DNA from: a virus
Reading direction: 5' to 3' (one strand)
DNA length: 64,000 bases
IMG/VR virus record: IMGVR_UViG_3300027714_000011
Coordinates: 1-64,000 of that record
Shown here: one piece after another, positions 1 to 64,000 of the stretch
Numbering within the stretch: the stretch's first letter is position 1
Layout of the letters: the number at the start of each line of letters is the position of its first letter
The notes under the pieces: model-generated
Database searches by the model: none
What the model was told of the DNA's origin: nothing
Seen by the model: only the letters and a program-made list of their open reading frames with translations
Made by a program: the position numbers and the translations under genes

Positions 1-2
1 AT

Positions 3-305
3 ATTGTTTTATTTGATCAATTAGAATCTAAAGATATTTTAAAAATAGTTCAAATTGAATTAAATAATTTCTCAGAAAGAATGCAGCTTGAAGGATATAC
101 ATTTAAATTCCTAAAACCAGCAAAAGATTTCTTAGTAATAGAAGGATATGATCAATCATATGGTGCGAGGCCAATTAAAAGAGCAATCCAAAAATATGTT
201 GAAGATATCGTTGCTGACGCAATCTTAGATCAAACTCTAGAAAAAGGAAAGGAATATTCTATTTCTAAAAACAAAAATGAAGATAAACTTTTTATTAAAT
301 TCTAG
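3..305 (+). CDS. Clp/Hsp100 AAA+ ATPase (ClpC/ClpB-like), C-terminal end; gene starts before the window
   Basis: Frame is open from position 3 (IVLFDQLESKDILKIVQIEL...) and contains GYDQSYGARPIKRAIQKYVED, the sensor-2 motif of the ClpA/B/C D2-small domain; clpP lies nearby. Confidence 0.85.
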   Translation: MVLFDQLESKDILKIVQIELNNFSERMQLEGYTFKFLKPAKDFLVIEGYDQSYGARPIKRAIQKYVEDIVADAILDQTLEKGKEYSISKNKNEDKLFIKF

Positions 306-310
306 TATAA
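285..310 (+). promoter_or_regulatory. AAAC-N17-TATAA promoter-like motif
   Basis: AAAC 285-288, TATAA 306-310; same spacing at five other gene starts. Confidence 0.6.
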
Positions 311-331
311 CTAGTATAAACAAAACAAAGC

Positions 332-1186
332 ATGTCAGATTTTTCAAAAGTATTTAAAGAATTATTAACAAAGATTGATACGCATGGAGATGTATCAAAA
401 CCAAGAGATCTTCAAGTTAAAGAACTTCTTTTAAATAGCATAGATATTGATCCAACAAAGCCAATTGCTAATTTTGAATCTAGATCTTTCAATTGGAAAT
501 ACTTCGCTGGTGAAATGGCATGGTATTTACACAGAGATACTGATGTAGATTATATAGGTCAATATTCAGGAATGTGGTCAACACTTACGAATCCTGGTAC
601 AAATGAAATTAATTCAAATTATGGTGCACTAGTTTTTAACTCAGAACAAATAGGCTGGGTAATAGATTCGCTATTAAAAGATGAGAATAGTAGACAAGCT
701 ATTATGTTCTTTAATCAACCTAAATTTCAATTTGAAGGCAATAAAGATTTTGTCTGCACAATGTATTCAAACTTCTTTATTAGAAACAATAAATTGAATA
801 TGAAAATTCAAATGAGATCTAATGATATATTTTATGGTCTAACATTTGATGCACCATTCTTTTCATTCTTGATGCAATCAGTATTCTTAATGCTAAAGAA
901 GCACGACAAATACAAAGATTTAGAATTAGGCACATATCATCATTTTGCAGATAATATTCATTTCTATGAGAGACACTTTGAATTAGCAAAGAAAATTAAA
1001 TCTGAAGATGATGCACTAGAATCTAATATCAATACGTTAATATTAAAAAAACCATTCATAGATTATGATGGTGAAGAAGTTTATATGACAGACGAAGGTA
1101 TTGAATTTGTAACTAGAATGGATCAAACACAAGGATCTAAAGAAGTCAATTATAAAAATATACTTAAAGATTATTTTACAATTTAA
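332..1186 (+). CDS. Thymidylate synthase-family enzyme, most like T4 gp42 dCMP hydroxymethylase
   Basis: EINSNYG, KDFVCT (catalytic Cys), MRSNDIFYGLTFD with Asp at the base-specificity position, HFYERHF. Confidence 0.85.
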   Translation: MSDFSKVFKELLTKIDTHGDVSKPRDLQVKELLLNSIDIDPTKPIANFESRSFNWKYFAGEMAWYLHRDTDVDYIGQYSGMWSTLTNPGTNEINSNYGALVFNSEQIGWVIDSLLKDENSRQAIMFFNQPKFQFEGNKDFVCTMYSNFFIRNNKLNMKIQMRSNDIFYGLTFDAPFFSFLMQSVFLMLKKHDKYKDLELGTYHHFADNIHFYERHFELAKKIKSEDDALESNINTLILKKPFIDYDGEEVYMTDEGIEFVTRMDQTQGSKEVNYKNILKDYFTI

Positions 1187-1187
1187 A

Positions 1188-1496
1188 ATGGAAAAACCAC
1201 CGAAAATACATATTGATCCAACAATTATTTTAGTAGAAGACTTTGAAAAATTATTAATATCAAAATACGATATATTTTATAGACGAATTGTCGAGTACAT
1301 ACTTAACATAGTCGAGAAAAAGGAAGAGCATAAATTATTAGCTATTTTAGTTGATGATGAAGGAAGAGAATACGAAATGGAATTACCAAAAACAGGTTTC
1401 AACAAATCTTTAAAAAAAGCAATGGAATATTTTACGCTTATTGAAGAATACGAAACATGTGACTTAATTAAACAAATACAAAAACAAATAGCATAA
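1188..1496 (+). CDS. Hypothetical protein with C-terminal UVR-like EEYExC motif
   Basis: AMEYFTLIEEYETCDLIKQI; similar motif in three other ORFs; abuts clpP. Confidence 0.6.
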   Translation: MEKPPKIHIDPTIILVEDFEKLLISKYDIFYRRIVEYILNIVEKKEEHKLLAILVDDEGREYEMELPKTGFNKSLKKAMEYFTLIEEYETCDLIKQIQKQIA

Positions 1497-2183
1497 ATGA
1501 ATTACTACCCAAAAGATAAAGAATTTCAAAGATACGCTCAATCAGAGTTTAATGTTAATGGAAGCAACATAGATGCATACGCTAAAATAGCTGATAAGCA
1601 AATGTCAATGACACCTTATATTCTAGAAGAGCGTGAGATGAGAGTAACTCAAATGGATATATTTTCAAGATTAATGGCCGATAGATTATTATGGGTAGCA
1701 GGTCCAGTAAATGATGCAATGAGTACTGTTGTACAAGCACAATTAATGTTCTTATCTAGTAATAGCCCTGACGATATCACAATGCACATTGATTCTCCAG
1801 GTGGTTCAGTTAAATCTGGATTATCTATGGTTGATGTGATGGAATATATACCATGTGATATACGCACAGTAAACACAGGTATGGCCGCTTCAATGGGTTC
1901 AGTATTATTAGGAGCAGGAACTAAAGGTAAGAGGGCGTCACTGAGACATTCTACTACTATGTTGCACCAATCTTCTGGTGGTTTTAGTGGAAATATCCAA
2001 GATGCTGAAGTAGATTGGGCAGAATGGCAAAAAGTAAATTCAGAACTTTTTAATTTACTAGGTTCATATTGTGGAAAGAAACCTGAGCAAGTAATGAAAG
2101 ATGCTACTAGAGATTTTTGGCTTAATGCAGAAGAAGCTAAAAACTACGGCATCATAGATGAAATTATAAAAGCAAAAAAATAA
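1497..2183 (+). CDS. clpP: ATP-dependent Clp protease proteolytic subunit
   Basis: MDIFSRLMADR, IDSPGGSV, GMAASMGS (catalytic Ser), MLHQ, RDFWLNAEEAKNYGIID. Confidence 0.97.
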   Translation: MNYYPKDKEFQRYAQSEFNVNGSNIDAYAKIADKQMSMTPYILEEREMRVTQMDIFSRLMADRLLWVAGPVNDAMSTVVQAQLMFLSSNSPDDITMHIDSPGGSVKSGLSMVDVMEYIPCDIRTVNTGMAASMGSVLLGAGTKGKRASLRHSTTMLHQSSGGFSGNIQDAEVDWAEWQKVNSELFNLLGSYCGKKPEQVMKDATRDFWLNAEEAKNYGIIDEIIKAKK

Positions 2184-2197
2184 AGAATATATAAGTC

Positions 2198-2524
2198 ATG
2201 GCAAGTAGACAAAAAACAAGAGACATATTTATTCAGTTGATTAATTTACAACTAGAACCACACGGTAAAACGTATAACGATGTTGTTAATGAATCTGACT
2301 GGTACATGAAATATAGTACTACTAGAGAAAAAGAAGAGGCTTTTATACAAACTGCAATTGGAATTTTAAGAACTAAATTGAGAATGACTAAATCTGTTGC
2401 TGAAAAAGAAATCAATTGGTTTATTTTACAATGGGGATTAACCACTGTCAACGCTACAGATACAATTGATTCAAAAACTCTAGTAAAAAGTAAACCAAAT
2501 AATAATGTAACTGCTAGCAAGTAA
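2198..2524 (+). CDS. Hypothetical protein
   Basis: 108-aa ORF starting 12 nt after an AATATATAA motif. Confidence 0.7.
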   Translation: MASRQKTRDIFIQLINLQLEPHGKTYNDVVNESDWYMKYSTTREKEEAFIQTAIGILRTKLRMTKSVAEKEINWFILQWGLTTVNATDTIDSKTLVKSKPNNNVTASK

Positions 2525-2543
2525 TATTAAAATATTATAATAT

Positions 2544-2582
2544 AAAAAAAGGGGTATTATCTTTAAGATAGTACCCTTTTTT
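2544..2582 (+). terminator. Intrinsic terminator
   Basis: AAAAAAAGGGGTATTATCT-TTA-AGATAGTACCCTTTTTT hairpin with T tract. Confidence 0.75.
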
Positions 2583-2616
2583 AGTTTATGTTAATTAGTA
2601 CACTGATAAATAGAAT

Positions 2617-3327
2617 ATGAATAACAATACTAACATACCAACATGGATTTCCGACGGTCCACCAGATATTGAATATTGTACATATAAATTAAAGGGCACT
2701 ATTTTAGATATAAAAAAGAAGCTAGCCTCAGGTAATTTATTAGGAGCGTTGCTTGATGTAGATAATAATTTAGATTATTTGTACATGTACGATGCTATTA
2801 AGGTTACTCATAATCCAAATCCAATAAACAATACAATGACAGGTTTTGATTTACCAGGATTAGAGTTATTCTTTACTGAAGACGAAATAATAGAGACTGA
2901 TCCTGTATTAGATTTTATTTTAGATGATGCATTAGATGGTTTCGAAGAATTGCATTCAATATGTAGAGAACGATGGAGATTGATTGAAGATGGAATTAAA
3001 TGTAATTATGTACCGACGAAGCCTTATTTTTTAAATGATGGATTTGTGTTTATTAAAACACCAGACAATAAGATGCATGTTTATCATTTTGTTAAACCTA
3101 ATAAATATTTTACAAGTGATTGGAGAAAGTTTAGTATGACTCATATGTATGACGAACAATGGACAAGCGAAGCTTATTTTTCTAGAATAGAAGAGATTAT
3201 GTCTAAAAAAGATGATAAGATTATAATTAGAATAGATTGTAAAACCGAAACTATTTTAAAAGATAACGCAATTGGAGTAATTAATCAAATGATTTTTTCT
3301 ATGTTAAATAGAGACTACTCCTTTTAA
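2617..3327 (+). CDS. Hypothetical protein
   Basis: 236-aa ORF starting 12 nt after GATAAATA. Confidence 0.75.
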   Translation: MNNNTNIPTWISDGPPDIEYCTYKLKGTILDIKKKLASGNLLGALLDVDNNLDYLYMYDAIKVTHNPNPINNTMTGFDLPGLELFFTEDEIIETDPVLDFILDDALDGFEELHSICRERWRLIEDGIKCNYVPTKPYFLNDGFVFIKTPDNKMHVYHFVKPNKYFTSDWRKFSMTHMYDEQWTSEAYFSRIEEIMSKKDDKIIIRIDCKTETILKDNAIGVINQMIFSMLNRDYSF

Positions 3328-3365
3328 CACAGATATATAAACAAAGAAAAAAACAATTTATCAAC

Positions 3366-6300
3366 ATGCCAACTGTTTCAAATCAAAACATAATCATAGT
3401 ATTGCCAGAATTGGCACGTATTATTAGAGGACAAGCAAACAGTATAGATTTGGTGTTACACCAAGACTATATTGGAAACCAATTAAATATTGGTCTTGCA
3501 ACTGAAGTAAAAATAGAACTATATGACGTTAATAACTCTTTAGTCCAAACTGTTTCAAAATCAGGAGCCAATCTTACATATGGATCTCCTAACTCAGAAT
3601 CACAGGGTAAGATTTCTCTAGCATTAACCGCAGATCAAACAGCTGCATTACCGTTTGGAGCTACTGAAGTATCAGGAGCTTTAAAAGCAAAGGTATATGT
3701 AACTCTAGGAATTAATTTAGTTCAATTACCTACACTTAAATTAGCAAACATATATGACGCTGGAGATATTATTGGTGATATAGTTGCTAGTAGATTTACT
3801 TTACCGGGTTCGGTTTATAAAGTAAAATCATTTACTATTGCAGATAAACCAAGTGGAGGTGAAATAATACTGAATGATACCAATCCTTCAGGCGTAACTA
3901 AAATTAGAATATCGGTTACAGATGATAAGGGATATAGAAATGCTTATCTTGAATCTATATTAGAAAATAGAATTGATGTTGATGGAGTATTAGTATCATT
4001 ATTCTTAACTAACGTACATAATAATAGTGAGTATTCTACTTTTGAAATTAAAAGCTGGAGCAGAGTTGATGTATTAAACTCAAATCCTGCATCTCCTTTA
4101 TTAGATGACGATAGTGATGCAATAGAATTAATAGTTGCAGCAGAAGGTAATTCAACTATTGGAACCGAGGTATATGACATATCTACAGGTGATCAGTTAG
4201 GTATCTTTACAGAATCTTACTCTTCACCGCATGGTATATCAATTACACCAAGCGGATTAGCTACAATAACAGACGTTAATAATCTTACATTTTCAGGTGG
4301 AGCAATAGTCAATCAATTAGGAAACGGCAACGTTGATGTTGTATTTCCTTCAGTTGTAGTAACTACTTCTGGAACTAGTGGATCTTCAGGAATTGATGGT
4401 CTTAACGGTGAAGCTGGAACATCTGGAATTGACGGTCTTAATGGAACATCTGGAATTGACGGAACATCTGGAATTGACGGTCTTAATGGAACATCTGGAA
4501 TTGACGGAACATCAGGAATTGATGGTCTTAATGGAACATCTGGAATTGATGGAACATCTGGAACCGATGGTGTAACTGGAGCTAAAGGTGATCAAGGTGA
4601 TGCTGGAGCTAAAGGTGACGTTGGAGCTACTGGAGTACAAGGTATTCAAGGCGTTAAAGGTGATGTTGGAAACGACGGAGCTAATGGAATTGATGGAGTA
4701 GCTGGAACTAATGGAACATCTGGAATTGACGGCATAAACGGAGTTAAAGGTGATCAAGGTGATACTGGAGCTAAAGGCGATACTGGAGTACAAGGTATTC
4801 AAGGTGATCAAGGTATTCAAGGATTATTCGGACATGATGGTATTGATGGAGTAGCTGGAGATCCTGGAAGTGATGGATTAGATGGTGTTGATGGTGCTAG
4901 CGGAACTTCTGGTACTAATGGAGAGAATGGTGCAGCTGGAGCTGACGGTGCTAACGGTGCCGATGGAACTTCTGGTATTAATGGAGTAGATGGAGCTAAA
5001 GGTGATCAAGGCGATACTGGAATACAAGGTGAAGTTGGAGCTAAAGGCGATCAAGGTGAAGTTGGAGCTAAAGGTGATGTTGGAAACGATGGAGCTAATG
5101 GAACATCTGGGATTGATGGTATACGCGGAGCTAAAGGCGATCAAGGTGATCAAGGTGATGCTGGAATACAAGGTATTCAAGGTGAAGTTGGAGCTAAAGG
5201 CGATCAAGGTGATAATGGAACATCAGGTATTAATGGAACATCAGGTATTAATGGAACATCAGGTATTAATGGTATTCAAGGTGATACTGGTCTTAAAGGT
5301 GATCAAGGCGATACTGGAATACAAGGTGTTCAAGGTGTCAAAGGTGATGCTGGAAACAATGGAACATCTGGTATCGATGGTATTCAAGGTATTCAAGGTG
5401 AAGTTGGAGCTAATGGAACATCAGGAATTGATGGTATAAACGGAGCTAAAGGTGATCAAGGCGATACTGGAATACAAGGTGTTCAAGGTGTTCAAGGTGT
5501 TCAAGGTGAAGTTGGAGCTAAAGGTGATCAAGGTGATCAAGGTGTTAAAGGTGATGCTGGAAACGATGGAGCTGATGGATCACAAGGTGTTAAAGGTGAT
5601 GCTGGAAACGATGGAGCTGATGGTAATAATGGAACATCAGGAATTGATGGAGCTAAGGGTGATCAAGGTGATGCTGGTCTTAAAGGAGATCAAGGTGATC
5701 AAGGAGCACAAGGTACTATTGGAATACAAGGCGTTCAAGGTGAAGTTGGAGCTAAGGGTGATCAAGGTGATCAAGGCGTTAAAGGTGATGCTGGTAATAA
5801 CGGAGCACAAGGTAACGATGGAACTAACGGTTCTTCAGGAATTAATGGAGCTGCTGGTAATAACGGAGCACAAGGTAACGATGGAACTAGTGGTTCTTCA
5901 GGAATTAATGGAGCTGCTGGTAATAACGGAGCACAAGGTAACGATGGAACTAGTGGTTCTTCAGGAATTAAAGGTGATCAAGGTAATACAGGTGATGCTG
6001 GAGCCGCAGCGACAGGATCATTAGTTTCTTATAGAATTAAAGTCAATATGTTATCTAACAGTGTTAATTCAACCACACCTATCGCAAACGTATGGTCACC
6101 AGGCGGAGTAGAAATATATAATTCAACCGATGGTTGGTCTGTATCTGGATGGAATATTGCTAGATCAAATAACAATTTAACACTTACTCACACGTTGGCT
6201 AAACCGATATTAATGGGAACAGCACAAGGTAGAAACGGTTCTAACTTATTTGTCTCACAGTTTATTGGTAAAAATGCATCTACTTTATCTATACAAAATG

Positions 6301-6407
6301 TCGATGGAAATGCATATGTAAAATTCAACGGTATAACAAGTATCAATACAGGTGCTGCAACAGGTGGAGCCACAGATGTGATCATAACATTTGTAGTAGA
6401 ATCATAA
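3366..6407 (+). CDS. Collagen-like fibre protein (N-terminal beta-rich domain, about 550-aa Gly-X-Y stalk, C-terminal globular domain)
   Basis: Continuous G-X-Y triplets (GAKGDQGD, GIQGVQ, GTSGIDG) from about 4370 to 6010. Confidence 0.9.
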   Translation: MPTVSNQNIIIVLPELARIIRGQANSIDLVLHQDYIGNQLNIGLATEVKIELYDVNNSLVQTVSKSGANLTYGSPNSESQGKISLALTADQTAALPFGATEVSGALKAKVYVTLGINLVQLPTLKLANIYDAGDIIGDIVASRFTLPGSVYKVKSFTIADKPSGGEIILNDTNPSGVTKIRISVTDDKGYRNAYLESILENRIDVDGVLVSLFLTNVHNNSEYSTFEIKSWSRVDVLNSNPASPLLDDDSDAIELIVAAEGNSTIGTEVYDISTGDQLGIFTESYSSPHGISITPSGLATITDVNNLTFSGGAIVNQLGNGNVDVVFPSVVVTTSGTSGSSGIDGLNGEAGTSGIDGLNGTSGIDGTSGIDGLNGTSGIDGTSGIDGLNGTSGIDGTSGTDGVTGAKGDQGDAGAKGDVGATGVQGIQGVKGDVGNDGANGIDGVAGTNGTSGIDGINGVKGDQGDTGAKGDTGVQGIQGDQGIQGLFGHDGIDGVAGDPGSDGLDGVDGASGTSGTNGENGAAGADGANGADGTSGINGVDGAKGDQGDTGIQGEVGAKGDQGEVGAKGDVGNDGANGTSGIDGIRGAKGDQGDQGDAGIQGIQGEVGAKGDQGDNGTSGINGTSGINGTSGINGIQGDTGLKGDQGDTGIQGVQGVKGDAGNNGTSGIDGIQGIQGEVGANGTSGIDGINGAKGDQGDTGIQGVQGVQGVQGEVGAKGDQGDQGVKGDAGNDGADGSQGVKGDAGNDGADGNNGTSGIDGAKGDQGDAGLKGDQGDQGAQGTIGIQGVQGEVGAKGDQGDQGVKGDAGNNGAQGNDGTNGSSGINGAAGNNGAQGNDGTSGSSGINGAAGNNGAQGNDGTSGSSGIKGDQGNTGDAGAAATGSLVSYRIKVNMLSNSVNSTTPIANVWSPGGVEIYNSTDGWSVSGWNIARSNNNLTLTHTLAKPILMGTAQGRNGSNLFVSQFIGKNASTLSIQNVDGNAYVKFNGITSINTGAATGGATDVIITFVVES

Positions 6408-6432
6408 AAATCATAAAAAATAAATATACATA

Positions 6433-7269
6433 ATGGCTACTAATCAAACGGGCAACCCAACACAATTATTAATAACTAGAGTGATATCAGGTACCACTAT
6501 GGCGGTTGATACAATACAAGACGAAACAAGTCCATGGTACTTTTATCCACTTACGTTTCAAGTTGATTTAGGTGTACAAATTCAAACATTCTCTGACACT
6601 TCAGTTAATGGTGGATTTTATGATGCAAGTGCAGTTGAAGTAAATGACTGGCTAATCCAACCTTCAGGTAAAGCTTATAGAATATCTTCTGTTATGGAGA
6701 TATTAGATGGTGGAGCTACAGCAAGAGTTATTTTAGAAGATGTAGAAAGTTATATTCTATTAAATGATTCCACTATGTCAGGTGCAAATTATCCAGACGA
6801 AGAACAGGCTGGTCTATGTATTGAACTAGATAATGAAGGAATTCCTATTATTGCTGGAGTTTCTCAAGTTTCTGCTTCGCTCCCAGAATTAGGATATTGG
6901 ATTGATGACGCTGTTAGTAGATTTGAAGCTAATTCTATTTCAGGTTCTAGTGAAAGTGGAATTTTAACAGGACTAGATAAAAATAAAACATCATTAGTAA
7001 CTGTAAACGACGGTGACTCTACTGGAATTACAATCACATATACTCCATTTTCAGATGGAGATGTAACTGTTAAAATAAATGGTATGGAAGTTAATCTAGG
7101 AGATAAAACATTTGATTGCTACTTCTCAAATGACGGCGGTACAACCGCAAGACTAGTTACTGATATCGAAGCCGGAGATATTCTTTATTGGAATGGTTCA
7201 ATAGCAGGTTATCAATTAGACGCAACAGATGATATTGATATTTCTTACCAAAAAGGTAGTTTAGACTAA
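6433..7269 (+). CDS. Probable virion fibre-associated structural protein
   Basis: Acidic, beta-rich 278-aa ORF in fibre locus; C-terminal VKING...YQLDATDDIDISY resembles the C-terminus of the next gene. Confidence 0.55.
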   Translation: MATNQTGNPTQLLITRVISGTTMAVDTIQDETSPWYFYPLTFQVDLGVQIQTFSDTSVNGGFYDASAVEVNDWLIQPSGKAYRISSVMEILDGGATARVILEDVESYILLNDSTMSGANYPDEEQAGLCIELDNEGIPIIAGVSQVSASLPELGYWIDDAVSRFEANSISGSSESGILTGLDKNKTSLVTVNDGDSTGITITYTPFSDGDVTVKINGMEVNLGDKTFDCYFSNDGGTTARLVTDIEAGDILYWNGSIAGYQLDATDDIDISYQKGSLD

Positions 7270-7323
7270 CTTAAAATACACCATAATATTATATTATAAA
7301 GTAATCACAAATTAACTAATAAT

Positions 7324-7358
7324 AAAACGCCATCTAGTCTTAACTAGCTGGCGTTTTT
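7324..7358 (+). terminator. Intrinsic terminator
   Basis: AAAACGCCA-TCTAGT...ACTAG-CTGGCGTTTTT hairpin. Confidence 0.7.
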
Positions 7359-7415
7359 AATATATAATACTGTAGGACAATCATGTCCTAGGCCTAAAAA
7401 TAACACATATAAAAC

Positions 7416-8444
7416 ATGGCACAATTAAAAGTAAAACAAATTTCTGATTTCGTAACTGCAGTAGCATCTGTACATAACGGAGCAATCGGAACTGATACCG
7501 TAACGGGTATCGCAAACGCAAAGTCTGAAGCAATTTCAACTGCAGTTTCTGCTGACGTTGTAGGTCTTAGCTCTGCTAAGTCATACGCTGATCAAGCTGA
7601 AGTTGATGCAATCAACTCTTCTGTTTCTCAAGCTGAAGCTAAAGACGCTTCAAGAGCATTAACAGCTGGATTGAACATTTCTACTGCAAAGTCTGAAGCT
7701 ATCGCTTCTGCTGAATCTAAAGATGAGGTAAGAGCAACAGCTGCTAACCTTTATGCTGATCAAGCTGAAGCTGATGCTAAAACTGAAGCTGGAAGATTAG
7801 ATGGAATCGTTCTTTCTTCTGCTAAGTCTCACTCTAACTTACAAAAAGATAGAATTGATGCATTATTATTGGATTCTGACGCTACGTTAGATACATTTGC
7901 TGAGATCAAGTCTTTCGTAGATGGATTAGATACTGGTGATGTAGCTGGATTATCTGCTGCAATTTCAACAGGTGATTCTACGGCAATTTCAACTGCATTT
8001 TCTGCTGACGTTGTAGTTCTTTCTTCTGCTAAGTCTTATGCTGACGTTGCTGAAGCTGATGCTAAAGCTGAAGCTGGAAGATTAGATGGAATCGTTCTTT
8101 CTTCTGCTAAGTCTTATGCTGACGTTGCTGAAGCTGATGCTAACGGTTATACTGACGATAGAGAAACAAGTATTTTATCTGTATTAAGAGGTGAATTAGA
8201 AGCTGTTGCTGGAACTGATAAGTTAGAGCAAATAGCTACTATTGCTGGTGAAGGTTTCACTACAGCTTTACAACTTAGTCAAGCTAACAACGATATCTTA
8301 GTATTCGTTAACGGTTTACAGATTCATGCTTCTATTGAAGGTAGAGAAGGTTTCGTATATGACGGAGCTAGATTTGACGTTATCAACTTAGGATATGCAT
8401 TAGAAGCTAATGATCACATCGTGGTTATTGGTATAAAAGCATAA
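7416..8444 (+). CDS. Ala-rich coiled-coil fibre/decoration protein
   Basis: Repeats of VLSSAKSYADxAEADA, LDTFAEI motif typical of phage fibre coiled coils, C-terminal VFVNGLQ domain; strong GCT/TCT codon bias and own promoter and terminator suggest high expression. Confidence 0.7.
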   Translation: MAQLKVKQISDFVTAVASVHNGAIGTDTVTGIANAKSEAISTAVSADVVGLSSAKSYADQAEVDAINSSVSQAEAKDASRALTAGLNISTAKSEAIASAESKDEVRATAANLYADQAEADAKTEAGRLDGIVLSSAKSHSNLQKDRIDALLLDSDATLDTFAEIKSFVDGLDTGDVAGLSAAISTGDSTAISTAFSADVVVLSSAKSYADVAEADAKAEAGRLDGIVLSSAKSYADVAEADANGYTDDRETSILSVLRGELEAVAGTDKLEQIATIAGEGFTTALQLSQANNDILVFVNGLQIHASIEGREGFVYDGARFDVINLGYALEANDHIVVIGIKA

Positions 8445-8464
8445 TCTTTTTGATTAATTTTATT

Positions 8465-8494
8465 AAAGGCTCGCCACATTGGCGAGCCTTTTTT
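8465..8494 (+). terminator. Intrinsic terminator
   Basis: Perfect AAAGGCTCGCCA-CAT-TGGCGAGCCTTT stem plus T tract. Confidence 0.9.
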
Positions 8495-8530
8495 ATTTAG
8501 GATATATAAAAAAACAAACTATTTTTAGAC

Positions 8531-9730
8531 ATGAACATAGGTATCACAGTACACATAGACAATGAAAATGAAAGCATATGGACTAATGGTATTAAATTAA
8601 ATGCACTGTATTTACTAAAGGCTTTAAAGACTATTGGTTATAACGCATATTTAATAAACGCAGGTAAACTGCAAGGATCATATGAGAATAAAGTTCCTTG
8701 GAATATAGAAGAGTTTCCAATCTATAATTATTCAGGAAAAGCAAAAGACACTGATCTTATGATTTGGTTAGGATCAACATATTCAGACGAAAACATTCTA
8801 GATTTTAAGAAAACTGGCCCTAATAAAAAAGTTGTCAAATATACATGTGGTAATAACTACATGAATGACACTGAAGCGGTTGTCTTTGGAAGTGAAATTA
8901 CAGCAGGTTACAATCAAGAGCTAGATGAAGTGTGGTATGTACCTCAACAAGAAGAACTAAACAGAGAATATTATAGAGTACTTCATAATTTACCAGCAAA
9001 CAAAGTGAAACCAGTACCGTTTATATGGGATCCTGTTTTTATAGATGCTACATGTGAATCTTATTATTCTAATGGCACAATAGAAAACAATATACCTATT
9101 CCAATCTATAGACCTGGAAAACCTAATGAAGAAAAGCAGCTAGCATGTTTTGAACCAAATATTGGCGTTATGAAATATCATATAAATAATCTTTTAATAG
9201 CAGAAGATTATCTAAATAAAGGCGGAGATTTTAAAAAATTAAATGTAGTATGTGGCGACAAATTATTGGGAAGCAAATACTATGCGTCTGTGATTAAACA
9301 CACTAAAATATTTAATGTAGATCCTATTAAATTATCATATTTACCTAGATTAAGAGCAGTTGATGCATTGGCTCAATTGGCAGATGTGGTTATTGCACAC
9401 CAACTCACAAACCCTCTTAATTATTCATATTTGGATGCATTGTATCTTCAGTTTCCATTAGTACATAATGCACCAATGATCAAAGATGCAGGCTATTATT
9501 ATCATGGCAATAATATAGGTTCAGGAGCTAGACAACTAAAACTAGCAATTGAAGAGCATGACAATAACATAGAAGAATATATCGAGCGTAGCGAAAATGT
9601 TTTAACTAGATATACTATATTCAATGAAGGTTTATTAGAAACATATAAACAACTAATAGAAACTACTATGGGAATTAAGGATCATAAATTAAGTGGAAAT
9701 TATGATTGGCAAACAAATCTTTATAAATAA
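8531..9730 (+). CDS. DUF2827-like protein, putative glycosyltransferase
   Basis: SIWTNGIKLN, VPFIWDP, FEPNIGVMK, HQLTNPLNYSYLDALYLQFPLVHN motifs as recalled for DUF2827. Confidence 0.65.
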   Translation: MNIGITVHIDNENESIWTNGIKLNALYLLKALKTIGYNAYLINAGKLQGSYENKVPWNIEEFPIYNYSGKAKDTDLMIWLGSTYSDENILDFKKTGPNKKVVKYTCGNNYMNDTEAVVFGSEITAGYNQELDEVWYVPQQEELNREYYRVLHNLPANKVKPVPFIWDPVFIDATCESYYSNGTIENNIPIPIYRPGKPNEEKQLACFEPNIGVMKYHINNLLIAEDYLNKGGDFKKLNVVCGDKLLGSKYYASVIKHTKIFNVDPIKLSYLPRLRAVDALAQLADVVIAHQLTNPLNYSYLDALYLQFPLVHNAPMIKDAGYYYHGNNIGSGARQLKLAIEEHDNNIEEYIERSENVLTRYTIFNEGLLETYKQLIETTMGIKDHKLSGNYDWQTNLYK

Positions 9731-10332
9731 TGAAGATTAACACTAATCGATTAATCTTTAAAAGACTTATCAGAGAGTATGAATTTTTAATAGAAGATTT
9801 AGCAGACATAGAGGTAGCTAATTTAGATATAAAAAATGAGTTTATGCAATCGTTAAATGAGATCGATGATGATGGTGTTTTAGAGAGCGATAACATGGAC
9901 ACTATGGCAGACGATTGGGCTAAAAATATAAAGGAAGTTGAAGAGTCAGAAAAGGAAACTAATAAACATCCAGATTTTAAAAAGTTATTTAGAAAAACAG
10001 TTGTTAAATGTCATCCTGATAAATTAGGTACTGATCTATTACAAGAAGAATTTGAAAAGCTTAAGACGATATATGAAGATATAGTTGAAGCTAATGAAAC
10101 TGAAGATTGGGCTAAATTAATTAGGTGCGCTATTAAGTTAGATATAGAATTACCTGAATCTGCATATGATCAAATCAAGTCTATAGAAGAAAGTATAAAT
10201 AAACTAAAAGAAAAACAAACTACTATTTTAAATTCTACGCCATGGATGTGGTATAAAACGGACGATGGAGATTCTAGGGCAGATATTCTAAAAAAACATT
10301 TAGAATTTATGTCATTATTGACACAAAAATAA
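9730..10332 (+). CDS. J-domain-like (HPD) protein
   Basis: FKKLFRKTVVKCHPDK followed by helical segment. Confidence 0.6.
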   Translation: MKINTNRLIFKRLIREYEFLIEDLADIEVANLDIKNEFMQSLNEIDDDGVLESDNMDTMADDWAKNIKEVEESEKETNKHPDFKKLFRKTVVKCHPDKLGTDLLQEEFEKLKTIYEDIVEANETEDWAKLIRCAIKLDIELPESAYDQIKSIEESINKLKEKQTTILNSTPWMWYKTDDGDSRADILKKHLEFMSLLTQK

Positions 10333-10344
10333 TAATTATTTTTG

Positions 10345-10380
10345 AAAAAAGCCCAGGGAGAAACATCTCACTGGGTTTTT
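10345..10380 (+). terminator. Intrinsic terminator
   Basis: AAAAAGCCCAG-GGAGA...TCTCA-CTGGGTTTTT hairpin. Confidence 0.7.
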
Positions 10381-10420
10381 CAGATATATAATAGTATAAA
10401 CTAAAAAGATTTTTAAATTC

Positions 10421-13390
10421 ATGTCTCAATTGAAACTAAAACAAATACTTGAATTCATATCAGATTCACCTGTTACTGGTGATGTACTGGCATATAATTC
10501 GGCGACTGGTAAATACGAAAACGGAGCTCTACCAAATACATTTGGTCTTCGATATAAATATAACACTGCAATTACAGGATCAGTTGCAAATGGTTTTTTC
10601 AGATTTGATGATCCATCATCTCCTACCAATGTAACAATAAGTGAAAGAGATTTATTAGGAAATAACGCAATTCCTTCGTTAGTTGCTATGACAGCGTCTA
10701 CAAATGACAGAAAATCTGTCGTTGTTTTTGCAAGCGCTAACGACGGAAATATATCTAAAACATTTTATGTTAAATCTGTTGCGGTTGGTACAAATGAAAG
10801 AGTATTTGAATTAGAGCCTATATCAAGTTCTAGTTGGGGATTAATGACAAATAATGATGAAACATTCATGTTTATTCAACCTATTGGTAACGTTGGTACA
10901 TCTGGTTCTTCTGGAACTAATGGAACTAATGGAACTAATGGTACATCTGGTTCTTCCGGAACAAACGGGACATCAGGAACTAACGGTACAAACGGAACAT
11001 CGGGAACGAATGGAACTAACGGAACATCGGGAACTAGTGGAACTAACGGATCTTCTGGAATTAATGGTACAAATGGGACATCAGGAATTAATGGTACAAA
11101 TGGGACATCAGGAACTAGTGGAACCAATGGAACGAATGGTTCTTCTGGAACTAATGGAAGTTCAGGAACTAATGGGACATCAGGAGCTAATGGATCAAGC
11201 GGATCATCAGGAACGAATGGAACTAACGGGACATCAGGAATAAATGGAGTAAGTTCTTCTATTGAATTAACAGAAGAAGCTGTTACAGGTCTAGAGGGAA
11301 CTCCAGTTAGTGTTGTAAATGTAGGTACAGAGAGTGCTGCTAAATTAGAGTTTACAATTCCAGTGGGTGCAACAGGTTTACGAGGATTACCTGGAACTCC
11401 AGGAACAAGCGGAAGTTCAGGAACGAATGGTTCTTCAGGAACTAATGGAACTAACGGTACATCAGGTTCTTCAGGAACTGATGGAACTTCAGGAACTGAT
11501 GGATCAAGTGGATCTTCAGGAACTAATGGAACTTCAGGAAATGATGGAACAAGTGGAAGCTCAGGTTCTTCAGGTTCTTCTGGAACTAACGGTACTTCTG
11601 GAACTGATGGAACTTCAGGTTCTTCAGGTTCTTCAGGAACAGACGGAACTAGTGGAACAAACGGAACATCAGGTTCTTCAGGAACTGATGGAAGTTCAGG
11701 TTCTTCAGGAACTAATGGAACTAGTGGAACAAACGGAACTAGTGGAACAAACGGAACATCAGGTTCTTCAGGAACTGATGGAACTAGTGGAACTAACGGT
11801 ACATCAGGAACTGATGGAAGTTCAGGTTCTTCAGGAACGAATGGAACAAGTGGAACTAGTGGAACTAACGGTACATCAGGAACTGATGGAAGTTCAGGTT
11901 CTTCAGGAACGAATGGAACTAACGGAACATCAGGTTCTTCAGGAACTGATGGAAGTTCAGGTTCTTCAGGAACTGATGGAACGAGTGGAACTAACGGTTC
12001 TTCAGGAACTGATGGAAGTTCAGGTTCTTCAGGAACTGATGGAACTAGTGGAACAAACGGAAGTTCAGGTTCTTCAGGAACGAATGGTTCTTCTGGAACT
12101 AACGGTACAAATGGTACATCAGGAACGAATGGTACATCAGGAACTAAAGGTGATCAAGGTAATCCAGGTTGGGGTGTTTCAATGCAAGGACAAGTAGCTA
12201 CATCATCAAATTTGCCAGCTACTGGTAATTCAGATGGTGATGCATATATAGTACAATCAGATGATTCACTTTGGGTATTTACACAAGCCGATGGTTGGAT
12301 TGGAGGTGGTTCTATTCAAGGACCACAAGGTAACGCTGGTACTTCAGGAACGAATGGAACTAACGGAACATCAGGTTCTTCAGGAACTAATGGAACTAGC
12401 GGAAGTTCAGGAACTGATGGAAGTTCAGGTTCTTCAGGAACAAATGGAACTAGTGGAACAAACGGAACTTCTGGTTCTTCAGGAACTGATGGAACTTCTG
12501 GTTCTTCAGGAACTGATGGAACTAGTGGAACAAACGGAACTAGTGGAAGTTCAGGTTCTTCAGGAACAAATGGAACTAGTGGAACAAATGGAACATCAGG
12601 TTCTTCAGGAACGAATGGAACTTCAGGTTCTTCAGGAACAAATGGAACTAGTGGAACAAACGGAAGTTCAGGTTCTTCAGGAACGAATGGTTCTTCTGGA
12701 ACGAATGGAACATCAGGAACAAACGGAACTTCTGGTTCTTCAGGTGTTAATGGTCTTGATGGTGTAGATGGTATCTCTGGAACTTCAGGTGTTAGTGGAA
12801 CTTCAGGTTCTTCAGGAACGAATGGAAGTTCAGGTTCTTCAGGAACGAATGGAACTAGTGGAACGAATGGAAGTTCAGGTTCTTCAGGAACGAATGGAAC
12901 TAGTGGAACGAATGGAAGTTCAGGTTCTTCAGGAACTAATGGAACTAATGGTTCTTCGGGTTCTTCTGGTCTTGACGGTGAAACAGGAACATCTAATACA
13001 TATGCAACTGCAATGAACCAATACACAAATACTGGTTCAGATGTACAGCACGCTGATTTATATTTGACAGGTCGTTTACAAAGAGAAATGATAGTAGCAA
13101 ATAACGGAGCAATTCCAGTACAAACAGGCGATGCCTTCATTATTAATGCAGACGGTGTAGTAACTATCAGTATGACTGGATTAAACACTTCATGTGCTGG
13201 TCAATCAGGAACTATTGTAATCGTCAACAGCGCAGGAGGATCAGATTTTAGCCAATTGCCAGCATATATGTTAACACCATCAGGTGCAGATATAGAATTT
13301 GTAACCGAGCCTTATGCTGTTTCAATTATATCATACCATATATTAAGTCAAACGCAAGTACTTTGTAACTATATAGGCCATTTTGCATAA
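10421..13390 (+). CDS. Collagen-like fibre protein with Gly-Thr/Ser-Ser/Asn/Asp triplets
   Basis: Three G-X-Y tracts (GTSGSSGTNGTD) separated by small domains (VVNVGTESAAKLEFTIP; LPATGNSDGDAYIV) common in phage collagen fibres. Confidence 0.85.
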   Translation: MSQLKLKQILEFISDSPVTGDVLAYNSATGKYENGALPNTFGLRYKYNTAITGSVANGFFRFDDPSSPTNVTISERDLLGNNAIPSLVAMTASTNDRKSVVVFASANDGNISKTFYVKSVAVGTNERVFELEPISSSSWGLMTNNDETFMFIQPIGNVGTSGSSGTNGTNGTNGTSGSSGTNGTSGTNGTNGTSGTNGTNGTSGTSGTNGSSGINGTNGTSGINGTNGTSGTSGTNGTNGSSGTNGSSGTNGTSGANGSSGSSGTNGTNGTSGINGVSSSIELTEEAVTGLEGTPVSVVNVGTESAAKLEFTIPVGATGLRGLPGTPGTSGSSGTNGSSGTNGTNGTSGSSGTDGTSGTDGSSGSSGTNGTSGNDGTSGSSGSSGSSGTNGTSGTDGTSGSSGSSGTDGTSGTNGTSGSSGTDGSSGSSGTNGTSGTNGTSGTNGTSGSSGTDGTSGTNGTSGTDGSSGSSGTNGTSGTSGTNGTSGTDGSSGSSGTNGTNGTSGSSGTDGSSGSSGTDGTSGTNGSSGTDGSSGSSGTDGTSGTNGSSGSSGTNGSSGTNGTNGTSGTNGTSGTKGDQGNPGWGVSMQGQVATSSNLPATGNSDGDAYIVQSDDSLWVFTQADGWIGGGSIQGPQGNAGTSGTNGTNGTSGSSGTNGTSGSSGTDGSSGSSGTNGTSGTNGTSGSSGTDGTSGSSGTDGTSGTNGTSGSSGSSGTNGTSGTNGTSGSSGTNGTSGSSGTNGTSGTNGSSGSSGTNGSSGTNGTSGTNGTSGSSGVNGLDGVDGISGTSGVSGTSGSSGTNGSSGSSGTNGTSGTNGSSGSSGTNGTSGTNGSSGSSGTNGTNGSSGSSGLDGETGTSNTYATAMNQYTNTGSDVQHADLYLTGRLQREMIVANNGAIPVQTGDAFIINADGVVTISMTGLNTSCAGQSGTIVIVNSAGGSDFSQLPAYMLTPSGADIEFVTEPYAVSIISYHILSQTQVLCNYIGHFA

Positions 13391-13418
13391 ACATACACAA
13401 TATAATTAGATATAAGAT

Positions 13419-16400
13419 ATGAAGAATATAGGATTTTCGAAGATTGATTTCTGGAGTACTGGTAGCGGCGTGGGAACAAGTCACACCACAAACAAGAGTA
13501 CTACGACCACGTGGAGCACTAGTAAATCTACTACAGAACAACGAAGCACAACTAGGTCTACTAAAACAGCGTTCAATACTAGTCAATCTACTAGTACTGT
13601 ATGGACAACTACTTGGGCAACTTCAAAGAATACTTCTACTACATGGAATACATCTCATAGTACAACTACTACTTGGGCAACTTCACAAAGTACGACTACT
13701 ACATGGACAACTACATGGACAACTTCAAGAGGCACTGATAGATTAACAGATAAATCAACTACTACTACTTGGACAACTTCAAGGGGTACTGATAGATTAA
13801 CAGATAAATCAACTACAACTTTTTGGACAACTAAATGGAATACTAGTCAGTCAACGTCAACAGTATGGACTACGGTATGGCAAACTAGTTTAGGAACTGA
13901 GAAATCTACTACAACTACATACAATACTTCTTGGACTACATCATGGAATACTAGTCAATCAACAACTACAGTTTATACAAGTGCGTATAACACTTCTTGG
14001 TCTACTAATAGAGGAACATCTAGATCAACTGATCATTCCACGGTTACTGTGTATACGACTACGTGGTCAACATCCAGAGTAACGTCAACTGCATATACTA
14101 CTTATTTTAACACAACATGGTCAACTAGTCAATCTACTGAACATTCCACAGTTACAGTATATACGACTACTTGGTCAACTAGTAAAGGTACTAATAGAGG
14201 AACATCACATTCTACAACAACTACTTGGAATACAAGTAAAGGAACATCACATTCTACAGTTACAACATATACGACTACTTGGTCAACTAGTAAGGGTACT
14301 AGTAGATCAACTAACCACTCGACTACAACTACATTTAATACAAGCCAGTCGACGAGCAGAGCTACGACTACTGTATATACAACTACATGGCAAACTAGTC
14401 GCGGTACTTCTAGGGGTACAGCACATTCAACGACAACTAAATGGAATACTAGTCAGTCAACAAGCAAATCTACAACAACTGCGTATACTACTTACTATAA
14501 TACAACTAGAGGAACTAGTAGAGGAACTAGTAAAGCCACAACAACAACATGGCAAACTAGTAAGGGCACATCACATTCAACAGTGACTGTATATACAACA
14601 ACATGGCAAACTAATCACGGTACTTCTAGAGGCACGGCGCATTCAACAACAACTAAATGGAATACTAGTCAGTCAACAAGTAGAACTACTACAACGTCTT
14701 ATACTACTTATTATAACACAACTAGGGGAACTTCTAGGGGAACTAGCAAAGCTACTACAACTACATGGTCAACGAGTAGAGGTACATCACATTCAACTAC
14801 TACAGCGTATACAACTACGTTTAATACTAGTAGAGCAACAACTACTGCATGGACTACGTCATGGACTACTACTTTTGGAACTAGTAGAGGTACACAACAT
14901 GCAACAACAACTACGTGGACAACAACATGGTCAACGAGTAGAGCTACAACAACTTCATATACAACTACATTTAACACTAGTAGAGGAACTAATAGAGGAA
15001 CTAGTAAATCTACTACAACTACATGGCAAACCAGTAGAGGTACATCACATTCAACTCAGACAACATATAATACTAGTTGGAACACAACTAGGGCTACAAC
15101 AACGTCATATAATACATCGTGGACTACTACGTTTGCAACGACACATTCAACATCTAGAGCCACTACTACGACGTGGGCAACGAGTAGAGGTACATCGCAT
15201 TCAACTACTACAGCGTATACAACTACGTTTAATACTAGTAAAGCAACAACAACTACATGGACTACTTCATGGACAACCACTTATGGAACTAGTAGAGGTA
15301 CGCAACACGCAACAACAACTGCGTGGACAACAACATGGTCAACGAGTAAATCTACAACAACTGCTTATACTACTTATTATAATACAACTAGAGGAACTAG
15401 TAGAGGAACTAGTAAATCTACTACAACCACATGGGGAACTAGTAAAGGTACATCACATTCAACAGTCACAGTGTATAATACTAGTTGGAATACATCTAGA
15501 AACACGACGACTTCATGGACTACTTCATGGACAACTACGTTTGCAACGACCCATTCAACATCTAGAGCCACTACTACAACGTGGAACACCACTAGGGCTA
15601 CAACGACTTCGTGGACTACTTATTATAATACCAGTAGAGGAACTAATAGAGGAACTAGTAAATCTACTACTACGACATGGCAAACTAGTCACGGTACATC
15701 ACGTTCAACAACGACTACGTATAATACTAGTTGGAACACTAGTAAAGCAACAACGACTTCATGGACAACTTCATGGACAACTACGTTTGCAACGACCCAT
15801 TCGACATCTAAAGCCACTACTACGACGTGGCAAACTAGTCGCGGTACATCACGTTCAACAACAACTACGTATAATACTGCTTGGAATACATCTAAAAACA
15901 CGACCACTACATTTAATACAACAGTTTATACCGTATTCGCAACGAGTAGAGGTACATCAAAGTCAACGACTACCAAATATGGTACATCAAAGTCAACGAC
16001 TACCACATTTGGTACATCACATTCAACAACGACTGCATGGGTTGCTTCTAGAGGTACATCTAAGTCTACGACGACACAGTGGAGTACTGCTTGGAATACA
16101 TCTAAGTCTACAACGACTAGGTATAACACTAGTAAATCAACGACTACTGTATGGGCTACTTCTTGGGCGACGTCTAAGTCAACTACGACTACTTGGTTGA
16201 CATCTAGGTCTACGACCACTACGTTTAATACTAGTAAATCAACGACTACTACGTTTAACACTAGTAAATCAACGACTACATCATGGTCGTATAATGTTGG
16301 TACATCTAGAACGACACTTAAACATTATTCTAAAACAACACTTAAGACGTATAATAGATCAACATATATTGATCGAAGTACAGTATATAATACTAGTTGG

Positions 16401-17054
16401 ACACAATCCTCAGCAATCAACACGGCATGGAGTACTAGTTATTATATAAACACAAAATGGACAACAGGTAGAAGCACAGTATCAGAGGAAATAGAGTGTA
16501 TAGTAGAAGGCTCATTAGTGCATATTTCAACAACACAACAAGTTAAAGTTGAAACATTGCAACCAGGTGATCCTATTTTAACATTAGATGGAACGTTCAA
16601 TCTCGATGATGAGGATTTATTATTTGCATTAAAAGAAGACCAACTTTCCGATATAAAATCAAATGATGATTATATATCAGCAATCATGGTTTCTCAAGTT
16701 ACAGGCGTATGCGATATAAACAACGGTTTATTAAAAACAACACTCAATCACATTCATATTGTAAAAAGAACTGTTCCAGATTCAGAAATTAAAAAATGGA
16801 TTGCAATAGAAGGTTATCAACTAGTGGTTGGTGATATTTTATGGCACATCACTAATGGAGAAATTCCTATAACATCAGTAGCAGTAGACGAAACAAACAT
16901 ATATACTGTATATAAACTAGACGTTGAACCAAATGATGTCTTTTATGCTAACGGTATTTTAACGCATAACAGGAAATGTGATCCGGAGGAATATTGCAAC
17001 CGCCGCAATATATGTTACGATCGATCAAAATGTTTGGACGATGGACAGTTTTAA
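13419..17054 (+). CDS. Giant Thr/Ser-rich repeat protein A with C-terminal Hint domain and Cys-rich tail
   Basis: About 1000 aa of T/S repeats with W/Y/F or R/K/H/Q anchors every 4 or 6 residues, then Hint domain and a 27-aa tail with 4 Cys. Confidence 0.9.
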   Translation: MKNIGFSKIDFWSTGSGVGTSHTTNKSTTTTWSTSKSTTEQRSTTRSTKTAFNTSQSTSTVWTTTWATSKNTSTTWNTSHSTTTTWATSQSTTTTWTTTWTTSRGTDRLTDKSTTTTWTTSRGTDRLTDKSTTTFWTTKWNTSQSTSTVWTTVWQTSLGTEKSTTTTYNTSWTTSWNTSQSTTTVYTSAYNTSWSTNRGTSRSTDHSTVTVYTTTWSTSRVTSTAYTTYFNTTWSTSQSTEHSTVTVYTTTWSTSKGTNRGTSHSTTTTWNTSKGTSHSTVTTYTTTWSTSKGTSRSTNHSTTTTFNTSQSTSRATTTVYTTTWQTSRGTSRGTAHSTTTKWNTSQSTSKSTTTAYTTYYNTTRGTSRGTSKATTTTWQTSKGTSHSTVTVYTTTWQTNHGTSRGTAHSTTTKWNTSQSTSRTTTTSYTTYYNTTRGTSRGTSKATTTTWSTSRGTSHSTTTAYTTTFNTSRATTTAWTTSWTTTFGTSRGTQHATTTTWTTTWSTSRATTTSYTTTFNTSRGTNRGTSKSTTTTWQTSRGTSHSTQTTYNTSWNTTRATTTSYNTSWTTTFATTHSTSRATTTTWATSRGTSHSTTTAYTTTFNTSKATTTTWTTSWTTTYGTSRGTQHATTTAWTTTWSTSKSTTTAYTTYYNTTRGTSRGTSKSTTTTWGTSKGTSHSTVTVYNTSWNTSRNTTTSWTTSWTTTFATTHSTSRATTTTWNTTRATTTSWTTYYNTSRGTNRGTSKSTTTTWQTSHGTSRSTTTTYNTSWNTSKATTTSWTTSWTTTFATTHSTSKATTTTWQTSRGTSRSTTTTYNTAWNTSKNTTTTFNTTVYTVFATSRGTSKSTTTKYGTSKSTTTTFGTSHSTTTAWVASRGTSKSTTTQWSTAWNTSKSTTTRYNTSKSTTTVWATSWATSKSTTTTWLTSRSTTTTFNTSKSTTTTFNTSKSTTTSWSYNVGTSRTTLKHYSKTTLKTYNRSTYIDRSTVYNTSWTQSSAINTAWSTSYYINTKWTTGRSTVSEEIECIVEGSLVHISTTQQVKVETLQPGDPILTLDGTFNLDDEDLLFALKEDQLSDIKSNDDYISAIMVSQVTGVCDINNGLLKTTLNHIHIVKRTVPDSEIKKWIAIEGYQLVVGDILWHITNGEIPITSVAVDETNIYTVYKLDVEPNDVFYANGILTHNRKCDPEEYCNRRNICYDRSKCLDDGQF
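16497..16970 (+). other. Hint (intein-like) autoprocessing domain in protein A
   Basis: Block A CIVEGSLV (Cys1027), block B TTLNH, block F VYKLDVEPNDVFYANG, block G ILTHN followed by Arg; 158 aa, no endonuclease. Confidence 0.9.
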
Positions 17055-17093
17055 ATAAAAGAAAAAGAAAAAGAAAAAGACTTAAATAATTAG

Positions 17094-20000
17094 ATGGCAT
17101 CATACACTACATATTGGAGCGCTTCGAGAAGTGAAATAAGATACAGGAATACCTATCAAAATACTGCGATAGATCAAACTTATAGTAGGTCTACTTCCCA
17201 TACTACAAGGGTCTATTACAACACGTCATGGACTGCTAACGCAACAACGTCATGGACTGCTAACGTGACCACCGAATGGGCCACTTCATATTCAGCATCT
17301 AAGTCTACAACGACTACGTTTAATACATCTAAGTCTACAACGACTACGTTTAATACATCTAAGTCTACAACGACTACGTTTAATACATCTAAGGCCACCA
17401 CTACAGCATGGACTGCAAGTAGAAATACTAGTAGAGCTACTACAACTACATATATTACATCTAAGGCAACCACTACGGCGTGGACTGCAAAACGTAATAC
17501 AACTAGAGCAACGACGACTTCATGGACTACTTCTTGGAATACTTCTAAGGCTACAACGACTTCGTACAGCACATCTAGAAACACAACGACTTCGTATAAT
17601 ACAACGCATTCAACTACTACATCATATAGCACTTATTGGAATACAGCTAGAAATACAACTAGGAGTACTAGTAAAAGTACCTCAACTACATGGTCAACTA
17701 GTCAAAGCACATCGCATTCAACGACTACGTCGTATACGACTTATTATAATACTAGTAAATCAACGACTACGACATATAACACAACATATAACACAACTAG
17801 GGGAACTAATAGAGGAACTAGTAAAACTACCACAACGACATGGTCAACTAGCCAATCTACTAAGCGTTCAACGACTACATCATATACGACTTATTATAAT
17901 ACTAGTAGAGCAACAACTACTGCATGGACTACGTCATGGACAACTACCTTTCAAACTAACAAAGGTACATCGCGTTCAACAACGACTACGTTTAACACTA
18001 GTAGATCAACGACTACGACATATAACACAACATATAACACAACTAGAGGTACATCTAGGGGAACTAGTAAATCTACAGGGACTACTTGGTCAACTAGCCA
18101 ATCTACTAAGCATTCAACGACTACTTCGTATACGACTTATTATAATACTAGTAGAGCAACAACTACTTCATGGACTACTTCATGGGTAACTACTTTTGGA
18201 ACTAGTAGAGGTACATCACATTCGACAACAACTACGTTTAATACTAACCAATCAACTAGTAAATCTACAACTACGAAGTATACTACGTATTACAATACGA
18301 GTAGAGGTACATCTAGAGGAACTAGTAAATCTACAACAACCACGTGGGCAACAAGTAGAGGTACATCACATTCAACGACTACGTCTTATACAACTACGTT
18401 TAATACTAGTAAATCAACGACTACGACGTTTAATACAACATATAACACGGCTAGAGGTACATCTAGGGGAACTAGTAAATCTACCACAACTACATGGTCA
18501 ACTAGTCAAAGTACTAAGCATTCAACGACTACTTCGTATACGACTTATTATAACACTAGTAAAGCAACGACGACTTCATGGACTACATCATGGACAACTA
18601 CTTTTGGAACTAGTAGAGGTACATCGCACTCGACAACGACTACGTTTAATACTAACCAATCAACTAGTAAATCTACAACTACGAAGTATACTACGTATTA
18701 CAATACGAGTAGAGGTACATCTAGAGGAACTAGTAAATCTACCACAACTACATGGGCAACTAGTAGAGGTACATCACATTCAACGACTACATCTTATACA
18801 ACTACGTTTAATACTAACCAATCAACAACGACTGCATGGACTACTTCATGGGTAACTACTTTTGGAACTAGTAGAGGTACATCACATTCGACAACAACTA
18901 CGTTTAATACTTCATGGCAAACAAGTAGAGCTACAACAACATCTTATACTACTTCATGGACTACATATTACAATACAAGTAGAAGTACAGAACATTCAAC
19001 TACTACATCGTATACGACTAAGTTTAACACTAGTAACTCAACGACGACTTCATGGACTACTTCATGGGTAACTACTTTTGGAACTAGTAGAGGTACATCG
19101 CATGCAACGACTACTGTATGGACTACTTCATGGCAAACGAGTAGAGCTACAACAACAGCTTATACTACTTCATGGACTACATATTACAATACAAGTAGAA
19201 GTACAGAACATTCGACAACAACCGTATTCAATACAACATGGTCAACAAGTAAAGCTACAACAACAGCTTATACTACTTCATGGACTACGACATTTAATAC
19301 TAATCAAAGTACAAAACATTCAACTACTACGTCTTATACAACTACGTTTAATACTAGTAAATCAACGACTACGTCATATACTACTTCGTGGACCACGACG
19401 TTTAATACGAATAAATCTACTAGTCATTCAACGACTACTGTGTATACAACTAGTTGGAATACATCTAGGGGAACAAGTAGAGGTACGGAGCATTCAACAA
19501 CAACCACATTTAACACTAATCAGTCTACTGAACATAGTACAACTACAACATACTCGACATCGTGGACGACTTCATGGAACACTAGTCAATCCACTAGTCA
19601 TTCAACGACACATAGTACAACTACTATTTGGGGTACTTCTTTAGGAACAAGTAGATCTACTAATCACTCAACGACAACAACATGGACAACATATTGGAAT
19701 ACTAGTCGAGTTGAGTCGCGTAACACTACGACTACGTGGGTGACACAAGATCAAACAAGTCAGTCAACTGTAACTGAGTGGACAACTTCATGGACAACTT
19801 CATGGAACACAAGTCAATCTACGGTAACTACGTGGACAACTTCATGGACAACTTCATGGAAAACAAGTCAATCTACTAATAAAAGTACAATGACTACGTG
19901 GAACACAACTAAGTCTACTGCGACAGTGTATACAACATCTAGAGTTACTTCTACAACGTGGAATACAAGTCAGTCAACTAATAAAAATACGACAACAACA

Positions 20001-20222
20001 TGGTCGACTTTATATGATGTGACTACTACTTGGACCACGTCTTGGAACACCACTACTACATGGAATACAACTAAAGCTACCACTACCAATTGGACAACGA
20101 GTTATTCAACTGAATACGAAGCAAGAAGAACATGGTATGGAAAAGTCCACACAGGACATGAGATATTCCCTTACGCTACAGTACAACAGTGGAGAGTCAA
20201 TTCTTATTTAGGTCGACCATAG
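17094..20222 (+). CDS. Giant Thr/Ser-rich repeat protein B, antiparallel complement of protein A
   Basis: Same repeat grammar; anchor pattern is the reversed, class-swapped pattern of protein A. Confidence 0.9.
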   Translation: MASYTTYWSASRSEIRYRNTYQNTAIDQTYSRSTSHTTRVYYNTSWTANATTSWTANVTTEWATSYSASKSTTTTFNTSKSTTTTFNTSKSTTTTFNTSKATTTAWTASRNTSRATTTTYITSKATTTAWTAKRNTTRATTTSWTTSWNTSKATTTSYSTSRNTTTSYNTTHSTTTSYSTYWNTARNTTRSTSKSTSTTWSTSQSTSHSTTTSYTTYYNTSKSTTTTYNTTYNTTRGTNRGTSKTTTTTWSTSQSTKRSTTTSYTTYYNTSRATTTAWTTSWTTTFQTNKGTSRSTTTTFNTSRSTTTTYNTTYNTTRGTSRGTSKSTGTTWSTSQSTKHSTTTSYTTYYNTSRATTTSWTTSWVTTFGTSRGTSHSTTTTFNTNQSTSKSTTTKYTTYYNTSRGTSRGTSKSTTTTWATSRGTSHSTTTSYTTTFNTSKSTTTTFNTTYNTARGTSRGTSKSTTTTWSTSQSTKHSTTTSYTTYYNTSKATTTSWTTSWTTTFGTSRGTSHSTTTTFNTNQSTSKSTTTKYTTYYNTSRGTSRGTSKSTTTTWATSRGTSHSTTTSYTTTFNTNQSTTTAWTTSWVTTFGTSRGTSHSTTTTFNTSWQTSRATTTSYTTSWTTYYNTSRSTEHSTTTSYTTKFNTSNSTTTSWTTSWVTTFGTSRGTSHATTTVWTTSWQTSRATTTAYTTSWTTYYNTSRSTEHSTTTVFNTTWSTSKATTTAYTTSWTTTFNTNQSTKHSTTTSYTTTFNTSKSTTTSYTTSWTTTFNTNKSTSHSTTTVYTTSWNTSRGTSRGTEHSTTTTFNTNQSTEHSTTTTYSTSWTTSWNTSQSTSHSTTHSTTTIWGTSLGTSRSTNHSTTTTWTTYWNTSRVESRNTTTTWVTQDQTSQSTVTEWTTSWTTSWNTSQSTVTTWTTSWTTSWKTSQSTNKSTMTTWNTTKSTATVYTTSRVTSTTWNTSQSTNKNTTTTWSTLYDVTTTWTTSWNTTTTWNTTKATTTNWTTSYSTEYEARRTWYGKVHTGHEIFPYATVQQWRVNSYLGRP

Positions 20223-20250
20223 TCTGCTAAAATAATTTAGATAAATAATT

Positions 20251-20276
20251 AAACAAACTCTAATTTGTTTGTATAA
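20251..20276 (+). promoter_or_regulatory. AAAC-N17-TATAA promoter-like motif
   Basis: AAAC 20251-20254, TATAA 20272-20276. Confidence 0.6.
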
Positions 20277-20296
20277 CTATTAAATTATTTTAACAT

Positions 20297-21208
20297 ATGG
20301 AAATGTTTAACAAAAAGGTTCTTAAGGAAAGAATAGGACCTCTTAAGAAAAACGATAAACTTAACGCACTCGAACAAGTAGAGAGATACGTACTTAGAAA
20401 ATGTAAAGAACTTGGATTAGAACATAGTTATGATGTAATAGCAGAAGAGATGCCATACTTTAAAACTATGGGATATACTGAATATGCTACGTGTTTTATG
20501 TTACAGCCCTTAAATTTAAAAATGAGAACTGCTCAGATCAATGATGCATATCACGATAACGTGGATAATGTATCAGATTGGGCTGGTTATTTTAGAGCAA
20601 ATGTTCAAGATAAGGTTGCTAATAAATATCAATCTCGTAAAGAGAATTTTAGTCAATGGCCTGCAAAACCAGTTTTAGTAGTTTTACCAGGATCTAATAA
20701 ACTTAAATCAAACTGTTGTTTAAATAAATTAATAAAGGTTGCTGAAGAAAACAAAGGTAACATTTATTTTAAACCGCATCCTATCACAACACATGCTGTA
20801 ATAGGCGAAATTAAAGATTTATTTGGTGAAGAATCTATTTTACCAAGAGACATTGATCTTTATCACTTCATGCAACAAGCCGAAACAGTATACACTACAC
20901 ATATTAGCGAAAGTGCATTATATTCTTTAGTGTTGGGAAAAACAGTAGAACCAATAGATGTTTGGAACAATGTACATCAAGGTTCATTTTATACTGTAAA
21001 TTCTGCACTATTTGATAATGCTAGCAATGTTGATGAATGGATAAATAGAGTTTTTTCTAGTCCTAAATCAGGTATTATTAATCCAGCATTGGATACGGAT
21101 TGGAAAGATAAAGTAGATAAGTACATGACATATATGTACGAAAAAAGAGAATTCTATAAAGGATGGTTTTTGGACCTTCCACCTAAAGTAAAACGTAACA
21201 AAGATTAA
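20297..21208 (+). CDS. Capsule-biosynthesis-like (GT-B) glycosyltransferase-like protein
   Basis: LVVLPGS...IYFKPHP...VYTTHISESALYSLVLGKTV resembles the C-terminal domain of KpsS/KpsC-like enzymes. Confidence 0.5.
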   Translation: MEMFNKKVLKERIGPLKKNDKLNALEQVERYVLRKCKELGLEHSYDVIAEEMPYFKTMGYTEYATCFMLQPLNLKMRTAQINDAYHDNVDNVSDWAGYFRANVQDKVANKYQSRKENFSQWPAKPVLVVLPGSNKLKSNCCLNKLIKVAEENKGNIYFKPHPITTHAVIGEIKDLFGEESILPRDIDLYHFMQQAETVYTTHISESALYSLVLGKTVEPIDVWNNVHQGSFYTVNSALFDNASNVDEWINRVFSSPKSGIINPALDTDWKDKVDKYMTYMYEKREFYKGWFLDLPPKVKRNKD

Positions 21209-21217
21209 ACCAAAAAA

Positions 21218-21646
21218 ATGCAAAGAAACATTAAATTTAATGAGAATGTCGGAGATGATGGACACTTGGTATCACCAGTATTAAAGAATGGTTGCAAAAA
21301 CTATCTAATCGATATTGATGGAACTATTACAGATGACGTACCAAATGAAGAGCCAGAGAGAATGGCAGTAGTTCAACCTTATAAAGATTCTGTAGAAACA
21401 CTTAACAGGTGGTATGACGAAGGTCATATTGTAACCTTCTTTACATCAAGAACTGAAGAAGTTAGAGATATCACAGAAACATGGTTAAATGAGCACGGTT
21501 ATAAGTATCATGGTTTATTAATGGGCAAACCTAGGGGTGGTAATTACCATTGGGTTGATAATCACATTGTCAAAGGAACTAGATATGAAGGTGTTTGGTC
21601 TGACCTAGTAAAAGAAGAAAGAATGATAGAAGTCTTTCCTTCATAG
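21218..21646 (+). CDS. Small HAD-superfamily phosphatase
   Basis: IDIDGT, FFTSR, MGKPRG, WVDN. Confidence 0.85.
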   Translation: MQRNIKFNENVGDDGHLVSPVLKNGCKNYLIDIDGTITDDVPNEEPERMAVVQPYKDSVETLNRWYDEGHIVTFFTSRTEEVRDITETWLNEHGYKYHGLLMGKPRGGNYHWVDNHIVKGTRYEGVWSDLVKEERMIEVFPS

Positions 21647-21657
21647 ATATATAATAC

Positions 21658-22623
21658 ATGAAGAAGATACGCACATTTAATGATTTTATCAACGAAGCTG
21701 AGGAAGCTCAAGATCTACATAAGATTTATTTAGCATTTGATCCAGATTTGGGACATCGTTTCTGGTCTTATAAAGATTTTGCTGGCGATAAGTTTTTTAT
21801 CAGATTAACACCTGAGACATATAAGGATATAGAAATAAATAAGGATTATCCAGTTCTTACTTATAATTCAGATACTGTGCAAATGTTAATTGATAAGGAT
21901 CTTATTAGTACTGATAATGTGTATAACCTTCCAGAATTTATTAAAAATTCAGGATCTAAGAAAGAATTTCATAAAATAGTTGATGGTGATGATAACATCC
22001 CTAAAACTACAAGTGATCAAGATGATGCAATTAAACTTTTAGGATTTCCAATTATTGCAAAACCAGCAGAAGGACATTCTGGAATTGGTATTGTTATTAT
22101 GAAAGATCAAAAGGAATGGGATGCTACAGACCACGATAAGTTGGATGTGTATTCTCAGTATGTAGATAAAAAATCAGAGCACAGATTCTTTACATTTAAA
22201 GGAGAACCTTTCTTTTGGCAAGAAAGACAACCTACAAATGATAAGTCTAAGAATGGTGGTGGTAATCCAGACGAAAAAATGGGATTCAATTATATTAAAA
22301 GAAACTCTGATAAAACACCACAAAAATATAGAGATCTAATAAAGAGATTTGGTGCAATGTTCTCAGATTTACCTTATATATGTTTTGATATAATGGAAGA
22401 TCAAGATGGTAAATTATACATCATTGAAAGTAACAGTATGCCAGGTGTGCCGTTCGATGCAACTGTTGCAATATATAGAACTCTATTTAATGACTTTTAT
22501 AAAAGAGGCGTGGACGGAAAAACAGATTTAAAATTAAAAGAATATTCGGATTTTATGTGTAAGAAATCAATGACACTTGATGGTGGAGATAGATTTAAAT
22601 TAGGCACAGATCTAGAAGATTAA
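21658..22623 (+). CDS. ATP-grasp (RimK-like) ligase with N-terminal capsid-targeting-like peptide
   Basis: IPKT, FPIIAKPAEGHSGIGI, QYVDKKSEHR, FDIMEDQDGKLYIIESNSMPG; N-terminus MKKIRTFNDFINE. Confidence 0.8.
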   Translation: MKKIRTFNDFINEAEEAQDLHKIYLAFDPDLGHRFWSYKDFAGDKFFIRLTPETYKDIEINKDYPVLTYNSDTVQMLIDKDLISTDNVYNLPEFIKNSGSKKEFHKIVDGDDNIPKTTSDQDDAIKLLGFPIIAKPAEGHSGIGIVIMKDQKEWDATDHDKLDVYSQYVDKKSEHRFFTFKGEPFFWQERQPTNDKSKNGGGNPDEKMGFNYIKRNSDKTPQKYRDLIKRFGAMFSDLPYICFDIMEDQDGKLYIIESNSMPGVPFDATVAIYRTLFNDFYKRGVDGKTDLKLKEYSDFMCKKSMTLDGGDRFKLGTDLED

Positions 22624-22656
22624 TAAAAAGATAAATAGAATTTAAAAAATAAAGTT

Positions 22657-22899
22657 ATGTCAGAGCCAAATATGAATTGTATGATCGTTAACGTGTGGAT
22701 TCACCACATGCAAATAGACGAATTGTTTGATTTTCTAAACGAGAGAATTAACAGTGCACCTTATTATTGGTTGAATGAAGCATCTGTGCCAACTTCAATT
22801 ACTGGAGGATATGTCATGATCTCATTGCCTTATAATTCTTATTCTCATTTATCTTCTAACAGAAACTGGGACGAAGCTCCTGGTTGGATAAAACAATAA
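22657..22899 (+). CDS. Hypothetical protein
   Basis: 80-aa ORF after GATAAATA motif at 22630. Confidence 0.6.
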   Translation: MSEPNMNCMIVNVWIHHMQIDELFDFLNERINSAPYYWLNEASVPTSITGGYVMISLPYNSYSHLSSNRNWDEAPGWIKQ

Positions 22900-22901
22900 A
22901 T

Positions 22902-23012
22902 ATGAAAAAACAGACAGAAATGAAAGCGTTCCTTTTAAATTATAAAGGAACTAAGTACAAAGCAGATACGTTAATAGGTATCGTTTGGAAGTTTATTACT
23001 AAGCGTAAATAA
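22902..23012 (+). CDS. Small hypothetical protein (36 aa, not in ORF track)
   Basis: MKKQTEMKAFLLNYKGTKYKADTLIGIVWKFITKRK fills the gap directly after the previous stop. Confidence 0.45.
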   Translation: MKKQTEMKAFLLNYKGTKYKADTLIGIVWKFITKRK

Positions 23013-23036
23013 ACAAAATTAAAAATTTAAGTATAA
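23011..23036 (+). promoter_or_regulatory. AAAC-N17-TATAA promoter-like motif
   Basis: AAAC 23011-23014, TATAA 23032-23036. Confidence 0.6.
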
Positions 23037-23038
23037 AG

Positions 23039-23066
23039 AACGTCTAGATTATTCTAGGCGTTTTTT
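23039..23066 (+). terminator. Terminator-like hairpin
   Basis: AACGTCTAGA-TTAT-TCTAGGCGTTTTTT. Confidence 0.55.
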
Positions 23067-23085
23067 AGGATTTAAACAATAATAT

Positions 23086-23820
23086 ATGTATACGTTAAGC
23101 GAACTTCAACAGATGATCTTTATCGACATCGAAACCAGTACTCAAAAACAAACGTTCCAGGAGGTCATAGATGATAACCCTGCTCTTGAAGAGTACTGGA
23201 ATATAAAGACTACACAACTTTTAGAAAATCAACCAGAAACACTCAAGGGCTTTACTGATCCGCATAAAATGTGGTCTCGCATGGCAGGACTTTATCCAGA
23301 ATGGGGTAAAATAGTTTGTATTTCTGTTGGTCAATTAAAGTTTGATGAAACAGGATTTCCTAATGATTTTAAAGCTATGTCATTCAGTGGAACCGATGAA
23401 GCTCAGATTCTTAAAGACTTCTCACAAACTGCTGCAAAAATCATGCAGAAATATCCAAAAATGAATTGGGTTGGTCACAATATAAAAGGATTTGATCTGC
23501 CTTATATTATTAAAAGATCATTAATCAATGCAGTACAAGTACCTTCGGCATTTCACTTACATAAACAAAAACCATGGGAAAACTGTCTCTTAGACACTCA
23601 AGATGTTTGGAAATTCGGTGGATGGAATTCTGCTAAATTAGGTTTGATTTCAGAATTATTAGGTATACCTTCTCCTAAAGATGCAATGTCAGGACCAGAA
23701 GTTAATGAATACTATTGGAATGATAGATTAGAAGAAATAAAAACATATTGCGAAAAGGATATTCAAGCTACCGCTAACATCATGCTTAAAATGTCAGGCA
23801 TGGATATAATCGTAAAGTAA
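23086..23820 (+). CDS. DEDD 3'-5' exonuclease (PolB-exonuclease-like)
   Basis: FIDIET, GHNIKGFDLPY, LDT, YCEKD. Confidence 0.9.
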   Translation: MYTLSELQQMIFIDIETSTQKQTFQEVIDDNPALEEYWNIKTTQLLENQPETLKGFTDPHKMWSRMAGLYPEWGKIVCISVGQLKFDETGFPNDFKAMSFSGTDEAQILKDFSQTAAKIMQKYPKMNWVGHNIKGFDLPYIIKRSLINAVQVPSAFHLHKQKPWENCLLDTQDVWKFGGWNSAKLGLISELLGIPSPKDAMSGPEVNEYYWNDRLEEIKTYCEKDIQATANIMLKMSGMDIIVK

Positions 23821-23970
23821 AACATAGAAAGCAATTCAACACATTTCGACATATCAATAGAGGTAGACAGTATGTGCAGATGGTATGCAACGAATATTTT
23901 TATTAGAGAATAATTGTTCGTAACTTTTAAAAATAAACAGCAAATGTCTTTCCCCTTTCAATATAAAGTT

Positions 23971-23988
23971 GTATATTAGTGGTATAAT
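23971..23988 (+). promoter_or_regulatory. Conserved early-promoter-like motif
   Basis: GTATATTAGTGGTATAAT; five near-identical copies upstream of small genes. Confidence 0.75.
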
Positions 23989-24017
23989 TAAAACAGAACC
24001 CTTTAACAGAATACGAT

Positions 24018-24266
24018 ATGGCAAAACAAACACCATTAGAATTTGCAAGAGAATTAGTAGAAAAACACCATGATGTATATCAACTTGAAAGTCTAGCTGT
24101 AGAGCATGCGTTATTAACAGTAGATGAAAAGTTTAAAAGTATTAAAGATTCTTTTGGTGGAAATACTAAAACTAGCATTAAGCTAATGAAGCTATCAAAA
24201 GCATATAAAGAATTATTAGAAGTTAAACAAATACTACATAACCCTTTAACAGAATACGATATATAA
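24018..24266 (+). CDS. Hypothetical protein flanked by 23-bp direct repeats
   Basis: ORF after early motif; AACCCTTTAACAGAATACGATAT at 23997-24019 and 24240-24262. Confidence 0.7.
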   Translation: MAKQTPLEFARELVEKHHDVYQLESLAVEHALLTVDEKFKSIKDSFGGNTKTSIKLMKLSKAYKELLEVKQILHNPLTEYDI

Positions 24267-24269
24267 AAC

Positions 24270-24581
24270 ATGAGCGATTTTAACGACGAAGACTTCAACA
24301 TGGACGACTTCATGAATGAAAGCAATAGCGATTTCGAAATGAAATTGGAAGAATACAGAGATAACATGATGTCTATTGCAATAAATGCAAACTATGATAA
24401 CATTAAAAAGAATGGAATCAATGAGTGGCACCTAAGACACTTGCATGAGGTAGAGCTTATAGATTTGGACAGAACATTCAAAATGATGATTGATTATTTT
24501 GAAGAACATGAAGATTATGAAAAGTGTGCATTTGTCTTAGAGCATCAAAAAAAGATAAGTTCTATTATTAAAGACATGTAG
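24270..24581 (+). CDS. Hypothetical protein with UVR-like EDYEKC motif
   Basis: MIDYFEEHEDYEKCAFVLE. Confidence 0.7.
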   Translation: MSDFNDEDFNMDDFMNESNSDFEMKLEEYRDNMMSIAINANYDNIKKNGINEWHLRHLHEVELIDLDRTFKMMIDYFEEHEDYEKCAFVLEHQKKISSIIKDM

Positions 24582-24592
24582 ATATATAATAC

Positions 24593-24853
24593 ATGAAGAA
24601 ACATATAAAATTATTTGAAGAGTTTAGAGCAGATCTTAAAGATGAAGATCCTCTATTAACTAAAGTAAGACACTTCGGTGGTTCTATTAAAAGTTTAGAT
24701 GATTGGTTACGTAATAAGATTGGTGAAACTAATCCTTATAAAGATACTATAATGGTCAATGGACCTCACATGGGTGAAAAAGATAATTCTCTGCCTTATC
24801 AGGATTTTCAAAATGGTAAGTCAGACTTAGTAAAGAATAAATATGGAAGATAA
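24593..24853 (+). CDS. Probable internal head protein
   Basis: N-terminus MKKHIKLFEEF; late motif 12 nt upstream. Confidence 0.55.
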   Translation: MKKHIKLFEEFRADLKDEDPLLTKVRHFGGSIKSLDDWLRNKIGETNPYKDTIMVNGPHMGEKDNSLPYQDFQNGKSDLVKNKYGR

Positions 24854-25064
24854 ATTAGCAAAAGAACTTATTGTTCAATTAAAAAGGATTGCAGACGCAT
24901 TAGAAAGTTCTAATAAAACATTAGAGACTTCTGAGAAACGATCGGTTATTCTAGAAAAACTACAAGAGAAAAACTTAAGAGCTGACTTAAGAGAAAAACT
25001 TAATATTGAAGAACCTACAACTAGACCATCCCCTAGATTAGAAAAAAATGATGGATCCGTATAA
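24843..25064 (+). CDS. Hypothetical coiled-coil protein
   Basis: 73-aa ORF overlapping both neighbours. Confidence 0.6.
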   Translation: MEDKLAKELIVQLKRIADALESSNKTLETSEKRSVILEKLQEKNLRADLREKLNIEEPTTRPSPRLEKNDGSV

Positions 25065-25854
25065 TATATTAGGAGTAGATAAATCATCTTCACAAGACGA
25101 TATTAAAAAAGCGTATAGATCATTAGCTAAGAAGCATCATCCTGATAAAAACAATGGAGATGATGTTAAATTCAAAGAAATTGCTGATGCTTATGAAAGG
25201 ATAGGGGATCCTTCATCTAGAAAGGATTATGATCAGGCTTCCAATTTTCAAAACTTTAATGGATTCGATGGGCGAGTTAATATGTCCGATGTATTCGATC
25301 AGGTTTTTGGCAATGCATTTGGTTCTAATAAACAATCAACTAAAGGTGATAATCTCAGATTAGATTTACACTTAAGTTTTGATGAAGCATATTCAGGGAC
25401 TAGTAAACAATTCGCAGTAAACGGAAAAGATTTAAAGGTAGATTTTAAACCTGGTTTAAAAACAGGAATGAAACTTAGAATCAGTGGAAAGGGACAACCT
25501 CATCAATACAATAGTACCTTACCAAATGGAGATCTCATAGTCCACATACATGTTATGTTTAGACCAGAATGGATACTACAAGGTGATGATATATGGTTAG
25601 AATTAAATTTACCATGGTATGATATAACGATTGGTACTAAAATAGCAGTTGACACACCAGAGGGTAAGATATACATCAATGTTCCTAAGAATAGTTATCC
25701 TGGAAAAACACTAAGAATTAGGGATAGAGGCTATCCTATATATGGCACAGAAAATAAAGGTGCACTTTTATGTAAATTAAACGCAACATATTCTGACTTA
25801 AATGAGGAACAATTAGAATATATAAAGAAAGTAAAAGACGCTTATGATGGATGA
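25048..25854 (+). CDS. dnaJ: DnaJ-class chaperone without zinc finger (CbpA-like)
   Basis: DPYNILGV...IKKAYRSLAKKHHPDKN J-domain; C-terminal LRISGKG, GDL, LRIRDRGYP. Confidence 0.92.
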   Translation: MMDPYNILGVDKSSSQDDIKKAYRSLAKKHHPDKNNGDDVKFKEIADAYERIGDPSSRKDYDQASNFQNFNGFDGRVNMSDVFDQVFGNAFGSNKQSTKGDNLRLDLHLSFDEAYSGTSKQFAVNGKDLKVDFKPGLKTGMKLRISGKGQPHQYNSTLPNGDLIVHIHVMFRPEWILQGDDIWLELNLPWYDITIGTKIAVDTPEGKIYINVPKNSYPGKTLRIRDRGYPIYGTENKGALLCKLNATYSDLNEEQLEYIKKVKDAYDG

Positions 25855-26110
25855 TAGTTTATTTAGTGGCAAGAATCAGAATTGGTTCAGAGTATTTGAC
25901 AATTTAATTGTTAATGATGAAGACGCGTTTTATAATATGCTCTACATGGCCATAACTAAACATCCTTCATATGTTATAATGTCAGACCTAGAGATTGATC
26001 GCAAAGAGACTATTTTAGGTGTAATGTTAAAACACTTTGAAAACAAAGAAGAATTTGAAAAATGTGCTAGCATTTACAATATAAAAAAACAAATTAAAAC
26101 AATATGCTGA
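25844..26110 (+). CDS. Hypothetical protein with UVR-like EEFEKC motif
   Basis: MLKHFENKEEFEKCASIYNIK. Confidence 0.65.
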   Translation: MMDDSLFSGKNQNWFRVFDNLIVNDEDAFYNMLYMAITKHPSYVIMSDLEIDRKETILGVMLKHFENKEEFEKCASIYNIKKQIKTIC

Positions 26111-26286
26111 TTATAGAGGTAAATAAAGATAACATAGAAAAAGCTCTAAAACAATACAAGAGAAAGGTTATTAATACCAAACAATTAAAAAAACTAAGGG
26201 ATCAGCAGAATTTTACCAAACCATCTGCCAGAAAAAGATTGAAACTCCAAAAGGCTAAATATCTACAGTCTAGATTTCAATCATAA
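26104..26286 (+). CDS. rpsU: Ribosomal protein bS21 (Bacteroidota type)
   Basis: MLIIEV..NIEKALKQYKRK...LRDQQNFTKPSARKR...KAKY. Confidence 0.92.
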   Translation: MLIIEVNKDNIEKALKQYKRKVINTKQLKKLRDQQNFTKPSARKRLKLQKAKYLQSRFQS

Positions 26287-26397
26287 TAATATATTAATAA
26301 ATTATCCTAATAAGAAAAAAACAAATAGGACAATTTATACATTAATATATACAATGTAGAATATACATTCTACCAAAAAAGACAGGTAATTCAAAAG

Positions 26398-26658
26398 ATG
26401 GCAGGCTTTATTTCAAATTCAGATAAGGATAGTTTAATGAGAGCTAGTTATTATCAAATAACTAGAAACTTCACCAAGACAGTGAACAGATTCATCGCGT
26501 TTAAAGATTCTGACAGAATAGTTGAAATACCACACGGTATCAAACAACGTAGTAAATTTATAGATTTAATGATCAAGTATTTTGAATCTCTAGAAGAGTA
26601 TGAGAAGTGCACTAAATTATTAAAACTAAAAGAACTTGTCATAATGGCAGGGGATTAA
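26398..26658 (+). CDS. Hypothetical protein with UVR-like EEYEKC motif
   Basis: MIKYFESLEEYEKCTKLLKLKE. Confidence 0.65.
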   Translation: MAGFISNSDKDSLMRASYYQITRNFTKTVNRFIAFKDSDRIVEIPHGIKQRSKFIDLMIKYFESLEEYEKCTKLLKLKELVIMAGD

Positions 26659-26678
26659 TTATAAAAATAATATTTTAA

Positions 26679-27386
26679 ATGAGTAGAGGAACTGAAAAGC
26701 AAACGAGACAGAGCAAAGGCGGAACAATTGATTCCGGTTTAAAACGAGTTACACTTAGACAATCCCAACACAAATATGTAAAAACAATAGAAGAAAACGA
26801 TATCACATTTTGTTACGGACCAGCAGGAACATCAAAAACATTTACAGCATGTTTCGTAGCACTTAAATTATTACAAGAAAAGAAGATTAAAGAAATTATC
26901 CTTTGTAAGCCCATTCAAGAGGCAGGTGAAAAGTTAGGATTTTTACCAGGTACTAAAGAAGAAAAGATGGATCCTTACATGAATTCGTATGTGTCAAACA
27001 TTACGAAAATCGTAGGAGGACAACAAGCAAAATATTTATTTGATAGTAAAACTATTAGATTTGAACCACTTGCATATATGAGAGGCGACACTTTCGATGA
27101 TGCACTTATGGTTTTAGATGAGGCACAGAACGCCACGTTTAAACAACTGATGTTATTTGTTACTCGTATGGGTAAAAGCAGTAGAGTAGTTGTAACAGGA
27201 GATGTTAGTCAACATGATATCGCTAGACAACATGTTGGTCTTCCTGGTTTTATAGAAATCATGAAAGGCGTAAAAGGAATAGGCGTCCACGTATTTGATA
27301 ACAAAGATATTGTTAGAGCTAAGATTTTACAGGAAGTTGTACAGAGGTATGATGATTGGAAATCTAAAAACGAAAGTAAATTTTAG
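26679..27386 (+). CDS. phoH: PhoH-family ATPase
   Basis: GPAGTSKT, EKLGFLPG, PLAYMRG, LDEAQN, TRMG, GDVSQHD. Confidence 0.95.
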   Translation: MSRGTEKQTRQSKGGTIDSGLKRVTLRQSQHKYVKTIEENDITFCYGPAGTSKTFTACFVALKLLQEKKIKEIILCKPIQEAGEKLGFLPGTKEEKMDPYMNSYVSNITKIVGGQQAKYLFDSKTIRFEPLAYMRGDTFDDALMVLDEAQNATFKQLMLFVTRMGKSSRVVVTGDVSQHDIARQHVGLPGFIEIMKGVKGIGVHVFDNKDIVRAKILQEVVQRYDDWKSKNESKF

Positions 27387-27412
27387 AAACTATTTTACAG
27401 ATTCACATATAA
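27387..27412 (+). promoter_or_regulatory. AAAC-N17-TATAA promoter-like motif
   Basis: AAAC 27387-27390, TATAA 27408-27412. Confidence 0.6.
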
Positions 27413-27428
27413 ATACTAAACACATTAT

Positions 27429-28061
27429 ATGGATCAATATAAAATACTATTAAAACACAGTCACACTGGTGAGCAATCTATTATAGAGATTGGATTAGAC
27501 GAAGCAGGCCGAGGAGCACTTGCAGGTCCAGTTACTGTCGCAGCATGTATTATGCCATTTGGATTTCAACATGAAATCATTAAAGACTCCAAACTATTAA
27601 GTGAACCACAACGAGTAGATGCAAGGCGCATGGTATTAGAGAACGCGTTGGCGTGGTCTGTAGTACACATTCCAGTCGAAGAGATAGAATCTACTAATAT
27701 TTTAAAAGCTACGCTGAATGGCATGAGGGTGTGCTTGGACAACGTTAAAAAAGATCATGATTTTGATTTTATTTTAGTAGACGGAGATCAATTTCATGGT
27801 TACGATGGAATTCCTTTTGAAACAGTAGTCGGAGGAGACAACATATACACCAATATTGCAGCAGCTTCTATTCTAGCCAAAACAGAAAGAGATCTTCTTA
27901 TGAAAGGATTGAGTAGTGATTTTCCAGAATACGGATGGGGTTCTAATAAAGGATATGGCACTAAACAACATAGAGACGCCATCGTAAGCGAAGGAGCAAC
28001 TGATCATCATAGAAATTCATTCATTAGTCACATGTTGACTACAACCAATACTTTATTTTGA
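27429..28061 (+). CDS. rnhB: Ribonuclease HII
   Basis: GLDEAGRGALAGPV, DSK, VDG, GD...IAAASILAK, NKGYGT, HRNSF. Confidence 0.96.
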   Translation: MDQYKILLKHSHTGEQSIIEIGLDEAGRGALAGPVTVAACIMPFGFQHEIIKDSKLLSEPQRVDARRMVLENALAWSVVHIPVEEIESTNILKATLNGMRVCLDNVKKDHDFDFILVDGDQFHGYDGIPFETVVGGDNIYTNIAAASILAKTERDLLMKGLSSDFPEYGWGSNKGYGTKQHRDAIVSEGATDHHRNSFISHMLTTTNTLF

Positions 28062-28402
28062 GATCACTTTTAACAGGAATGCTATTATTCTTTGCTGGAC
28101 AAACCATGATTTGGTTTCAAACTAATGGCCAATTTATATCTCCATGGGCTAAGAAAAACACTATTATAATTTCAGTACTCGGAGGAACTATAATTAGTTA
28201 TATGTTTATTAAGGCTACTGCGTATATTGCGGGATATTATGACGGGGCACTCTGGCCTGGAAGATTCATAGGGTTTTCTTTGGGAATTACATCTTTTGCA
28301 TTTCTAACATGGTATTTTATGGGAGAGGGTATAAACAGTAAAACTATGGTTTCGTTAGGTCTGGCAGTTTTATTAATATGTGTACAATTATTTTGGAAAT
28401 GA
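28058..28402 (+). CDS. Small membrane protein with about four TM helices (DMT-like)
   Basis: Four hydrophobic segments; TTG start. Confidence 0.6.
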   Translation: MRSLLTGMLLFFAGQTMIWFQTNGQFISPWAKKNTIIISVLGGTIISYMFIKATAYIAGYYDGALWPGRFIGFSLGITSFAFLTWYFMGEGINSKTMVSLGLAVLLICVQLFWK

Positions 28403-28653
28403 AAAAATCAAAATTACCTTGGATAGAAAAAGATAAACCGACAAATGTTGTTGTTTATAGAAAGCAAAAAACTAGCAGCACTTATTACATGATAATAACG
28501 AACGTACATGTTGACGTCATCAATAACCTAAGAGCAACTAAACCAATCATCGATCATAAGTATGAAATTGTTGAATTAGGTGTAGGTTTTGCTTTTATTG
28601 AAGAGTGGTCTAATAAGTATAAAATTAAAAATCCTAAAATAATAACAAAATAA
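28399..28653 (+). CDS. Hypothetical protein
   Basis: ATG at 28399 overlapping the previous stop. Confidence 0.6.
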   Translation: MKKSKLPWIEKDKPTNVVVYRKQKTSSTYYMIITNVHVDVINNLRATKPIIDHKYEIVELGVGFAFIEEWSNKYKIKNPKIITK

Positions 28654-28687
28654 AGGCACATATATTTTTTTATGTCAATTATTTGTG

Positions 28688-28705
28688 GTATATTAGTAGT
28701 ATAAT
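28688..28705 (+). promoter_or_regulatory. Conserved early-promoter-like motif
   Basis: GTATATTAGTAGTATAAT preceded by TTTTTTATGTC. Confidence 0.75.
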
Positions 28706-28714
28706 AACAAACAC

Positions 28715-28939
28715 ATGATAAGAAATAAACTACACAAACATCAGGATAATCCAATCGTTATAGATTTGACAGGGCCAGAAGGCAATGCATTTATGTTGAT
28801 GTCATATGCAAAATCGTTTAGTAAAGATCTTGGAAAGAATTATGAAGATTTGCAAAAACAAATGACTAGCGGCGATTATGAAAATTTAATTAAAGTATTC
28901 GATGATGCATTCGGGGACTTTGTAATACTAGAAAGATAA
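28715..28939 (+). CDS. Conserved phage hypothetical protein
   Basis: IDLTGPEGNAF...MTSGDYENL motif recognised from other phages. Confidence 0.7.
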   Translation: MIRNKLHKHQDNPIVIDLTGPEGNAFMLMSYAKSFSKDLGKNYEDLQKQMTSGDYENLIKVFDDAFGDFVILER

Positions 28940-28941
28940 CA

Positions 28942-29160
28942 ATGGAAAATAGATCAATTAAAATTATAGGAACATGGTTCGGTGCAGTACTAGCACTAGT
29001 ATTCATAGGAGTGTTCATGGCTTTACCAACAATGTGGCTGTGGAATAGTTGTTTAGTGCCATCATTAGACGGTGTACGTGTAATAGATTTTTGGCAAGCT
29101 TTAGGAATTAATATATTGTCAAGTATTCTATTTAAAACATCCAATGTTAAACAAAAATAA
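28942..29160 (+). CDS. Small membrane protein
   Basis: MWLWN...IDFWQALG hydrophobic ORF. Confidence 0.7.
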   Translation: MENRSIKIIGTWFGAVLALVFIGVFMALPTMWLWNSCLVPSLDGVRVIDFWQALGINILSSILFKTSNVKQK

Positions 29161-29194
29161 ATCACACCAGATTTTTTTATGTCAAATAAAAGTG

Positions 29195-29212
29195 GTATAT
29201 TAGTAGTATAAT
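29195..29212 (+). promoter_or_regulatory. Conserved early-promoter-like motif
   Basis: GTATATTAGTAGTATAAT preceded by TTTTTTTATGTC. Confidence 0.75.
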
Positions 29213-29223
29213 AAAAACGTAAT

Positions 29224-29676
29224 ATGGAAAAGAAAATAATGTATTTGGATATGGACGGTGTTTTAGTTGACATCTTTAAAGCATGTGCAGATAAGTACGG
29301 AAAAGATTCAGTATCTAGAATTGGTGATTTACTAGATGAAGATCCTGAATTATTTTATGAAGCAGAACCAATTCCTGGTGCTATTGAAGCTTTTAACAAA
29401 TTAGTGGATGTATACGATGTATATTTATTGACTAGCGCACCATGGGAAAGTTTGGGTTCTGTCAAGGCTAAAAGATTATGGGTTAGAAAATACTTAGGTG
29501 CACCTGCATATAAAAGAATTATCACTAGCCACCATAAAAATTTAATGATTGGAGATTACTTAATTGATGATAGAACGGCTAACGGCGCCGGAGAATTCAA
29601 AGGAGAGTTGATCCAATTTGGTACAGAAAAATACTTAAATTGGGATATTGTACTTGATTACTTAAAAATTAAATAA
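29224..29676 (+). CDS. 5'(3')-deoxyribonucleotidase (NT5C, HAD)
   Basis: YLDMDGVLVD, PIPGAIEA, KRLWV, GDYLIDDR. Confidence 0.9.
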   Translation: MEKKIMYLDMDGVLVDIFKACADKYGKDSVSRIGDLLDEDPELFYEAEPIPGAIEAFNKLVDVYDVYLLTSAPWESLGSVKAKRLWVRKYLGAPAYKRIITSHHKNLMIGDYLIDDRTANGAGEFKGELIQFGTEKYLNWDIVLDYLKIK

Positions 29677-29677
29677 T

Positions 29678-29908
29678 ATGGATTTTAAAGAAAACACAGA
29701 CGCATTATTCGACATACATAGAAAAACTAAAAGAGTTATAAGTTCATGTGTAATACCATCTCAATTAGAATCTGCTAGAAATTATGTAGAAAACTTTAGA
29801 AGGTGGATGTCATGTATTGTGTGTGAAGATAAAACACAAGAGGTTCTATTAAAAGGAATAATAGATGACGTTGAATTGGAGTTAAGACTCAAATATCTAA
29901 ATATTTAA
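29678..29908 (+). CDS. Hypothetical protein
   Basis: 76-aa ORF coupled to previous gene. Confidence 0.6.
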   Translation: MDFKENTDALFDIHRKTKRVISSCVIPSQLESARNYVENFRRWMSCIVCEDKTQEVLLKGIIDDVELELRLKYLNI

Positions 29909-29967
29909 TTGTTCGTAACTTTTTAGAAAATAATTAAGCCCACATTTTTTTATGTGGGTTTTTTTTG

Positions 29968-29985
29968 TTATATTAGTAGTATAAT
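29968..29985 (+). promoter_or_regulatory. Conserved early-promoter-like motif
   Basis: TTATATTAGTAGTATAAT; upstream AAGCCCACAT...ATGTGGGTTTT hairpin at 29936-29966. Confidence 0.72.
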
Positions 29986-30001
29986 AAAAACAGTTAAAGA
30001 T

Positions 30002-30400
30002 ATGAAACAATTTAATGCAAATGAAGTAAAGTGCAACGGAACAGGTGGTTCAGGCTATCAAGCCGTTCTTAAACACAAAGACGAAATTCAAGGAATCTGT
30101 CAAGAAGTTAGAGATCTTATAGGTATTGAAAAACTATGGGAACTAGCAACAACAGAACCTAATGTTGATTATCATCAAGGAACTAGATTTAATTCTGTAG
30201 AAGATAATACATATCGACTTATTAGTGGAATTGCAAATCATATCTCAGAATATATTCATACCAGTGAACTAATCGAGATGCACGTAGGATCTATTCTATC
30301 GATGTTAACAATTGAAGATAAAGTAACACTTGTTGCCGATGCTTGTAGAGATTGTGCAAGCGCAGATCACTGGTATACATTCGAAAAAGATTGGGGATAA
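30002..30400 (+). CDS. Hypothetical early protein
   Basis: Start moved to ATG 30002, downstream of the promoter motif. Confidence 0.7.
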   Translation: MKQFNANEVKCNGTGGSGYQAVLKHKDEIQGICQEVRDLIGIEKLWELATTEPNVDYHQGTRFNSVEDNTYRLISGIANHISEYIHTSELIEMHVGSILSMLTIEDKVTLVADACRDCASADHWYTFEKDWG

Positions 30401-30401
30401 G

Positions 30402-30614
30402 ATGACTATTGAAGAAAGATACGATCGCATAGATTCTACATCATATGTAGTGTTTCCAGATAATAAGACAATATACGCTATTGAAAATATCGAAGTATTT
30501 GAAAACACCATTCTCGTAGAAACAGATACTGGTTGGTTATTCAATGACATGGATGTGTTTACCGTTGAAGAAATGGTCGATGTTGAAAATAAATTAGAAG
30601 AATTAATGAAATAA
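30402..30614 (+). CDS. Hypothetical protein
   Basis: ATG 30402 directly after previous stop. Confidence 0.6.
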   Translation: MTIEERYDRIDSTSYVVFPDNKTIYAIENIEVFENTILVETDTGWLFNDMDVFTVEEMVDVENKLEELMK

Positions 30615-30648
30615 ACGCATAAATATTTTTTTATGTTAAATAAAAGTT

Positions 30649-30666
30649 GTATATTAGTAGTATAAT
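30649..30666 (+). promoter_or_regulatory. Conserved early-promoter-like motif
   Basis: GTATATTAGTAGTATAAT preceded by TTTTTTTATGTT. Confidence 0.75.
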
Positions 30667-30681
30667 TAAAAACTTAAAGTC

Positions 30682-30816
30682 ATGTATAAAATTAAAACAA
30701 AATGGATCAAATTTATGTTTAAGTATGCTAAAACAACATTAGATTTGAATGGTACATACATAAAAGAAGAATGGAATAAAGCTGGGTTTAAAGACTCAAT
30801 AATTGAAAAAGTATAA
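30682..30816 (+). CDS. Small hypothetical protein (44 aa, not in ORF track)
   Basis: MYKIKTKWIKFMFKYAK...IIEKV, first ORF after promoter motif. Confidence 0.5.
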   Translation: MYKIKTKWIKFMFKYAKTTLDLNGTYIKEEWNKAGFKDSIIEKV

Positions 30817-30852
30817 TTAAAGAATTACAAGAAAACTTTGAACTATAAGACT

Positions 30853-31059
30853 ATGAAAATTACAAAACAATCACAACTGTCGGGTAAAACAAATACCATG
30901 GAATTAGATATAACTAATGAACAATTAGTGAAATATGATAATGGTGAACTAATACAGAACGTATTTCCAAATATGAATGCAGATGAAAGAGAGTTTCTAA
31001 AATCGGGTATTACGTCTAAAGAATGGTCAGATGTTTTCGGTAATGGAGAAGATGAATAA
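30853..31059 (+). CDS. Conserved phage hypothetical protein
   Basis: SQLSGKTNTMELDIT...LIQNVFPNMNADEREFLKSGIT. Confidence 0.7.
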   Translation: MKITKQSQLSGKTNTMELDITNEQLVKYDNGELIQNVFPNMNADEREFLKSGITSKEWSDVFGNGEDE

Positions 31060-31074
31060 TTTAAAAAAATAAAA

Positions 31075-31539
31075 ATGAGTAAAAAATCAGTAATTTTTGA
31101 TCTAGATGGAACTCTAGCAATAATTGATAAAAGACGAGTATTGGCAACTAAGCCGGATGGTAAAATTAACTGGGACATTTTCTTTGATCCTAAAAACATT
31201 AGCTTAGATGTACCAAATCACTCAGTAATTAAAATGGCCCAATTGTTAAAAGCAGATGGACATAGAATTGTTATTTTTAGTGGTAGAAGTAAAGCGACTA
31301 AAGATACTACTAGAGATTGGTTAGATAAATTTGATGTGCCATTTGATGTACTTAAAATGAGGCCAACTGGTAACGAATTTGGATTTATGCCAGATGACAA
31401 GTTAAAACAAGGATGGTTAGACGATTTGTTCCCTGATAAAGCAGATATCTTATGCGTATTTGATGACAGAGATAAAGTCGTTAAGATGTGGAGAGATAAT
31501 GGATTGACTTGTATGCAAGTTGCACCGGGTAATTTTTAA
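31075..31539 (+). CDS. Polynucleotide kinase 3'-phosphatase-like HAD domain (T4 PseT C-terminal-like)
   Basis: IFDLDGTLA, FSGR, LKMRP, FDDRDKVVKMWRDNGLTCMQVAPGNF. Confidence 0.88.
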   Translation: MSKKSVIFDLDGTLAIIDKRRVLATKPDGKINWDIFFDPKNISLDVPNHSVIKMAQLLKADGHRIVIFSGRSKATKDTTRDWLDKFDVPFDVLKMRPTGNEFGFMPDDKLKQGWLDDLFPDKADILCVFDDRDKVVKMWRDNGLTCMQVAPGNF

Positions 31540-31549
31540 AATATAAATT

Positions 31550-31969
31550 ATGAAACACTTAAAAATAATAAAAGCAATTAATAAAGCTGAATTTAATCTA
31601 GAGGAACTAGAACAAATCAGTTTAGCAATAGCTAACATAAATCATCAAGAGAGCGCAGAACTAGAAGTTACATCGTATGATGGTAGAACTTATGAAACAG
31701 ATGATTATGCATTCGAAGCTACTCGTATTTTACAAGAAGATGGTACACCGTATGATGATCAGTGCTCGATTGAAGTCACTGATAAACGTACTAAACCATG
31801 GAAAGAAGAATACTTAGATAATGCACATTGGATGATTGGCGTTTTAGAAAATGATAGCGAATCAATGGTTGAAGCAAATACTATGTTTAATAAACATGGC
31901 ATTGCAGAATTTAGGGCTGTTGTCAGAGACCTTATTAACGTGGAATGGTTACCACAACAAAAAACATAA
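31550..31969 (+). CDS. Hypothetical protein
   Basis: 139-aa ORF in operon. Confidence 0.65.
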   Translation: MKHLKIIKAINKAEFNLEELEQISLAIANINHQESAELEVTSYDGRTYETDDYAFEATRILQEDGTPYDDQCSIEVTDKRTKPWKEEYLDNAHWMIGVLENDSESMVEANTMFNKHGIAEFRAVVRDLINVEWLPQQKT

Positions 31970-31972
31970 ATT

Positions 31973-32341
31973 ATGATAGGCGGAGTACAAAAAAAAATAT
32001 TAGTCGACATGAATGACGACGGTAATCTTGCAATCAACGCAGATTTTGCAGAACTTTTTTATAAAGAACAAGAGAAGAACTGGAAATTAGTCAGAGAACG
32101 CGACAACCTTACTAAATATTCCAGAGCCATAATTTGGATAAATTGGAATGAAGACAATACGTTTAAATCTCAACAAGAAAATATAGAGGTTGGCTTTAGT
32201 TTACTCATGAGCCCGTTTGACCAGTCTTTTACTTGGCAAACAACTGTTGTAACAGAAATTATTGAAAACAGAGAACGCTATATTAAATTCAAAACTGGAA
32301 ATAGTATTTACGAATTATTTAAAGTAGAAGATGAGCAGTAG
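31973..32341 (+). CDS. Hypothetical protein
   Basis: 122-aa ORF ending WQTTVVTEI...FKTGNSIYEL. Confidence 0.65.
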   Translation: MIGGVQKKILVDMNDDGNLAINADFAELFYKEQEKNWKLVRERDNLTKYSRAIIWINWNEDNTFKSQQENIEVGFSLLMSPFDQSFTWQTTVVTEIIENRERYIKFKTGNSIYELFKVEDEQ

Positions 32342-32933
32342 ACAATTTACATGGTGGCGTAGATTTGGCGGAGTAATGAAATTACCAAAGTCATATCTAT
32401 ATAATGGAGCTTCTGAATTATTACAGCGTATAGAGTTTGGTGAATATGAATTTAATCATTTAGGTAGAGAGATTTATTTAGAAGATAAAATATATGAAGC
32501 TAAATCCGATATCATTAAAAAGGAAAGTCCGTGGTTGAAGGGCGAAACTTTAGATGAGGCACTTGAATATGATCGCAAACAAACTAATAAACGTAAAGCT
32601 GTAATGATGAAAAAACACTTAGAGTTAGAACAGACATTATTGTGGAAGTTAGCAGAAGATCTTGCAAATGAATTCAAATTATCTAAAGAAAACGTGATAG
32701 AAATTATGGAAACATTTGATGGCACAACACGTGAACTTTATTTTAAATGCATGAGTATATCTATTAAAAAAGATATTGAACCATCTAAGATGCAGAGATT
32801 TTTTAAAGAGCAACCTAGACATATTTTAAAACCAAAGGAACGTAAATACTCTAAAATGTGGGCAGAATTAATTAAAGAACACAAATGGCAGAGATATTTA
32901 AACTGGGAAACAATTACAAAACCTAACATATAA
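32331..32933 (+). CDS. Hypothetical protein
   Basis: 200-aa ORF in operon. Confidence 0.7.
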   Translation: MSSRQFTWWRRFGGVMKLPKSYLYNGASELLQRIEFGEYEFNHLGREIYLEDKIYEAKSDIIKKESPWLKGETLDEALEYDRKQTNKRKAVMMKKHLELEQTLLWKLAEDLANEFKLSKENVIEIMETFDGTTRELYFKCMSISIKKDIEPSKMQRFFKEQPRHILKPKERKYSKMWAELIKEHKWQRYLNWETITKPNI

Positions 32934-32938
32934 CACAT

Positions 32939-33139
32939 ATGAATTTATTCGATACGATTTTATATTATATTTTGATAGGCGTTTGTTTTAACGCGCTGTA
33001 TGATTTTATAATTTCTAAACTAGAAAATGAATCATTGCGATTAAATATGAGAGAGCGAATAGTGGTTACATTAATTTGGCCAGTGTATATTACATTACTA
33101 ATATTTAATTCTATTAAAAACCAAAACAAAGATGAGTAA
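32939..33139 (+). CDS. Small membrane protein
   Basis: Two hydrophobic segments with IWP motif. Confidence 0.6.
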   Translation: MNLFDTILYYILIGVCFNALYDFIISKLENESLRLNMRERIVVTLIWPVYITLLIFNSIKNQNKDE

Positions 33140-33323
33140 AGAAGATAATAGTTACATAGTATTTGCAGAAGATTCAACTGCAATGATGCAAGAATCATTA
33201 ATACAACAGAGTAATCCATTAACAAAGGAACGTGCTATTGAGTTTGCAGAAAGAATTAAAGATAGAGATAACCTATTCTGTGTTACCATTCTTAAAAGAG
33301 TTACTAAAGAAGAATTAAACTAA
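33132..33323 (+). CDS. Hypothetical protein flanked by 22-bp direct repeats
   Basis: AAACCAAAACAAAGATGAGTAA at 33118-33139 and 33322-33343. Confidence 0.6.
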   Translation: MSKEDNSYIVFAEDSTAMMQESLIQQSNPLTKERAIEFAERIKDRDNLFCVTILKRVTKEELN

Positions 33324-33335
33324 ACCAAAACAAAG

Positions 33336-34253
33336 ATGAGTAATTACGGATATTGTTGTATTAACACAACTTTGCAGAAATCAGATAAAGTTACTACTAA
33401 TCGTAGTATGATTAAACGAACCTTTGCAGATAAAGGCATAGAGTACGCATCAGAACTTGCACTACTCAATGCAAAAGACTTAGTTAAGATTATTAATTGG
33501 AATAATCGTAATGGCATCAAGCTGTTCCGTATCAGTTCTGACATGTTTCCATGGATGAGCGAGTATGAATTGTCTGATCTTCCAGATTATAATAAGATAG
33601 CAAACATTCTTAAGGGCGCTGGTAAAATAGCAATGGATAACGGTCAACGTTTAACATTTCACCCTGGACCATTCGACGTTTTAGCATCGCTTACACAACG
33701 AGTAGTTGATAAATGTATCATTGATCTCAACAAACATGGTGAAATTATGGATTTACTTGGTTTACCAAGAGATCACTCTGCACCAATCAATATACATGTC
33801 AATACTACACAAGGTGGTAAAGACGAAGCAATGCAAAGATTTGTAGATAACTTTTATTTATTAGATGACAGCGTAAGTAAACGTCTTGTTGTAGAAAATG
33901 ACGATAAGGAAAGTCAATACACTACTGAAGATCTACATACAGGTATATATGATAAAATAGGTATACCTATCACATTTGATTATCATCACCATTGGTGTCA
34001 TCCTGGAGAATTAACACAGGAAGAAGCACTTAAACTGGCATCTACGACATGGCCTAATGGTATCAAACAACTAGTACATTTTTCTTCATGTCAACAAATC
34101 CATGAAAATTCTGAACAAACTAACAAGAGAGCACATTCAGATTACATATATGAATTCATAGAAGACTACGGATTAAATTTGGATATTGAATTAGAAGCTA
34201 AAGCAAAAGAATTAGCCCTTCAAAAATACGTGAAACAATATAAAATATATTAA
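33336..34253 (+). CDS. uvsE: UV damage endonuclease (UvsE/UvdE)
   Basis: GYCCIN, LFRISSDMFP, RLTFHPG, INIH, RLVVENDDK, FDYHHH, AHSDY, ELEAKAKE. Confidence 0.95.
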   Translation: MSNYGYCCINTTLQKSDKVTTNRSMIKRTFADKGIEYASELALLNAKDLVKIINWNNRNGIKLFRISSDMFPWMSEYELSDLPDYNKIANILKGAGKIAMDNGQRLTFHPGPFDVLASLTQRVVDKCIIDLNKHGEIMDLLGLPRDHSAPINIHVNTTQGGKDEAMQRFVDNFYLLDDSVSKRLVVENDDKESQYTTEDLHTGIYDKIGIPITFDYHHHWCHPGELTQEEALKLASTTWPNGIKQLVHFSSCQQIHENSEQTNKRAHSDYIYEFIEDYGLNLDIELEAKAKELALQKYVKQYKIY

Positions 34254-34258
34254 TATAA
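34233..34258 (+). promoter_or_regulatory. AAAC-N17-TATAA promoter-like motif
   Basis: AAAC 34233-34236, TATAA 34254-34258 followed by CTAGTATAAA as at 311. Confidence 0.6.
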
Positions 34259-34280
34259 CTAGTATAAAATAAAAATATTT

Positions 34281-34493
34281 ATGAAAGGAATTTTAAACAG
34301 AATTAAAAAGTTTAGGAATATTCTTAATCAAAGACAACTTGGTATACAGAGTACACTCTTTTTAGTCTTTGCAATAACATCGTTCTTTTTGGACAATTCA
34401 AATAATTTTTGGATGTTTATTATATGTTCGATCTTATTTTCAGGACTACAAAGAATAGTTGACGAATTAGAAAGTAATAATAAAAAAAAGTAA
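34281..34493 (+). CDS. Small membrane protein
   Basis: Two hydrophobic segments. Confidence 0.6.
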   Translation: MKGILNRIKKFRNILNQRQLGIQSTLFLVFAITSFFLDNSNNFWMFIICSILFSGLQRIVDELESNNKKK

Positions 34494-34496
34494 ATT

Positions 34497-34742
34497 ATGA
34501 GTTTAAAAGTAGACGCGCTTAGAGCAAAGTACGTAGCGATGAGATTAGAAGCTGTCGCAACATTAGAAATTTATTCTAAAAATGCAGTAGGAATTGGTGA
34601 ACACCCTCAGGTAATTGAAGAGATGGACAAATTAGTTAGAGTTGTCGCAGATGTCACTGGATATCTAGAAGCACTAGATGCTATATTTGTTACAACAGAT
34701 GATGGAGCAATTGTAGGTGAAACAGGACCACTTAACGAGTAA
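34497..34742 (+). CDS. Conserved phage hypothetical protein
   Basis: NAVGIGEHPQVIEEMDK motif. Confidence 0.7.
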   Translation: MSLKVDALRAKYVAMRLEAVATLEIYSKNAVGIGEHPQVIEEMDKLVRVVADVTGYLEALDAIFVTTDDGAIVGETGPLNE

Positions 34743-34765
34743 CATTCTTAACCAACTTAACCACT

Positions 34766-34798
34766 AAAATGGGATGAAGAAATTCATCCCATTTTTTT
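34766..34798 (+). terminator. Intrinsic terminator
   Basis: AAAATGGGATGAA-GAAA-TTCATCCCATTTTTTT perfect stem. Confidence 0.9.
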
Positions 34799-34814
34799 AT
34801 GATATATAATTCAT

Positions 34815-35513
34815 ATGAAACATTTAAAAACATTTGGTGACTTTCTAGTTGAAGGAAGATCAGCATACGATGGATTAGCATCTAAACTTACTAAAGCAAT
34901 ATTTAACAAATGGGTTAAATCTTATAAAGGCGGGAACGATGCTATTAATTACGCAGATCAAATAGAAGAAAGAGGCTTAGAATTTGATATTGAAGCTACT
35001 ATTCATATTGATAAAAAGTTTAAGGGATTTGAAGTTATTGATTCAACTGGGGCAGATGGTAGAGACGATGACGATGACGGTGATTTTCAAACACCATTTA
35101 TTAATATAGATTTTGGAATAAATCCAGAGTGGATTCCTGGTGAATGGTCAGAAGTTTATTTTCATTTAGCAGATGTTGTCCGCCATGAAATGGAACACAT
35201 TACACAAGACGGTATCGATCACGGTAATTATAGAAAGGGCAAACCTAATGAGGATGATAGTGAATTAAGAGCTTATATAAAAATGGGACTTTTACCAAAA
35301 TCACAATATCTTATGTTACCTAAAGAAGTAGATGCTAATTTACAGGGACTTAGGTTTGAAGCTAAGAAAAGAAAGAAATCAATGATCGACACTGTTAACA
35401 AATATCTGGACACTCAAGAACAAGGCGGAACTATTAACGGTGAAGAACGAGAAATTGTGTTAGATTTATGGAGACGAAGAGCTGAAAAAATAGGAGGTAT
35501 ACCTAAATTTTAA
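34815..35513 (+). CDS. Probable internal head protein with HExxH metallopeptidase-like motif
   Basis: N-terminus MKHLKTFGDFLVE; RHEMEHITQ and YLMLPKEVDA. Confidence 0.65.
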   Translation: MKHLKTFGDFLVEGRSAYDGLASKLTKAIFNKWVKSYKGGNDAINYADQIEERGLEFDIEATIHIDKKFKGFEVIDSTGADGRDDDDDGDFQTPFINIDFGINPEWIPGEWSEVYFHLADVVRHEMEHITQDGIDHGNYRKGKPNEDDSELRAYIKMGLLPKSQYLMLPKEVDANLQGLRFEAKKRKKSMIDTVNKYLDTQEQGGTINGEEREIVLDLWRRRAEKIGGIPKF

Positions 35514-35514
35514 C

Positions 35515-35967
35515 ATGAAGCATATTAAATTATTTGAAGAATTTACGGCCAATCAAGTTACGTGTGATAATTGTGGATGGTCTTGGGAAATAGAAGACGG
35601 TGGAGATGATGTGTTCCTTTGTCATAAATGCGAACATGATAATGACAATGTGATCGGAGAAGAATATGTTTTACAAGATTTAGAAAAGGAATTAGGAATT
35701 TCTTTGGATTTATGGGACAATGGAGAGTATTTAACCTTGAGTAGAATAGTAATATCTAAAGAGCATCGAGGTTCTGGAATAGGAACAGATGCAATGGCAA
35801 GGATTATAGACTTTGCAGATAAATATAGTAAAGATATAAGATTAACTCCATCTAAGGATTTCGGTGCAACTTCGGTTGCAAGATTACAAAAGTTCTATAA
35901 AGGATTTGATTTCGTAAAAAATAAGGATTATAAATATAAGGACACTATGGTTCGATACGCCAAATAA
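35515..35967 (+). CDS. Zn-ribbon plus GNAT acetyltransferase, probable internal head protein
   Basis: MKHIKLFEEF; CDNC...CHKC; RGSGIGT; LQKFYKGFDF. Confidence 0.8.
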   Translation: MKHIKLFEEFTANQVTCDNCGWSWEIEDGGDDVFLCHKCEHDNDNVIGEEYVLQDLEKELGISLDLWDNGEYLTLSRIVISKEHRGSGIGTDAMARIIDFADKYSKDIRLTPSKDFGATSVARLQKFYKGFDFVKNKDYKYKDTMVRYAK

Positions 35968-35969
35968 TT

Positions 35970-36647
35970 ATGAAATATATTAAAATATTCGAGGATTTTA
36001 TTAAAGAGTCCGTTTCAGAAGATTCATACAATGATTACCCTAGCGCTGCTAAAAAAAATGCACAATTGGCTATTGATTGGAAAGAAAAGTACGGCAGAGA
36101 CGAAGTTGAAGCTGGAACTGCAGTTGGCTGGGCAAGAGCACACCAATTAGCTAAAGGTGAAAACTTATCAGGTGATACTGTTAAAAGAATGGCATCATTC
36201 AATAGACATCGTAAAAATTCTACAATTGCTTCAGAATTCAAAGACACTCCATGGAAAGATAAAGGTTATGTGTCATGGTTAATTTGGGGTGGAGATGAAG
36301 GTGTTGATTGGGCATTAGAAAAATCAAAATCATTATCTGAATCATTATCAATGTTTGGTCAATTTTTAAATGAAAAGAAAAAGAGTAAACCCAAAACAGA
36401 TAAACAAAAGATAAAAGATCTTACTAAGAAACAGAAGAAGTTGTCTGATAAAAACAAGGACATAGTAGATAAAATTAATAAATTGGGTAAAGATGATGAA
36501 AAAGATCCTACTGATAAATTACAAAGTTTATTATTAAAATCTCAATTGCAACAAACGGCAGCAGACGGTATGAAAGCCGCAGTTCAAAAACAACAGATAA
36601 CATTAAAGTCTAAATTAAAAACAGTTAAAAAAAGAAGTAAAGTATAA
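35970..36647 (+). CDS. Probable internal head protein
   Basis: MKYIKIFEDFIKE; GTAVGWARAHQLAKGE...RMASFNRH...WLIWGGD; Lys-rich C-terminus. Confidence 0.65.
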   Translation: MKYIKIFEDFIKESVSEDSYNDYPSAAKKNAQLAIDWKEKYGRDEVEAGTAVGWARAHQLAKGENLSGDTVKRMASFNRHRKNSTIASEFKDTPWKDKGYVSWLIWGGDEGVDWALEKSKSLSESLSMFGQFLNEKKKSKPKTDKQKIKDLTKKQKKLSDKNKDIVDKINKLGKDDEKDPTDKLQSLLLKSQLQQTAADGMKAAVQKQQITLKSKLKTVKKRSKV

Positions 36648-36653
36648 ATCAAT

Positions 36654-37196
36654 ATGAAATTTATAAAAGCATTTGAAAACTGGAACGATAAGCGAAAAGG
36701 TCCACATCCGTATGACAGAGGTTTAACTAAGAAAGAGGAAGAAGAAAAGGAAGATCAAATGAAGGATCAGGCTAAAATGGACAATGATGATCCTGATGCA
36801 TATAAAGAAATGCCTGGAGATAAAGAAGCTAGGGAAAAAGGTGAAGTAAAAACATCTAAGCATGTAAAATCCTATCACGAATTATATGGAGATGAGACTG
36901 ATGAATCATTAAGCGAAAGTGAAGATGGACCAATCGATGACGACAAAGTTGAGACCGCACTTAAAAAGAAAGAGAAAGAAACAGGTGTACCTTTAAAATT
37001 CTTAAGAACTATAATGAGAAGAGGTATGGCCGCTTGGAAAACTGGACACAGGCCGGGCACTGGAGTTCACCAATGGGGTTACGCGAGAGTTAATTCTTTT
37101 TTGACAAAACAAGAAGGTACATGGGGCGGAGCTGATAAAGATATTGCTAAAGAAGTCAGAGACGGTGGTCATGATTCAGATCTAAAGAGTTCATAA
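36654..37196 (+). CDS. Probable internal head protein (DUF5824-like C-terminus)
   Basis: MKFIKAFENW; RRGMAAWKTGHRPG..HQWGYARVNSF. Confidence 0.6.
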   Translation: MKFIKAFENWNDKRKGPHPYDRGLTKKEEEEKEDQMKDQAKMDNDDPDAYKEMPGDKEAREKGEVKTSKHVKSYHELYGDETDESLSESEDGPIDDDKVETALKKKEKETGVPLKFLRTIMRRGMAAWKTGHRPGTGVHQWGYARVNSFLTKQEGTWGGADKDIAKEVRDGGHDSDLKSS

Positions 37197-37220
37197 TAAA
37201 CAGCCAAATTATTTTACAGA

Positions 37221-38096
37221 ATGGAATTAAAAAAGACGGCTTTTTATAAAGCTACACTGGAGTGGAGTGAAAAATTTAGAAAACTTTTACGATCCAGGCC
37301 ATATAATTTTTGGCGAAGATATATGTTTGACGTGAATAGACATGTAGATAAAATCTATATGTTACATCTGCCGCATCATATTAATAGAATGGTGAATATT
37401 GAAAAAAATCTATCTTTAATAAGAACACCAACTGGAACTCTCTTAGATCATGTGACATTGTGGGCAGGTTTTTATAAGAAAACAAAATGGGATCATAAAC
37501 TACATGAACCAGAATATTCATTAGAATATGCATGGAAATTACAACCCTCTCCCGAATTAGAAGAAAATCTAGGTAGATTACTATCTAAACATGAACGAGA
37601 AACCTTTAAAATAACATGTTCTTTGCCAGAAAGTAATATTGCTCTTGGACATTTAAGTATTCTACAAGATATTGTTGATAACAATCACGGACATGCACTG
37701 ATATTGGAAGACGATATTAGAATCTGTGATGGTTTTTCTTTCCTAATAACACGTGCAATGAATGAGTTACCAGAAGATTGGGATATTTTGTATGTATCAT
37801 ACCAACCTGTTATGTATGATTTTAAAAGTGAACCATATTCTGAGGATCTAGTTAAAATACAAAGAGGCGTTTGGTGGATGTCAGGTGTATTTGTTAGTCA
37901 ACGCGCTGCTAAAAAACTATTAAGCAATTTACCAGTCATTGGGCCTATAGATGTATGGATTAATTATCATTTTGATGATCTGAATGTATTTGGCACAAAG
38001 TATAATTATATTAGTCAAAACAAAACAATAGATTCTAATAATGAACACTCTTATCCTGTTGCTTTAAAAAATATGAAAATAAACAAGGATATATAA
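37221..38096 (+). CDS. Glycosyltransferase family 25-like protein
   Basis: IYMLHL, ALGHLSIL, LILEDD, DWDILY, SQRAAKKLL, PIDVW. Confidence 0.8.
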   Translation: MELKKTAFYKATLEWSEKFRKLLRSRPYNFWRRYMFDVNRHVDKIYMLHLPHHINRMVNIEKNLSLIRTPTGTLLDHVTLWAGFYKKTKWDHKLHEPEYSLEYAWKLQPSPELEENLGRLLSKHERETFKITCSLPESNIALGHLSILQDIVDNNHGHALILEDDIRICDGFSFLITRAMNELPEDWDILYVSYQPVMYDFKSEPYSEDLVKIQRGVWWMSGVFVSQRAAKKLLSNLPVIGPIDVWINYHFDDLNVFGTKYNYISQNKTIDSNNEHSYPVALKNMKINKDI

Positions 38097-38123
38097 TAAA
38101 AGATTATAAAAAAATAAATTATC

Positions 38124-38645
38124 ATGGATAAGAAAATATTATCATTTGAAGAGTATGCAGCTAATAAGAAATTAGACACAACTGATGACGTAGAATTAAC
38201 AGAAGTTGAAGAGACTGAAGACGAAGAAGTTGAAGAGACTGAAGACGAAGAAGTTGAAGAGACTGAAGACGAAGAAGTTGAAGAGACTGAAGACGAAGAA
38301 GTTGAAGAGACTGAAGATGAGGATTCTGACGAAGATGAGGATTCTGACGAAGATGAGAACGTAATAGAATCATGTTCTGAACAACTAAAGAAATGTTATG
38401 AGTCTGCTATCAAAGAAGCATGTACTTATGAAGGTGATGATTATCCTGATCATACATTGGAATCTTATTTAAAAGAAAATGCAACCTTAGTAGCTTCATT
38501 AGCGGCTGAAATGCTAGAACAAGCACATGCAGAACTTGAAAAAGATGATCTTACCGTTGAAACATATGAGAGTTTATTAAATTCCATGAAAGATTCTTAC
38601 AATAAGAAAATAGAAGAATTAAAAGAAACTTGGAGTTCTAAGTAA
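38124..38645 (+). CDS. Highly acidic protein, probable internal head protein
   Basis: MDKKILSFEEY; EVEETEDE repeated five times. Confidence 0.7.
   Translation: MDKKILSFEEYAANKKLDTTDDVELTEVEETEDEEVEETEDEEVEETEDEEVEETEDEEVEETEDEDSDEDEDSDEDENVIESCSEQLKKCYESAIKEACTYEGDDYPDHTLESYLKENATLVASLAAEMLEQAHAELEKDDLTVETYESLLNSMKDSYNKKIEELKETWSSK
38202..38317 (+). repeat. 24-bp coding tandem repeat, about 5 copies
   Basis: GAAGTTGAAGAGACTGAAGACGAA unit. Confidence 0.9.
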
Positions 38646-38668
38646 TGTAATTTGAGTATCATCGAATT

Positions 38669-38710
38669 AAACTTTTTAAAAGGTTCATGTATAATACATG
38701 GACCTTTTTT
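38669..38710 (+). promoter_or_regulatory. AAAC-N17-TATAA motif overlapping a terminator-like hairpin
   Basis: AAAC 38669-38672, TATAA 38690-38694 at the apex of AAAAGGTTCATGTAT-A-ATACATGGACCTTTT. Confidence 0.6.
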
Positions 38711-38724
38711 ATTTAAGAGATATT

Positions 38725-39231
38725 ATGCCTAGAATACCAGTAGATTTAATTTATATGCAAATGGCTTATCAAATAGCCAAACTATCATACGCCAAAAGAC
38801 GTCGAGTGGGATGTGTTATCGTCAAAGATACGCAGATTATATCTACGGGCTATAATGGAACTCCATATAATTTCGACAATGATTGTGAAGAAATACAAAC
38901 CAGATATGTTGACAATCCAGACCATATGTTAATACTAACAGAAAAGGGATATGATTGTGACAGAGGCTGCTGTTCTAAAGAAGTAACTAAACGTGAAGTA
39001 TTACACGCAGAATCCAATGCATTGGCAAAAATCAGTAAGTCTACACTTTCATCTGAAGGTGCAGATCTTTATACTACTACGTGTCCATGTTTTGATTGTG
39101 CAAAGTTAATCATTCAATCAGGTATCAAGAGAGTTTATTTCTCTGAAGATTATAGAGATATGAGTGGTGTTGAATTATTAAAAAGTGCAGGAATCGAAGT
39201 AAAAGAAGTTATATGTTGGAACGCGGAATAG
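38725..39231 (+). CDS. dCMP deaminase
   Basis: VGCVIVKD, GYNGTP, HAESNA, PCFDCAKLIIQSGI; start placed at ATG 38725. Confidence 0.93.
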   Translation: MPRIPVDLIYMQMAYQIAKLSYAKRRRVGCVIVKDTQIISTGYNGTPYNFDNDCEEIQTRYVDNPDHMLILTEKGYDCDRGCCSKEVTKREVLHAESNALAKISKSTLSSEGADLYTTTCPCFDCAKLIIQSGIKRVYFSEDYRDMSGVELLKSAGIEVKEVICWNAE

Positions 39232-40943
39232 ATGAAATTATAGATAGTGCACTGAACGGCAATTCGTTTGGTGAAGATTTTAAATTCCGAAAGGGACAAC
39301 GAGAAATTATTACAAAGATATGTGAAACTTATTTAGAGGATCCTAAATCAACCTTAGTAATTGATGCACCAACAGGCGCCGGTAAATCACTGATTGCTAT
39401 GTGGTCTGCTCATATACTAAAAGAATTAGGTAATAAGGGCTACATGGTAACTAGTGACCTGAGTCTTCAGGATCAATATGAGTCTGACTTCTATAAATAT
39501 GGTTTGAGATGGCCATCAATTAAAGGTGTAGATAATTATGAATGTTCTGTTAATGGTTTACCTTTTTCTCTTGGAGATTGTAAACTTAAAGGTATGGGAT
39601 ATGAACAAGCTGAACAATTAGATTGTTATAGTACATGTGATTATTTACAAAACAGAAAAAGAGCAATCAATTACCCTATTTCATTATTGAATTATTCGTT
39701 TTGGTTAATTCAAAGAAATTATGTCGATGCTAAAATGAGACAAGACGATCGTACTGTTCCATTTGAACAGAGAAACTTTGTTTTCTTTGATGAAGCACAT
39801 AGAATAGATGACATAGTACAGAGTCATTTTAGTCCTCGAATAGATCCAACCGTAGTTGATAAAATGGTAACTTTAAATAGATTCGCCAGTAAACAAGGGT
39901 TTCAAGAAGCTACGTATACTAAAAATAAAATACAACATCTTGTAAATCAAATGATGGTTGGAGGAAAGGCAGATGTTTTTTCTGCCATGGTAGAATTTGA
40001 AAGAATTTTGCATGGTTTTGGTAAAGTTAGGCAAGCTGCAAACAAAATAGCAAAAAAAAGATATGGAAGTGCAGGTGTTCCAAAAGATTGGCAAACTTCA
40101 TTTGGACATTTCGATAGGCTCAAGGATATACATTGTAAATTTGAAGATTATTTACGTTTAATAAAAGAGGTCGGTGTTGATAAAATGGTATTGGATCAAA
40201 ACGAATATGAAGCTAAATTCATGTGTGTCGAAGAAAGTCTAATGATCAATAAGTATTTACATGAAAAGGCAGACTTTAAAGTTTTTATGAGTGCAACAAT
40301 AGGTGATCCAAAGGCTTTTGTTAAAATAATGGGAATTAAGAATGCTAAGTTCATTAGAATGGAGAACGCGTTCAATTATGACAAATCTCCTATAGTATTT
40401 GTTAATAGACATAAGCTTTCTTTCAGAGAAAGAGAAAAGAGCTTACCTAAAGTTGTAGAAATATTAGATCAGATTATAAGTAAACATAAAGGGCAGCGCG
40501 GAGTTATACACACTGGATCTTATGCATTTACTAATTTTATAAAACAAAACTCAAAACATACGTTTAGGCTCATGGATTATGAAAACTCCAAAGAGAAATC
40601 TGTAATGTTAGATTTGTTTAAAAAGAAAGAAGCTGCTGTATTGATGGGACCGTCGTTATTAGAAGGTTTAGATTTAAAGGATGATATAAGTAGATTTCAA
40701 ATATTCTTTAAAGTTCCATACCCATCATTAGGTGATCCTTTAATTAAAGCTAAAATGCAAACGTCAAATGAATGGTATGATTGGAAAACGGGAATCAGTA
40801 TTATGCAAGGTGTTGGAAGATCTGTAAGAAGTGAAAATGATTGGGCAGTGACATATGTGTTAGATGCGTGTTTCAGGAGTTTGATATATAAACCAGGATT
40901 CTTCCCTCCAAGTTTCACAGAGAGGGTCAAGACTATAAAATAA
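39213..40943 (+). CDS. DinG/XPD-like SF2 helicase
   Basis: FRKGQ, DAPTGAGKS, FDEAH, MSATI, EGLDL, KVPYP, QGVGRSVRSEND; Cys cluster. Confidence 0.9.
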   Translation: MLERGIDEIIDSALNGNSFGEDFKFRKGQREIITKICETYLEDPKSTLVIDAPTGAGKSLIAMWSAHILKELGNKGYMVTSDLSLQDQYESDFYKYGLRWPSIKGVDNYECSVNGLPFSLGDCKLKGMGYEQAEQLDCYSTCDYLQNRKRAINYPISLLNYSFWLIQRNYVDAKMRQDDRTVPFEQRNFVFFDEAHRIDDIVQSHFSPRIDPTVVDKMVTLNRFASKQGFQEATYTKNKIQHLVNQMMVGGKADVFSAMVEFERILHGFGKVRQAANKIAKKRYGSAGVPKDWQTSFGHFDRLKDIHCKFEDYLRLIKEVGVDKMVLDQNEYEAKFMCVEESLMINKYLHEKADFKVFMSATIGDPKAFVKIMGIKNAKFIRMENAFNYDKSPIVFVNRHKLSFREREKSLPKVVEILDQIISKHKGQRGVIHTGSYAFTNFIKQNSKHTFRLMDYENSKEKSVMLDLFKKKEAAVLMGPSLLEGLDLKDDISRFQIFFKVPYPSLGDPLIKAKMQTSNEWYDWKTGISIMQGVGRSVRSENDWAVTYVLDACFRSLIYKPGFFPPSFTERVKTIK

Positions 40944-40954
40944 AATCTATTATT

Positions 40955-41815
40955 ATGAAAAAACTACTTGCAATTATCTCATTAATTATGTTAGCTAGTT
41001 GTGGTACAATTAGATTAGGATTTAATTCACAACCTATTCCAGTATCTAATGTTAATGTACAACATCCTGTTAAAACATACACTACAAATTTTCAAACATT
41101 TAAGAATTTAAACCCTGAAGATCTTGGATTACATAGCACTGGTAATTGGGTACATTGTAGAACTCATGGTTTTCATGATTTAAACGATTGGACTGACTTT
41201 AGTTATTCACCTCGCTTTTGCAGACCTAGTCAAGGATTTACGCAAGCTGCTCAGTGGAATTGGAATTGGGGAGGAGCAAATCACTGGAACAATAGTTGGA
41301 TGTGGAACCCTAGATATAGATTTGATTATTTTGGAAATAATTGGTCACCGTGGATGGGCAATGCTCACTATGGATATTATGGAAATTACGGGTATTATGG
41401 ATATAACAACTGGAACTATGTACCTTATCGCTGGAGAAGATCTAACATGAACGGAAGAAGATCAAATTCATTTAGAACTGGAACATCAATAAGATCAACA
41501 CGACCTGTTAGGGTTATTAGAAGCACTAACACAGTTGTACCTTCAAATACTAGACCAAGAACTATTAGAAGTAGCGAAACAAGAGTTATTAAACCAAGAA
41601 GAACTCAAACAATAATTCCACCAGTTAGAACAAACACTAGACCCGTTAGAACTAATACAAGACCAGTTAGAACAAACACTAGACCTGTTAGAACTAATAC
41701 AATACCAGTTATTAGAAACAATAATACGCGACCTACATATAACAATAACACAAGATCTAATAATACTAGATCAACTGCGACTACTAGAAGATCTAATACT
41801 AAGAAAGATAACTAA
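40955..41815 (+). CDS. Lipoprotein with W/Y/N/G-rich middle and R/T/N-rich tail
   Basis: MKKLLAIISLIMLASC lipobox; PVRTNTR repeats. Confidence 0.75.
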   Translation: MKKLLAIISLIMLASCGTIRLGFNSQPIPVSNVNVQHPVKTYTTNFQTFKNLNPEDLGLHSTGNWVHCRTHGFHDLNDWTDFSYSPRFCRPSQGFTQAAQWNWNWGGANHWNNSWMWNPRYRFDYFGNNWSPWMGNAHYGYYGNYGYYGYNNWNYVPYRWRRSNMNGRRSNSFRTGTSIRSTRPVRVIRSTNTVVPSNTRPRTIRSSETRVIKPRRTQTIIPPVRTNTRPVRTNTRPVRTNTRPVRTNTIPVIRNNNTRPTYNNNTRSNNTRSTATTRRSNTKKDN

Positions 41816-41825
41816 AATAAATTAA

Positions 41826-42056
41826 ATGGGATTTAACAAATTATGGCTTCCGGAAATAGAACGCCTAGAATTACAACTAAAAGAAATTGGAGAAATAGAA
41901 TTTGGTAAACATTGGTTGAGGCGATTTCAAAAATCTGATGCTACTATAGGATCTAATGAGTCACATGCTTTTATTAAACCTTTTACAGATTTAGCGTATA
42001 AAGAAAGCAAACTAATATTTGTAAACGATGAATTGGCTACAGATATTAAAAAATAA
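41826..42056 (+). CDS. Hypothetical protein
   Basis: 76-aa ORF. Confidence 0.6.
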   Translation: MGFNKLWLPEIERLELQLKEIGEIEFGKHWLRRFQKSDATIGSNESHAFIKPFTDLAYKESKLIFVNDELATDIKK

Positions 42057-42669
42057 AATAATGGGGAAACAACAAAATAGTAATTTTTATGTTTGGGTTA
42101 AATCCGAACGAGTTGGACAAATAGTAGAGGTTTCTGAAAATCAAACAGATTCTATGTTTTTGCAATTTACAGATGGAACTCAATGTAATTCACAATTACT
42201 AAGCGAGTTTTTACTTCCGGCTCCAAATGAAGATGCAGCTATACAAATAGCCAAAGATTTCGGAGGTATTACTACATTCAATACTGAAAATGCAACACCA
42301 GTGAGACCTCGTAGAGATGTTGAAACAGTAGACGCTACTCCAGTTAGACCACGTAGAGATCCAGAACCATCTGCTGAAATTAATGTAATGCAAGAGATGC
42401 TCAAAAAGATGAGCACTAAGAATAAAGCGGCTATGCCAGTTGAGATTAATATTCCTTCCAAAGAAATATATGCATTACTTAAAGATCAAATGGATATAAC
42501 CAAAAAGGATTTAAATAATCAGATTTCGGCTCTTGTAGAAGATCAGATAGATAATTTAAGAGAACAACTAAAAGAACAAATAGAATCATTTATTAATAAT
42601 TATTATAATGGAAGAACAAGCAACACAAAAGGTAGAAAGTCAGACTCAACAGAATCAGGAAATTCCTAA
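42028..42669 (+). CDS. Hypothetical protein
   Basis: 213-aa ORF (alternative start 42061); ATPVRPRRD repeated twice. Confidence 0.7.
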   Translation: MNWLQILKNKIMGKQQNSNFYVWVKSERVGQIVEVSENQTDSMFLQFTDGTQCNSQLLSEFLLPAPNEDAAIQIAKDFGGITTFNTENATPVRPRRDVETVDATPVRPRRDPEPSAEINVMQEMLKKMSTKNKAAMPVEINIPSKEIYALLKDQMDITKKDLNNQISALVEDQIDNLREQLKEQIESFINNYYNGRTSNTKGRKSDSTESGNS

Positions 42670-43030
42670 TCGCAGAGAACGTAGACTTAGATTAAAACAA
42701 CAAGGCATATTAAAATACCTTAGTAAGAAGAACTTCTTAGATCCTATTAGAGCCAATTTTCGTGCAGAAAATATTAAGAATGGTTTTAAGATTCAGGAAA
42801 TTAGACGCAAGAAAATTGAAGCTGAACAAGAGGCTCTATTTGAAGCTAAGTTAGAAAGTATGAAAGAAACTTGGTATGATATAGGTTATAACTCAGAAGA
42901 AATGGGGTGGTTGGAAGAAGTTGCGGCGATCCACTTTGCAAAAGTTAAAGAAACTTATCGCGAAGACAAGAAAGAGGCAAAAGAATTAATCAAGAAAGCT
43001 AAAGCATCTTTAGCTGCTAGAACTATTTAA
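42608..43030 (+). CDS. Hypothetical protein
   Basis: 140-aa charged helical ORF. Confidence 0.65.
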   Translation: MEEQATQKVESQTQQNQEIPNRRERRLRLKQQGILKYLSKKNFLDPIRANFRAENIKNGFKIQEIRRKKIEAEQEALFEAKLESMKETWYDIGYNSEEMGWLEEVAAIHFAKVKETYREDKKEAKELIKKAKASLAARTI

Positions 43031-43033
43031 TAT

Positions 43034-43354
43034 ATGTTAAGCATCGGTATAGAGCCAGCAGACAATGGCGTAATTAAAACATTAGTAGACGATAATGTAA
43101 ACGGAGGTGGAGAAGAATTCGAATCTAGACATGTCTATGAATTTACCGGACCAATGATGAGATCTAATCAAGTTAAATTTATAAAGGATTTAGTATTTGA
43201 TTTAGGCATGGATGTAGGAACAGAACTAGATCCAGATTTTTTACAGATATATGTCGGTTGGGGTAAACAGTACACTGGATCTGACAGTGAAATTAAAAAT
43301 AAAATCCAAATTTTAGAAAAGGAAATCAAAAGACTTGGATCACTAATAAAATAA
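43034..43354 (+). CDS. Hypothetical protein
   Basis: 106-aa ORF. Confidence 0.65.
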   Translation: MLSIGIEPADNGVIKTLVDDNVNGGGEEFESRHVYEFTGPMMRSNQVKFIKDLVFDLGMDVGTELDPDFLQIYVGWGKQYTGSDSEIKNKIQILEKEIKRLGSLIK

Positions 43355-43755
43355 TGGAATTAAAAGTAGAAGGAGTTTGGTGTAAAACAAGAACTGAGTT
43401 TGATAAATTATCGAAGAATGGTAATTATGATTTATCTCTGTCTTATTATGATATCTTTAATCGTTTAATTAAGAGCGACCCTGATAACATGGAACCATCC
43501 AACATTATTATTTCTATTTACATTAGAAAAACAATTCAAAAAGTATTAAGGGATCTTGAAGAAAAAGAAGACATCAAGATCCTTTATATGTTTAAATCCC
43601 TGAGCACAGAAACAGTTACTGGATTCAGAGAATTTATTAATACATTGGTTGATGAAGATTGTGAATTAGATCTATTGGTAGTTAACAGGTGTGACTTCCC
43701 TAAAACCGGCGTGTTGAGTAAATTTGACAATGTTAGGTTTTTAGACAATGATTAA
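43354..43755 (+). CDS. Hypothetical protein
   Basis: 133-aa ORF, translationally coupled. Confidence 0.65.
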   Translation: MELKVEGVWCKTRTEFDKLSKNGNYDLSLSYYDIFNRLIKSDPDNMEPSNIIISIYIRKTIQKVLRDLEEKEDIKILYMFKSLSTETVTGFREFINTLVDEDCELDLLVVNRCDFPKTGVLSKFDNVRFLDND

Positions 43756-44347
43756 ACACAAAATCTTTACTAAGGGTGATCAGATACATGCCCTTATTTC
43801 TACTACACAACAACCCAATCTTTTAATTCCAGTTAGGGCAACTATATACGATGTCAAATTCGATGACATCAATCCACAATATCAAATTAGAATTAAAAAG
43901 TTTTATGATCCTGTTTATTTTTTAAAAAAGAATTTATTCGGTGGTAGGTTTATTAAAAACTTTGAAGGAAAAGATACTAGAATTAATTTAAAGAGGGCAC
44001 TTTATCCAACAGTAGATGACATTGAAAATAATATATTTAATGGAGCTAAATGGAAACAATATCTAATATTAGTGGATTCTGTTTTTTGTACTCGCACTAG
44101 AGCTGAACAAGAATTACTATTTAACAATATCCAAACATTTCATATAGAAATGAAACTTAAGGAATTATATGAACTGGTTAATAGATCAGTTTATCGTAAT
44201 GGACAATTCTATTGGCATACTAAAGGTGAATATATAAAATCTCTACAAAAATTCTTAGGAGATAAGTATCCAAATGATTCAAAATGGTCTGATAGTTTAC
44301 TCTATAGACCTGATACTGATGAAATGGACAACGTAGAGTGGAATTAA
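43748..44347 (+). CDS. Hypothetical protein
   Basis: 199-aa ORF. Confidence 0.7.
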   Translation: MIKHKIFTKGDQIHALISTTQQPNLLIPVRATIYDVKFDDINPQYQIRIKKFYDPVYFLKKNLFGGRFIKNFEGKDTRINLKRALYPTVDDIENNIFNGAKWKQYLILVDSVFCTRTRAEQELLFNNIQTFHIEMKLKELYELVNRSVYRNGQFYWHTKGEYIKSLQKFLGDKYPNDSKWSDSLLYRPDTDEMDNVEWN

Positions 44348-44400
44348 TATATTATCCTACCACATTACGTAGATATATATAAAAAACAAACTGCGTACAC

Positions 44401-46242
44401 ATGCCAGGAATTCAAGACGATGCAAATTTTATTTTTAAGAAGGTTTTAAATATAGCCGATGAAACTAGTGGAGTTGACGTTACTCATTATTTTTATGACG
44501 ACGTTAAACAAGGAAAAGAAATTTCAACTACTCAGAAAAAAACAGGGGCATTAGATTCTGCTCCTAAGGAACCAACAGATACGGCAGGTACTGGGAAAAC
44601 TACACTAAATACAGAAAATCTTTTTGGAGAAGCTACTGCAGGCGAGTCTATGTACCCTAACAAAGGTGTAGATTCTAGATCATATACAATAGGAGCAGTA
44701 ACCAGCGGATCGGAGGGAACTAAAATTGAAAACAAAGGAGATACTGTAAATTTAGGTAAAGCTCCTAGATCATTATTCAATAACTGGGCTTTACATAAAT
44801 ATAGAAATAGACACGGTCAAACTTACGGAGATGATTCAAGTGAGACTACTGGAGCACACTATAATAAACCAGTAATGTCTGGTAATGATGTTAATAAAAT
44901 TCTAAACCCTACTGCTAGAAATATTGTAGAATATGCTACAAAAACAGGTGGAGAATGTTTTTCTTATAGCTATAGTGATTTTATTCAGATGGAACACTAT
45001 GGTCAAATATCTAATGATTATTTAATTACTCTTAGGAGATTTGCATACCCTATTGGAGATGATTTATTTTCACCTAAAATAAAAGGAGCTTCGGAGGTGA
45101 TGGTAGATGCATCTGCGCCTGATTTGGCTAGAGCGGTAACATGGTTGTCGCCAGCGCTGGGTAATGATTTAAAGGAAATCTTAAAATTTAAAACTGGTTT
45201 TAAATGGACTGAAGCTAAATCGGAGATACAAGATGCGCAATCACAATCAAAAGATACTGGTTCAGTGGGTGCTGCTATCGCAAAAAGTCCTACTGGTTCC
45301 GCTATCGAATCCGGGTTAAATGGGTATACATCTGTTCAAGCTAAAAAACTTAGAAACGTAGGTAACGTAGATCATGCAAAATCTACATATCCCAATAAGG
45401 TTTTTGGGCCGCTCAATATAATAGATCAAGTATTAGCTAGAGATAAGGGTTTAAAATTTGAACAAGAATTTAAATTATCCTTTCATTACGATCTTAAATC
45501 ATATCCAGGTACCAGTCCTAAGGTTGCATTTATGGACACGATGGCAAACATATTGTCATTGACTTATAATAATGCACCGTTTTGGGGAGGAGCAACTAGA
45601 TTTAGTGGTTCTGGAAAAACAGGTAAACCTTTTGGTGATGCTAAATTGTTAGCAAAGGGTGATTATGCAGGTTATATAGGCTCTATCGCTGATACGTTGG
45701 CAGGAATGGGAGGTAATTTTATGGACCAACTTAAGAAAACTGCAAGTAATATTGGTAGTGGTGCCGGACTTAATAAAATATTAGGAGATTCTTCTATTCT
45801 TGAAAATATAGTTGGTGGTGGATTAATGAAATTATTGGGAGGACCAAGTGGTGGTGATGTTATTAAAGCATTTTTAACTGGTGATCCTACTGGCCAACAT
45901 CATTTAACTGTAGGTAATCCAATGAATCCTATTATGGTTTGCGGAAACTTAGCATTACAAGATACAGAATTTGAATTTCAAGGACCTTTGAGTTTTGAAG
46001 GATTTCCAACTAAATTAAAAGTAGTTATAAGTTTAAAACCGGGTAGACCTAGAGATAAAACAGATATTGAATCTATGTTTAACGCTGGTAGAGGTAGAAT
46101 ATATTTACAACCAGAATGGGGTGAAGGTGAAGGTATAGATATAGATGCTATGTTTAACGTTGACGCATATGGTGGAAAAGCAGGAAAAAACATTACTAAT
46201 GTACCTTACATGAGTAGAGTATCTGATATGTCTGTAGGATAA
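44401..46242 (+). CDS. Probable baseplate/tail-tube junction protein
   Basis: First gene of structural module after late motif; HLTVGNPMNPIMVCGNL...GFPTKLKVVISLKPGRPRD resembles tube-cap-type proteins. Confidence 0.5.
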   Translation: MPGIQDDANFIFKKVLNIADETSGVDVTHYFYDDVKQGKEISTTQKKTGALDSAPKEPTDTAGTGKTTLNTENLFGEATAGESMYPNKGVDSRSYTIGAVTSGSEGTKIENKGDTVNLGKAPRSLFNNWALHKYRNRHGQTYGDDSSETTGAHYNKPVMSGNDVNKILNPTARNIVEYATKTGGECFSYSYSDFIQMEHYGQISNDYLITLRRFAYPIGDDLFSPKIKGASEVMVDASAPDLARAVTWLSPALGNDLKEILKFKTGFKWTEAKSEIQDAQSQSKDTGSVGAAIAKSPTGSAIESGLNGYTSVQAKKLRNVGNVDHAKSTYPNKVFGPLNIIDQVLARDKGLKFEQEFKLSFHYDLKSYPGTSPKVAFMDTMANILSLTYNNAPFWGGATRFSGSGKTGKPFGDAKLLAKGDYAGYIGSIADTLAGMGGNFMDQLKKTASNIGSGAGLNKILGDSSILENIVGGGLMKLLGGPSGGDVIKAFLTGDPTGQHHLTVGNPMNPIMVCGNLALQDTEFEFQGPLSFEGFPTKLKVVISLKPGRPRDKTDIESMFNAGRGRIYLQPEWGEGEGIDIDAMFNVDAYGGKAGKNITNVPYMSRVSDMSVG

Positions 46243-46256
46243 AATTATTAAAGATA

Positions 46257-47093
46257 ATGGAATTTAAAATATTTAAGAATAAAAACTTAAGCAAAGATAA
46301 GGACAAATTATATTTGGCTCAACCTACTATGCTTTTTAAAAGCTTGGATCCAAGCGAATACTATATGATTGCTAAGCATACGGTGAAAGATGATGATATA
46401 GTTAGACCAGATAGGATTGCTGTAGAGCACTACGGGTCTACTGAAGGTTTAGATATTATTTTAAAATTTAATGGTGTTCAGGATCCGTTTTCTATTAACA
46501 TAGGCGATACTCTTTGGATTCCAATAGATTCTATTCCTTATTTTAGATTAGATTCACCACAAATGTATGAGGAAAATCCAATTAAGAATCAGTTTATTCA
46601 AACAAAAAGATTGAGTAAAACAGATCAAAGAAGATTAGCGGCTCTTAAGAAAAAATATAACAAAGAAACTTTATTGCCACCTAATGTAATACCAGTTGGC
46701 AGAAAGAATTATGAATTTGACGGAACTAACGTTAGATTGGGTATGGGACCACAGACTGATGCTGTAGTTAATTCTATTTTAAAAGATATCGATAATTCAA
46801 GTTTTGATACAGACTCTAGTGATGACACAGAGGTTAGTCTAGTAATAGACACTTCAGATAATTCACAAACAAAGGATAGTGGAGCTGGTAGTGGAGCTGG
46901 AAAATCATATGAAGATAGCTTAAATGACAATAACGGTAAAGTTGATAGAGATAAGAACGGAACTGGTAGTGAAACCGGAGGAGGAAAAACAGACACTGCT
47001 GATGATTTAGGTGGAGACGAACCTGATGGAACTGCCCCTGGAAATAAAGATGACAACCCAACCAATAATCCAGATGCACCATGTGCTAAATAA
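46257..47093 (+). CDS. Baseplate wedge protein (T4 gp53/LysM-like)
   Basis: HTVKDDDIVRPDRIAVEHYGS...ILKFNGVQDPFSINIGDTLWIP. Confidence 0.7.
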   Translation: MEFKIFKNKNLSKDKDKLYLAQPTMLFKSLDPSEYYMIAKHTVKDDDIVRPDRIAVEHYGSTEGLDIILKFNGVQDPFSINIGDTLWIPIDSIPYFRLDSPQMYEENPIKNQFIQTKRLSKTDQRRLAALKKKYNKETLLPPNVIPVGRKNYEFDGTNVRLGMGPQTDAVVNSILKDIDNSSFDTDSSDDTEVSLVIDTSDNSQTKDSGAGSGAGKSYEDSLNDNNGKVDRDKNGTGSETGGGKTDTADDLGGDEPDGTAPGNKDDNPTNNPDAPCAK

Positions 47094-47098
47094 TAAAT

Positions 47099-48700
47099 AT
47101 GGAACTATCTAATAACATATTAGCAGTAGTAGAACCTGAAATCAGGCCAACTGAAATAAAAATTGACGCTTTAGCCGAAGAAGAAGGGCAAGAGGCCGAA
47201 ATGAAACAAACTTCTGTAATAGCTACGTTGCAGCCAATGGTCTTAATTAATGGATATCAGTTTCAACCAGGTGACATAGAGTTTTTTGAATTAAACTTAA
47301 CTCAAGTTTTACCAACATGTAGACTTTCTTTAAAGGACAGCGCCGGTAAATTTGCTGTAGGTAGTTATCCTAGAGATGGTGACTTTTTTACTATCTTAAT
47401 TAATTCAAAAAACCAAGAAACATTCAAGTCAATTCACATGGACTTTGATATCAGTGAATGTAGTGCGCCTAAAGAAGGTAATATTGCATCTGCACAATTT
47501 GACATTGCTGGTTTTTGTAAAATACCTAGAATATACGCAGAGAGTTGTATAAGTCTAGATAGTGCTGGATCATTAGATCACATGGAAGAAATTGCAAGGG
47601 ATTTAACACTTGGATTGGCTACAAACATAGATGCAACTGACGATTCACAATCTAGAATTATGGCTTATACTCCATACATTGATTTTATAAAATCAATTGT
47701 TAAAGAAAGTTATATTGGAGAAGAATCTTTTCAAAAATGGTGGATAGACAGTTACTATTACATGAACTATGTTGATGTGAACGCTTTATTTAATTCACCT
47801 AATCCACCAATTGAAGAATTTGCTGAATCATTAGCATCAGCTGCTGAGTCAATGACTCCTGATTCAGATTCAGATAAAAAAGCAGAAACAGGTAATGATA
47901 TTGAGGTACCATTGTTATTAACTAATCATATCGCTTTTATGGGAAACAGCTCCTTTATTGAGGCTAGCGAAATTATTAATAATTCAAATACTATCAGTGC
48001 CACTGCAGGTTATGCAAGAGAAGTTACTATATATGATAATAATGGTGACGAGAAAAAACAAGAGTTTAGAATTGAGCCTCTGGGTGGAAATGATCTAAAG
48101 GAATTAGAGGAGCCAATGAGAGGTAACAGGAACGATACCCGACACTTGGATCAGATTAAATATAAATATATTGGAAGACAAGAGGCTGGTGAGGATGGCT
48201 TAGGGAATGTACATCCTAACGCAGCGTTTTCTCAGTTACATAATGTTCAAAATGAATTAGAAACTCAAAAGATGAAATTAATGGTAACTTTGAATTCATT
48301 TAATCCTTCATTATATAAGTATCAAAAGATTCCTGTATTGATGTACATTGTAGATAAGAAAGCTATTGAGCAAAACGAAAGAATAAAGGGTGATAAGAAA
48401 GAATTAGGTATGGATAAAGATGAGCCATTTGCATTAGCAGAAGATTCAGAAGATATCCAAGAAGCTGGTACTAGAAGCCCGAGCCAAGCATTAGATTCCT
48501 TTTTATCTGGATATTACTTAATAGAAGATATTGTGTATAGAACTGAAGATGGAGAAACTAAACAAACAGTAACTTTACTGAGAAGAGAATGGCCAACAAG
48601 AACTGAGAATTTAATAAATCCACCAGGTCTTGAAGATGCAACTGACGAAGAAAAAGCAGATAATGTGGCTGAAAATAGTCCTCCACCAGATAAGGTTTGA
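47099..48700 (+). CDS. Probable baseplate hub protein (gp27-like)
   Basis: Between gp53-like and gp5-like genes; C-terminal FLSGYYLIEDIVY...TLLRREW. Confidence 0.55.
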   Translation: MELSNNILAVVEPEIRPTEIKIDALAEEEGQEAEMKQTSVIATLQPMVLINGYQFQPGDIEFFELNLTQVLPTCRLSLKDSAGKFAVGSYPRDGDFFTILINSKNQETFKSIHMDFDISECSAPKEGNIASAQFDIAGFCKIPRIYAESCISLDSAGSLDHMEEIARDLTLGLATNIDATDDSQSRIMAYTPYIDFIKSIVKESYIGEESFQKWWIDSYYYMNYVDVNALFNSPNPPIEEFAESLASAAESMTPDSDSDKKAETGNDIEVPLLLTNHIAFMGNSSFIEASEIINNSNTISATAGYAREVTIYDNNGDEKKQEFRIEPLGGNDLKELEEPMRGNRNDTRHLDQIKYKYIGRQEAGEDGLGNVHPNAAFSQLHNVQNELETQKMKLMVTLNSFNPSLYKYQKIPVLMYIVDKKAIEQNERIKGDKKELGMDKDEPFALAEDSEDIQEAGTRSPSQALDSFLSGYYLIEDIVYRTEDGETKQTVTLLRREWPTRTENLINPPGLEDATDEEKADNVAENSPPPDKV

Positions 48701-48718
48701 AAATAGAATATATAATAC

Positions 48719-50140
48719 ATGAGTGAATTTAAGCATATTAATGAATTTAGAAAAGCTACTTTATCAAGAAAGATCAGCGAAGATCCGACTTATTTGAGTT
48801 TCTTTTTTATGTTTGATTATGTAGACAGAGAACATAGTCCTTTGTTATCAGGTCCTGCAGAAGAATATTTGAAAAACTTCGTGGATACGCCTATGGACGG
48901 CACAACTAACTATGCATCAAAACTAGCTTCATTTATAAAGGTTCTCAAGAAGATCAACAAAGAAATGCCATGGTTTTGGCAAAAGATAACAGGATTAGAA
49001 GCTACTCAAACCTTTGGTACTATGGAAGAGCCATGGAGGGGTGCAGAAAAACCAAAGATAAGTATCGAGTGTTTAGAAGAAAATATAGAATTAACTGCAT
49101 TGGGTTTAATGACACTCTATAAGAGTGCTGTTTATGATTATAATAGATTCATAGAAGTCTTACCAAAAAATCTAAGACATTTTAGAGTTTGGACGGTATT
49201 GTCTGAGGTTAGAACATTTCAACAAAATAAAGAAGCTAGGAACACAAATTCACGAGGAAAACAGATGTATGAAACTGAAGCAGATGAGCCTATTAGTATT
49301 ATACCCAGAGCTGGCTCAGAAACTTCAACTACTCCGGCATATGGTAAGTTTGATGATACGTTAACCGGAAACTACACAGCAGAAGCAAAACCACACTTGA
49401 TGATAGAATTAGGCCAATGTGAATGGCAACAGGATGAAATTGCGAGTATGTTTGCAGACTTTTCTAAAACACCAGAATTAAAGAAACCTAAAATTAGTTT
49501 TACGTATCAGACATGTCTGACTACTAGACAGAGATTTGGACCTAACATTGCAGTATTAGATGGTGGTTTATTAACACCGCGAACATCAGGTGACGATCTG
49601 TATCCTAATAATCCATTTGACCCATTGGCAATTGCACAAAATGCAATTAGCGATAAATTAAATGGCATTGCCGGTGGTTTAGTAAATAGATTTAATAATT
49701 TAAAAGATAGTTTACCAGGTCAGGGTAATAATCCAATGGGTAGAGTTTATCCTGATGGATTAACAGGTGCTGCTAAAATATTGGCAAATACTGCAATGGA
49801 CAGATTAAAAGGTTTGTTATTAGGAAACATACACGGTGGTATAGGTTTATCAGATATTAATGCAGCGCTAGAAGCTGGTAGTATTAATGCTATTGCAAAT
49901 TTAGCGGGTCAAGTTTTTAATCAACCTTCAAATAATTCAAATAGTGGCAAACCTGGTATTTCACCACAAACTATATATGAACCGGGAGTTGATAGTAGTC
50001 CAGACGATTATATAAACGAAAAGGTATATGATCCAATTGCAGATTTACCTGATAGTTATAATATTACACCTGGTAGAATTTATGAACCAGGAGTTGATAG
50101 TAGTTCAGATGATAATTTAAACGATAATGTACACTCATAA
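48719..50140 (+). CDS. Probable tail/baseplate structural protein
   Basis: Position; PWFWQKITGL...KISIECLE tube-like segment; IYEPGVDSS repeated twice. Confidence 0.45.
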   Translation: MSEFKHINEFRKATLSRKISEDPTYLSFFFMFDYVDREHSPLLSGPAEEYLKNFVDTPMDGTTNYASKLASFIKVLKKINKEMPWFWQKITGLEATQTFGTMEEPWRGAEKPKISIECLEENIELTALGLMTLYKSAVYDYNRFIEVLPKNLRHFRVWTVLSEVRTFQQNKEARNTNSRGKQMYETEADEPISIIPRAGSETSTTPAYGKFDDTLTGNYTAEAKPHLMIELGQCEWQQDEIASMFADFSKTPELKKPKISFTYQTCLTTRQRFGPNIAVLDGGLLTPRTSGDDLYPNNPFDPLAIAQNAISDKLNGIAGGLVNRFNNLKDSLPGQGNNPMGRVYPDGLTGAAKILANTAMDRLKGLLLGNIHGGIGLSDINAALEAGSINAIANLAGQVFNQPSNNSNSGKPGISPQTIYEPGVDSSPDDYINEKVYDPIADLPDSYNITPGRIYEPGVDSSSDDNLNDNVHS

Positions 50141-50853
50141 TGGCTGATGAACTTTTTCAAGATAATTTAAGAGACACTCACTGGTTAGGAGAAGTTGTAA
50201 TAAACGAAGATCCTTTACTTAATGGAAGATGTCGCGTGAAGGTTTATGGTAAATTCGATAAATTGACAGATGACGCTATTCCATGGGCAACTCCTATGAA
50301 TAGAGATCAAGTTGGTGCACATGCAGTTCCTAGAGTTGGCGATATAGTTGCAGTTAGATTTGATAACGGAAATATTTACCACCCAGAATATTGGTTCCAG
50401 ATAGATCAAAACACTGATTTAAAATCAGATATCTTGGAAGCAAGTGATGCACCGCAAGATGTCATAAGTTTAGTATACGACGCTGAAAGAAATGTTAGAA
50501 TATATCATTCGCCTGAAGATGGCTTAGTTATCACCAGAGGTAGCGGTGCTAAAGAAAGACCAATGATACAAATAGACGAAGATGGATACATCAAGATAAG
50601 CACAGATGCGAAAATGTTCTTAGACTGTGGTGATATATTCGTTTCAAATGAAGGTGAACCAGGAGCAGATGAGACAGAACCTGCAGTAAGAGGTCAATCT
50701 TTACAAGATTGGCTACAGATGTGGTTAGATGACTATAACGCGCATATTCACCCAACGGGCGTTGGACCTAGTGGTCCTCCAATGCCACCAACTCCAGTTG
50801 TTGTTGGTAAATTATCAAGTACTCATATTAACTATCAACAAAAGAACAAATAA
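50140..50853 (+). CDS. Baseplate central spike protein (gp5/gpV OB-fold, HxH tip)
   Basis: EDPLLNGRCRVKVYG, IPWATP, VPRVGDIVAVRFDNG, YNAHIHPTGVGPSGPP. Confidence 0.85.
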   Translation: MADELFQDNLRDTHWLGEVVINEDPLLNGRCRVKVYGKFDKLTDDAIPWATPMNRDQVGAHAVPRVGDIVAVRFDNGNIYHPEYWFQIDQNTDLKSDILEASDAPQDVISLVYDAERNVRIYHSPEDGLVITRGSGAKERPMIQIDEDGYIKISTDAKMFLDCGDIFVSNEGEPGADETEPAVRGQSLQDWLQMWLDDYNAHIHPTGVGPSGPPMPPTPVVVGKLSSTHINYQQKNK

Positions 50854-50855
50854 TT

Positions 50856-52685
50856 ATGCCTGCACTGTGGCCAACGTTCATACCGAATCTTGCATCTGAT
50901 ATTGCCGGTCAGGAATTTACAAAACCAGGCGGAGCACTTGTTTCATATGAATTACCTAAAGTCGGAACAGATCAAGTTCCTATTTTTCCTCCATCTGCAG
51001 ATTTAATAAAATCCATTAAGCCAGGTAATCCATTAAATGCATCATTAACAACAGATCCTACTGCTATGATAAATGCTATTAATTTAGCGCCGTTAAGCGG
51101 AAGATATGATTTTGGTGTTCGTGTAGCAGAAAGATATTTGGAAGCTGTTAAAGGTCTAGCGATGACGCCATTTGGTGCTACACATACAAATAATCCAGCA
51201 GCAGAATTTATTTTAAAACAGGGTTATGGTTTAGTATTTGAAAGAATATTAAAGGAAGGTGATATTCCTTTATTAGATCAAAAAGATGAAGATGGCAACA
51301 TAATAGAGATGGGTAAAGAATCACATCCAGACTATGCTGATTTTTGTCCAGATCCAGTTGAAGAACCAGATCCTATAGAAGAACAAAAGAAACTAGATAA
51401 AAAATTTAATAAGTTTCTTATAGAGTTTAAAGACGATCCAATAACTGACTTACATAAATTTAAATTTTTTGAATTTCACTGTTTAACTGGTGATGAATCT
51501 GAAAGTGATTTAATTAAACTAATCACTAACAGAATGATTCAACAGTTCGAGAAGATAACTAATGACGATAAAAAATGGGCTTACATTTTATGGGCAATAA
51601 GTTTAGGAAAGGACTATTATTCTGACTTGGGGCCAATTGAGCGACTACTGGGTGGTAATTATTTTACTAATATATTTCCATATGTCAATGTCAGTAGTCG
51701 TGCAAGAACAGACATTACTAATGCTGGTTACAATTATCAAACAATGACTGATGGAGTAAGTGCTTTGTTTCAATCTATTATTGAAGCATCATATCCTATA
51801 TTTGATGACCAAAACGGATTGGAAAAAAGAGTAAGAAACGGACTAGTTAATCCACTTCAAAGACCATGGTTGGATGATGGAACAACCGAGTGTCCTTTAA
51901 ATGAATATAAAATACAAGTTTCTTTTAATAGAGAACATAAACTACCAGATTATCCTAGTAAAAGGCCAAAGATATTAACAGACTCTATCGTGTCTCTTTT
52001 TTCATATGATAACAGGACGCTTACGCAAAAAACATTTAGTAACTACAGAAATCTTTCATTTGGGAATAAAATAACTTGGTGGAAAAAAGATGATAATTAT
52101 ACAGATACTTATTATGTGGAAAATGAATATGAGGCGAAATGGTCAAAAATACCAAATGCTATTAATTCTGCAAGAACGCCTGAAAATATAATTGCTATCA
52201 ATCCATCTACATGTGGTACCGTTTTTAAATTTCAAAGACAACAAGTAATAGATGCCATAAAAACAGCAGAAGAGTGTGATGCAGCAGAAGTTGGTGCAGA
52301 TATTGATTTTAGTTGGCCAGGCGGTGATCCATATGAAGAAATGGCAGAAATAACTATTGCATATTGGTATGCATGTCTTGTTAAACCTTTTGCACCATCT
52401 CCATCGGCGCTACCTGCATTAATTCCACCACCACTTACTGGTATTTACATTCCAATTTATTATGGTGGGAAAAAGAGATTGGCTGGAAATTTAAGAAAGG
52501 CATGGAATACTGGTAAGACATTTTCAATTATTCCTATTACTATGCCACCTGCAATTGCAGTTTCTACTGCGGTCGCGGCAGCGTATATGTTGCACTTATT
52601 AGAATTTAAATTATTGTACTTGGGTGGAATACCAACACCAGCAGGCCCAGTTCCTATGGTTGGTTTTGTACCTGTAGTATTCTAA
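50856..52685 (+). CDS. Hypothetical structural protein
   Basis: 609-aa ORF directly after the spike gene. Confidence 0.6.
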   Translation: MPALWPTFIPNLASDIAGQEFTKPGGALVSYELPKVGTDQVPIFPPSADLIKSIKPGNPLNASLTTDPTAMINAINLAPLSGRYDFGVRVAERYLEAVKGLAMTPFGATHTNNPAAEFILKQGYGLVFERILKEGDIPLLDQKDEDGNIIEMGKESHPDYADFCPDPVEEPDPIEEQKKLDKKFNKFLIEFKDDPITDLHKFKFFEFHCLTGDESESDLIKLITNRMIQQFEKITNDDKKWAYILWAISLGKDYYSDLGPIERLLGGNYFTNIFPYVNVSSRARTDITNAGYNYQTMTDGVSALFQSIIEASYPIFDDQNGLEKRVRNGLVNPLQRPWLDDGTTECPLNEYKIQVSFNREHKLPDYPSKRPKILTDSIVSLFSYDNRTLTQKTFSNYRNLSFGNKITWWKKDDNYTDTYYVENEYEAKWSKIPNAINSARTPENIIAINPSTCGTVFKFQRQQVIDAIKTAEECDAAEVGADIDFSWPGGDPYEEMAEITIAYWYACLVKPFAPSPSALPALIPPPLTGIYIPIYYGGKKRLAGNLRKAWNTGKTFSIIPITMPPAIAVSTAVAAAYMLHLLEFKLLYLGGIPTPAGPVPMVGFVPVVF

Positions 52686-52731
52686 AATAAAACAGGATAT
52701 ATAATATGTTACACTTTTAATATAAAAATAA

Positions 52732-54015
52732 ATGAACAACGAAAAAAACAAGAGGATCAGAATCGGTGAGAACACGCCGAAGGAGACCAAAGTTGAAGAA
52801 CTAGATGTAAAAGTCGAAAACTTAAAAGAAGATGAAGTTGTAGAAAACTTCTATAACGAAGAGGGGGAATTCATGTGGGATGAATTCGAAGCTACTTGCC
52901 CATCTAGAACTCGAAAACCAAATCCACATATCAAAACTCAAAATGGAGATAAAGTATATTCTCGAGAAGTATACGCTCAAGAGATGTATGATATGCTTAC
53001 TGCACATGATGATAGTATTGGGCAACTAATCACTATTATTAATCCTGGAGAAATTCACGAGGGTAAGGTATATGCTATCAATTCTGAGTTTATCAGTGTA
53101 GATATTGGATATAGAGAATTAATTTATGTTAAATATGACAAAGAACCAGCTGACGTACAGTCTCTTAAACCTGGAGATGAAACTGCGGTTCTTATTACAC
53201 AACCTAGTAAAAATTCGCACGTCTTAGGTTCTATTAGTGGTGGAGTAAAACACAAAGTGTTTATGGATCTTAGAGAAGCTGTAGAAACTGGAGGAACTGC
53301 ATGGGTAGGAAATGTCACACATATGATTGAAAATGGTGGATACATGGTGAACGTTCAAGGAATTGATTGTTTTATGCCAGGTTCATTAGCAGGTATTAAT
53401 AAACTACATGACTTTAGTTCTATTATTGGAACTGAAATGTATGTCGTTCCGGTGAGTTTCTCTCCAGACAGAGGTACATTAGTAGTTTCTCATAGAAAAT
53501 ATCTACAAGCACTGATACCTGGCGAAATAGACACACTAAAAGAAACACAAGGAGAAACACTAACTGGAAATGTTACTGGAACTGCTAAATATGGAGTATT
53601 TGTTGAGTTTAATAAATGTTTAACTGGAATGATTCATAATAATGATTTAGACGAGGAGACATTAGTTAAATTTAAAGCTAGAGAAATTAAGCCAGGTGAT
53701 GAAATTTCATTTATGGTTAAAGATATAATCAGCAATTCAAAAATTACACTGACTCAGAAAGCAAACATAACTATCAACCCATGGACAGATATTATAAGTA
53801 GATATCAAATACCAAGTGTTGTCGAGGCTGTTGTTAGAACTAAAAAGGATTACGGCTTATTCGTTACAATCGAAGAAGGTGTGACTGGATTACTACATGT
53901 CAGTGAAGTCGGAGAGGATGTAATGAGCGTATTTAAATCAGGGGATCCAATCACGGTACAGATCAATAGGATTGATGTTGACTCGATGAAAGTCTTTTTG
54001 AAAATGCCTCAATAA
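52732..54015 (+). CDS. rpsA: Ribosomal protein bS1-like protein with about four S1 domains
   Basis: SVDIGYRE; GGYMVNVQGIDCFMPGS..VVSHRK; YGVFVEFNKCLTGMIHNND; DYGLFVTIEEGVTGLLHVSEV. Confidence 0.7.
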   Translation: MNNEKNKRIRIGENTPKETKVEELDVKVENLKEDEVVENFYNEEGEFMWDEFEATCPSRTRKPNPHIKTQNGDKVYSREVYAQEMYDMLTAHDDSIGQLITIINPGEIHEGKVYAINSEFISVDIGYRELIYVKYDKEPADVQSLKPGDETAVLITQPSKNSHVLGSISGGVKHKVFMDLREAVETGGTAWVGNVTHMIENGGYMVNVQGIDCFMPGSLAGINKLHDFSSIIGTEMYVVPVSFSPDRGTLVVSHRKYLQALIPGEIDTLKETQGETLTGNVTGTAKYGVFVEFNKCLTGMIHNNDLDEETLVKFKAREIKPGDEISFMVKDIISNSKITLTQKANITINPWTDIISRYQIPSVVEAVVRTKKDYGLFVTIEEGVTGLLHVSEVGEDVMSVFKSGDPITVQINRIDVDSMKVFLKMPQ

Positions 54016-54068
54016 CTATTGCAACGAGAGTGTGATATATAATCAAACGATAATATCATAATCTTAAT

Positions 54069-55379
54069 ATGCAAAAATTAAATATAGATTCTTCGAGAGA
54101 ATCAATTTTGAACGCGGCGCTCATGGGTGTTGAATTCGAATTCTATTCTAATCTCGGTCTAGAAGAAACCAAAAAATCTTTGGCGACTCTTCTAGACCGA
54201 AAGATTAGGTTAGAGGACAAAGCGCATTCAGATTTTGAACCATCAGCTGAAGAGTTTAAAATAGAACCTGATATGTCAGGTGGTAAAGGTCTAGTAGAAC
54301 TAGTTACTGGTCCTATTCCATATAGGAATGCTAGAATCATGGTCATTAAGGTGTTGAAGTGGATATCTGAAAATGGCTATTCTAATGATAGAGCATCAAT
54401 TCACATTAATTTAAGTTTTGATAAAAAACACCTAGAAGATAAAGATCTTATTTCAAAGATGAACGTTCTTAAGTTTATCTTGGATTTTGATGAAGCTCAA
54501 ATTTACAAGCTTTTTCCTGATAGAGAAAAATCAGCTTATGCAAAAAGTGTAAAGTGGGTAATGCCAAAATGGGAAGCATTTCATTTTGATGCAAATCAAA
54601 TAGCCTCAAATAATTTTAAATTTGCAGATACTAAGTACTATGGAATTAACTTTTCTAAAAAAGAAAAGAATTATTTAGAGTTTAGGTATTTGGGTGGTAC
54701 TGATTACGAAAAGAAAACAGATAAAATTTTATATTTAACAGAGAATTTCCTAATGCAAATGTGGAGTTCATGTAGTGATCCAAGGTTTACTTCTAGTAAT
54801 AAGATAGAACTACAGAGAATTCTTAATAAGAACAAGCCTGTTTCAGATATGCTTAAAGATTATACTAGCATAGCTAAAAATTGGCCAGATATAAAAATAC
54901 TAGCGGATTTACAAGATAACCCAACTATTATAAAAGTACACTGGGACAGATTTAAGAATAGAGTGATGGAGCTTATAGTGAACGGTTCAATGGAATCTGG
55001 AACTATAAATTATGATTCTGATTACGGTGCAGTACAGGTTAAAGATGGTAAATTTCATACGGTTTATTTATTGGAAGATTTTGAGTTTATTGATTGTGAG
55101 CTTGCTGGTAATTTAACTAATTGTAGTTTTTATAACTGTAACATCAAAGGCTCCGCTGTCACGTGGGGTAGTTTATATCAGGGTACAACAGTTAAGGAAT
55201 CTAAAGTAGAATCTTCATATACACACGGTAGTTGCGTATTGACTAATTGTTATGTTGCGGGTAGAGATACAATGTTTAAAGGCAAAATGATAGGCGGAAT
55301 ATTTAGAGAAGGTTTTATGAGCGATCATGCTAGATTTGAAGACACCGAAATCGTAGTAAGTAAAAAAATAAAAGAATAA
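54069..55379 (+). CDS. Putative amidoligase (COOH-NH2 ligase-like) with beta-solenoid C-terminus
   Basis: GVEFEF, ELVTGP, SIHINLS, KYYGINF, LEFRYLGG. Confidence 0.7.
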   Translation: MQKLNIDSSRESILNAALMGVEFEFYSNLGLEETKKSLATLLDRKIRLEDKAHSDFEPSAEEFKIEPDMSGGKGLVELVTGPIPYRNARIMVIKVLKWISENGYSNDRASIHINLSFDKKHLEDKDLISKMNVLKFILDFDEAQIYKLFPDREKSAYAKSVKWVMPKWEAFHFDANQIASNNFKFADTKYYGINFSKKEKNYLEFRYLGGTDYEKKTDKILYLTENFLMQMWSSCSDPRFTSSNKIELQRILNKNKPVSDMLKDYTSIAKNWPDIKILADLQDNPTIIKVHWDRFKNRVMELIVNGSMESGTINYDSDYGAVQVKDGKFHTVYLLEDFEFIDCELAGNLTNCSFYNCNIKGSAVTWGSLYQGTTVKESKVESSYTHGSCVLTNCYVAGRDTMFKGKMIGGIFREGFMSDHARFEDTEIVVSKKIKE

Positions 55380-55380
55380 A

Positions 55381-56223
55381 ATGAGTGAAATTAGAAGCGG
55401 GTCTAACAGTGAATTGACATCAGGAAGATATTTCGATCCAAATTGTTTAAATACATTTTTAGATGAAATAGGGGATGATATTACTGGAGCTTGCATGGTT
55501 CCTATTAACTTACCACAAAAAGAAATAATTAATATTATTAAACGTGCTAAGAAATGGTTCTATAAGAAATACGAGTATTCTGTAAAAGAAAACTTATATC
55601 ACATTCCAAATTCTGTATTTAGTACAGAGCATTTCAAAAAACACAGAGCTCTTACTTTGCCTGGCCCTAGTTTAGATGGCGGTGGAGGTGTATTCTCTGT
55701 TTATGGATTATATGACATATCTTCAGGATGGAATGGCAGTGGAGGCGGAATGGATGTAAGATTTCAAGACGGTTCAGATTTCTCTATGGAAAGAATGTTA
55801 TTTAGAGGTATGTATGAAGGCTCAGGGATGGCCGAGGCTGCAGAAGAATTACAATATTATGTATTGAATGCTTCTATGGCAGATTTATCTAGACAGATCC
55901 TAGAGAACCCTATATCATATCACTACTCTAGTTTGACTGGAGAATTAAAATTTATGGGTGATACTCCAAAAGGAGATGTTATTTTAGAGATATACGAAAC
56001 TATACCAGATTGTGCACTATATTCAGATGAAATATTCTTTAGATACGTAAGCGCAAAAATAAAACAATCTATTGGTGCTAAATTAGCTATCTTTAAATTT
56101 GCATTACCAGGAAACGTTGATTTTGATTATGATGCCATTAAATCTATGGGTGATGATGAGCTATCTGAAATAAATGAAGAGATCAAGGGTGATGAAGGTG
56201 TGGATTGGATGATGCATTCGTAA
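55381..56223 (+). CDS. Probable neck/head-tail adaptor (T4 gp13-like)
   Basis: IIKRAKKWFY...LYSDEIFFRYVSAKIKQSIG..L..F.FALPGNVDFDYD. Confidence 0.6.
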   Translation: MSEIRSGSNSELTSGRYFDPNCLNTFLDEIGDDITGACMVPINLPQKEIINIIKRAKKWFYKKYEYSVKENLYHIPNSVFSTEHFKKHRALTLPGPSLDGGGGVFSVYGLYDISSGWNGSGGGMDVRFQDGSDFSMERMLFRGMYEGSGMAEAAEELQYYVLNASMADLSRQILENPISYHYSSLTGELKFMGDTPKGDVILEIYETIPDCALYSDEIFFRYVSAKIKQSIGAKLAIFKFALPGNVDFDYDAIKSMGDDELSEINEEIKGDEGVDWMMHS

Positions 56224-56245
56224 ATAAAAGAAGATAAATAAACAA

Positions 56246-56602
56246 ATGGAATTATATATAAAATATCTCAGTGATCCTAACTATGATCCAACACAGGTGC
56301 AAACCAATGGGGAAATAGAGATGTTAATCACGCAGATTCAGACAACTTTGTTTACAAATACTGGTGAGGTTATGGGGTCTGAGAACTTTGGGTGTAATTT
56401 AGAAGATCTTATATATGAATTTGGTTCAAGTGCACATAATATACGTCAAAGAATAATCGATCAGTTAAATCAATATTGTCCACTTGCGGATAAATATAAT
56501 TTGGATGTGAATGTAGATTTTATGAAGGGTGAAGTGAGAGACATCGCATTTATAGATATAATGATAGATAGTAGATATGCTATAAAAATAAGCATGCAAT
56601 AA
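56246..56602 (+). CDS. Baseplate wedge protein gp25-like
   Basis: LFTNTGEVMGSENFGCNLEDLIYE. Confidence 0.8.
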   Translation: MELYIKYLSDPNYDPTQVQTNGEIEMLITQIQTTLFTNTGEVMGSENFGCNLEDLIYEFGSSAHNIRQRIIDQLNQYCPLADKYNLDVNVDFMKGEVRDIAFIDIMIDSRYAIKISMQ

Positions 56603-56618
56603 AAAGTATACACAAATA

Positions 56619-58448
56619 ATGGCAGAATTAAAATTTTTAAGTAAAATTAAAACTAGTGCGGAGGCTATTAGATCCGATGCTAGAACTTATATTTCTAGGG
56701 TCTATGGTAGAGCAAACACACTGTTTACATCTGCATCTCCGTTTGCACAGATAGTTAATGTTTTAGCTGAAATGATGGATCTTATAATGTTCTACATAGA
56801 AGATTCTGTTGTAGAGCAGAATATTTATACAGCACAGCAACCGGAATCTATATATGGTATGTCAAGATTAACAGGCCACGATGCTACTAGAGGTTTTGCA
56901 TCTACTGGTGAGATTGAATTTAGGTGGAAACCAGGTGCAGATATGGTTAAAATAGCGGGTTCTACATTGAATATTGATGGTAGAGCTAAACTTAAATTTG
57001 ACATTAATGGATTAACATATACTTTGTTAAATTCTGTCGATGCATTTAAATTAGAAAAAAGTAATTTTAATTCATTTAAATCTGCAATAATTCAAGGTGA
57101 ATTTGAATCTCAAACTTTAACATCGTCGGGTGAGAAATTACAATCATTTAACGTTAATACAAGCGGGCTTACTGATCACAGTAAAGTCAGCATCAGTGTT
57201 AATGGAGAACTATGGACAAAACACCAATCTTTATATGATTTAGGTGCTAATGAAAAAGCATATTTAATTAAAACAGGAATTAGCGGTGGTTTAGATATTT
57301 ATTTTGGAAACGAAAGTTTTGGAATGGTGCCACCTGAAGGTGCTACTATTGTTGTTGAGTATGTCAAACATGTTGGAATGTTAGGAAACTTAGATGACTC
57401 TCCTGATTTAACTATTAAATGGGATGCAAAAGGTAAAGATTCTGTTGGAGTAGAACATGATCTAAATGAATTTTTAGATGTTACAATTTCGTCATCGCCT
57501 AAAATGGGAGGTGATAGAGAAAATACTCAGTTTACTAAGATAATGACGCCAATGGCCAGTAAATCATTCGTCTTAGCAACTCCAGATAATTATGAATATT
57601 TCTTATCTAGATACAATATGTTTTCATATATAGATGCATATAATACAACAAATGATCAGTATTTAGATGATGATAATGTAATTTATATTTTTGCTGTTCC
57701 AGATATTAATAAGAAACTAGCTAAAAACCAAGATTATTTTAATATTCCACAAGAAGAAATGTTTTTTGATCAAGGCGAATATGATGCAATGCATAAAGTA
57801 ATAGAGGACAGTGGACAACAAATGGTAACTACTGAAGTTGTTTTCGTGAAACCTCAAATTAGGAAATATAGCATGGATATTAATATTAGATATTTTGAAG
57901 GTTATACTAAAGAAGAAATTTACAATTCTGTTAGAGGTAAAGTTTCTGAATATTTATTAAATATTACTAGAAGAGATAAGTTGCCTAAATCGGATATCAT
58001 CTATATATTAGAAGAGATACAAGGCATTGATGCTGTGAATATTAAGTTTATTTCGGAAACTGAAGAAACTGCTAGAAGACTTGGTTACTATGAATCTGTT
58101 AATGTTAGTGTAGTTCCACAGGAACCAGTAACACTAGAAACAGTTGGGAATGGAAAGCAAAAATACGTTTTCTTTAAGAAGATTGAAGATGTTAAAGTTG
58201 TGAAAATCGATGAAACATCTAGTATCCCCGAAGATATTAAAGGATTAGATCAATGGGGTGACATTATAATGGAGAAAGAAGAAGTTGCAGTATTTAGAGG
58301 TGGATGGGAAGATAGAGATGGAGATGTTATAGAGGACGACGTATTAATAAATACAGAAGCTGCTATTAGTATAAACTTTGAAGCACAACCGGTTCCTAAA
58401 ACTATTTACACTAGAGTACAGGCCGGAAATAGAAGAGCACTTAAATAA
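56619..58448 (+). CDS. Baseplate wedge protein gp6-like
   Basis: IYTAQQPESIYGMSRLTGH, DIYFGNESFGMVP, GGDRE..., VLATPDNYE. Confidence 0.8.
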   Translation: MAELKFLSKIKTSAEAIRSDARTYISRVYGRANTLFTSASPFAQIVNVLAEMMDLIMFYIEDSVVEQNIYTAQQPESIYGMSRLTGHDATRGFASTGEIEFRWKPGADMVKIAGSTLNIDGRAKLKFDINGLTYTLLNSVDAFKLEKSNFNSFKSAIIQGEFESQTLTSSGEKLQSFNVNTSGLTDHSKVSISVNGELWTKHQSLYDLGANEKAYLIKTGISGGLDIYFGNESFGMVPPEGATIVVEYVKHVGMLGNLDDSPDLTIKWDAKGKDSVGVEHDLNEFLDVTISSSPKMGGDRENTQFTKIMTPMASKSFVLATPDNYEYFLSRYNMFSYIDAYNTTNDQYLDDDNVIYIFAVPDINKKLAKNQDYFNIPQEEMFFDQGEYDAMHKVIEDSGQQMVTTEVVFVKPQIRKYSMDINIRYFEGYTKEEIYNSVRGKVSEYLLNITRRDKLPKSDIIYILEEIQGIDAVNIKFISETEETARRLGYYESVNVSVVPQEPVTLETVGNGKQKYVFFKKIEDVKVVKIDETSSIPEDIKGLDQWGDIIMEKEEVAVFRGGWEDRDGDVIEDDVLINTEAAISINFEAQPVPKTIYTRVQAGNRRALK

Positions 58449-58729
58449 TGGGATTATTCACAAACTTACTTGGCTATAAAGTAGCAAAGCGATATGATTT
58501 TTCAAAAACTAGGAAAGACGAAAGGCTTAATTCTGGTTTTAATTATCAGGATTTGGAACCAGGTGGATTTTTAGGAAGATCATTGTCTGGTCATATTCAG
58601 AGAAATCAAACAATACAACATTTCTTAATATTTCTTGATGACGCAATCAGAAATTTACTGAAAGGTGTAAGACATCTTAAAAATTATAAAAATTATACCG
58701 TCAAAGAAGACGATAAACAAACTAGATAA
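58448..58729 (+). CDS. Hypothetical baseplate-region protein
   Basis: 93-aa coupled ORF. Confidence 0.6.
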   Translation: MGLFTNLLGYKVAKRYDFSKTRKDERLNSGFNYQDLEPGGFLGRSLSGHIQRNQTIQHFLIFLDDAIRNLLKGVRHLKNYKNYTVKEDDKQTR

Positions 58730-61473
58730 TGTACGATAATTTAAGATTTTTTAGAGGGTTAGAATACGATTTAAATTTCGAGAAAGATGTTCTTGATGTT
58801 TGGAAAGGTACTGTGCATTTACCTGAAGTTTCTGAAGGGCTTTATGAAACTGTTAATCTTTTTATATTAGAGGAATCAATTTTTAAAGGAGATCCTAATA
58901 TAAACTTTCCAATAGCGGAAGGCTCAGGTAATGAGAGTTTCGTATTTGAGTGGGAAGAGAATAACAGCAGAAACAGTAAATCTATTATATTATATGACAT
59001 AGATCACACTGGAAATATACCTACTATCAAAGAAGTAAAATCGCGTTCAGTTGATTTATTAAATATTACACATGTTGATTCTGTAATTGACGGAGTTAAA
59101 CACGTAAACATACAAGATAATACTGCTATACAACTTAACATAACTCTTAATTCTAAAATACCGGGTTCACACGCTAGAGATTTAAATTTATACCATGTAG
59201 CAGACAGTGTTAAAACATTAGTTGCCACTATAGAAATATATGGAGAGGTAGTTGCAGAAGACGAAAGACTTAAGTTTTTATTACAGAATTTCGGCGCTAC
59301 TTTATCTGAATCTGATTTTATGTTATTTAAAGATCATGATATTAGTGAAATGTCACCTGATCATATTCTATTAAATAGAAAAAGAAAAGAACTTCTCTTA
59401 GAGTTACATAACATTAAACCATTTATTGGAACGTATAAAGCCATATTGAATGCAATAGATTTCTTTGGTTACGATAAACTTACCCTAAAAGAATACTGGT
59501 TAAACATTGATAACAGTGTTAAGAATTTTGGTAAATTATTTGCAATTCCAGTTCCACATTCTTCAGTTAGAGGTGAAAACACTAGAAAGAAACTAGCATT
59601 TAAACTACCTTCTAGTACTATGAAGAAAACTAGTAAGTTTAGTTTAGTATACAGATTGAATGAACCTAATGGAACGTTTGATCAATGGGATATACCTAAT
59701 GTAACTGAATCGTTTGATTATACACCGGAAGAAGTTTTAATTAAATTATATGGATTAAAGGCTAAGTTACAAAAAGAGTACCTGCCATTACAATCCAGAA
59801 TTATAGATATTACCGCTGAAGGCGATTATTTTACACAAAGAAACATAAATATATGGAACGTTCAAAATGGCATAGACTTTTTTAGTGAAGGTCATACTAT
59901 TAAATTTGGGACTGTTCCTAATGATAGACAGCTTTACATTGAAGATCTTTCAATGGTACTAAAGTCTATGATGGATCAAAATGACGATGCTAGTAATTAC
60001 ACAACATTCTTAAATTTAGGAATAGGTAATGAAGACACATTGACTACTATACAAAGAACTGAACTAAAATCTATTTTTAATAAATTTTATGAAACGTATC
60101 ATGATAGGGAATTACATTCATATAATCAGAATATTCCAATTGGTTGCCCAGTTTTATTAGACGGTACGGAGTCATTTGACGATATATGGGACGAGGCTAA
60201 ATTTACATGGGAAGACGCACATGATCCTAACTCTAATCTTTTGATTACATGGAACGATTGGTGGAAAGTATGGGTTTATGAAATAGAATGGGTAGTTACT
60301 AACAAAGATGGGAGCTATGATCAGACATACAGAGGTGCGATTGATGACTACTTGATATTACCACTGATATTACCATACGAAGGCTTATATGACGTAGAGA
60401 TGAGAACATATGATCTATTTGGACACAGGTCACACTATAGGACAAAGGATATTATTGACGTTAAATTAAAACAATTAGAATTATACGGCATGTATAAGTG
60501 GTTGGGTGATTTATCATGGTCAAGTAAAAAACTTTCATGGGACAAATCAGGTGGATATTGGGATTCTCCTCAGGATAATAAAACTGAAATAGATGATGCT
60601 ATAGCAACTCTATACCTAACAATGGACAGGGCAAATTATATTCATTTTGAAGAAGATCAAGGTATTAGATTTTCTACGGTTAGAAGATACTTAGATATTT
60701 ATTCTGAAACTGCATATAGCGAAACTACTGGACCATATGTTTGGGATGAATCAACATTTAAATGGACTGACAGTGAGCATTTAGCATGGGATTATATGAG
60801 AGTAGGGCCAGATTTGGCATCTAGTTTTAAAATAAATGACATTGAGCAATATGATACATTGGTTATAACTTATAAAGATCCTATTACGAAAGTTATTTCT
60901 ATAGGTGAACATAAAATTCTCAATATGACGCCAACAACCATTAATGATATCAATGGTTGGACTCAAATAATGGATGAGTTAAACTCAAGTTTAGATCCTA
61001 TTATTAGTAAATTTAATTTTAATGCTGTATTTGAAGATTCAGATGACAATGACATTAGCGATATATTTAAATTCATATTAGCAGTTGGCTGGGAATATTC
61101 AAAAACATATGATTTTGAAGAGGTAACTATTACAAAGATTAATCCAGCGTCTAATTCTAATATTAGTGGAGAAGTACATGTACAACATTTTAACCCAACA
61201 TGGGATGATACTGTGATATTTAGTGATTATGCAGAAGTAGAAAGATCAACACACGTTACAATTTCTACAGATATTTCTAAGTTCCCTGGTAGTAAAAATG
61301 CCAAATGGACCATCACTAATATAACTAACCCAAAAATCACTGATATATACTATAATAATATGTGGCTTACGTACATTTTTAAAGAACCTGGATACTATTC
61401 AATTCAATTAGAAGCGGAAGACACTAATGGCAATAAAAACCTTGTAAAAAGGAACATGTTAAAAGTAAAATAA
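58729..61473 (+). CDS. Large baseplate wedge protein (gp7-like) with PKD-like C-terminus
   Basis: IGTYKAILNAIDFFGY motif; YIFKEPGYYSIQLEAEDTNGN. Confidence 0.55.
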   Translation: MYDNLRFFRGLEYDLNFEKDVLDVWKGTVHLPEVSEGLYETVNLFILEESIFKGDPNINFPIAEGSGNESFVFEWEENNSRNSKSIILYDIDHTGNIPTIKEVKSRSVDLLNITHVDSVIDGVKHVNIQDNTAIQLNITLNSKIPGSHARDLNLYHVADSVKTLVATIEIYGEVVAEDERLKFLLQNFGATLSESDFMLFKDHDISEMSPDHILLNRKRKELLLELHNIKPFIGTYKAILNAIDFFGYDKLTLKEYWLNIDNSVKNFGKLFAIPVPHSSVRGENTRKKLAFKLPSSTMKKTSKFSLVYRLNEPNGTFDQWDIPNVTESFDYTPEEVLIKLYGLKAKLQKEYLPLQSRIIDITAEGDYFTQRNINIWNVQNGIDFFSEGHTIKFGTVPNDRQLYIEDLSMVLKSMMDQNDDASNYTTFLNLGIGNEDTLTTIQRTELKSIFNKFYETYHDRELHSYNQNIPIGCPVLLDGTESFDDIWDEAKFTWEDAHDPNSNLLITWNDWWKVWVYEIEWVVTNKDGSYDQTYRGAIDDYLILPLILPYEGLYDVEMRTYDLFGHRSHYRTKDIIDVKLKQLELYGMYKWLGDLSWSSKKLSWDKSGGYWDSPQDNKTEIDDAIATLYLTMDRANYIHFEEDQGIRFSTVRRYLDIYSETAYSETTGPYVWDESTFKWTDSEHLAWDYMRVGPDLASSFKINDIEQYDTLVITYKDPITKVISIGEHKILNMTPTTINDINGWTQIMDELNSSLDPIISKFNFNAVFEDSDDNDISDIFKFILAVGWEYSKTYDFEEVTITKINPASNSNISGEVHVQHFNPTWDDTVIFSDYAEVERSTHVTISTDISKFPGSKNAKWTITNITNPKITDIYYNNMWLTYIFKEPGYYSIQLEAEDTNGNKNLVKRNMLKVK

Positions 61474-61486
61474 TAAAACAAATAAA

Positions 61487-62053
61487 ATGGCAAACATTAC
61501 TGAAATTTTAGGAACTGACTCAGTTTCTTCATCGAGACCAATCATTAATAGTAACTTTGAGTTATTAAATGATGAACTGGCATCGGTTACTGCATTACTA
61601 AACCCAACAACACTGACATTGAGTGGAATTGCTAGCATTACTACTGCTTCTTTAGTAGTTGCGGTCGCTGGCACAAACTTATTCTTAGTAAATAGTTTAG
61701 GAGCAACAATGAACACGCCTGCTACATTTAGCGGTTCTTTAACAATTGGAGAATCATTATTGAAAAGCGGAGTTTTAGGTTCGGCTGCAGTACCAACAAC
61801 ACAAGTTACACCAACTTCTGTCACCGCTACTACATATTTTGTAAATGCAAATTTCACTCTACCTGAAGCAACTGATGGACAAGAGGTTACTGTTATCAAT
61901 GTCGACGGGGATGCTAAATCAATATTAGCTGCAGTCAACGTAACACTTGCAGATACTTCTGTAGCGTTAAATGGTACAGGTTCTACAGTGACACTGAGAT
62001 GTTTTAACAACACATGGTATGTTATATCGTCTCACAAAGTAACAATAGTATAA
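61487..62053 (+). CDS. Probable short fibre/baseplate structural protein
   Basis: DSVSSSRPIINSNFELL N-terminus; TLPEATDGQEVTVIN...WYVIS C-terminus. Confidence 0.6.
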   Translation: MANITEILGTDSVSSSRPIINSNFELLNDELASVTALLNPTTLTLSGIASITTASLVVAVAGTNLFLVNSLGATMNTPATFSGSLTIGESLLKSGVLGSAAVPTTQVTPTSVTATTYFVNANFTLPEATDGQEVTVINVDGDAKSILAAVNVTLADTSVALNGTGSTVTLRCFNNTWYVISSHKVTIV

Positions 62054-62072
62054 AAATAAACTTAAAGAATAG

Positions 62073-64000
62073 ATGGCAACTCCTCTAGTTAGAATACCGC
62101 AGCCAATGGGCGGCACAATGTATGCTTTCGCATCTTCAGCGAGAGATATGACTAGGGCCTTTAACAGTTCAGATTTAAATTTTGAGTTTAGTAAATATGC
62201 TTTATTAGATCTTCCAGATTTTACTGATTCAGTTAACGGCTCTAACACAATAGATTTCGAAACAACTCTTAAGCAACCCTCGGGACAATCATATGTCGCT
62301 GGAATGCCTAATGTTGATTTCGCTCAAACATTTCAGAATTATGCCCTAAACCTAGAAGAGCTTCTATTAAAGGACGATGACTATGATCCAATTATTTTAC
62401 AGTCGGATGCTGAAAAGATATTTTTTAAATGGATGTCTTCATTAGGTGCTGTAGATTTTATAGCTGCAGATTCTAATCAAACACTTGTTGGTAATTATAC
62501 TGAAAAGGTTAACGGTACTTTAGCGAGTGAGAATTATGATAGAATTGTAAAGTACTTAGGAACTATTGATGTAGAAAATGATGTGGCATACCAAGGTAAT
62601 GCATACCATGAAGTTTATATTAATGTACCAACTTCTGTTGGATACACACCTACTATTTTATTTAAACCAACAAACTATAATACAACAGCAACCAAATTAT
62701 ATGCTTCTGATTATATAGAGGGCAGAGAGGGTCAAACACACCCTGACCCGAACATTAATATTGATGCAGTTGTTGATGATTATACGGTAAGCAGTGGAGC
62801 ATTTTACGATATACAAACTAATGCAACAAACAGTGTTGGAATTCAATTTGATTCTAGCGCATATGAAGAAATTAATAATAGCACTGATGTTAAATCTCTT
62901 TTAGATTTTGCTAAAAAAGGTCAAAAGTTTAGTTTTAACGCAGTTCTTGTTTACTATGATATTTATAGTGAATCAGTCTCTGCAAACAGAGCGACTAACT
63001 TATACGGTATCTTGATATTAGATGATATTCAAGATGCATATGGTCCAGGTTCTAAAATTAATGAACAATCAAAGTTTAAGCCAAATGAAGTAACAGGTTT
63101 AAATGGTAATGCATTCTCGTTAAAATTAAATTTAAAATTTAATTCATCACTTGATAATGTAGGTGTAGAAACATCAATTAATGATTTTACTACATTTTCT
63201 ATGGATTTATTCATGGACACTACTACTGCATTAGAAAACGCAACAGAATTATTATTACAAGCAAATAATAGATACTCTAAAATTGTAGATAGATTAGATG
63301 CCATAGAAACTCTAACATCTTCTAGTGACAATACTGCAAACATTTTAAATAGATTATTTGCTTTAGAAGAAGATTTTCAAAACGCATCTGTTCAGTTGGC
63401 CGATTCTAACTCTTTATTAGAGTTAATTACAAAGGCGCATAATAAGATCAATAATTTAATTGATGGAACCATTCCTGTAGAATTACAATATAACACAGAT
63501 GTTTTATTTGCAGGTAAAGGTACAGAAGTTGACAAATCTATTCCTAATAAAATAAAAATTAACAGTACGGTAGACGGATATAAGTTAAACACACCATATC
63601 TTTGGAATATGGCTGCAAAAGCAATTGCGACGCAGTTATCTACTGATGTGCAGTTTGATTCAGGTGTCGCTGGAAACGGATCATCTAAATTCGCAGTTTG
63701 GACTAGACTTGAAATATTCACAAATAGATTAAGTCTTAAAGGATTAATCTCTTCTGATCCTGAAAGTAATCTTAATATATACATTGACGACAGTTTAGTT
63801 GCTTGGAAAAGTGGACAGACTTTTAAAATTACATTTGATCCAATCAATATGTCTGGCAATAATATTAAAATATGGACAGGAGCAACAACAGGCTTTAATC
63901 AATTAATAGCAGATATTGATTCAACACAATTAATAACAAATAAACCATATATTGAAGTAGTGTGTATTGATTCCACTAACTATCAATTTGAAGCAGATAT
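62073..64000 (+). CDS. Large structural protein, truncated by window end (not in ORF track)
   Basis: ATG 62073 (MATPLVRIPQPMGGTMYAF...); same frame reads ...YQFEAD at the window end. Confidence 0.75.
   Translation, partial: MATPLVRIPQPMGGTMYAFASSARDMTRAFNSSDLNFEFSKYALLDLPDFTDSVNGSNTIDFETTLKQPSGQSYVAGMPNVDFAQTFQNYALNLEELLLKDDDYDPIILQSDAEKIFFKWMSSLGAVDFIAADSNQTLVGNYTEKVNGTLASENYDRIVKYLGTIDVENDVAYQGNAYHEVYINVPTSVGYTPTILFKPTNYNTTATKLYASDYIEGREGQTHPDPNINIDAVVDDYTVSSGAFYDIQTNATNSVGIQFDSSAYEEINNSTDVKSLLDFAKKGQKFSFNAVLVYYDIYSESVSANRATNLYGILILDDIQDAYGPGSKINEQSKFKPNEVTGLNGNAFSLKLNLKFNSSLDNVGVETSINDFTTFSMDLFMDTTTALENATELLLQANNRYSKIVDRLDAIETLTSSSDNTANILNRLFALEEDFQNASVQLADSNSLLELITKAHNKINNLIDGTIPVELQYNTDVLFAGKGTEVDKSIPNKIKINSTVDGYKLNTPYLWNMAAKAIATQLSTDVQFDSGVAGNGSSKFAVWTRLEIFTNRLSLKGLISSDPESNLNIYIDDSLVAWKSGQTFKITFDPINMSGNNIKIWTGATTGFNQLIADIDSTQLITNKPYIEVVCIDSTNYQFEAD

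Follow-up and report, generated by a model that had tools for sequence, protein, structure and literature searches.

Genes A and B, two neighbouring genes of an uncultured marine contractile-tailed phage, encode Thr-rich proteins whose patterns of side chains are complementary to each other. When A is read backwards and its aromatic anchors (Trp, Tyr and Phe) are exchanged with its basic or polar anchors (Arg, Lys, His and Gln), the pattern of B is reproduced in one register. The complementarity is real and lies far beyond chance. Related phages alter both genes in step, and therefore the chains very probably zip into one long thin fibre. We consider it likely that the A arm (residues 1–1026) and B form an antiparallel, in-register, two-chain β-ribbon, which would be a long cationic surface fibre. 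Both genes are located in a stretch of 64 000 nucleotides, which was analysed as a whole and is called the window here.

Genes A and B

The open reading frames were checked, and the features are listed in Table 1. A and B share one reading frame, yet a TAA and a TAG stand between them, and the junction region (16220–17325) is bridged by contigs of four independent marine runs. Both arms are without Pro and Cys, and Thr and Ser make up 58–60% of their residues (58% in the coded arm of A). The net charge of the A/B fibre is approximately +145. The Pfam search of A and B gave no match, and PHROGs does not recognize them either.

Table 1. Positions of the features of genes A and B and of the flanking genes in the window
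Feature	Position	Strand	Remarks
Collagen-like fibre protein	10421..13390	+	C-terminal domain (~aa 860–989) conserved in each of the nine loci, immediately before A
Gene A, 1211 aa	13419..17054	+	Base motif, coded Thr/Ser arm, Hint domain, Cys-rich tail; orthologues in L009–L021
A residues 1–21, N-terminal 'base' motif (MKNIGFSKIDFW...)	13419..13481	+	Conserved in orthologues; outside the pairing code
A coded arm, H22–R1018	13482..16472	+	
A tandem duplication, 408 nt (136 aa), aa 441–559 and 577–695	14739..15503	+	Pairs with the B duplication
Hint (bacterial intein-like) domain, C1027–N1184 of A	16497..16970	+	Alignment, PDB profile matches
A tail, 27 aa after His-Asn	16971..17051	+	Arg-Lys, then four-Cys motif; kept in long orthologues
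Purine-rich spacer between A and B, 39 nt	17055..17093	+	
Gene B, 1042 aa	17094..20222	+	Coded arm and C-terminal base segment
B coded arm, W8–Y1004	17115..20105	+	Pairs with A R1018–H22 at i + j = 1026
B duplication, 408 nt, aa 294–448 and 430–584	17973..18845	+	At positions pairing with the A duplication
B residues 1005–1042, C-terminal 'base' segment, uncoded	20106..20219	+	…RQWRVNSY.G motif conserved
303-aa protein	20297..21208	+	Follows B in each of the nine related loci, 55–78% identity

According to the preliminary description, anchors are spaced by six residues from basic to aromatic and by four residues otherwise. The main lattice of A contains 58 basic-to-aromatic steps of six residues, and steps of four residues from aromatic to basic (56), basic to basic (45) and aromatic to aromatic (40). 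The corresponding counts in B are 56, 53, 40 and 47. The rule holds with only three exceptions in A and five in B. Because the spacings of 4 or 6 are even, all the anchors would be located on one face.

Register of the two chains

The class strings (WYF versus RKHQ) of A and B were cross-correlated at all offsets. The reversed and swapped comparison gave a single sharp maximum at i + j = 1026 with 205 ungapped matches, in agreement with the approximately 205 anchors and the one full-length register described before. The number increases to 209 once the whole A arm is included. The runner-up registers, at ±36, have 126 and 123 matches. The offsets of ±2 are empty, and no second peak of comparable height is present at small offsets. 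In 2000 shuffles of the repeat units, 47.4 ± 3.2 matches were obtained with a maximum of 60, and the observed value corresponds to z = 55.7. The other modes of A–B comparison peak at 86 (forward, same class), 73 (reverse, same class) and 65 (forward, swapped). The spans initially described, H22–W956 of A and K70–Y1004 of B, are paired as proposed, but the pairing actually extends to R1018 of A and W8 of B, and it reaches within eight residues of the Hint cleavage site. No DNA inverted repeat accounting for the complementarity was found.

The complementarity could in principle be a by-product of paralogy, where duplicated genes made of reverse-swap-palindromic units match each other without physical pairing. 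Residues 392–630 of B are 72% identical to residues 510–740 of A in the forward direction, and the same duplication lags are present in both genes. The centre of both arms consists in part of self reverse-swap-palindromic units (X = AABBBABB adjoining Y = AABAAABB, where the letters denote the aromatic class, A, and the basic class, B). In this part of the arms, forward paralogy adds both to the match and to the duplications at paired positions. Internal repeats also inflate the pair counts, so that there are fewer independent events than pairs. However, under paralogy A should pair both with itself and with B, whereas the self-pairing peaks are only 86 (A–A) and 88 (B–B) against 205. The six-copy X array in A is opposite the six-copy Y array in B, although X and Y differ when read forward, and the non-repetitive arm ends pair too. 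The indels of close relatives, mirrored in reverse order, and the residue-level rules, valid on both faces, are also against paralogy (see below). Considering the weak self-pairing, the mirrored indels and the paired ends, the paralogy-only reading is already largely refuted, and we find it hardly credible.

Co-variation in related loci

The pairing of A with B was compared among related viruses. The gene pair is present in nine related viral loci, seven of distinct length, and each of these pairs shows one peak only, in a register of its own (z = 4.7–41). The arm lengths of the seven distinct pairs range from 166/148 to 1026/1042 residues (A/B) with r = 0.9998. The lengths are not independent, and the orthologous pairs with compensating indels that the preliminary description had envisaged do exist. 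Between the close relatives L010 and L011, A gains 24 and then 10 residues, whereas B gains 10 and then 24 residues at the paired positions. Between L011 and L013, a four-residue shift in A 882–894 is mirrored in B 69–86. Seven compensated double substitutions were observed, for example from Arg–Trp to Trp–Gln. In the window, the matched 408-nt duplications occupy paired positions. With reverse-and-swap complementarity in one register plus mirrored indels in relatives as the criterion, A and B meet it.

Similar pairing was detected within single chains. In single-chain relatives, the N- and C-terminal arms pair likewise around a globular tip domain (z of 4–10), and two baseplate-wedge proteins bear a fold-back arm (z of approximately 8).

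Residue-level pairing code

On the anchor face of A 22–956, there are 256 Thr–Thr pairs and approximately 199 aromatic–basic pairs, with approximately a dozen exceptions. His is opposite Tyr only (41 of 41 pairs), Gln is opposite Trp (22 of 22 pairs, or 23 of 24 in another count), and Phe is opposite Arg or Lys only; the chi-square test of the residue-level code gives p = 6e-26. The side-chain classes would set the register as originally suggested, but the code is not merely binary. For the anchor face, the mutual information reaches 1.68 bits at i + j = 1026 and does not exceed 0.76 bits in any other register. Five other long pairs obey the same rules, without a single His–Trp or His–Phe among 89 further His pairs. 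No description of an aromatic/basic side-chain pairing code was found in papers or databases.

The off-anchor face consists almost wholly of Ser, Thr, Asn, Gly, Ala and Val. Of the 17 Tyr residues on this face, 15 are opposite Gly, whose background frequency is 6.9%, and therefore both faces obey the same i + j. Off-face Asn–Ser pairs are also found at this i + j. Such Tyr–Gly and Asn–Ser pairing is what an antiparallel sheet would be expected to show between residues that face each other directly. The unique peak, the co-varying lengths, the mirrored indels and the off-face pairs support the antiparallel pairing in one register that had been proposed, with the geometry inferred.

Proposed structure

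In the ribbon proposed here, residue i of A would be opposite residue 1026 − i of B, giving approximately 1000 residue pairs and a 'protein duplex' of approximately 0.3 µm. The anchor face would be a ladder of approximately 200 cross-strand aromatic–basic/polar pairs (Trp, Phe or Tyr with Arg or Lys, Tyr with His, and Trp with Gln) with Thr–Thr pairs in between, and the opposite face would have small polar residues with the Asn–Ser and Tyr–Gly pairs. The aromatic residue switches between the chains in a largely aperiodic order, which would allow one register and exclude slippage by the repeats of 10 and 36 residues. The conserved N-terminus of A and the C-terminus of B may form the base. At the other end, the C-terminus of A and the N-terminus of B may meet in a blunt tip, and a BIL-type Hint domain is predicted to process A there, between E1026 and C1027. 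The two genes, which stand among genes for collagen-like fibres, would give a surface fibre of great length and strong positive charge. The fold of A/B is inferred without direct structural evidence, and neither AlphaFold2 nor ESMFold2 gave usable or confident models. A two-stranded ribbon of such length lacks a hydrophobic core and is without precedent among solved structures.

We are slightly inclined to regard the ribbon as a protein analogue of the nucleic-acid duplex. It would have a small cross-strand alphabet (Arg/Lys–Trp/Phe/Tyr, His–Tyr, Gln–Trp, Thr–Thr and Gly–Tyr) by which the two polypeptides recognize each other and a unique register, a freely tunable length of approximately 50–350 nm changed by mirrored insertions, and a Hint domain that seals or caps the blunt end covalently.

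The stoichiometry is also inferred, and the AB duplex may be a mere repeat unit of a thicker bundle, e.g. three AB pairs in a six-stranded tube with the small-residue face inward and the ladder outward (compare the fold-back needle at the tip of the T4 long tail fibre). The small residues of the off-anchor face suit tight packing, and a lone two-stranded ribbon leaves its edges exposed. Phage fibres are usually trimers, as is the T4 gp37 needle with seven iron atoms along it (PMC6957217), and the adjoining collagen-like proteins are obligate trimers. However, the complementarity is present in one register only with nothing at ±2, the His-x-His metal motif is absent from both arms, and the sequence contains nothing that determines the copy number. 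We keep the bundle as a possibility, but not as the expected arrangement.

Comparison with known systems

The gp37 needle, whose fold-back topology was reportedly described by Bartual et al. 2010, resembles the two-chain ribbon in its out-and-back segments, antiparallel strands and long thin rod. The single-chain relatives of A/B also place a globular domain at the turn, like the gp37 tip. However, gp37 has one chain per subunit, approximately 100–200 residues and His-x-His iron sites, whereas A/B has two gene products, approximately 1000 proposed residue pairs, an explicit aromatic–basic code and a unique register. No sequence similarity of A/B to gp37 was found.

Designed β-hairpins are stabilized by cross-strand Trp–Trp ('tryptophan zipper') or aromatic–Lys/Arg pairs, and by Thr. 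A/B would share this physical principle, with Thr strands of high propensity and with aromatic/cation pairs on one face of a two-stranded antiparallel sheet. The designed hairpins are intramolecular with 12–20 residues, whereas A/B is natural, would be intermolecular at the above length, and uses the pair orientation as positional information. Cross-strand and diagonal pairs have been studied in β-hairpin peptides (PMC10096425).

Collagen-like phage fibres (PF01391) are likewise repeat-coded, very long, thin and multi-chain, and belong to the same gene cluster. In collagen, three identical chains of Gly-X-Y repeats run parallel and staggered in a triple helix, whereas the proposed A/B pairing is heteromeric, antiparallel and of the β type. 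A collagen triple helix was rejected for A/B, which has no Gly-X-Y and no Pfam match to it.

Provided that the pairing implied by the co-variation takes place, A/B is a fibrous protein design for which we could find no solved or published counterpart; in particular, no publication describing a two-chain mirror-coded β-fibre was found. It would be a heteromeric antiparallel β 'duplex', in which a readable pairing code fixes the register over approximately 1000 residues. Such a design would explain how phages make very long thin appendages and adjust their length (arms of approximately 150 to 1040 residues in related loci), and would provide natural cross-strand pair-preference data beyond the scale of any peptide study. 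Such an evolvable code might be reused for addressable or programmable protein assemblies and nanostructures. The ruler role once suggested for A/B is without support. A and B mark a blind spot of Pfam, PHROGs, AlphaFold2 and ESMFold2, though the family is recurrent.

Hint domain of A

Cys1 at the upstream junction is invariant in an alignment of five homologues and is present in nearly all of 80 related loci. The same alignment shows no variation at the block-B His or at the terminal His-Asn (H111, H183 and N184 of the fragment). The Hint profile matched BIL2 (6TMM/6Y75) in the PDB with E = 6e-7, and also MJ0781, the DnaX mini-intein and the Clostridium thermocellum BIL (2LWY). Cys1, the block-B His and the terminal His-Asn are shared with these BIL domains. 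Unlike them, the A domain has no Ser, Thr or Cys after His-Asn, is sub-threshold in Pfam, is sited at the fibre-duplex tip and has only a predicted chemistry. The Pfam gathering scores were not reached for PF14890 (16 bits, cut-off 35.8) and PF13403 (16.2 bits, cut-off 28.4), and PF01079 matched only one of the five Hint members (E = 0.0014). A canonical splicing intein was rejected; the +1 residue after His-Asn is Arg, and the 27-residue tail is followed by a stop codon.

The Hint chemistry is inferred. Since the domain begins at Cys1027, E1026 is the last arm residue. From i + j = 1026, Ala2 of B is opposite E1024 of A, and therefore a two-residue turn is left. This turn would suit a weld of the two chains, where the N-terminal amine of B attacks the E1026 thioester to give a covalent hairpin. 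The Hint domain is at the tip in every two-gene pair found and is absent from the single-chain fold-back relatives, and its closest solved relative, BIL2 of Tetrahymena, forms an isopeptide between the C-terminus and a Lys amine (PMC8616854). Nevertheless, we think the weld unlikely. The offset between register and cleavage site is not conserved across the pairs (0, +2, −7, −9, −10 and −11), and the B N-termini (Met-Ala, Met-Pro and Met-Ser) share no nucleophile. Among 51 distinct domains of this Hint family, 31 have a Lys after His-Asn (at +2 in 22 and at +1 in nine), and most of the 51 are without a partner chain. Transfer of the arm end to the tail's own Lys, with a four-Cys peptide left at the tip, is favoured over the weld, and so is plain self-cleavage.

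Gene neighbourhood

Baseplate genes are present inside the window. Two neighbouring collagen-like (PF01391) proteins both match Pfam at E = 1e-85, and a DUF2827 protein is encoded upstream of A/B. The synteny around A/B is conserved in relatives. The gene context and the relatives favour a surface-fibre role; the virion location is inferred, and neither location nor function has been shown. The fold of the 303-residue downstream protein resembles KpsS/LipB-type transferases (TM 0.63), which is a lead only.

Mucin-like domains are typically Pro-rich. With the Thr/Ser content of the arms, the conserved KpsS/LipB-like protein and DUF2827, one might suppose that A and B are an O-glycosylated, mucin-like and mostly disordered brush, in which Thr and Ser serve glycosylation and not a β-sheet. 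This is very improbable, because the arms have no Pro, and the even-spaced lattice, the mirrored co-variation and the unique register would be purposeless in a disordered brush. A mucin-like Pro/Thr/Ser domain was rejected for lack of Pro and for the strict 4/6 spacing. Glycosylation of a folded A/B ribbon is still compatible with the two-chain structure proposed here. The A/B-type family recurs in marine viral metagenomes.

Register of the two chains

The anchors in the coded segments (arms) of the adjacent Thr/Ser-rich proteins A and B were assigned to an aromatic class (Trp/Tyr/Phe) or a basic class (Arg/Lys/His/Gln), and the reversed, class-swapped sequence of A was correlated with B at every offset. 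A single sharp peak was detected at i + j = 1026, where residue i of A is opposite residue j of B, with 205 matches (209 with the whole arm), and the alignment is gap-free across about 1000 residues. The second-best registers, at ±36 residues, gave 126 and 123 matches. Comparisons of A with B in the forward or unswapped sense gave at most 86 matches, and the self-comparisons gave 86 (A–A) and 88 (B–B). When the anchor units of B were shuffled 2000 times, 47.4 ± 3.2 matches were obtained, with a maximum of 60 (z = 55.7). The unique maximum at i + j = 1026 in the preliminary description was thus reproduced, and the spacing grammar proposed there (6 residues from a basic to an aromatic anchor, 4 residues for the other steps) has only three exceptions in A and five in B. 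No second pairing interface was seen at a small register offset.

An origin of this complementarity at the DNA level was rejected. No long inverted repeat is present between the genes A and B, and therefore the symmetry exists at the protein level only. By our own reasoning, moreover, the reverse complement cannot turn Thr codons into Thr codons.

The arms are partly made of 36-residue units, X (AABBBABB) and Y (AABAAABB), where the letters A and B denote the aromatic and basic classes. Y is the reverse-swap of X, and XY is its own reverse-swap; therefore, forward similarity is also found between the centres of the two proteins (72% identity over about 240 aa). This forward similarity, which comes from the XY units, favours paralogy as the source of the complementarity, but paralogy alone cannot explain it: A fails to pair with itself (86 versus 205 matches), the six-copy X array of A is located opposite a six-copy Y array of B, and the non-repetitive unique ends of both chains also pair. 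Duplications of 408 nt in A (residues 441–559/577–695) and in B (294–448/430–584) are mutually paired. As the XY units are reverse-swap palindromes, these matched duplications are weaker evidence than they appear.

Comparison of related pairs

The search of B against 1.84 billion representative proteins gave 28 matches, including A-like proteins with the same C-terminal Hint domain as A. The search for related loci from a single Hint sequence gave no match, and the search using a Hint alignment retrieved 80 viral loci. In nine of the 80, a Thr-rich B-like gene comes immediately after an A-like gene, and every one of these pairs shows its own single reverse-swap peak.

Registers of the window pair and of the pairs at nine related viral loci
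Pair	A arm (aa)	B (aa)	Register i + j	Matches	z
Window	1026	1042	1026	209	55.7
L009	890	909	892	148	36.5
L010	937	940	928	183	38.1
L011	971	974	962	185	38.3
L013	971	974	962	187	41.3
L014	413	410	406	64	25.3
L015	192	171	182	22	9.3
L018	193	171	182	20	9.1
L021	193	171	182	22	10.0
L016	166	148	155	16	4.7

The comparison of these pairs is the decisive evidence for the pairing of A and B. The arm lengths of the two chains are correlated with r = 0.9998 (seven distinct pairs). L010 and L011 show about 83% identity. Relative to L010, segments of 24 aa (649–672) and 10 aa (779–788) are inserted in the A protein of L011, and segments of 10 aa (198–207) and 24 aa (281–304) in its B protein. The insertions are equal in size and opposite in order, and their sites pair under i + j = 962 within the alignment ambiguity caused by the repeats. 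Between L011 and L013, a 4-residue shift at A882–894 is mirrored at B69–86. Seven compensated double substitutions were identified between L010 and L011, such as Arg-Trp to Trp-Gln; in other compensated changes, anchor pairs are shifted by two positions in both chains together. Independent length variation of orthologous pairs had been named beforehand as a refuting result, and the opposite was observed in both the correlation and the mirrored insertions. The proposed antiparallel heteromeric pairing of A and B in the coded register, a prediction from sequence, is supported by this co-variation. The β-ribbon geometry is inferred solely from sequence logic and co-variation, and the fold and stoichiometry are likewise inferences.

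Pairing code and composition of the arms

On the anchor face of A22–956, 256 Thr–Thr pairs, about 199 aromatic–basic pairs and about a dozen others are present. The code exceeds a binary aromatic/basic alternation, and the partners are residue-specific (chi-square p = 6e-26). Among these anchor pairs, His is opposite Tyr only (41/41), Gln is opposite Trp only (22/22), Phe is opposite Arg or Lys only, and Trp–His pairs never occur. All long related pairs keep the His–Tyr exclusivity and the Gln–Trp preference. The mutual information of the anchor face is 1.68 bits at i + j = 1026, and 0.76 bits or less at the other registers tested.

The anchor separations are all even numbers, indicating that the anchors lie on a single face. 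Off this face, Tyr is opposite Gly in 15 of 17 cases (Gly background, 6.9%), and Asn–Ser pairs are common on the other face with the same i + j as the anchor face. The same pairing sum on both faces, together with anchors on one face, is what continuous in-register antiparallel β pairing would predict. Each of the three kinds of step is self-complementary when antiparallel: K-S-T-T-T-T-W is opposite itself, W-N-T-S-K is opposite itself, and R-G-T-S-R is opposite W-T-T-[ST]-W. The asymmetry between 6- and 4-residue steps fits the handedness of a twisted ribbon, although this is an inference. Designed Thr-rich hairpins with cross-strand aromatic/cation pairs, which are 12–20 residues long, follow the same physical principle.

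Thr and Ser account for 58–60% of the A and B arms, and Pro and Cys are absent. Each arm contains about 80 Arg + Lys versus about 10 Asp + Glu, and the duplex would thus carry a net charge of roughly +145. The basic residues are located opposite aromatic rings, not acids. The fibre formed by A and B would be strongly polycationic.

No usable model was obtained by structure prediction. The ESMFold2 prediction of the complex of A827–1026 and B1–200, run without controls, scored 0.00 and is evidence neither way. For AlphaFold2, the A tail, Hint domain, spacer and B head were joined in an artificial read-through product (599 aa, single sequence) using translation table 6, in which TAA and TAG are read as Gln. 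The model shows a mean pLDDT of 35.6 and only short meander strands.

Ends of the proposed duplex and the Hint domain

The pairing persists through the non-repetitive tip, composed of the C-terminus of A and the N-terminus of B, with the pairs (A residue first) R964–W62, K972–W54, R980–W46, Y990–H36 and W994–R32, and further out W1004–Q22, Y1008–R18, W1014–R12 and R1018–W8. The base (A1–21 and B1005–1042) is uncoded, and each of its segments has motifs kept in orthologues. A and B share a reading frame; between them are TAA, a purine-rich (AAAGA)n spacer and TAG. Read-through joining the two proteins was rejected, as both stop codons are in frame and a recoding signal is absent. In two marine runs, 66 nt around the stop codon of A are swapped for an unlike stretch of the same length.

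The profile of the Hint domain of A (residues 1027–1184) matches solved BIL/intein chains, the best being Tetrahymena BIL2 (6TMM/6Y75, E = 6e-7), and is below the Pfam thresholds. Cys1, the block-B His and the terminal His-Asn are all invariant. Canonical splicing of A is excluded, because Arg follows His-Asn. The cleavage site of the window protein (between E1026 and C1027) coincides with the register: Ala2 of B would be opposite E1024 of A, leaving a two-residue turn. In the other pairs the offset between cleavage site and register is +2, -7, -9, -10 or -11, so that conservation extends to an approximately blunt tip and not to an exact junction.

Lys occupies position +2 after His-Asn in 22 of 51 distinct domains from this Hint family and position +1 in nine, and many tails are two residues with Lys as the second. 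The C-terminal Hint domains of phage structural proteins form a large family in the loci L009–L088; many have a poly-Gly linker (GGGG directly before Cys) and x-Lys after the domain, often as the last two residues. The sequences of this family point to a possible Lys-dependent self-processing or ligation step. The tail of A (27 aa) contains a four-Cys motif, which is also present in L009–L013 and in the related protein P0012; the tails of the short pairs are only 4–8 residues. BIL2 forms an isopeptide between the C-terminus and a Lys amine (PMC8616854), and on the basis of this chemistry three untested outcomes were ranked. Transfer of the arm C-terminus to the tail's own Lys is placed first; the conserved four-Cys peptide would then stay at the fibre tip. 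Plain self-cleavage is placed second, and welding of A to B third. The Hint chemistry of A remains inferred.

Related proteins

About a dozen of the matches are proteins of 180–300 aa in which Thr-rich N- and C-terminal arms enclose a globular domain rich in Tyr, Gly and Trp. These single chains show a self reverse-swap peak near i + j = length + 10 (z = 4–10), indicating that the two arms form a paired stalk and that the domain is located at the turn. These proteins resemble stalked tip proteins in miniature, and their N-terminal motif is similar to that of the A/B pair. P0008, P0011, P0014, P0018, P0022, P0024–P0027 and P0030 are small proteins of this kind with coded N- and C-terminal arms. 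P0008 and P0018, the two small proteins scanned, have no PHROGs match. The AlphaFold2 model of P0018 (8-sequence alignment) is of low confidence (mean pLDDT 49); its 29-residue strands 43–71 and 119–147 flank a moderately confident globular domain. The strand sum of 190, compared with the code-derived 192, is suggestive and is not counted as evidence.

Two larger proteins (1306 and 1416 aa), similar in N-terminal sequence, fold back about residues 980 and 1040 with z of about 8. Of the two, only the 1416-aa protein was scanned, and its N-terminus matches a baseplate-wedge subunit in PHROGs (E = 4e-170). P0009 matches the baseplate-wedge subunit phrog_17744 at its N-terminus, and P0010 is closely similar to P0009; in both, the coded arm folds back with about 330 residues in each strand, and a globular domain is inserted before the arm. 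The A/B pair looks like a split version of such a fold-back fibre arm. This likeness supports a role as a surface appendage, the virion location being inferred; the suggested tape-measure or ruler role is unsupported.

Among solved structures, the closest counterpart in function and topology is the fold-back needle of trimeric T4 gp37, with its seven iron sites (PMC6957217). The A/B pair differs in sharing no sequence with gp37, in lacking His-x-His, in consisting of two chains and in being roughly ten times longer. No A/B-like sequence was detected in 50,697 phage records by megablast and tblastn, no family for A or B in Pfam or PHROGs, and no description of the paired design in the literature searched.

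Genomic setting and neighbouring genes

The window comprises the first 64 kb of an IMG/VR viral contig of 78.5 kb (27% complete by CheckV). Its long ORFs are all on the + strand, and the GC content is about 32%. The encoded baseplate wedge and hub proteins identify a contractile-tailed phage, whose genome is probably large. At least part of the A/B junction region was found in 20 marine/seawater metagenome runs from nine studies, and at least half of the sampled words in 15 of the 20. In four independent runs, contigs span the junction from the end of A to the start of B. Contigs of four marine runs over the A/B region are fragmented within the repeats.

Features of the window around the genes A and B
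Feature	Position	Strand	Remarks
Collagen-like protein 1	3366-6407	+	~1000 aa; PF01391, E about 1e-85
DUF2827 protein and 200-aa protein	8531-10332		DUF2827, E = 3e-75; weak DnaJ match (200-aa protein)
Collagen-like protein 2	10421-13390	+	~1000 aa; PF01391, E about 1e-85
Gene A	13419-17054	+	1211 aa
A arm	13482-16472
A tail	16971-17051		After His-Asn
Spacer between A and B	17055-17093
Gene B	17094-20222	+	1042 aa
B arm	17115-20105
303-aa protein	20297-21208	+	phrog_26179, unknown function; downstream of B
HAD-like phosphatase and ATP-grasp protein	21218-22623		After the 303-aa gene

A and B belong to a cluster of fibre genes. In all nine loci, the pair is accompanied by the C-terminal domain of the upstream collagen-like protein and by the downstream 303-aa protein. 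Directly upstream of A, only this domain of about 130 aa is conserved in collagen-like protein 2. The related upstream gene of L009 encodes fewer than 200 aa, and thus its length does not track that of A and B. In its Atlas model, the 303-aa protein is similar to KpsS/LipB-type capsule transferases (TM 0.63), which makes glycosylation of the Thr/Ser arms possible; that this protein may perform it is a lead only, resting on the model. L010 and L011 keep the DUF2827 protein, and L009–L011 keep the 200-aa protein; these two could be genes for fibre modification or chaperones. The HAD-like phosphatase and the ATP-grasp protein are kept in L009–L013.

Follow-up and report, generated by a model that had tools for sequence, protein, structure and literature searches.

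Hint domains are known from inteins, Hedgehog processors, toxin-releasing modules and ubiquitin-like conjugators. The Hedgehog autoprocessing domain cleaves at its own Cys1 and thereby releases its N-terminal passenger; it lacks a terminal His-Asn and carries a sterol-recognition extension. On phage fibres and spikes, the classical self-cleaving and discarded intramolecular chaperone is the C-terminal Peptidase_S74 domain (the endosialidase/T5 pb1-type CIMCDs), which acts as a trimer. We know of no Hint domain that serves as a folding chaperone, and when we searched the literature for Hint domains on phage fibres, inteins of terminases and RNRs were all that turned up. The type A bacterial intein-like (BIL) domains, defined by Cys1 and a terminal His-Asn with no nucleophile at +1, reside in variable surface or structural proteins, give predominantly cleavage products and can ligate via a free alpha-amine (PMC4031507). 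BIL2 of Tetrahymena conjugates its N-terminal flank to the amines (lysines) of several other proteins, and does so without ATP (PMC8616854).

The locus described here lies within 64,000 nucleotides of the virus record IMGVR_UViG_3300027714_000011 (the window) and encodes two large proteins, A and B, both on the plus strand. Protein A (13419-17054) is composed of a repeat body, a predicted Hint domain and a tail, in that order. The body (residues 1-1026; 13419..16496) is rich in Thr and Ser, with aromatic and basic residues interspersed, and closes with a non-repetitive end (residues 957-1025; 16287..16493). Next comes the predicted scissile junction E1026|C1027 (16494..16499), in which C1027 is Cys1 of the Hint, followed by the BIL-A-like domain itself (A1027-1184, 158 residues; 16497..16970), with its Cys1, block B and HN, and by a 27-residue tail (RKCDPEEYC...; 16971..17051) that holds a four-Cys motif and places Arg at +1. 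Beyond a purine-rich spacer containing an (AAAAAG)x4 run (17055..17093) begins protein B (1042 residues; 17094..20222), the first 70 residues of which (MASYTTYW...) are encoded by 17094..17303. Searches of full-length A and B against Pfam and PHROGs gave zero matches. A read-through fusion of the two was considered and rejected: in the window both are read in one frame, yet two stop codons, TAA and TAG, come between them, and in a related locus (L001) they lie in different frames.

When the whole proteins were compared at all offsets, a single ungapped antiparallel register, k = i + j = 1026, emerged as the unique optimum and made B the antiparallel partner of A1-1026, with 16 residues of B extending past the N-terminus of A. 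At this register an aromatic residue (W, Y or F) faces a basic one (R, K or H) at 185 of 1025 positions (18%), against 111 such pairs at the runner-up, k = 990, a background of 2.6% on average (SD 2.5%) over 469 offsets, and 7% at the top offset of the parallel orientation. Antiparallel pairing of A with B far exceeds that of A with A, of B with B and of any parallel arrangement. The pair code at k = 1026 is enriched 17-23x for Y-H, 13x for F-R, about 9x for W-R/K, 12x for W-Q and 3-4x for S-N. Descent of B from an inverted DNA copy of A was ruled out, as both genes lie on the plus strand and no inverted repeat links them beyond four chance-level ones of 23-28 nt.

A preliminary description of this DNA had held that the complementarity runs on through the non-repetitive ends, and this is borne out. 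A957-1025 pairs in register with B69-1 through 8 aromatic/basic pairs plus W1004-Q22, where shuffles give 2.4+-1.4 aromatic/basic pairs (n=200,000; p=4.5e-4), and all nine residue pairs listed in that description are correctly given, each summing to 1026. Taken alone, the end gives a weaker local signal, with 7 pairs at k = 1022 versus 8 at k = 1026, so that its register is secured chiefly by the unbroken connection to the repeat body. Because 'CIVEGS' begins at residue 1027 of A, M1 of B falls opposite I1025 and A2 opposite E1024, so the register stops beside E1026-C1027, again as described. The analysis thus confirms that the register is real in ending exactly at the start of the Hint domain. 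A modelled complex of A927-1211 with B1-100, built on a 7-row alignment for each, scored 0.00, the fold of the partner being uncertain, and is given no weight in either direction.

The AF2 model of the Hint domain has a pLDDT of 93.9 and a pTM of 0.87, and Foldseek returned 40 PDB matches for it at E<=1e-3, all of them, among the matches listed, BIL, intein or Hedgehog structures. The best is BIL2 (6y75/6tmm, E 4e-8), and the other top matches comprise the C. thermocellum BIL (2lwy), inteins and Hedgehog (1at0, 6tyy). Profile scores are low: TIGR01443 (intein_Cterm) stands just above its cut-off (16.0 bits vs 15.6), whereas Pfam Hint_2 (PF13403; 16.3 bits vs 28.4) and Intein_splicing (PF14890; 15.1 bits vs 35.8) stay below their gathering thresholds. 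The residues expected of the Hint/intein superfamily are present in the beta-fold, namely Cys1 and, in block B, T1108-x-x-H1111 (KTTLNH). The domain closes with THN-RK, in which HN are residues 1183-1184 and R1185 occupies +1, so that the earlier reading of HN-R without a Cys, Ser or Thr nucleophile at +1 stands. Across the seven Hint-bearing loci, Cys1, T-x-x-H and the Asn are invariant (7/7), the penultimate His is kept in 6/7, and the +1 residue is R, K, N or F. Compared with a canonical (class 1) intein, the domain has the His-Asn C-terminal splicing motif but no Cys/Ser/Thr at +1; rather than interrupting a conserved host protein and leaving a real C-extein, it comes last in the chain, with tails of 3-44 residues behind it. 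Cys1 and a terminal His-Asn without a +1 nucleophile are the hallmarks of BIL type A, and a Hint of this type, probably catalytically competent to judge from its residues and modelled fold, best explains the C-terminus of A.

Set beside the described systems, the domain most resembles the type A BILs such as 2lwy, sharing the mini Hint, Cys1, TxxH and His-Asn and the missing +1 Cys/Ser/Thr; it differs from them in closing a phage fibre protein exactly where an inter-chain antiparallel register has its tip, in its four-Cys tail and in an identity of only about 19% to the solved BILs. BIL2, from the T. thermophila BUBL1 locus, is the closest in structure, and its amine-conjugation chemistry is that proposed in the preliminary description, but its passenger is a ubiquitin-like domain and its acceptors are lysines, whereas neither a conserved acceptor Lys nor a conserved N-terminal nucleophile was seen in B. 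With Hedgehog it shares the fold and the C-terminal position; unlike Hedgehog, it has HN and is followed just by the 27-residue Cys-rich tail, with no sterol-recognition-like region. Peptidase_S74 is absent from A of the window and has an unrelated fold and chemistry (Ser-Lys dyad, trimer); in related phages it is found in this very slot.

This A/B design is repeated in 31 distinct loci of related phages, where the optimal register follows the length of B (r=0.997) and the N-terminus of B lies opposite the end of the A repeat body every time. What follows that end varies. In seven loci (type i) it is an active Hint fused to A, and here the check named in the preliminary description, whether homologues keep the start of B aligned with the Hint junction, came out in its favour to within 0-10 residues in 7/7 (0, 0, +2, -7, -10, -10, -10). 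Type ii carries on A an ~88-aa domain, which separates the register end from the S74 cleavage site and is retained on A, and then Peptidase_S74; all nine tails match PF13884 (best E 2.9e-7), and these Pfam matches settled the assignment, a profile of the tails against PDB sequences having failed to find the endosialidase chaperone. In type iii, a separate methyltransferase-like protein encoded between A and B contains a dead homologue of the Hint (hhalign 99.7%, E 7e-26), with an invariant Gly in the Cys1 column and no HN, and A itself ends in a native Cys motif, GGCxRGC[IQM]. Type iv (L057) has neither Hint nor S74. The dead Hint is intact in 13 distinct loci at 35-66% identity, which suggests that the fold does something other than catalysis at the tip, for example binding or chaperoning, and it is missing exactly where S74 occurs. 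A tblastn search of the window and of the Hint-type loci for the methyltransferase-like gene seen in types ii and iii gave no match at E<=1. In all types B starts with MA or MP, and Cys, Ser or Thr never follows the Met. In an unrooted tree of the downstream anchor gene, the S74 clade joins part of the type iii loci (95/92 support); among cultured phages, those of Caulobacter and Vibrio carry relatives of this gene, all of them distant (<30%), so no annotated relative was of help. The tip slot is thus shown to be modular, with a constant register end and an interchangeable module behind it.

The Hint of A also belongs to a wider family of 496 cluster representatives (E<=1e-10). No match to the Hint was returned when the phage collection was searched with tblastn. 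Its members are almost always the last domain, often behind a Gly linker, and sit on many unrelated passengers without a B-like partner; the phage of the window has a second one on an unpaired BACON-like protein. HN is present in 142/147 and Ser or Cys at +1 in 5/147 only, and an approximate count by motif search gives 107 Cys and 11 Ser at position 1. Most tails are 2-10 residues long and of the form 'xK'. The four-Cys tail is kept in 5/7 Hint loci, the exceptions being L001 (5 residues) and L081 (3 residues), which have no Cys. The tail is found as well behind Hints whose passengers are not rich in Thr (P0058), so it goes with the Hint rather than with the protein that bears it. For another passenger, some orthologues have a Hint and others do not, as would be expected if the mature product were equal either way.

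These observations are consistent with the Hint being a BIL-A-like, self-removing assembly module at the tip of a hairpin, a reading to which we give about an even chance. A and B would pair up as the chains of a long, heteromeric phage fibre, or build an assembly of such pairs, and the antiparallel arrangement would bring the processed C-terminus of A and the N-terminus of B to one tip. The Hint may hold or nucleate this tip for a time while B, whose translation comes right after that of A, zips up along A in the reverse direction. An N-S acyl shift at E1026|C1027 and hydrolysis of the thioester would then release the Hint together with its four-Cys tail, leaving the mature terminus ...SEEIE beside, and unbonded to, the N-terminus of B. 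Cleavage is what the conserved residues suggest; a chaperoning or nucleating role and release by water are likewise inferred. The preliminary description had offered a Hint that nucleates folding and is shed only as its second choice; it fits the comparative data better than ligation, its cleavage and nucleation steps remaining presumptive. Against it weigh the conserved HN and four-Cys tail, which hydrolysis at the N-terminal junction would not call for, the lack of known chaperones among Hint domains, and the trimeric action of the S74 chaperones, of which the Hint gives no sign. The closeness of the N-terminus of B to the thioester is equally compatible with aminolysis.

The first choice of that description was ligation in trans, in which the alpha-amine of B, freed of its Met and positioned by zipping, attacks the Cys1027 thioester, so that A1026 is joined to B and the Hint released. 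What stands of this proposal is the geometry, conserved in 7/7 Hint loci, and the chemistry: resolution of a Hint thioester by external nucleophiles has precedents in acyl transfer to free amines by type A BILs (PMC4031507) and BIL2 (PMC8616854), the best structural matches of this Hint, and the Hint-type loci, in the DNA available for them, lack the methyltransferase-like gene that lies between A and B in other types. The comparative data do not favour it. Most relatives (types ii, iii and iv) build this duplex although their A carries no domain able to form a thioester; B shows no Hint-specific Cys, Ser or Thr behind its MA/MP start, and Pro would be exposed in 4/7 Hint loci; the offset between register and junction drifts from +2 to -10; the Hint family is generic, mostly partnerless and absent from some orthologues; a fused A-Hint-B reading frame, or any Thr-rich stretch after the Hint, was absent from 150 representatives; and the conserved HN and tail would be superfluous to the reaction. 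We therefore regard this ligation as quite improbable, and so too its product, a hairpin fibre of about 2,070 residues closed by a covalent bond.

The same HN and tail are what splicing in cis would use. As in type A BILs, where splicing is documented though cleavage products dominate (PMC4031507), the thioester would combine with cyclisation of Asn1184, and the freed amine of R1185 would attack to give an A ending in ...SEEIE-RKCDPEEYC.... The outcome would be a Cys-rich cap at the fibre tip. The near-universal HN of the family, the four-Cys tail in five of the seven Hint loci, the echo of the N-flank motif in the tails of P0042 and P0056, and the native GGCxRGC[IQM] of type iii, from which a Cys-bearing tip may be a common mature state, all argue for it; the Cys-free tails of L001 and L081, the short 'xK' tails of most of the family and the four-Cys tail on P0058 weigh on the other side, and we consider it very doubtful. 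No more probable is a Hedgehog-like transfer, in which a small molecule or a side chain of another virion protein resolves the thioester and tags or anchors the C-terminus of A. Hedgehog domains among the fold matches, the C-terminal position and minimal tails of the family, and the conjugation of BIL2 to lysines of several substrates (PMC8616854) speak for such a step, but the 158-residue domain and its 27-residue tail leave no sterol-recognition-like region, no candidate acceptor was identified, and relatives without an active Hint manage without it. An unlikely reading, finally, is that of a parasitic or decaying intein-like insertion, self-removing or inactive and of no use to the phage. 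It would account for the patchy occurrence among orthologous passengers and the sub-threshold Pfam scores; against this, the 158-aa mini-domain has no homing endonuclease, its catalytic residues are kept throughout a very large family, it is always C-terminal and never inside conserved host motifs, and 13 distinct loci have kept a dead copy between A and B.

To our knowledge, no Hint domain had been described in the role of a tip module on a phage fibre. In this locus, a Hint that appears catalytically intact by its residues is found at the exact meeting point of two chains of a residue-coded antiparallel fibre. If its thioester were passed to B, the result would be a novel type of ligation between proteins, usable as it stands as a tool, as well as the first natural Hint-mediated joining of two separately translated viral structural proteins. 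If instead the Hint is only shed, as the assembly-module reading has it, it would represent a second, independent answer to the removable-chaperone problem of phage fibres. The variation of the slot between Hint, S74 and the dead Hint-methyltransferase constitutes a natural experiment on how a two-chain zipper of 400-1,400 residues is started, and the analysis also delineates an extensive, uncharacterised family of Hints at the C-termini of phage-like structural proteins, comprising about 500 clusters.

Genes A (13419-17054, + strand; 1211 residues) and B (17094-20222, + strand; 1042 residues) code for adjacent fibre proteins that are each about 40% Thr, with W/Y/F and R/K/H interspersed. The window that holds them, part of a 78.5-kb viral record, has a GC content of about 32%, carries all its genes on the + strand and encodes baseplate-wedge and helicase homologues, and two collagen-like fibre genes lie directly upstream of A and B. 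The A-B spacer (17055-17093) contains the purine run (AAAAAG)x4, and B shares the reading frame of A, with TAA and TAG stops in between. Around the fibre genes, at 9730-10332, 21218-21646 and 21658-22623, are weak matches under the Pfam cut-off to a DnaJ J-domain (E 9.7e-5), an HAD-type phosphatase and an ATP-grasp protein (RimK/TTL-like), possible helpers of fibre folding or modification.

When every antiparallel offset of A1-1026 against B was scored by counting aromatic/basic pairs, i+j=1026 (A residue i, B residue j) was the sole outlier, with 185 pairs in 1025 positions; the second-best offset gave 111, offsets averaged 2.6%, and no parallel offset exceeded 7%. The pairing code is Y-H, F-R, W-R/K/Q and S-N, and it is heterotypic, as A with A and B with B score less than half of A with B in either orientation. 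A DNA inverted repeat as the source of the complementarity was ruled out on checking. All residue pairs listed in the preliminary description were correct on rechecking, as was the placing of Cys1027 at the first residue of CIVEGS. Within the non-repetitive end (A957-1025 against B69-1), 8 pairs are formed versus 2.4±1.4 in shuffles (p=4.5e-4); moving the register by 4 still leaves 7, so the end register is held mostly by continuity with the repeat body.

The C-terminal domain of A (residues 1027-1184) is a Hint domain. Pfam matches are sub-threshold (Hint_2 N-block, E 0.013; Intein_splicing C-block, E 0.021) and TIGR01443 (intein_Cterm) is slightly over its cut-off. AF2 modelling from a 37-row alignment reached pLDDT 93.9, and the Foldseek matches listed for the model are all Hint structures, in the order Tetrahymena BUBL1 BIL2, Prp8 inteins, C. 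thermocellum BIL, RecA/DnaB inteins and Hedgehog. All seven homologous Hint-bearing A proteins share Cys1, T-x-x-H and the terminal Asn, and one of them has Tyr in place of the penultimate His. Type A bacterial intein-like (BIL) domains have Cys1 and His-Asn and lack a +1 nucleophile; cleavage dominates, and splicing is possible via the freed alpha-amine (PMC4031507). By this definition, with Arg at +1, the domain is classed from its sequence as a type A BIL. Directly after the HN follows a 4-Cys tail (16971-17051; C-x-P-[ED]-[ED]-Y-C-x5-C-[YW/E]-D-x4-5-C), possibly a metal-binding or disulfide motif, which recurs in the related loci L002-L005 and in the Hint-family proteins P0007, P0010, P0012, P0015 and P0058, the last with a passenger not rich in Thr.

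Searching 1.8 billion sequences with a profile built from the seven active-type Hints gave 496 cluster representatives with E<=1e-10. In the best 150 of these, the Hint is the last domain in nearly all, HN ends it in 142 of 147, the +1 position holds K/I/A/V/L/R, with Ser or Cys in just 5, and most tails have 2-10 residues, frequently 'xK'. A Gly linker commonly precedes Cys1, and the passengers are diverse, few being Thr-rich. The same phage carries a second such Hint outside the window, forming the C-terminus of a BACON-like protein and preceded by the linker GGGGSGGG (G000:C1:78144-78527, cut by the record end; L083:757-1908). In another phage group a 734-aa protein bearing this Hint precedes an unrelated 1,300-aa protein, and an orthologue of its passenger is entirely without Hint. 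Some metagenomic proteins (P0069, P0156, P0079, P0049, P0057) hold 4 to 9 tandem Hints each and have the look of self-cleaving polyproteins.

Through the conserved downstream anchor gene (20297-21205), 80 viral loci were fetched, and two Thr-rich ORFs occupy the A/B position in each with sufficient upstream DNA. For 31 distinct loci one antiparallel offset, k, is uniquely best, and B length follows it closely (r=0.997; B minus k, median 10 residues) from 275 to 1416. In every one of them k is the end of the A repeat body, and the B N-terminus thus always lies opposite that end. In L014, L017, L023 and L040 (L040:4295-6561), all metagenomic, A is shorter than k, in L040 by an apparent frameshift within the repeats, and these breaks are either genuine or artefacts of assembling repetitive DNA.

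The module at the tip varies. Type i loci (the window, L001, L002-L005, L081) have a predicted-active Hint fused to A. In nine distinct type ii loci (including L055:6698-7237 and L060:1926-2465), A continues into a domain of about 88 residues with two conserved Cys and then S[DE]RxLK... (as in SDRSLKK...); all nine tails match Peptidase_S74 (S74; best E 2.9e-7), and a stand-alone methyltransferase-like ORF of about 187 aa separates A from B. In 13 distinct type iii loci, the A C-terminus is GGCxRGC[IQM] or a run of Gly, and a separate protein of about 350 aa is encoded between A and B (L036:4233-5279; also L006, L007, L014, L016, L017, L027, L032, L033, L040, L041, L046, L051), its stop overlapping the B start. 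This protein fuses a SAM-methyltransferase-like domain (Methyltransf_25, E 1.3e-4, under the Pfam cut-off) with a Hint homologue of full length (hhalign 99.7%, E 7e-26). The homologue is predicted to be catalytically dead: its Cys1 column holds Gly throughout, the terminal HN is missing, and several loci also lack the block B His. Type iv (L057) has none of these modules. Types cluster on the anchor-gene tree, which can be explained by three changes and places the S74 clade with some of the type iii loci. Only L032 and L041/L043 have an extra Cys both at B residue 7 (MPNTQTCV..) and close to the A end (..YHSCWMTQ.GGCFRNCI). The two Cys are no more than two register positions apart, so the tip might be closed by a disulfide in these phages.

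Since register end and junction coincide repeatedly, the Hint is placed at the tip where A and B meet. The preliminary description suggested a possible ligation of A to B, with the N-terminal amine or Ser3 of B brought to the Cys1027 thioester, or else a Hint that nucleates folding and is shed. The geometry is right and the chemistry has precedent (PMC4031507; PMC8616854), but comparison speaks against the ligation itself, which we consider improbable: in most lineages the same duplex forms with no thioester involved, B begins MA/MP in all types with no Hint-specific adaptation, Pro would be exposed at its start in 4 of 7 Hint loci, and k minus (Cys1-1) drifts by up to 10 residues (0, 0, +2, -7, -10, -10, -10). 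Splicing in cis onto the 4-Cys tail would fit the conserved HN and tail and the native Cys ends of type iii A proteins; it too has little probability, as the tail accompanies the Hint on other passengers (P0058) and is only 3-5 residues long in two Hint loci. Transfer of the thioester to another nucleophile is equally doubtful, and a Hint that is inactive or without function is unlikely.

The best-supported role, to which we give about an even chance, is that of a removable assembly module at the tip, shed after use. S74, a self-cleaving chaperone known to be discarded, is interchangeable with the Hint in this slot; on other passengers the Hint is a generic, optional addition; and the retention of a dead Hint at the tip, in a separate type iii protein, points to a role of the fold there that does not depend on catalysis. 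B would zip from the tip while emerging from the ribosome, which fits A preceding B in the gene order. In the type iii protein, the motif VMMEWEQPIMEKMAE...LECGFGMG of the N-domain is reminiscent of guanidino-group (GAMT/Rmt2-type) methyltransferases and, if the protein is such an enzyme, the Arg residues of the fibre would be candidate substrates.
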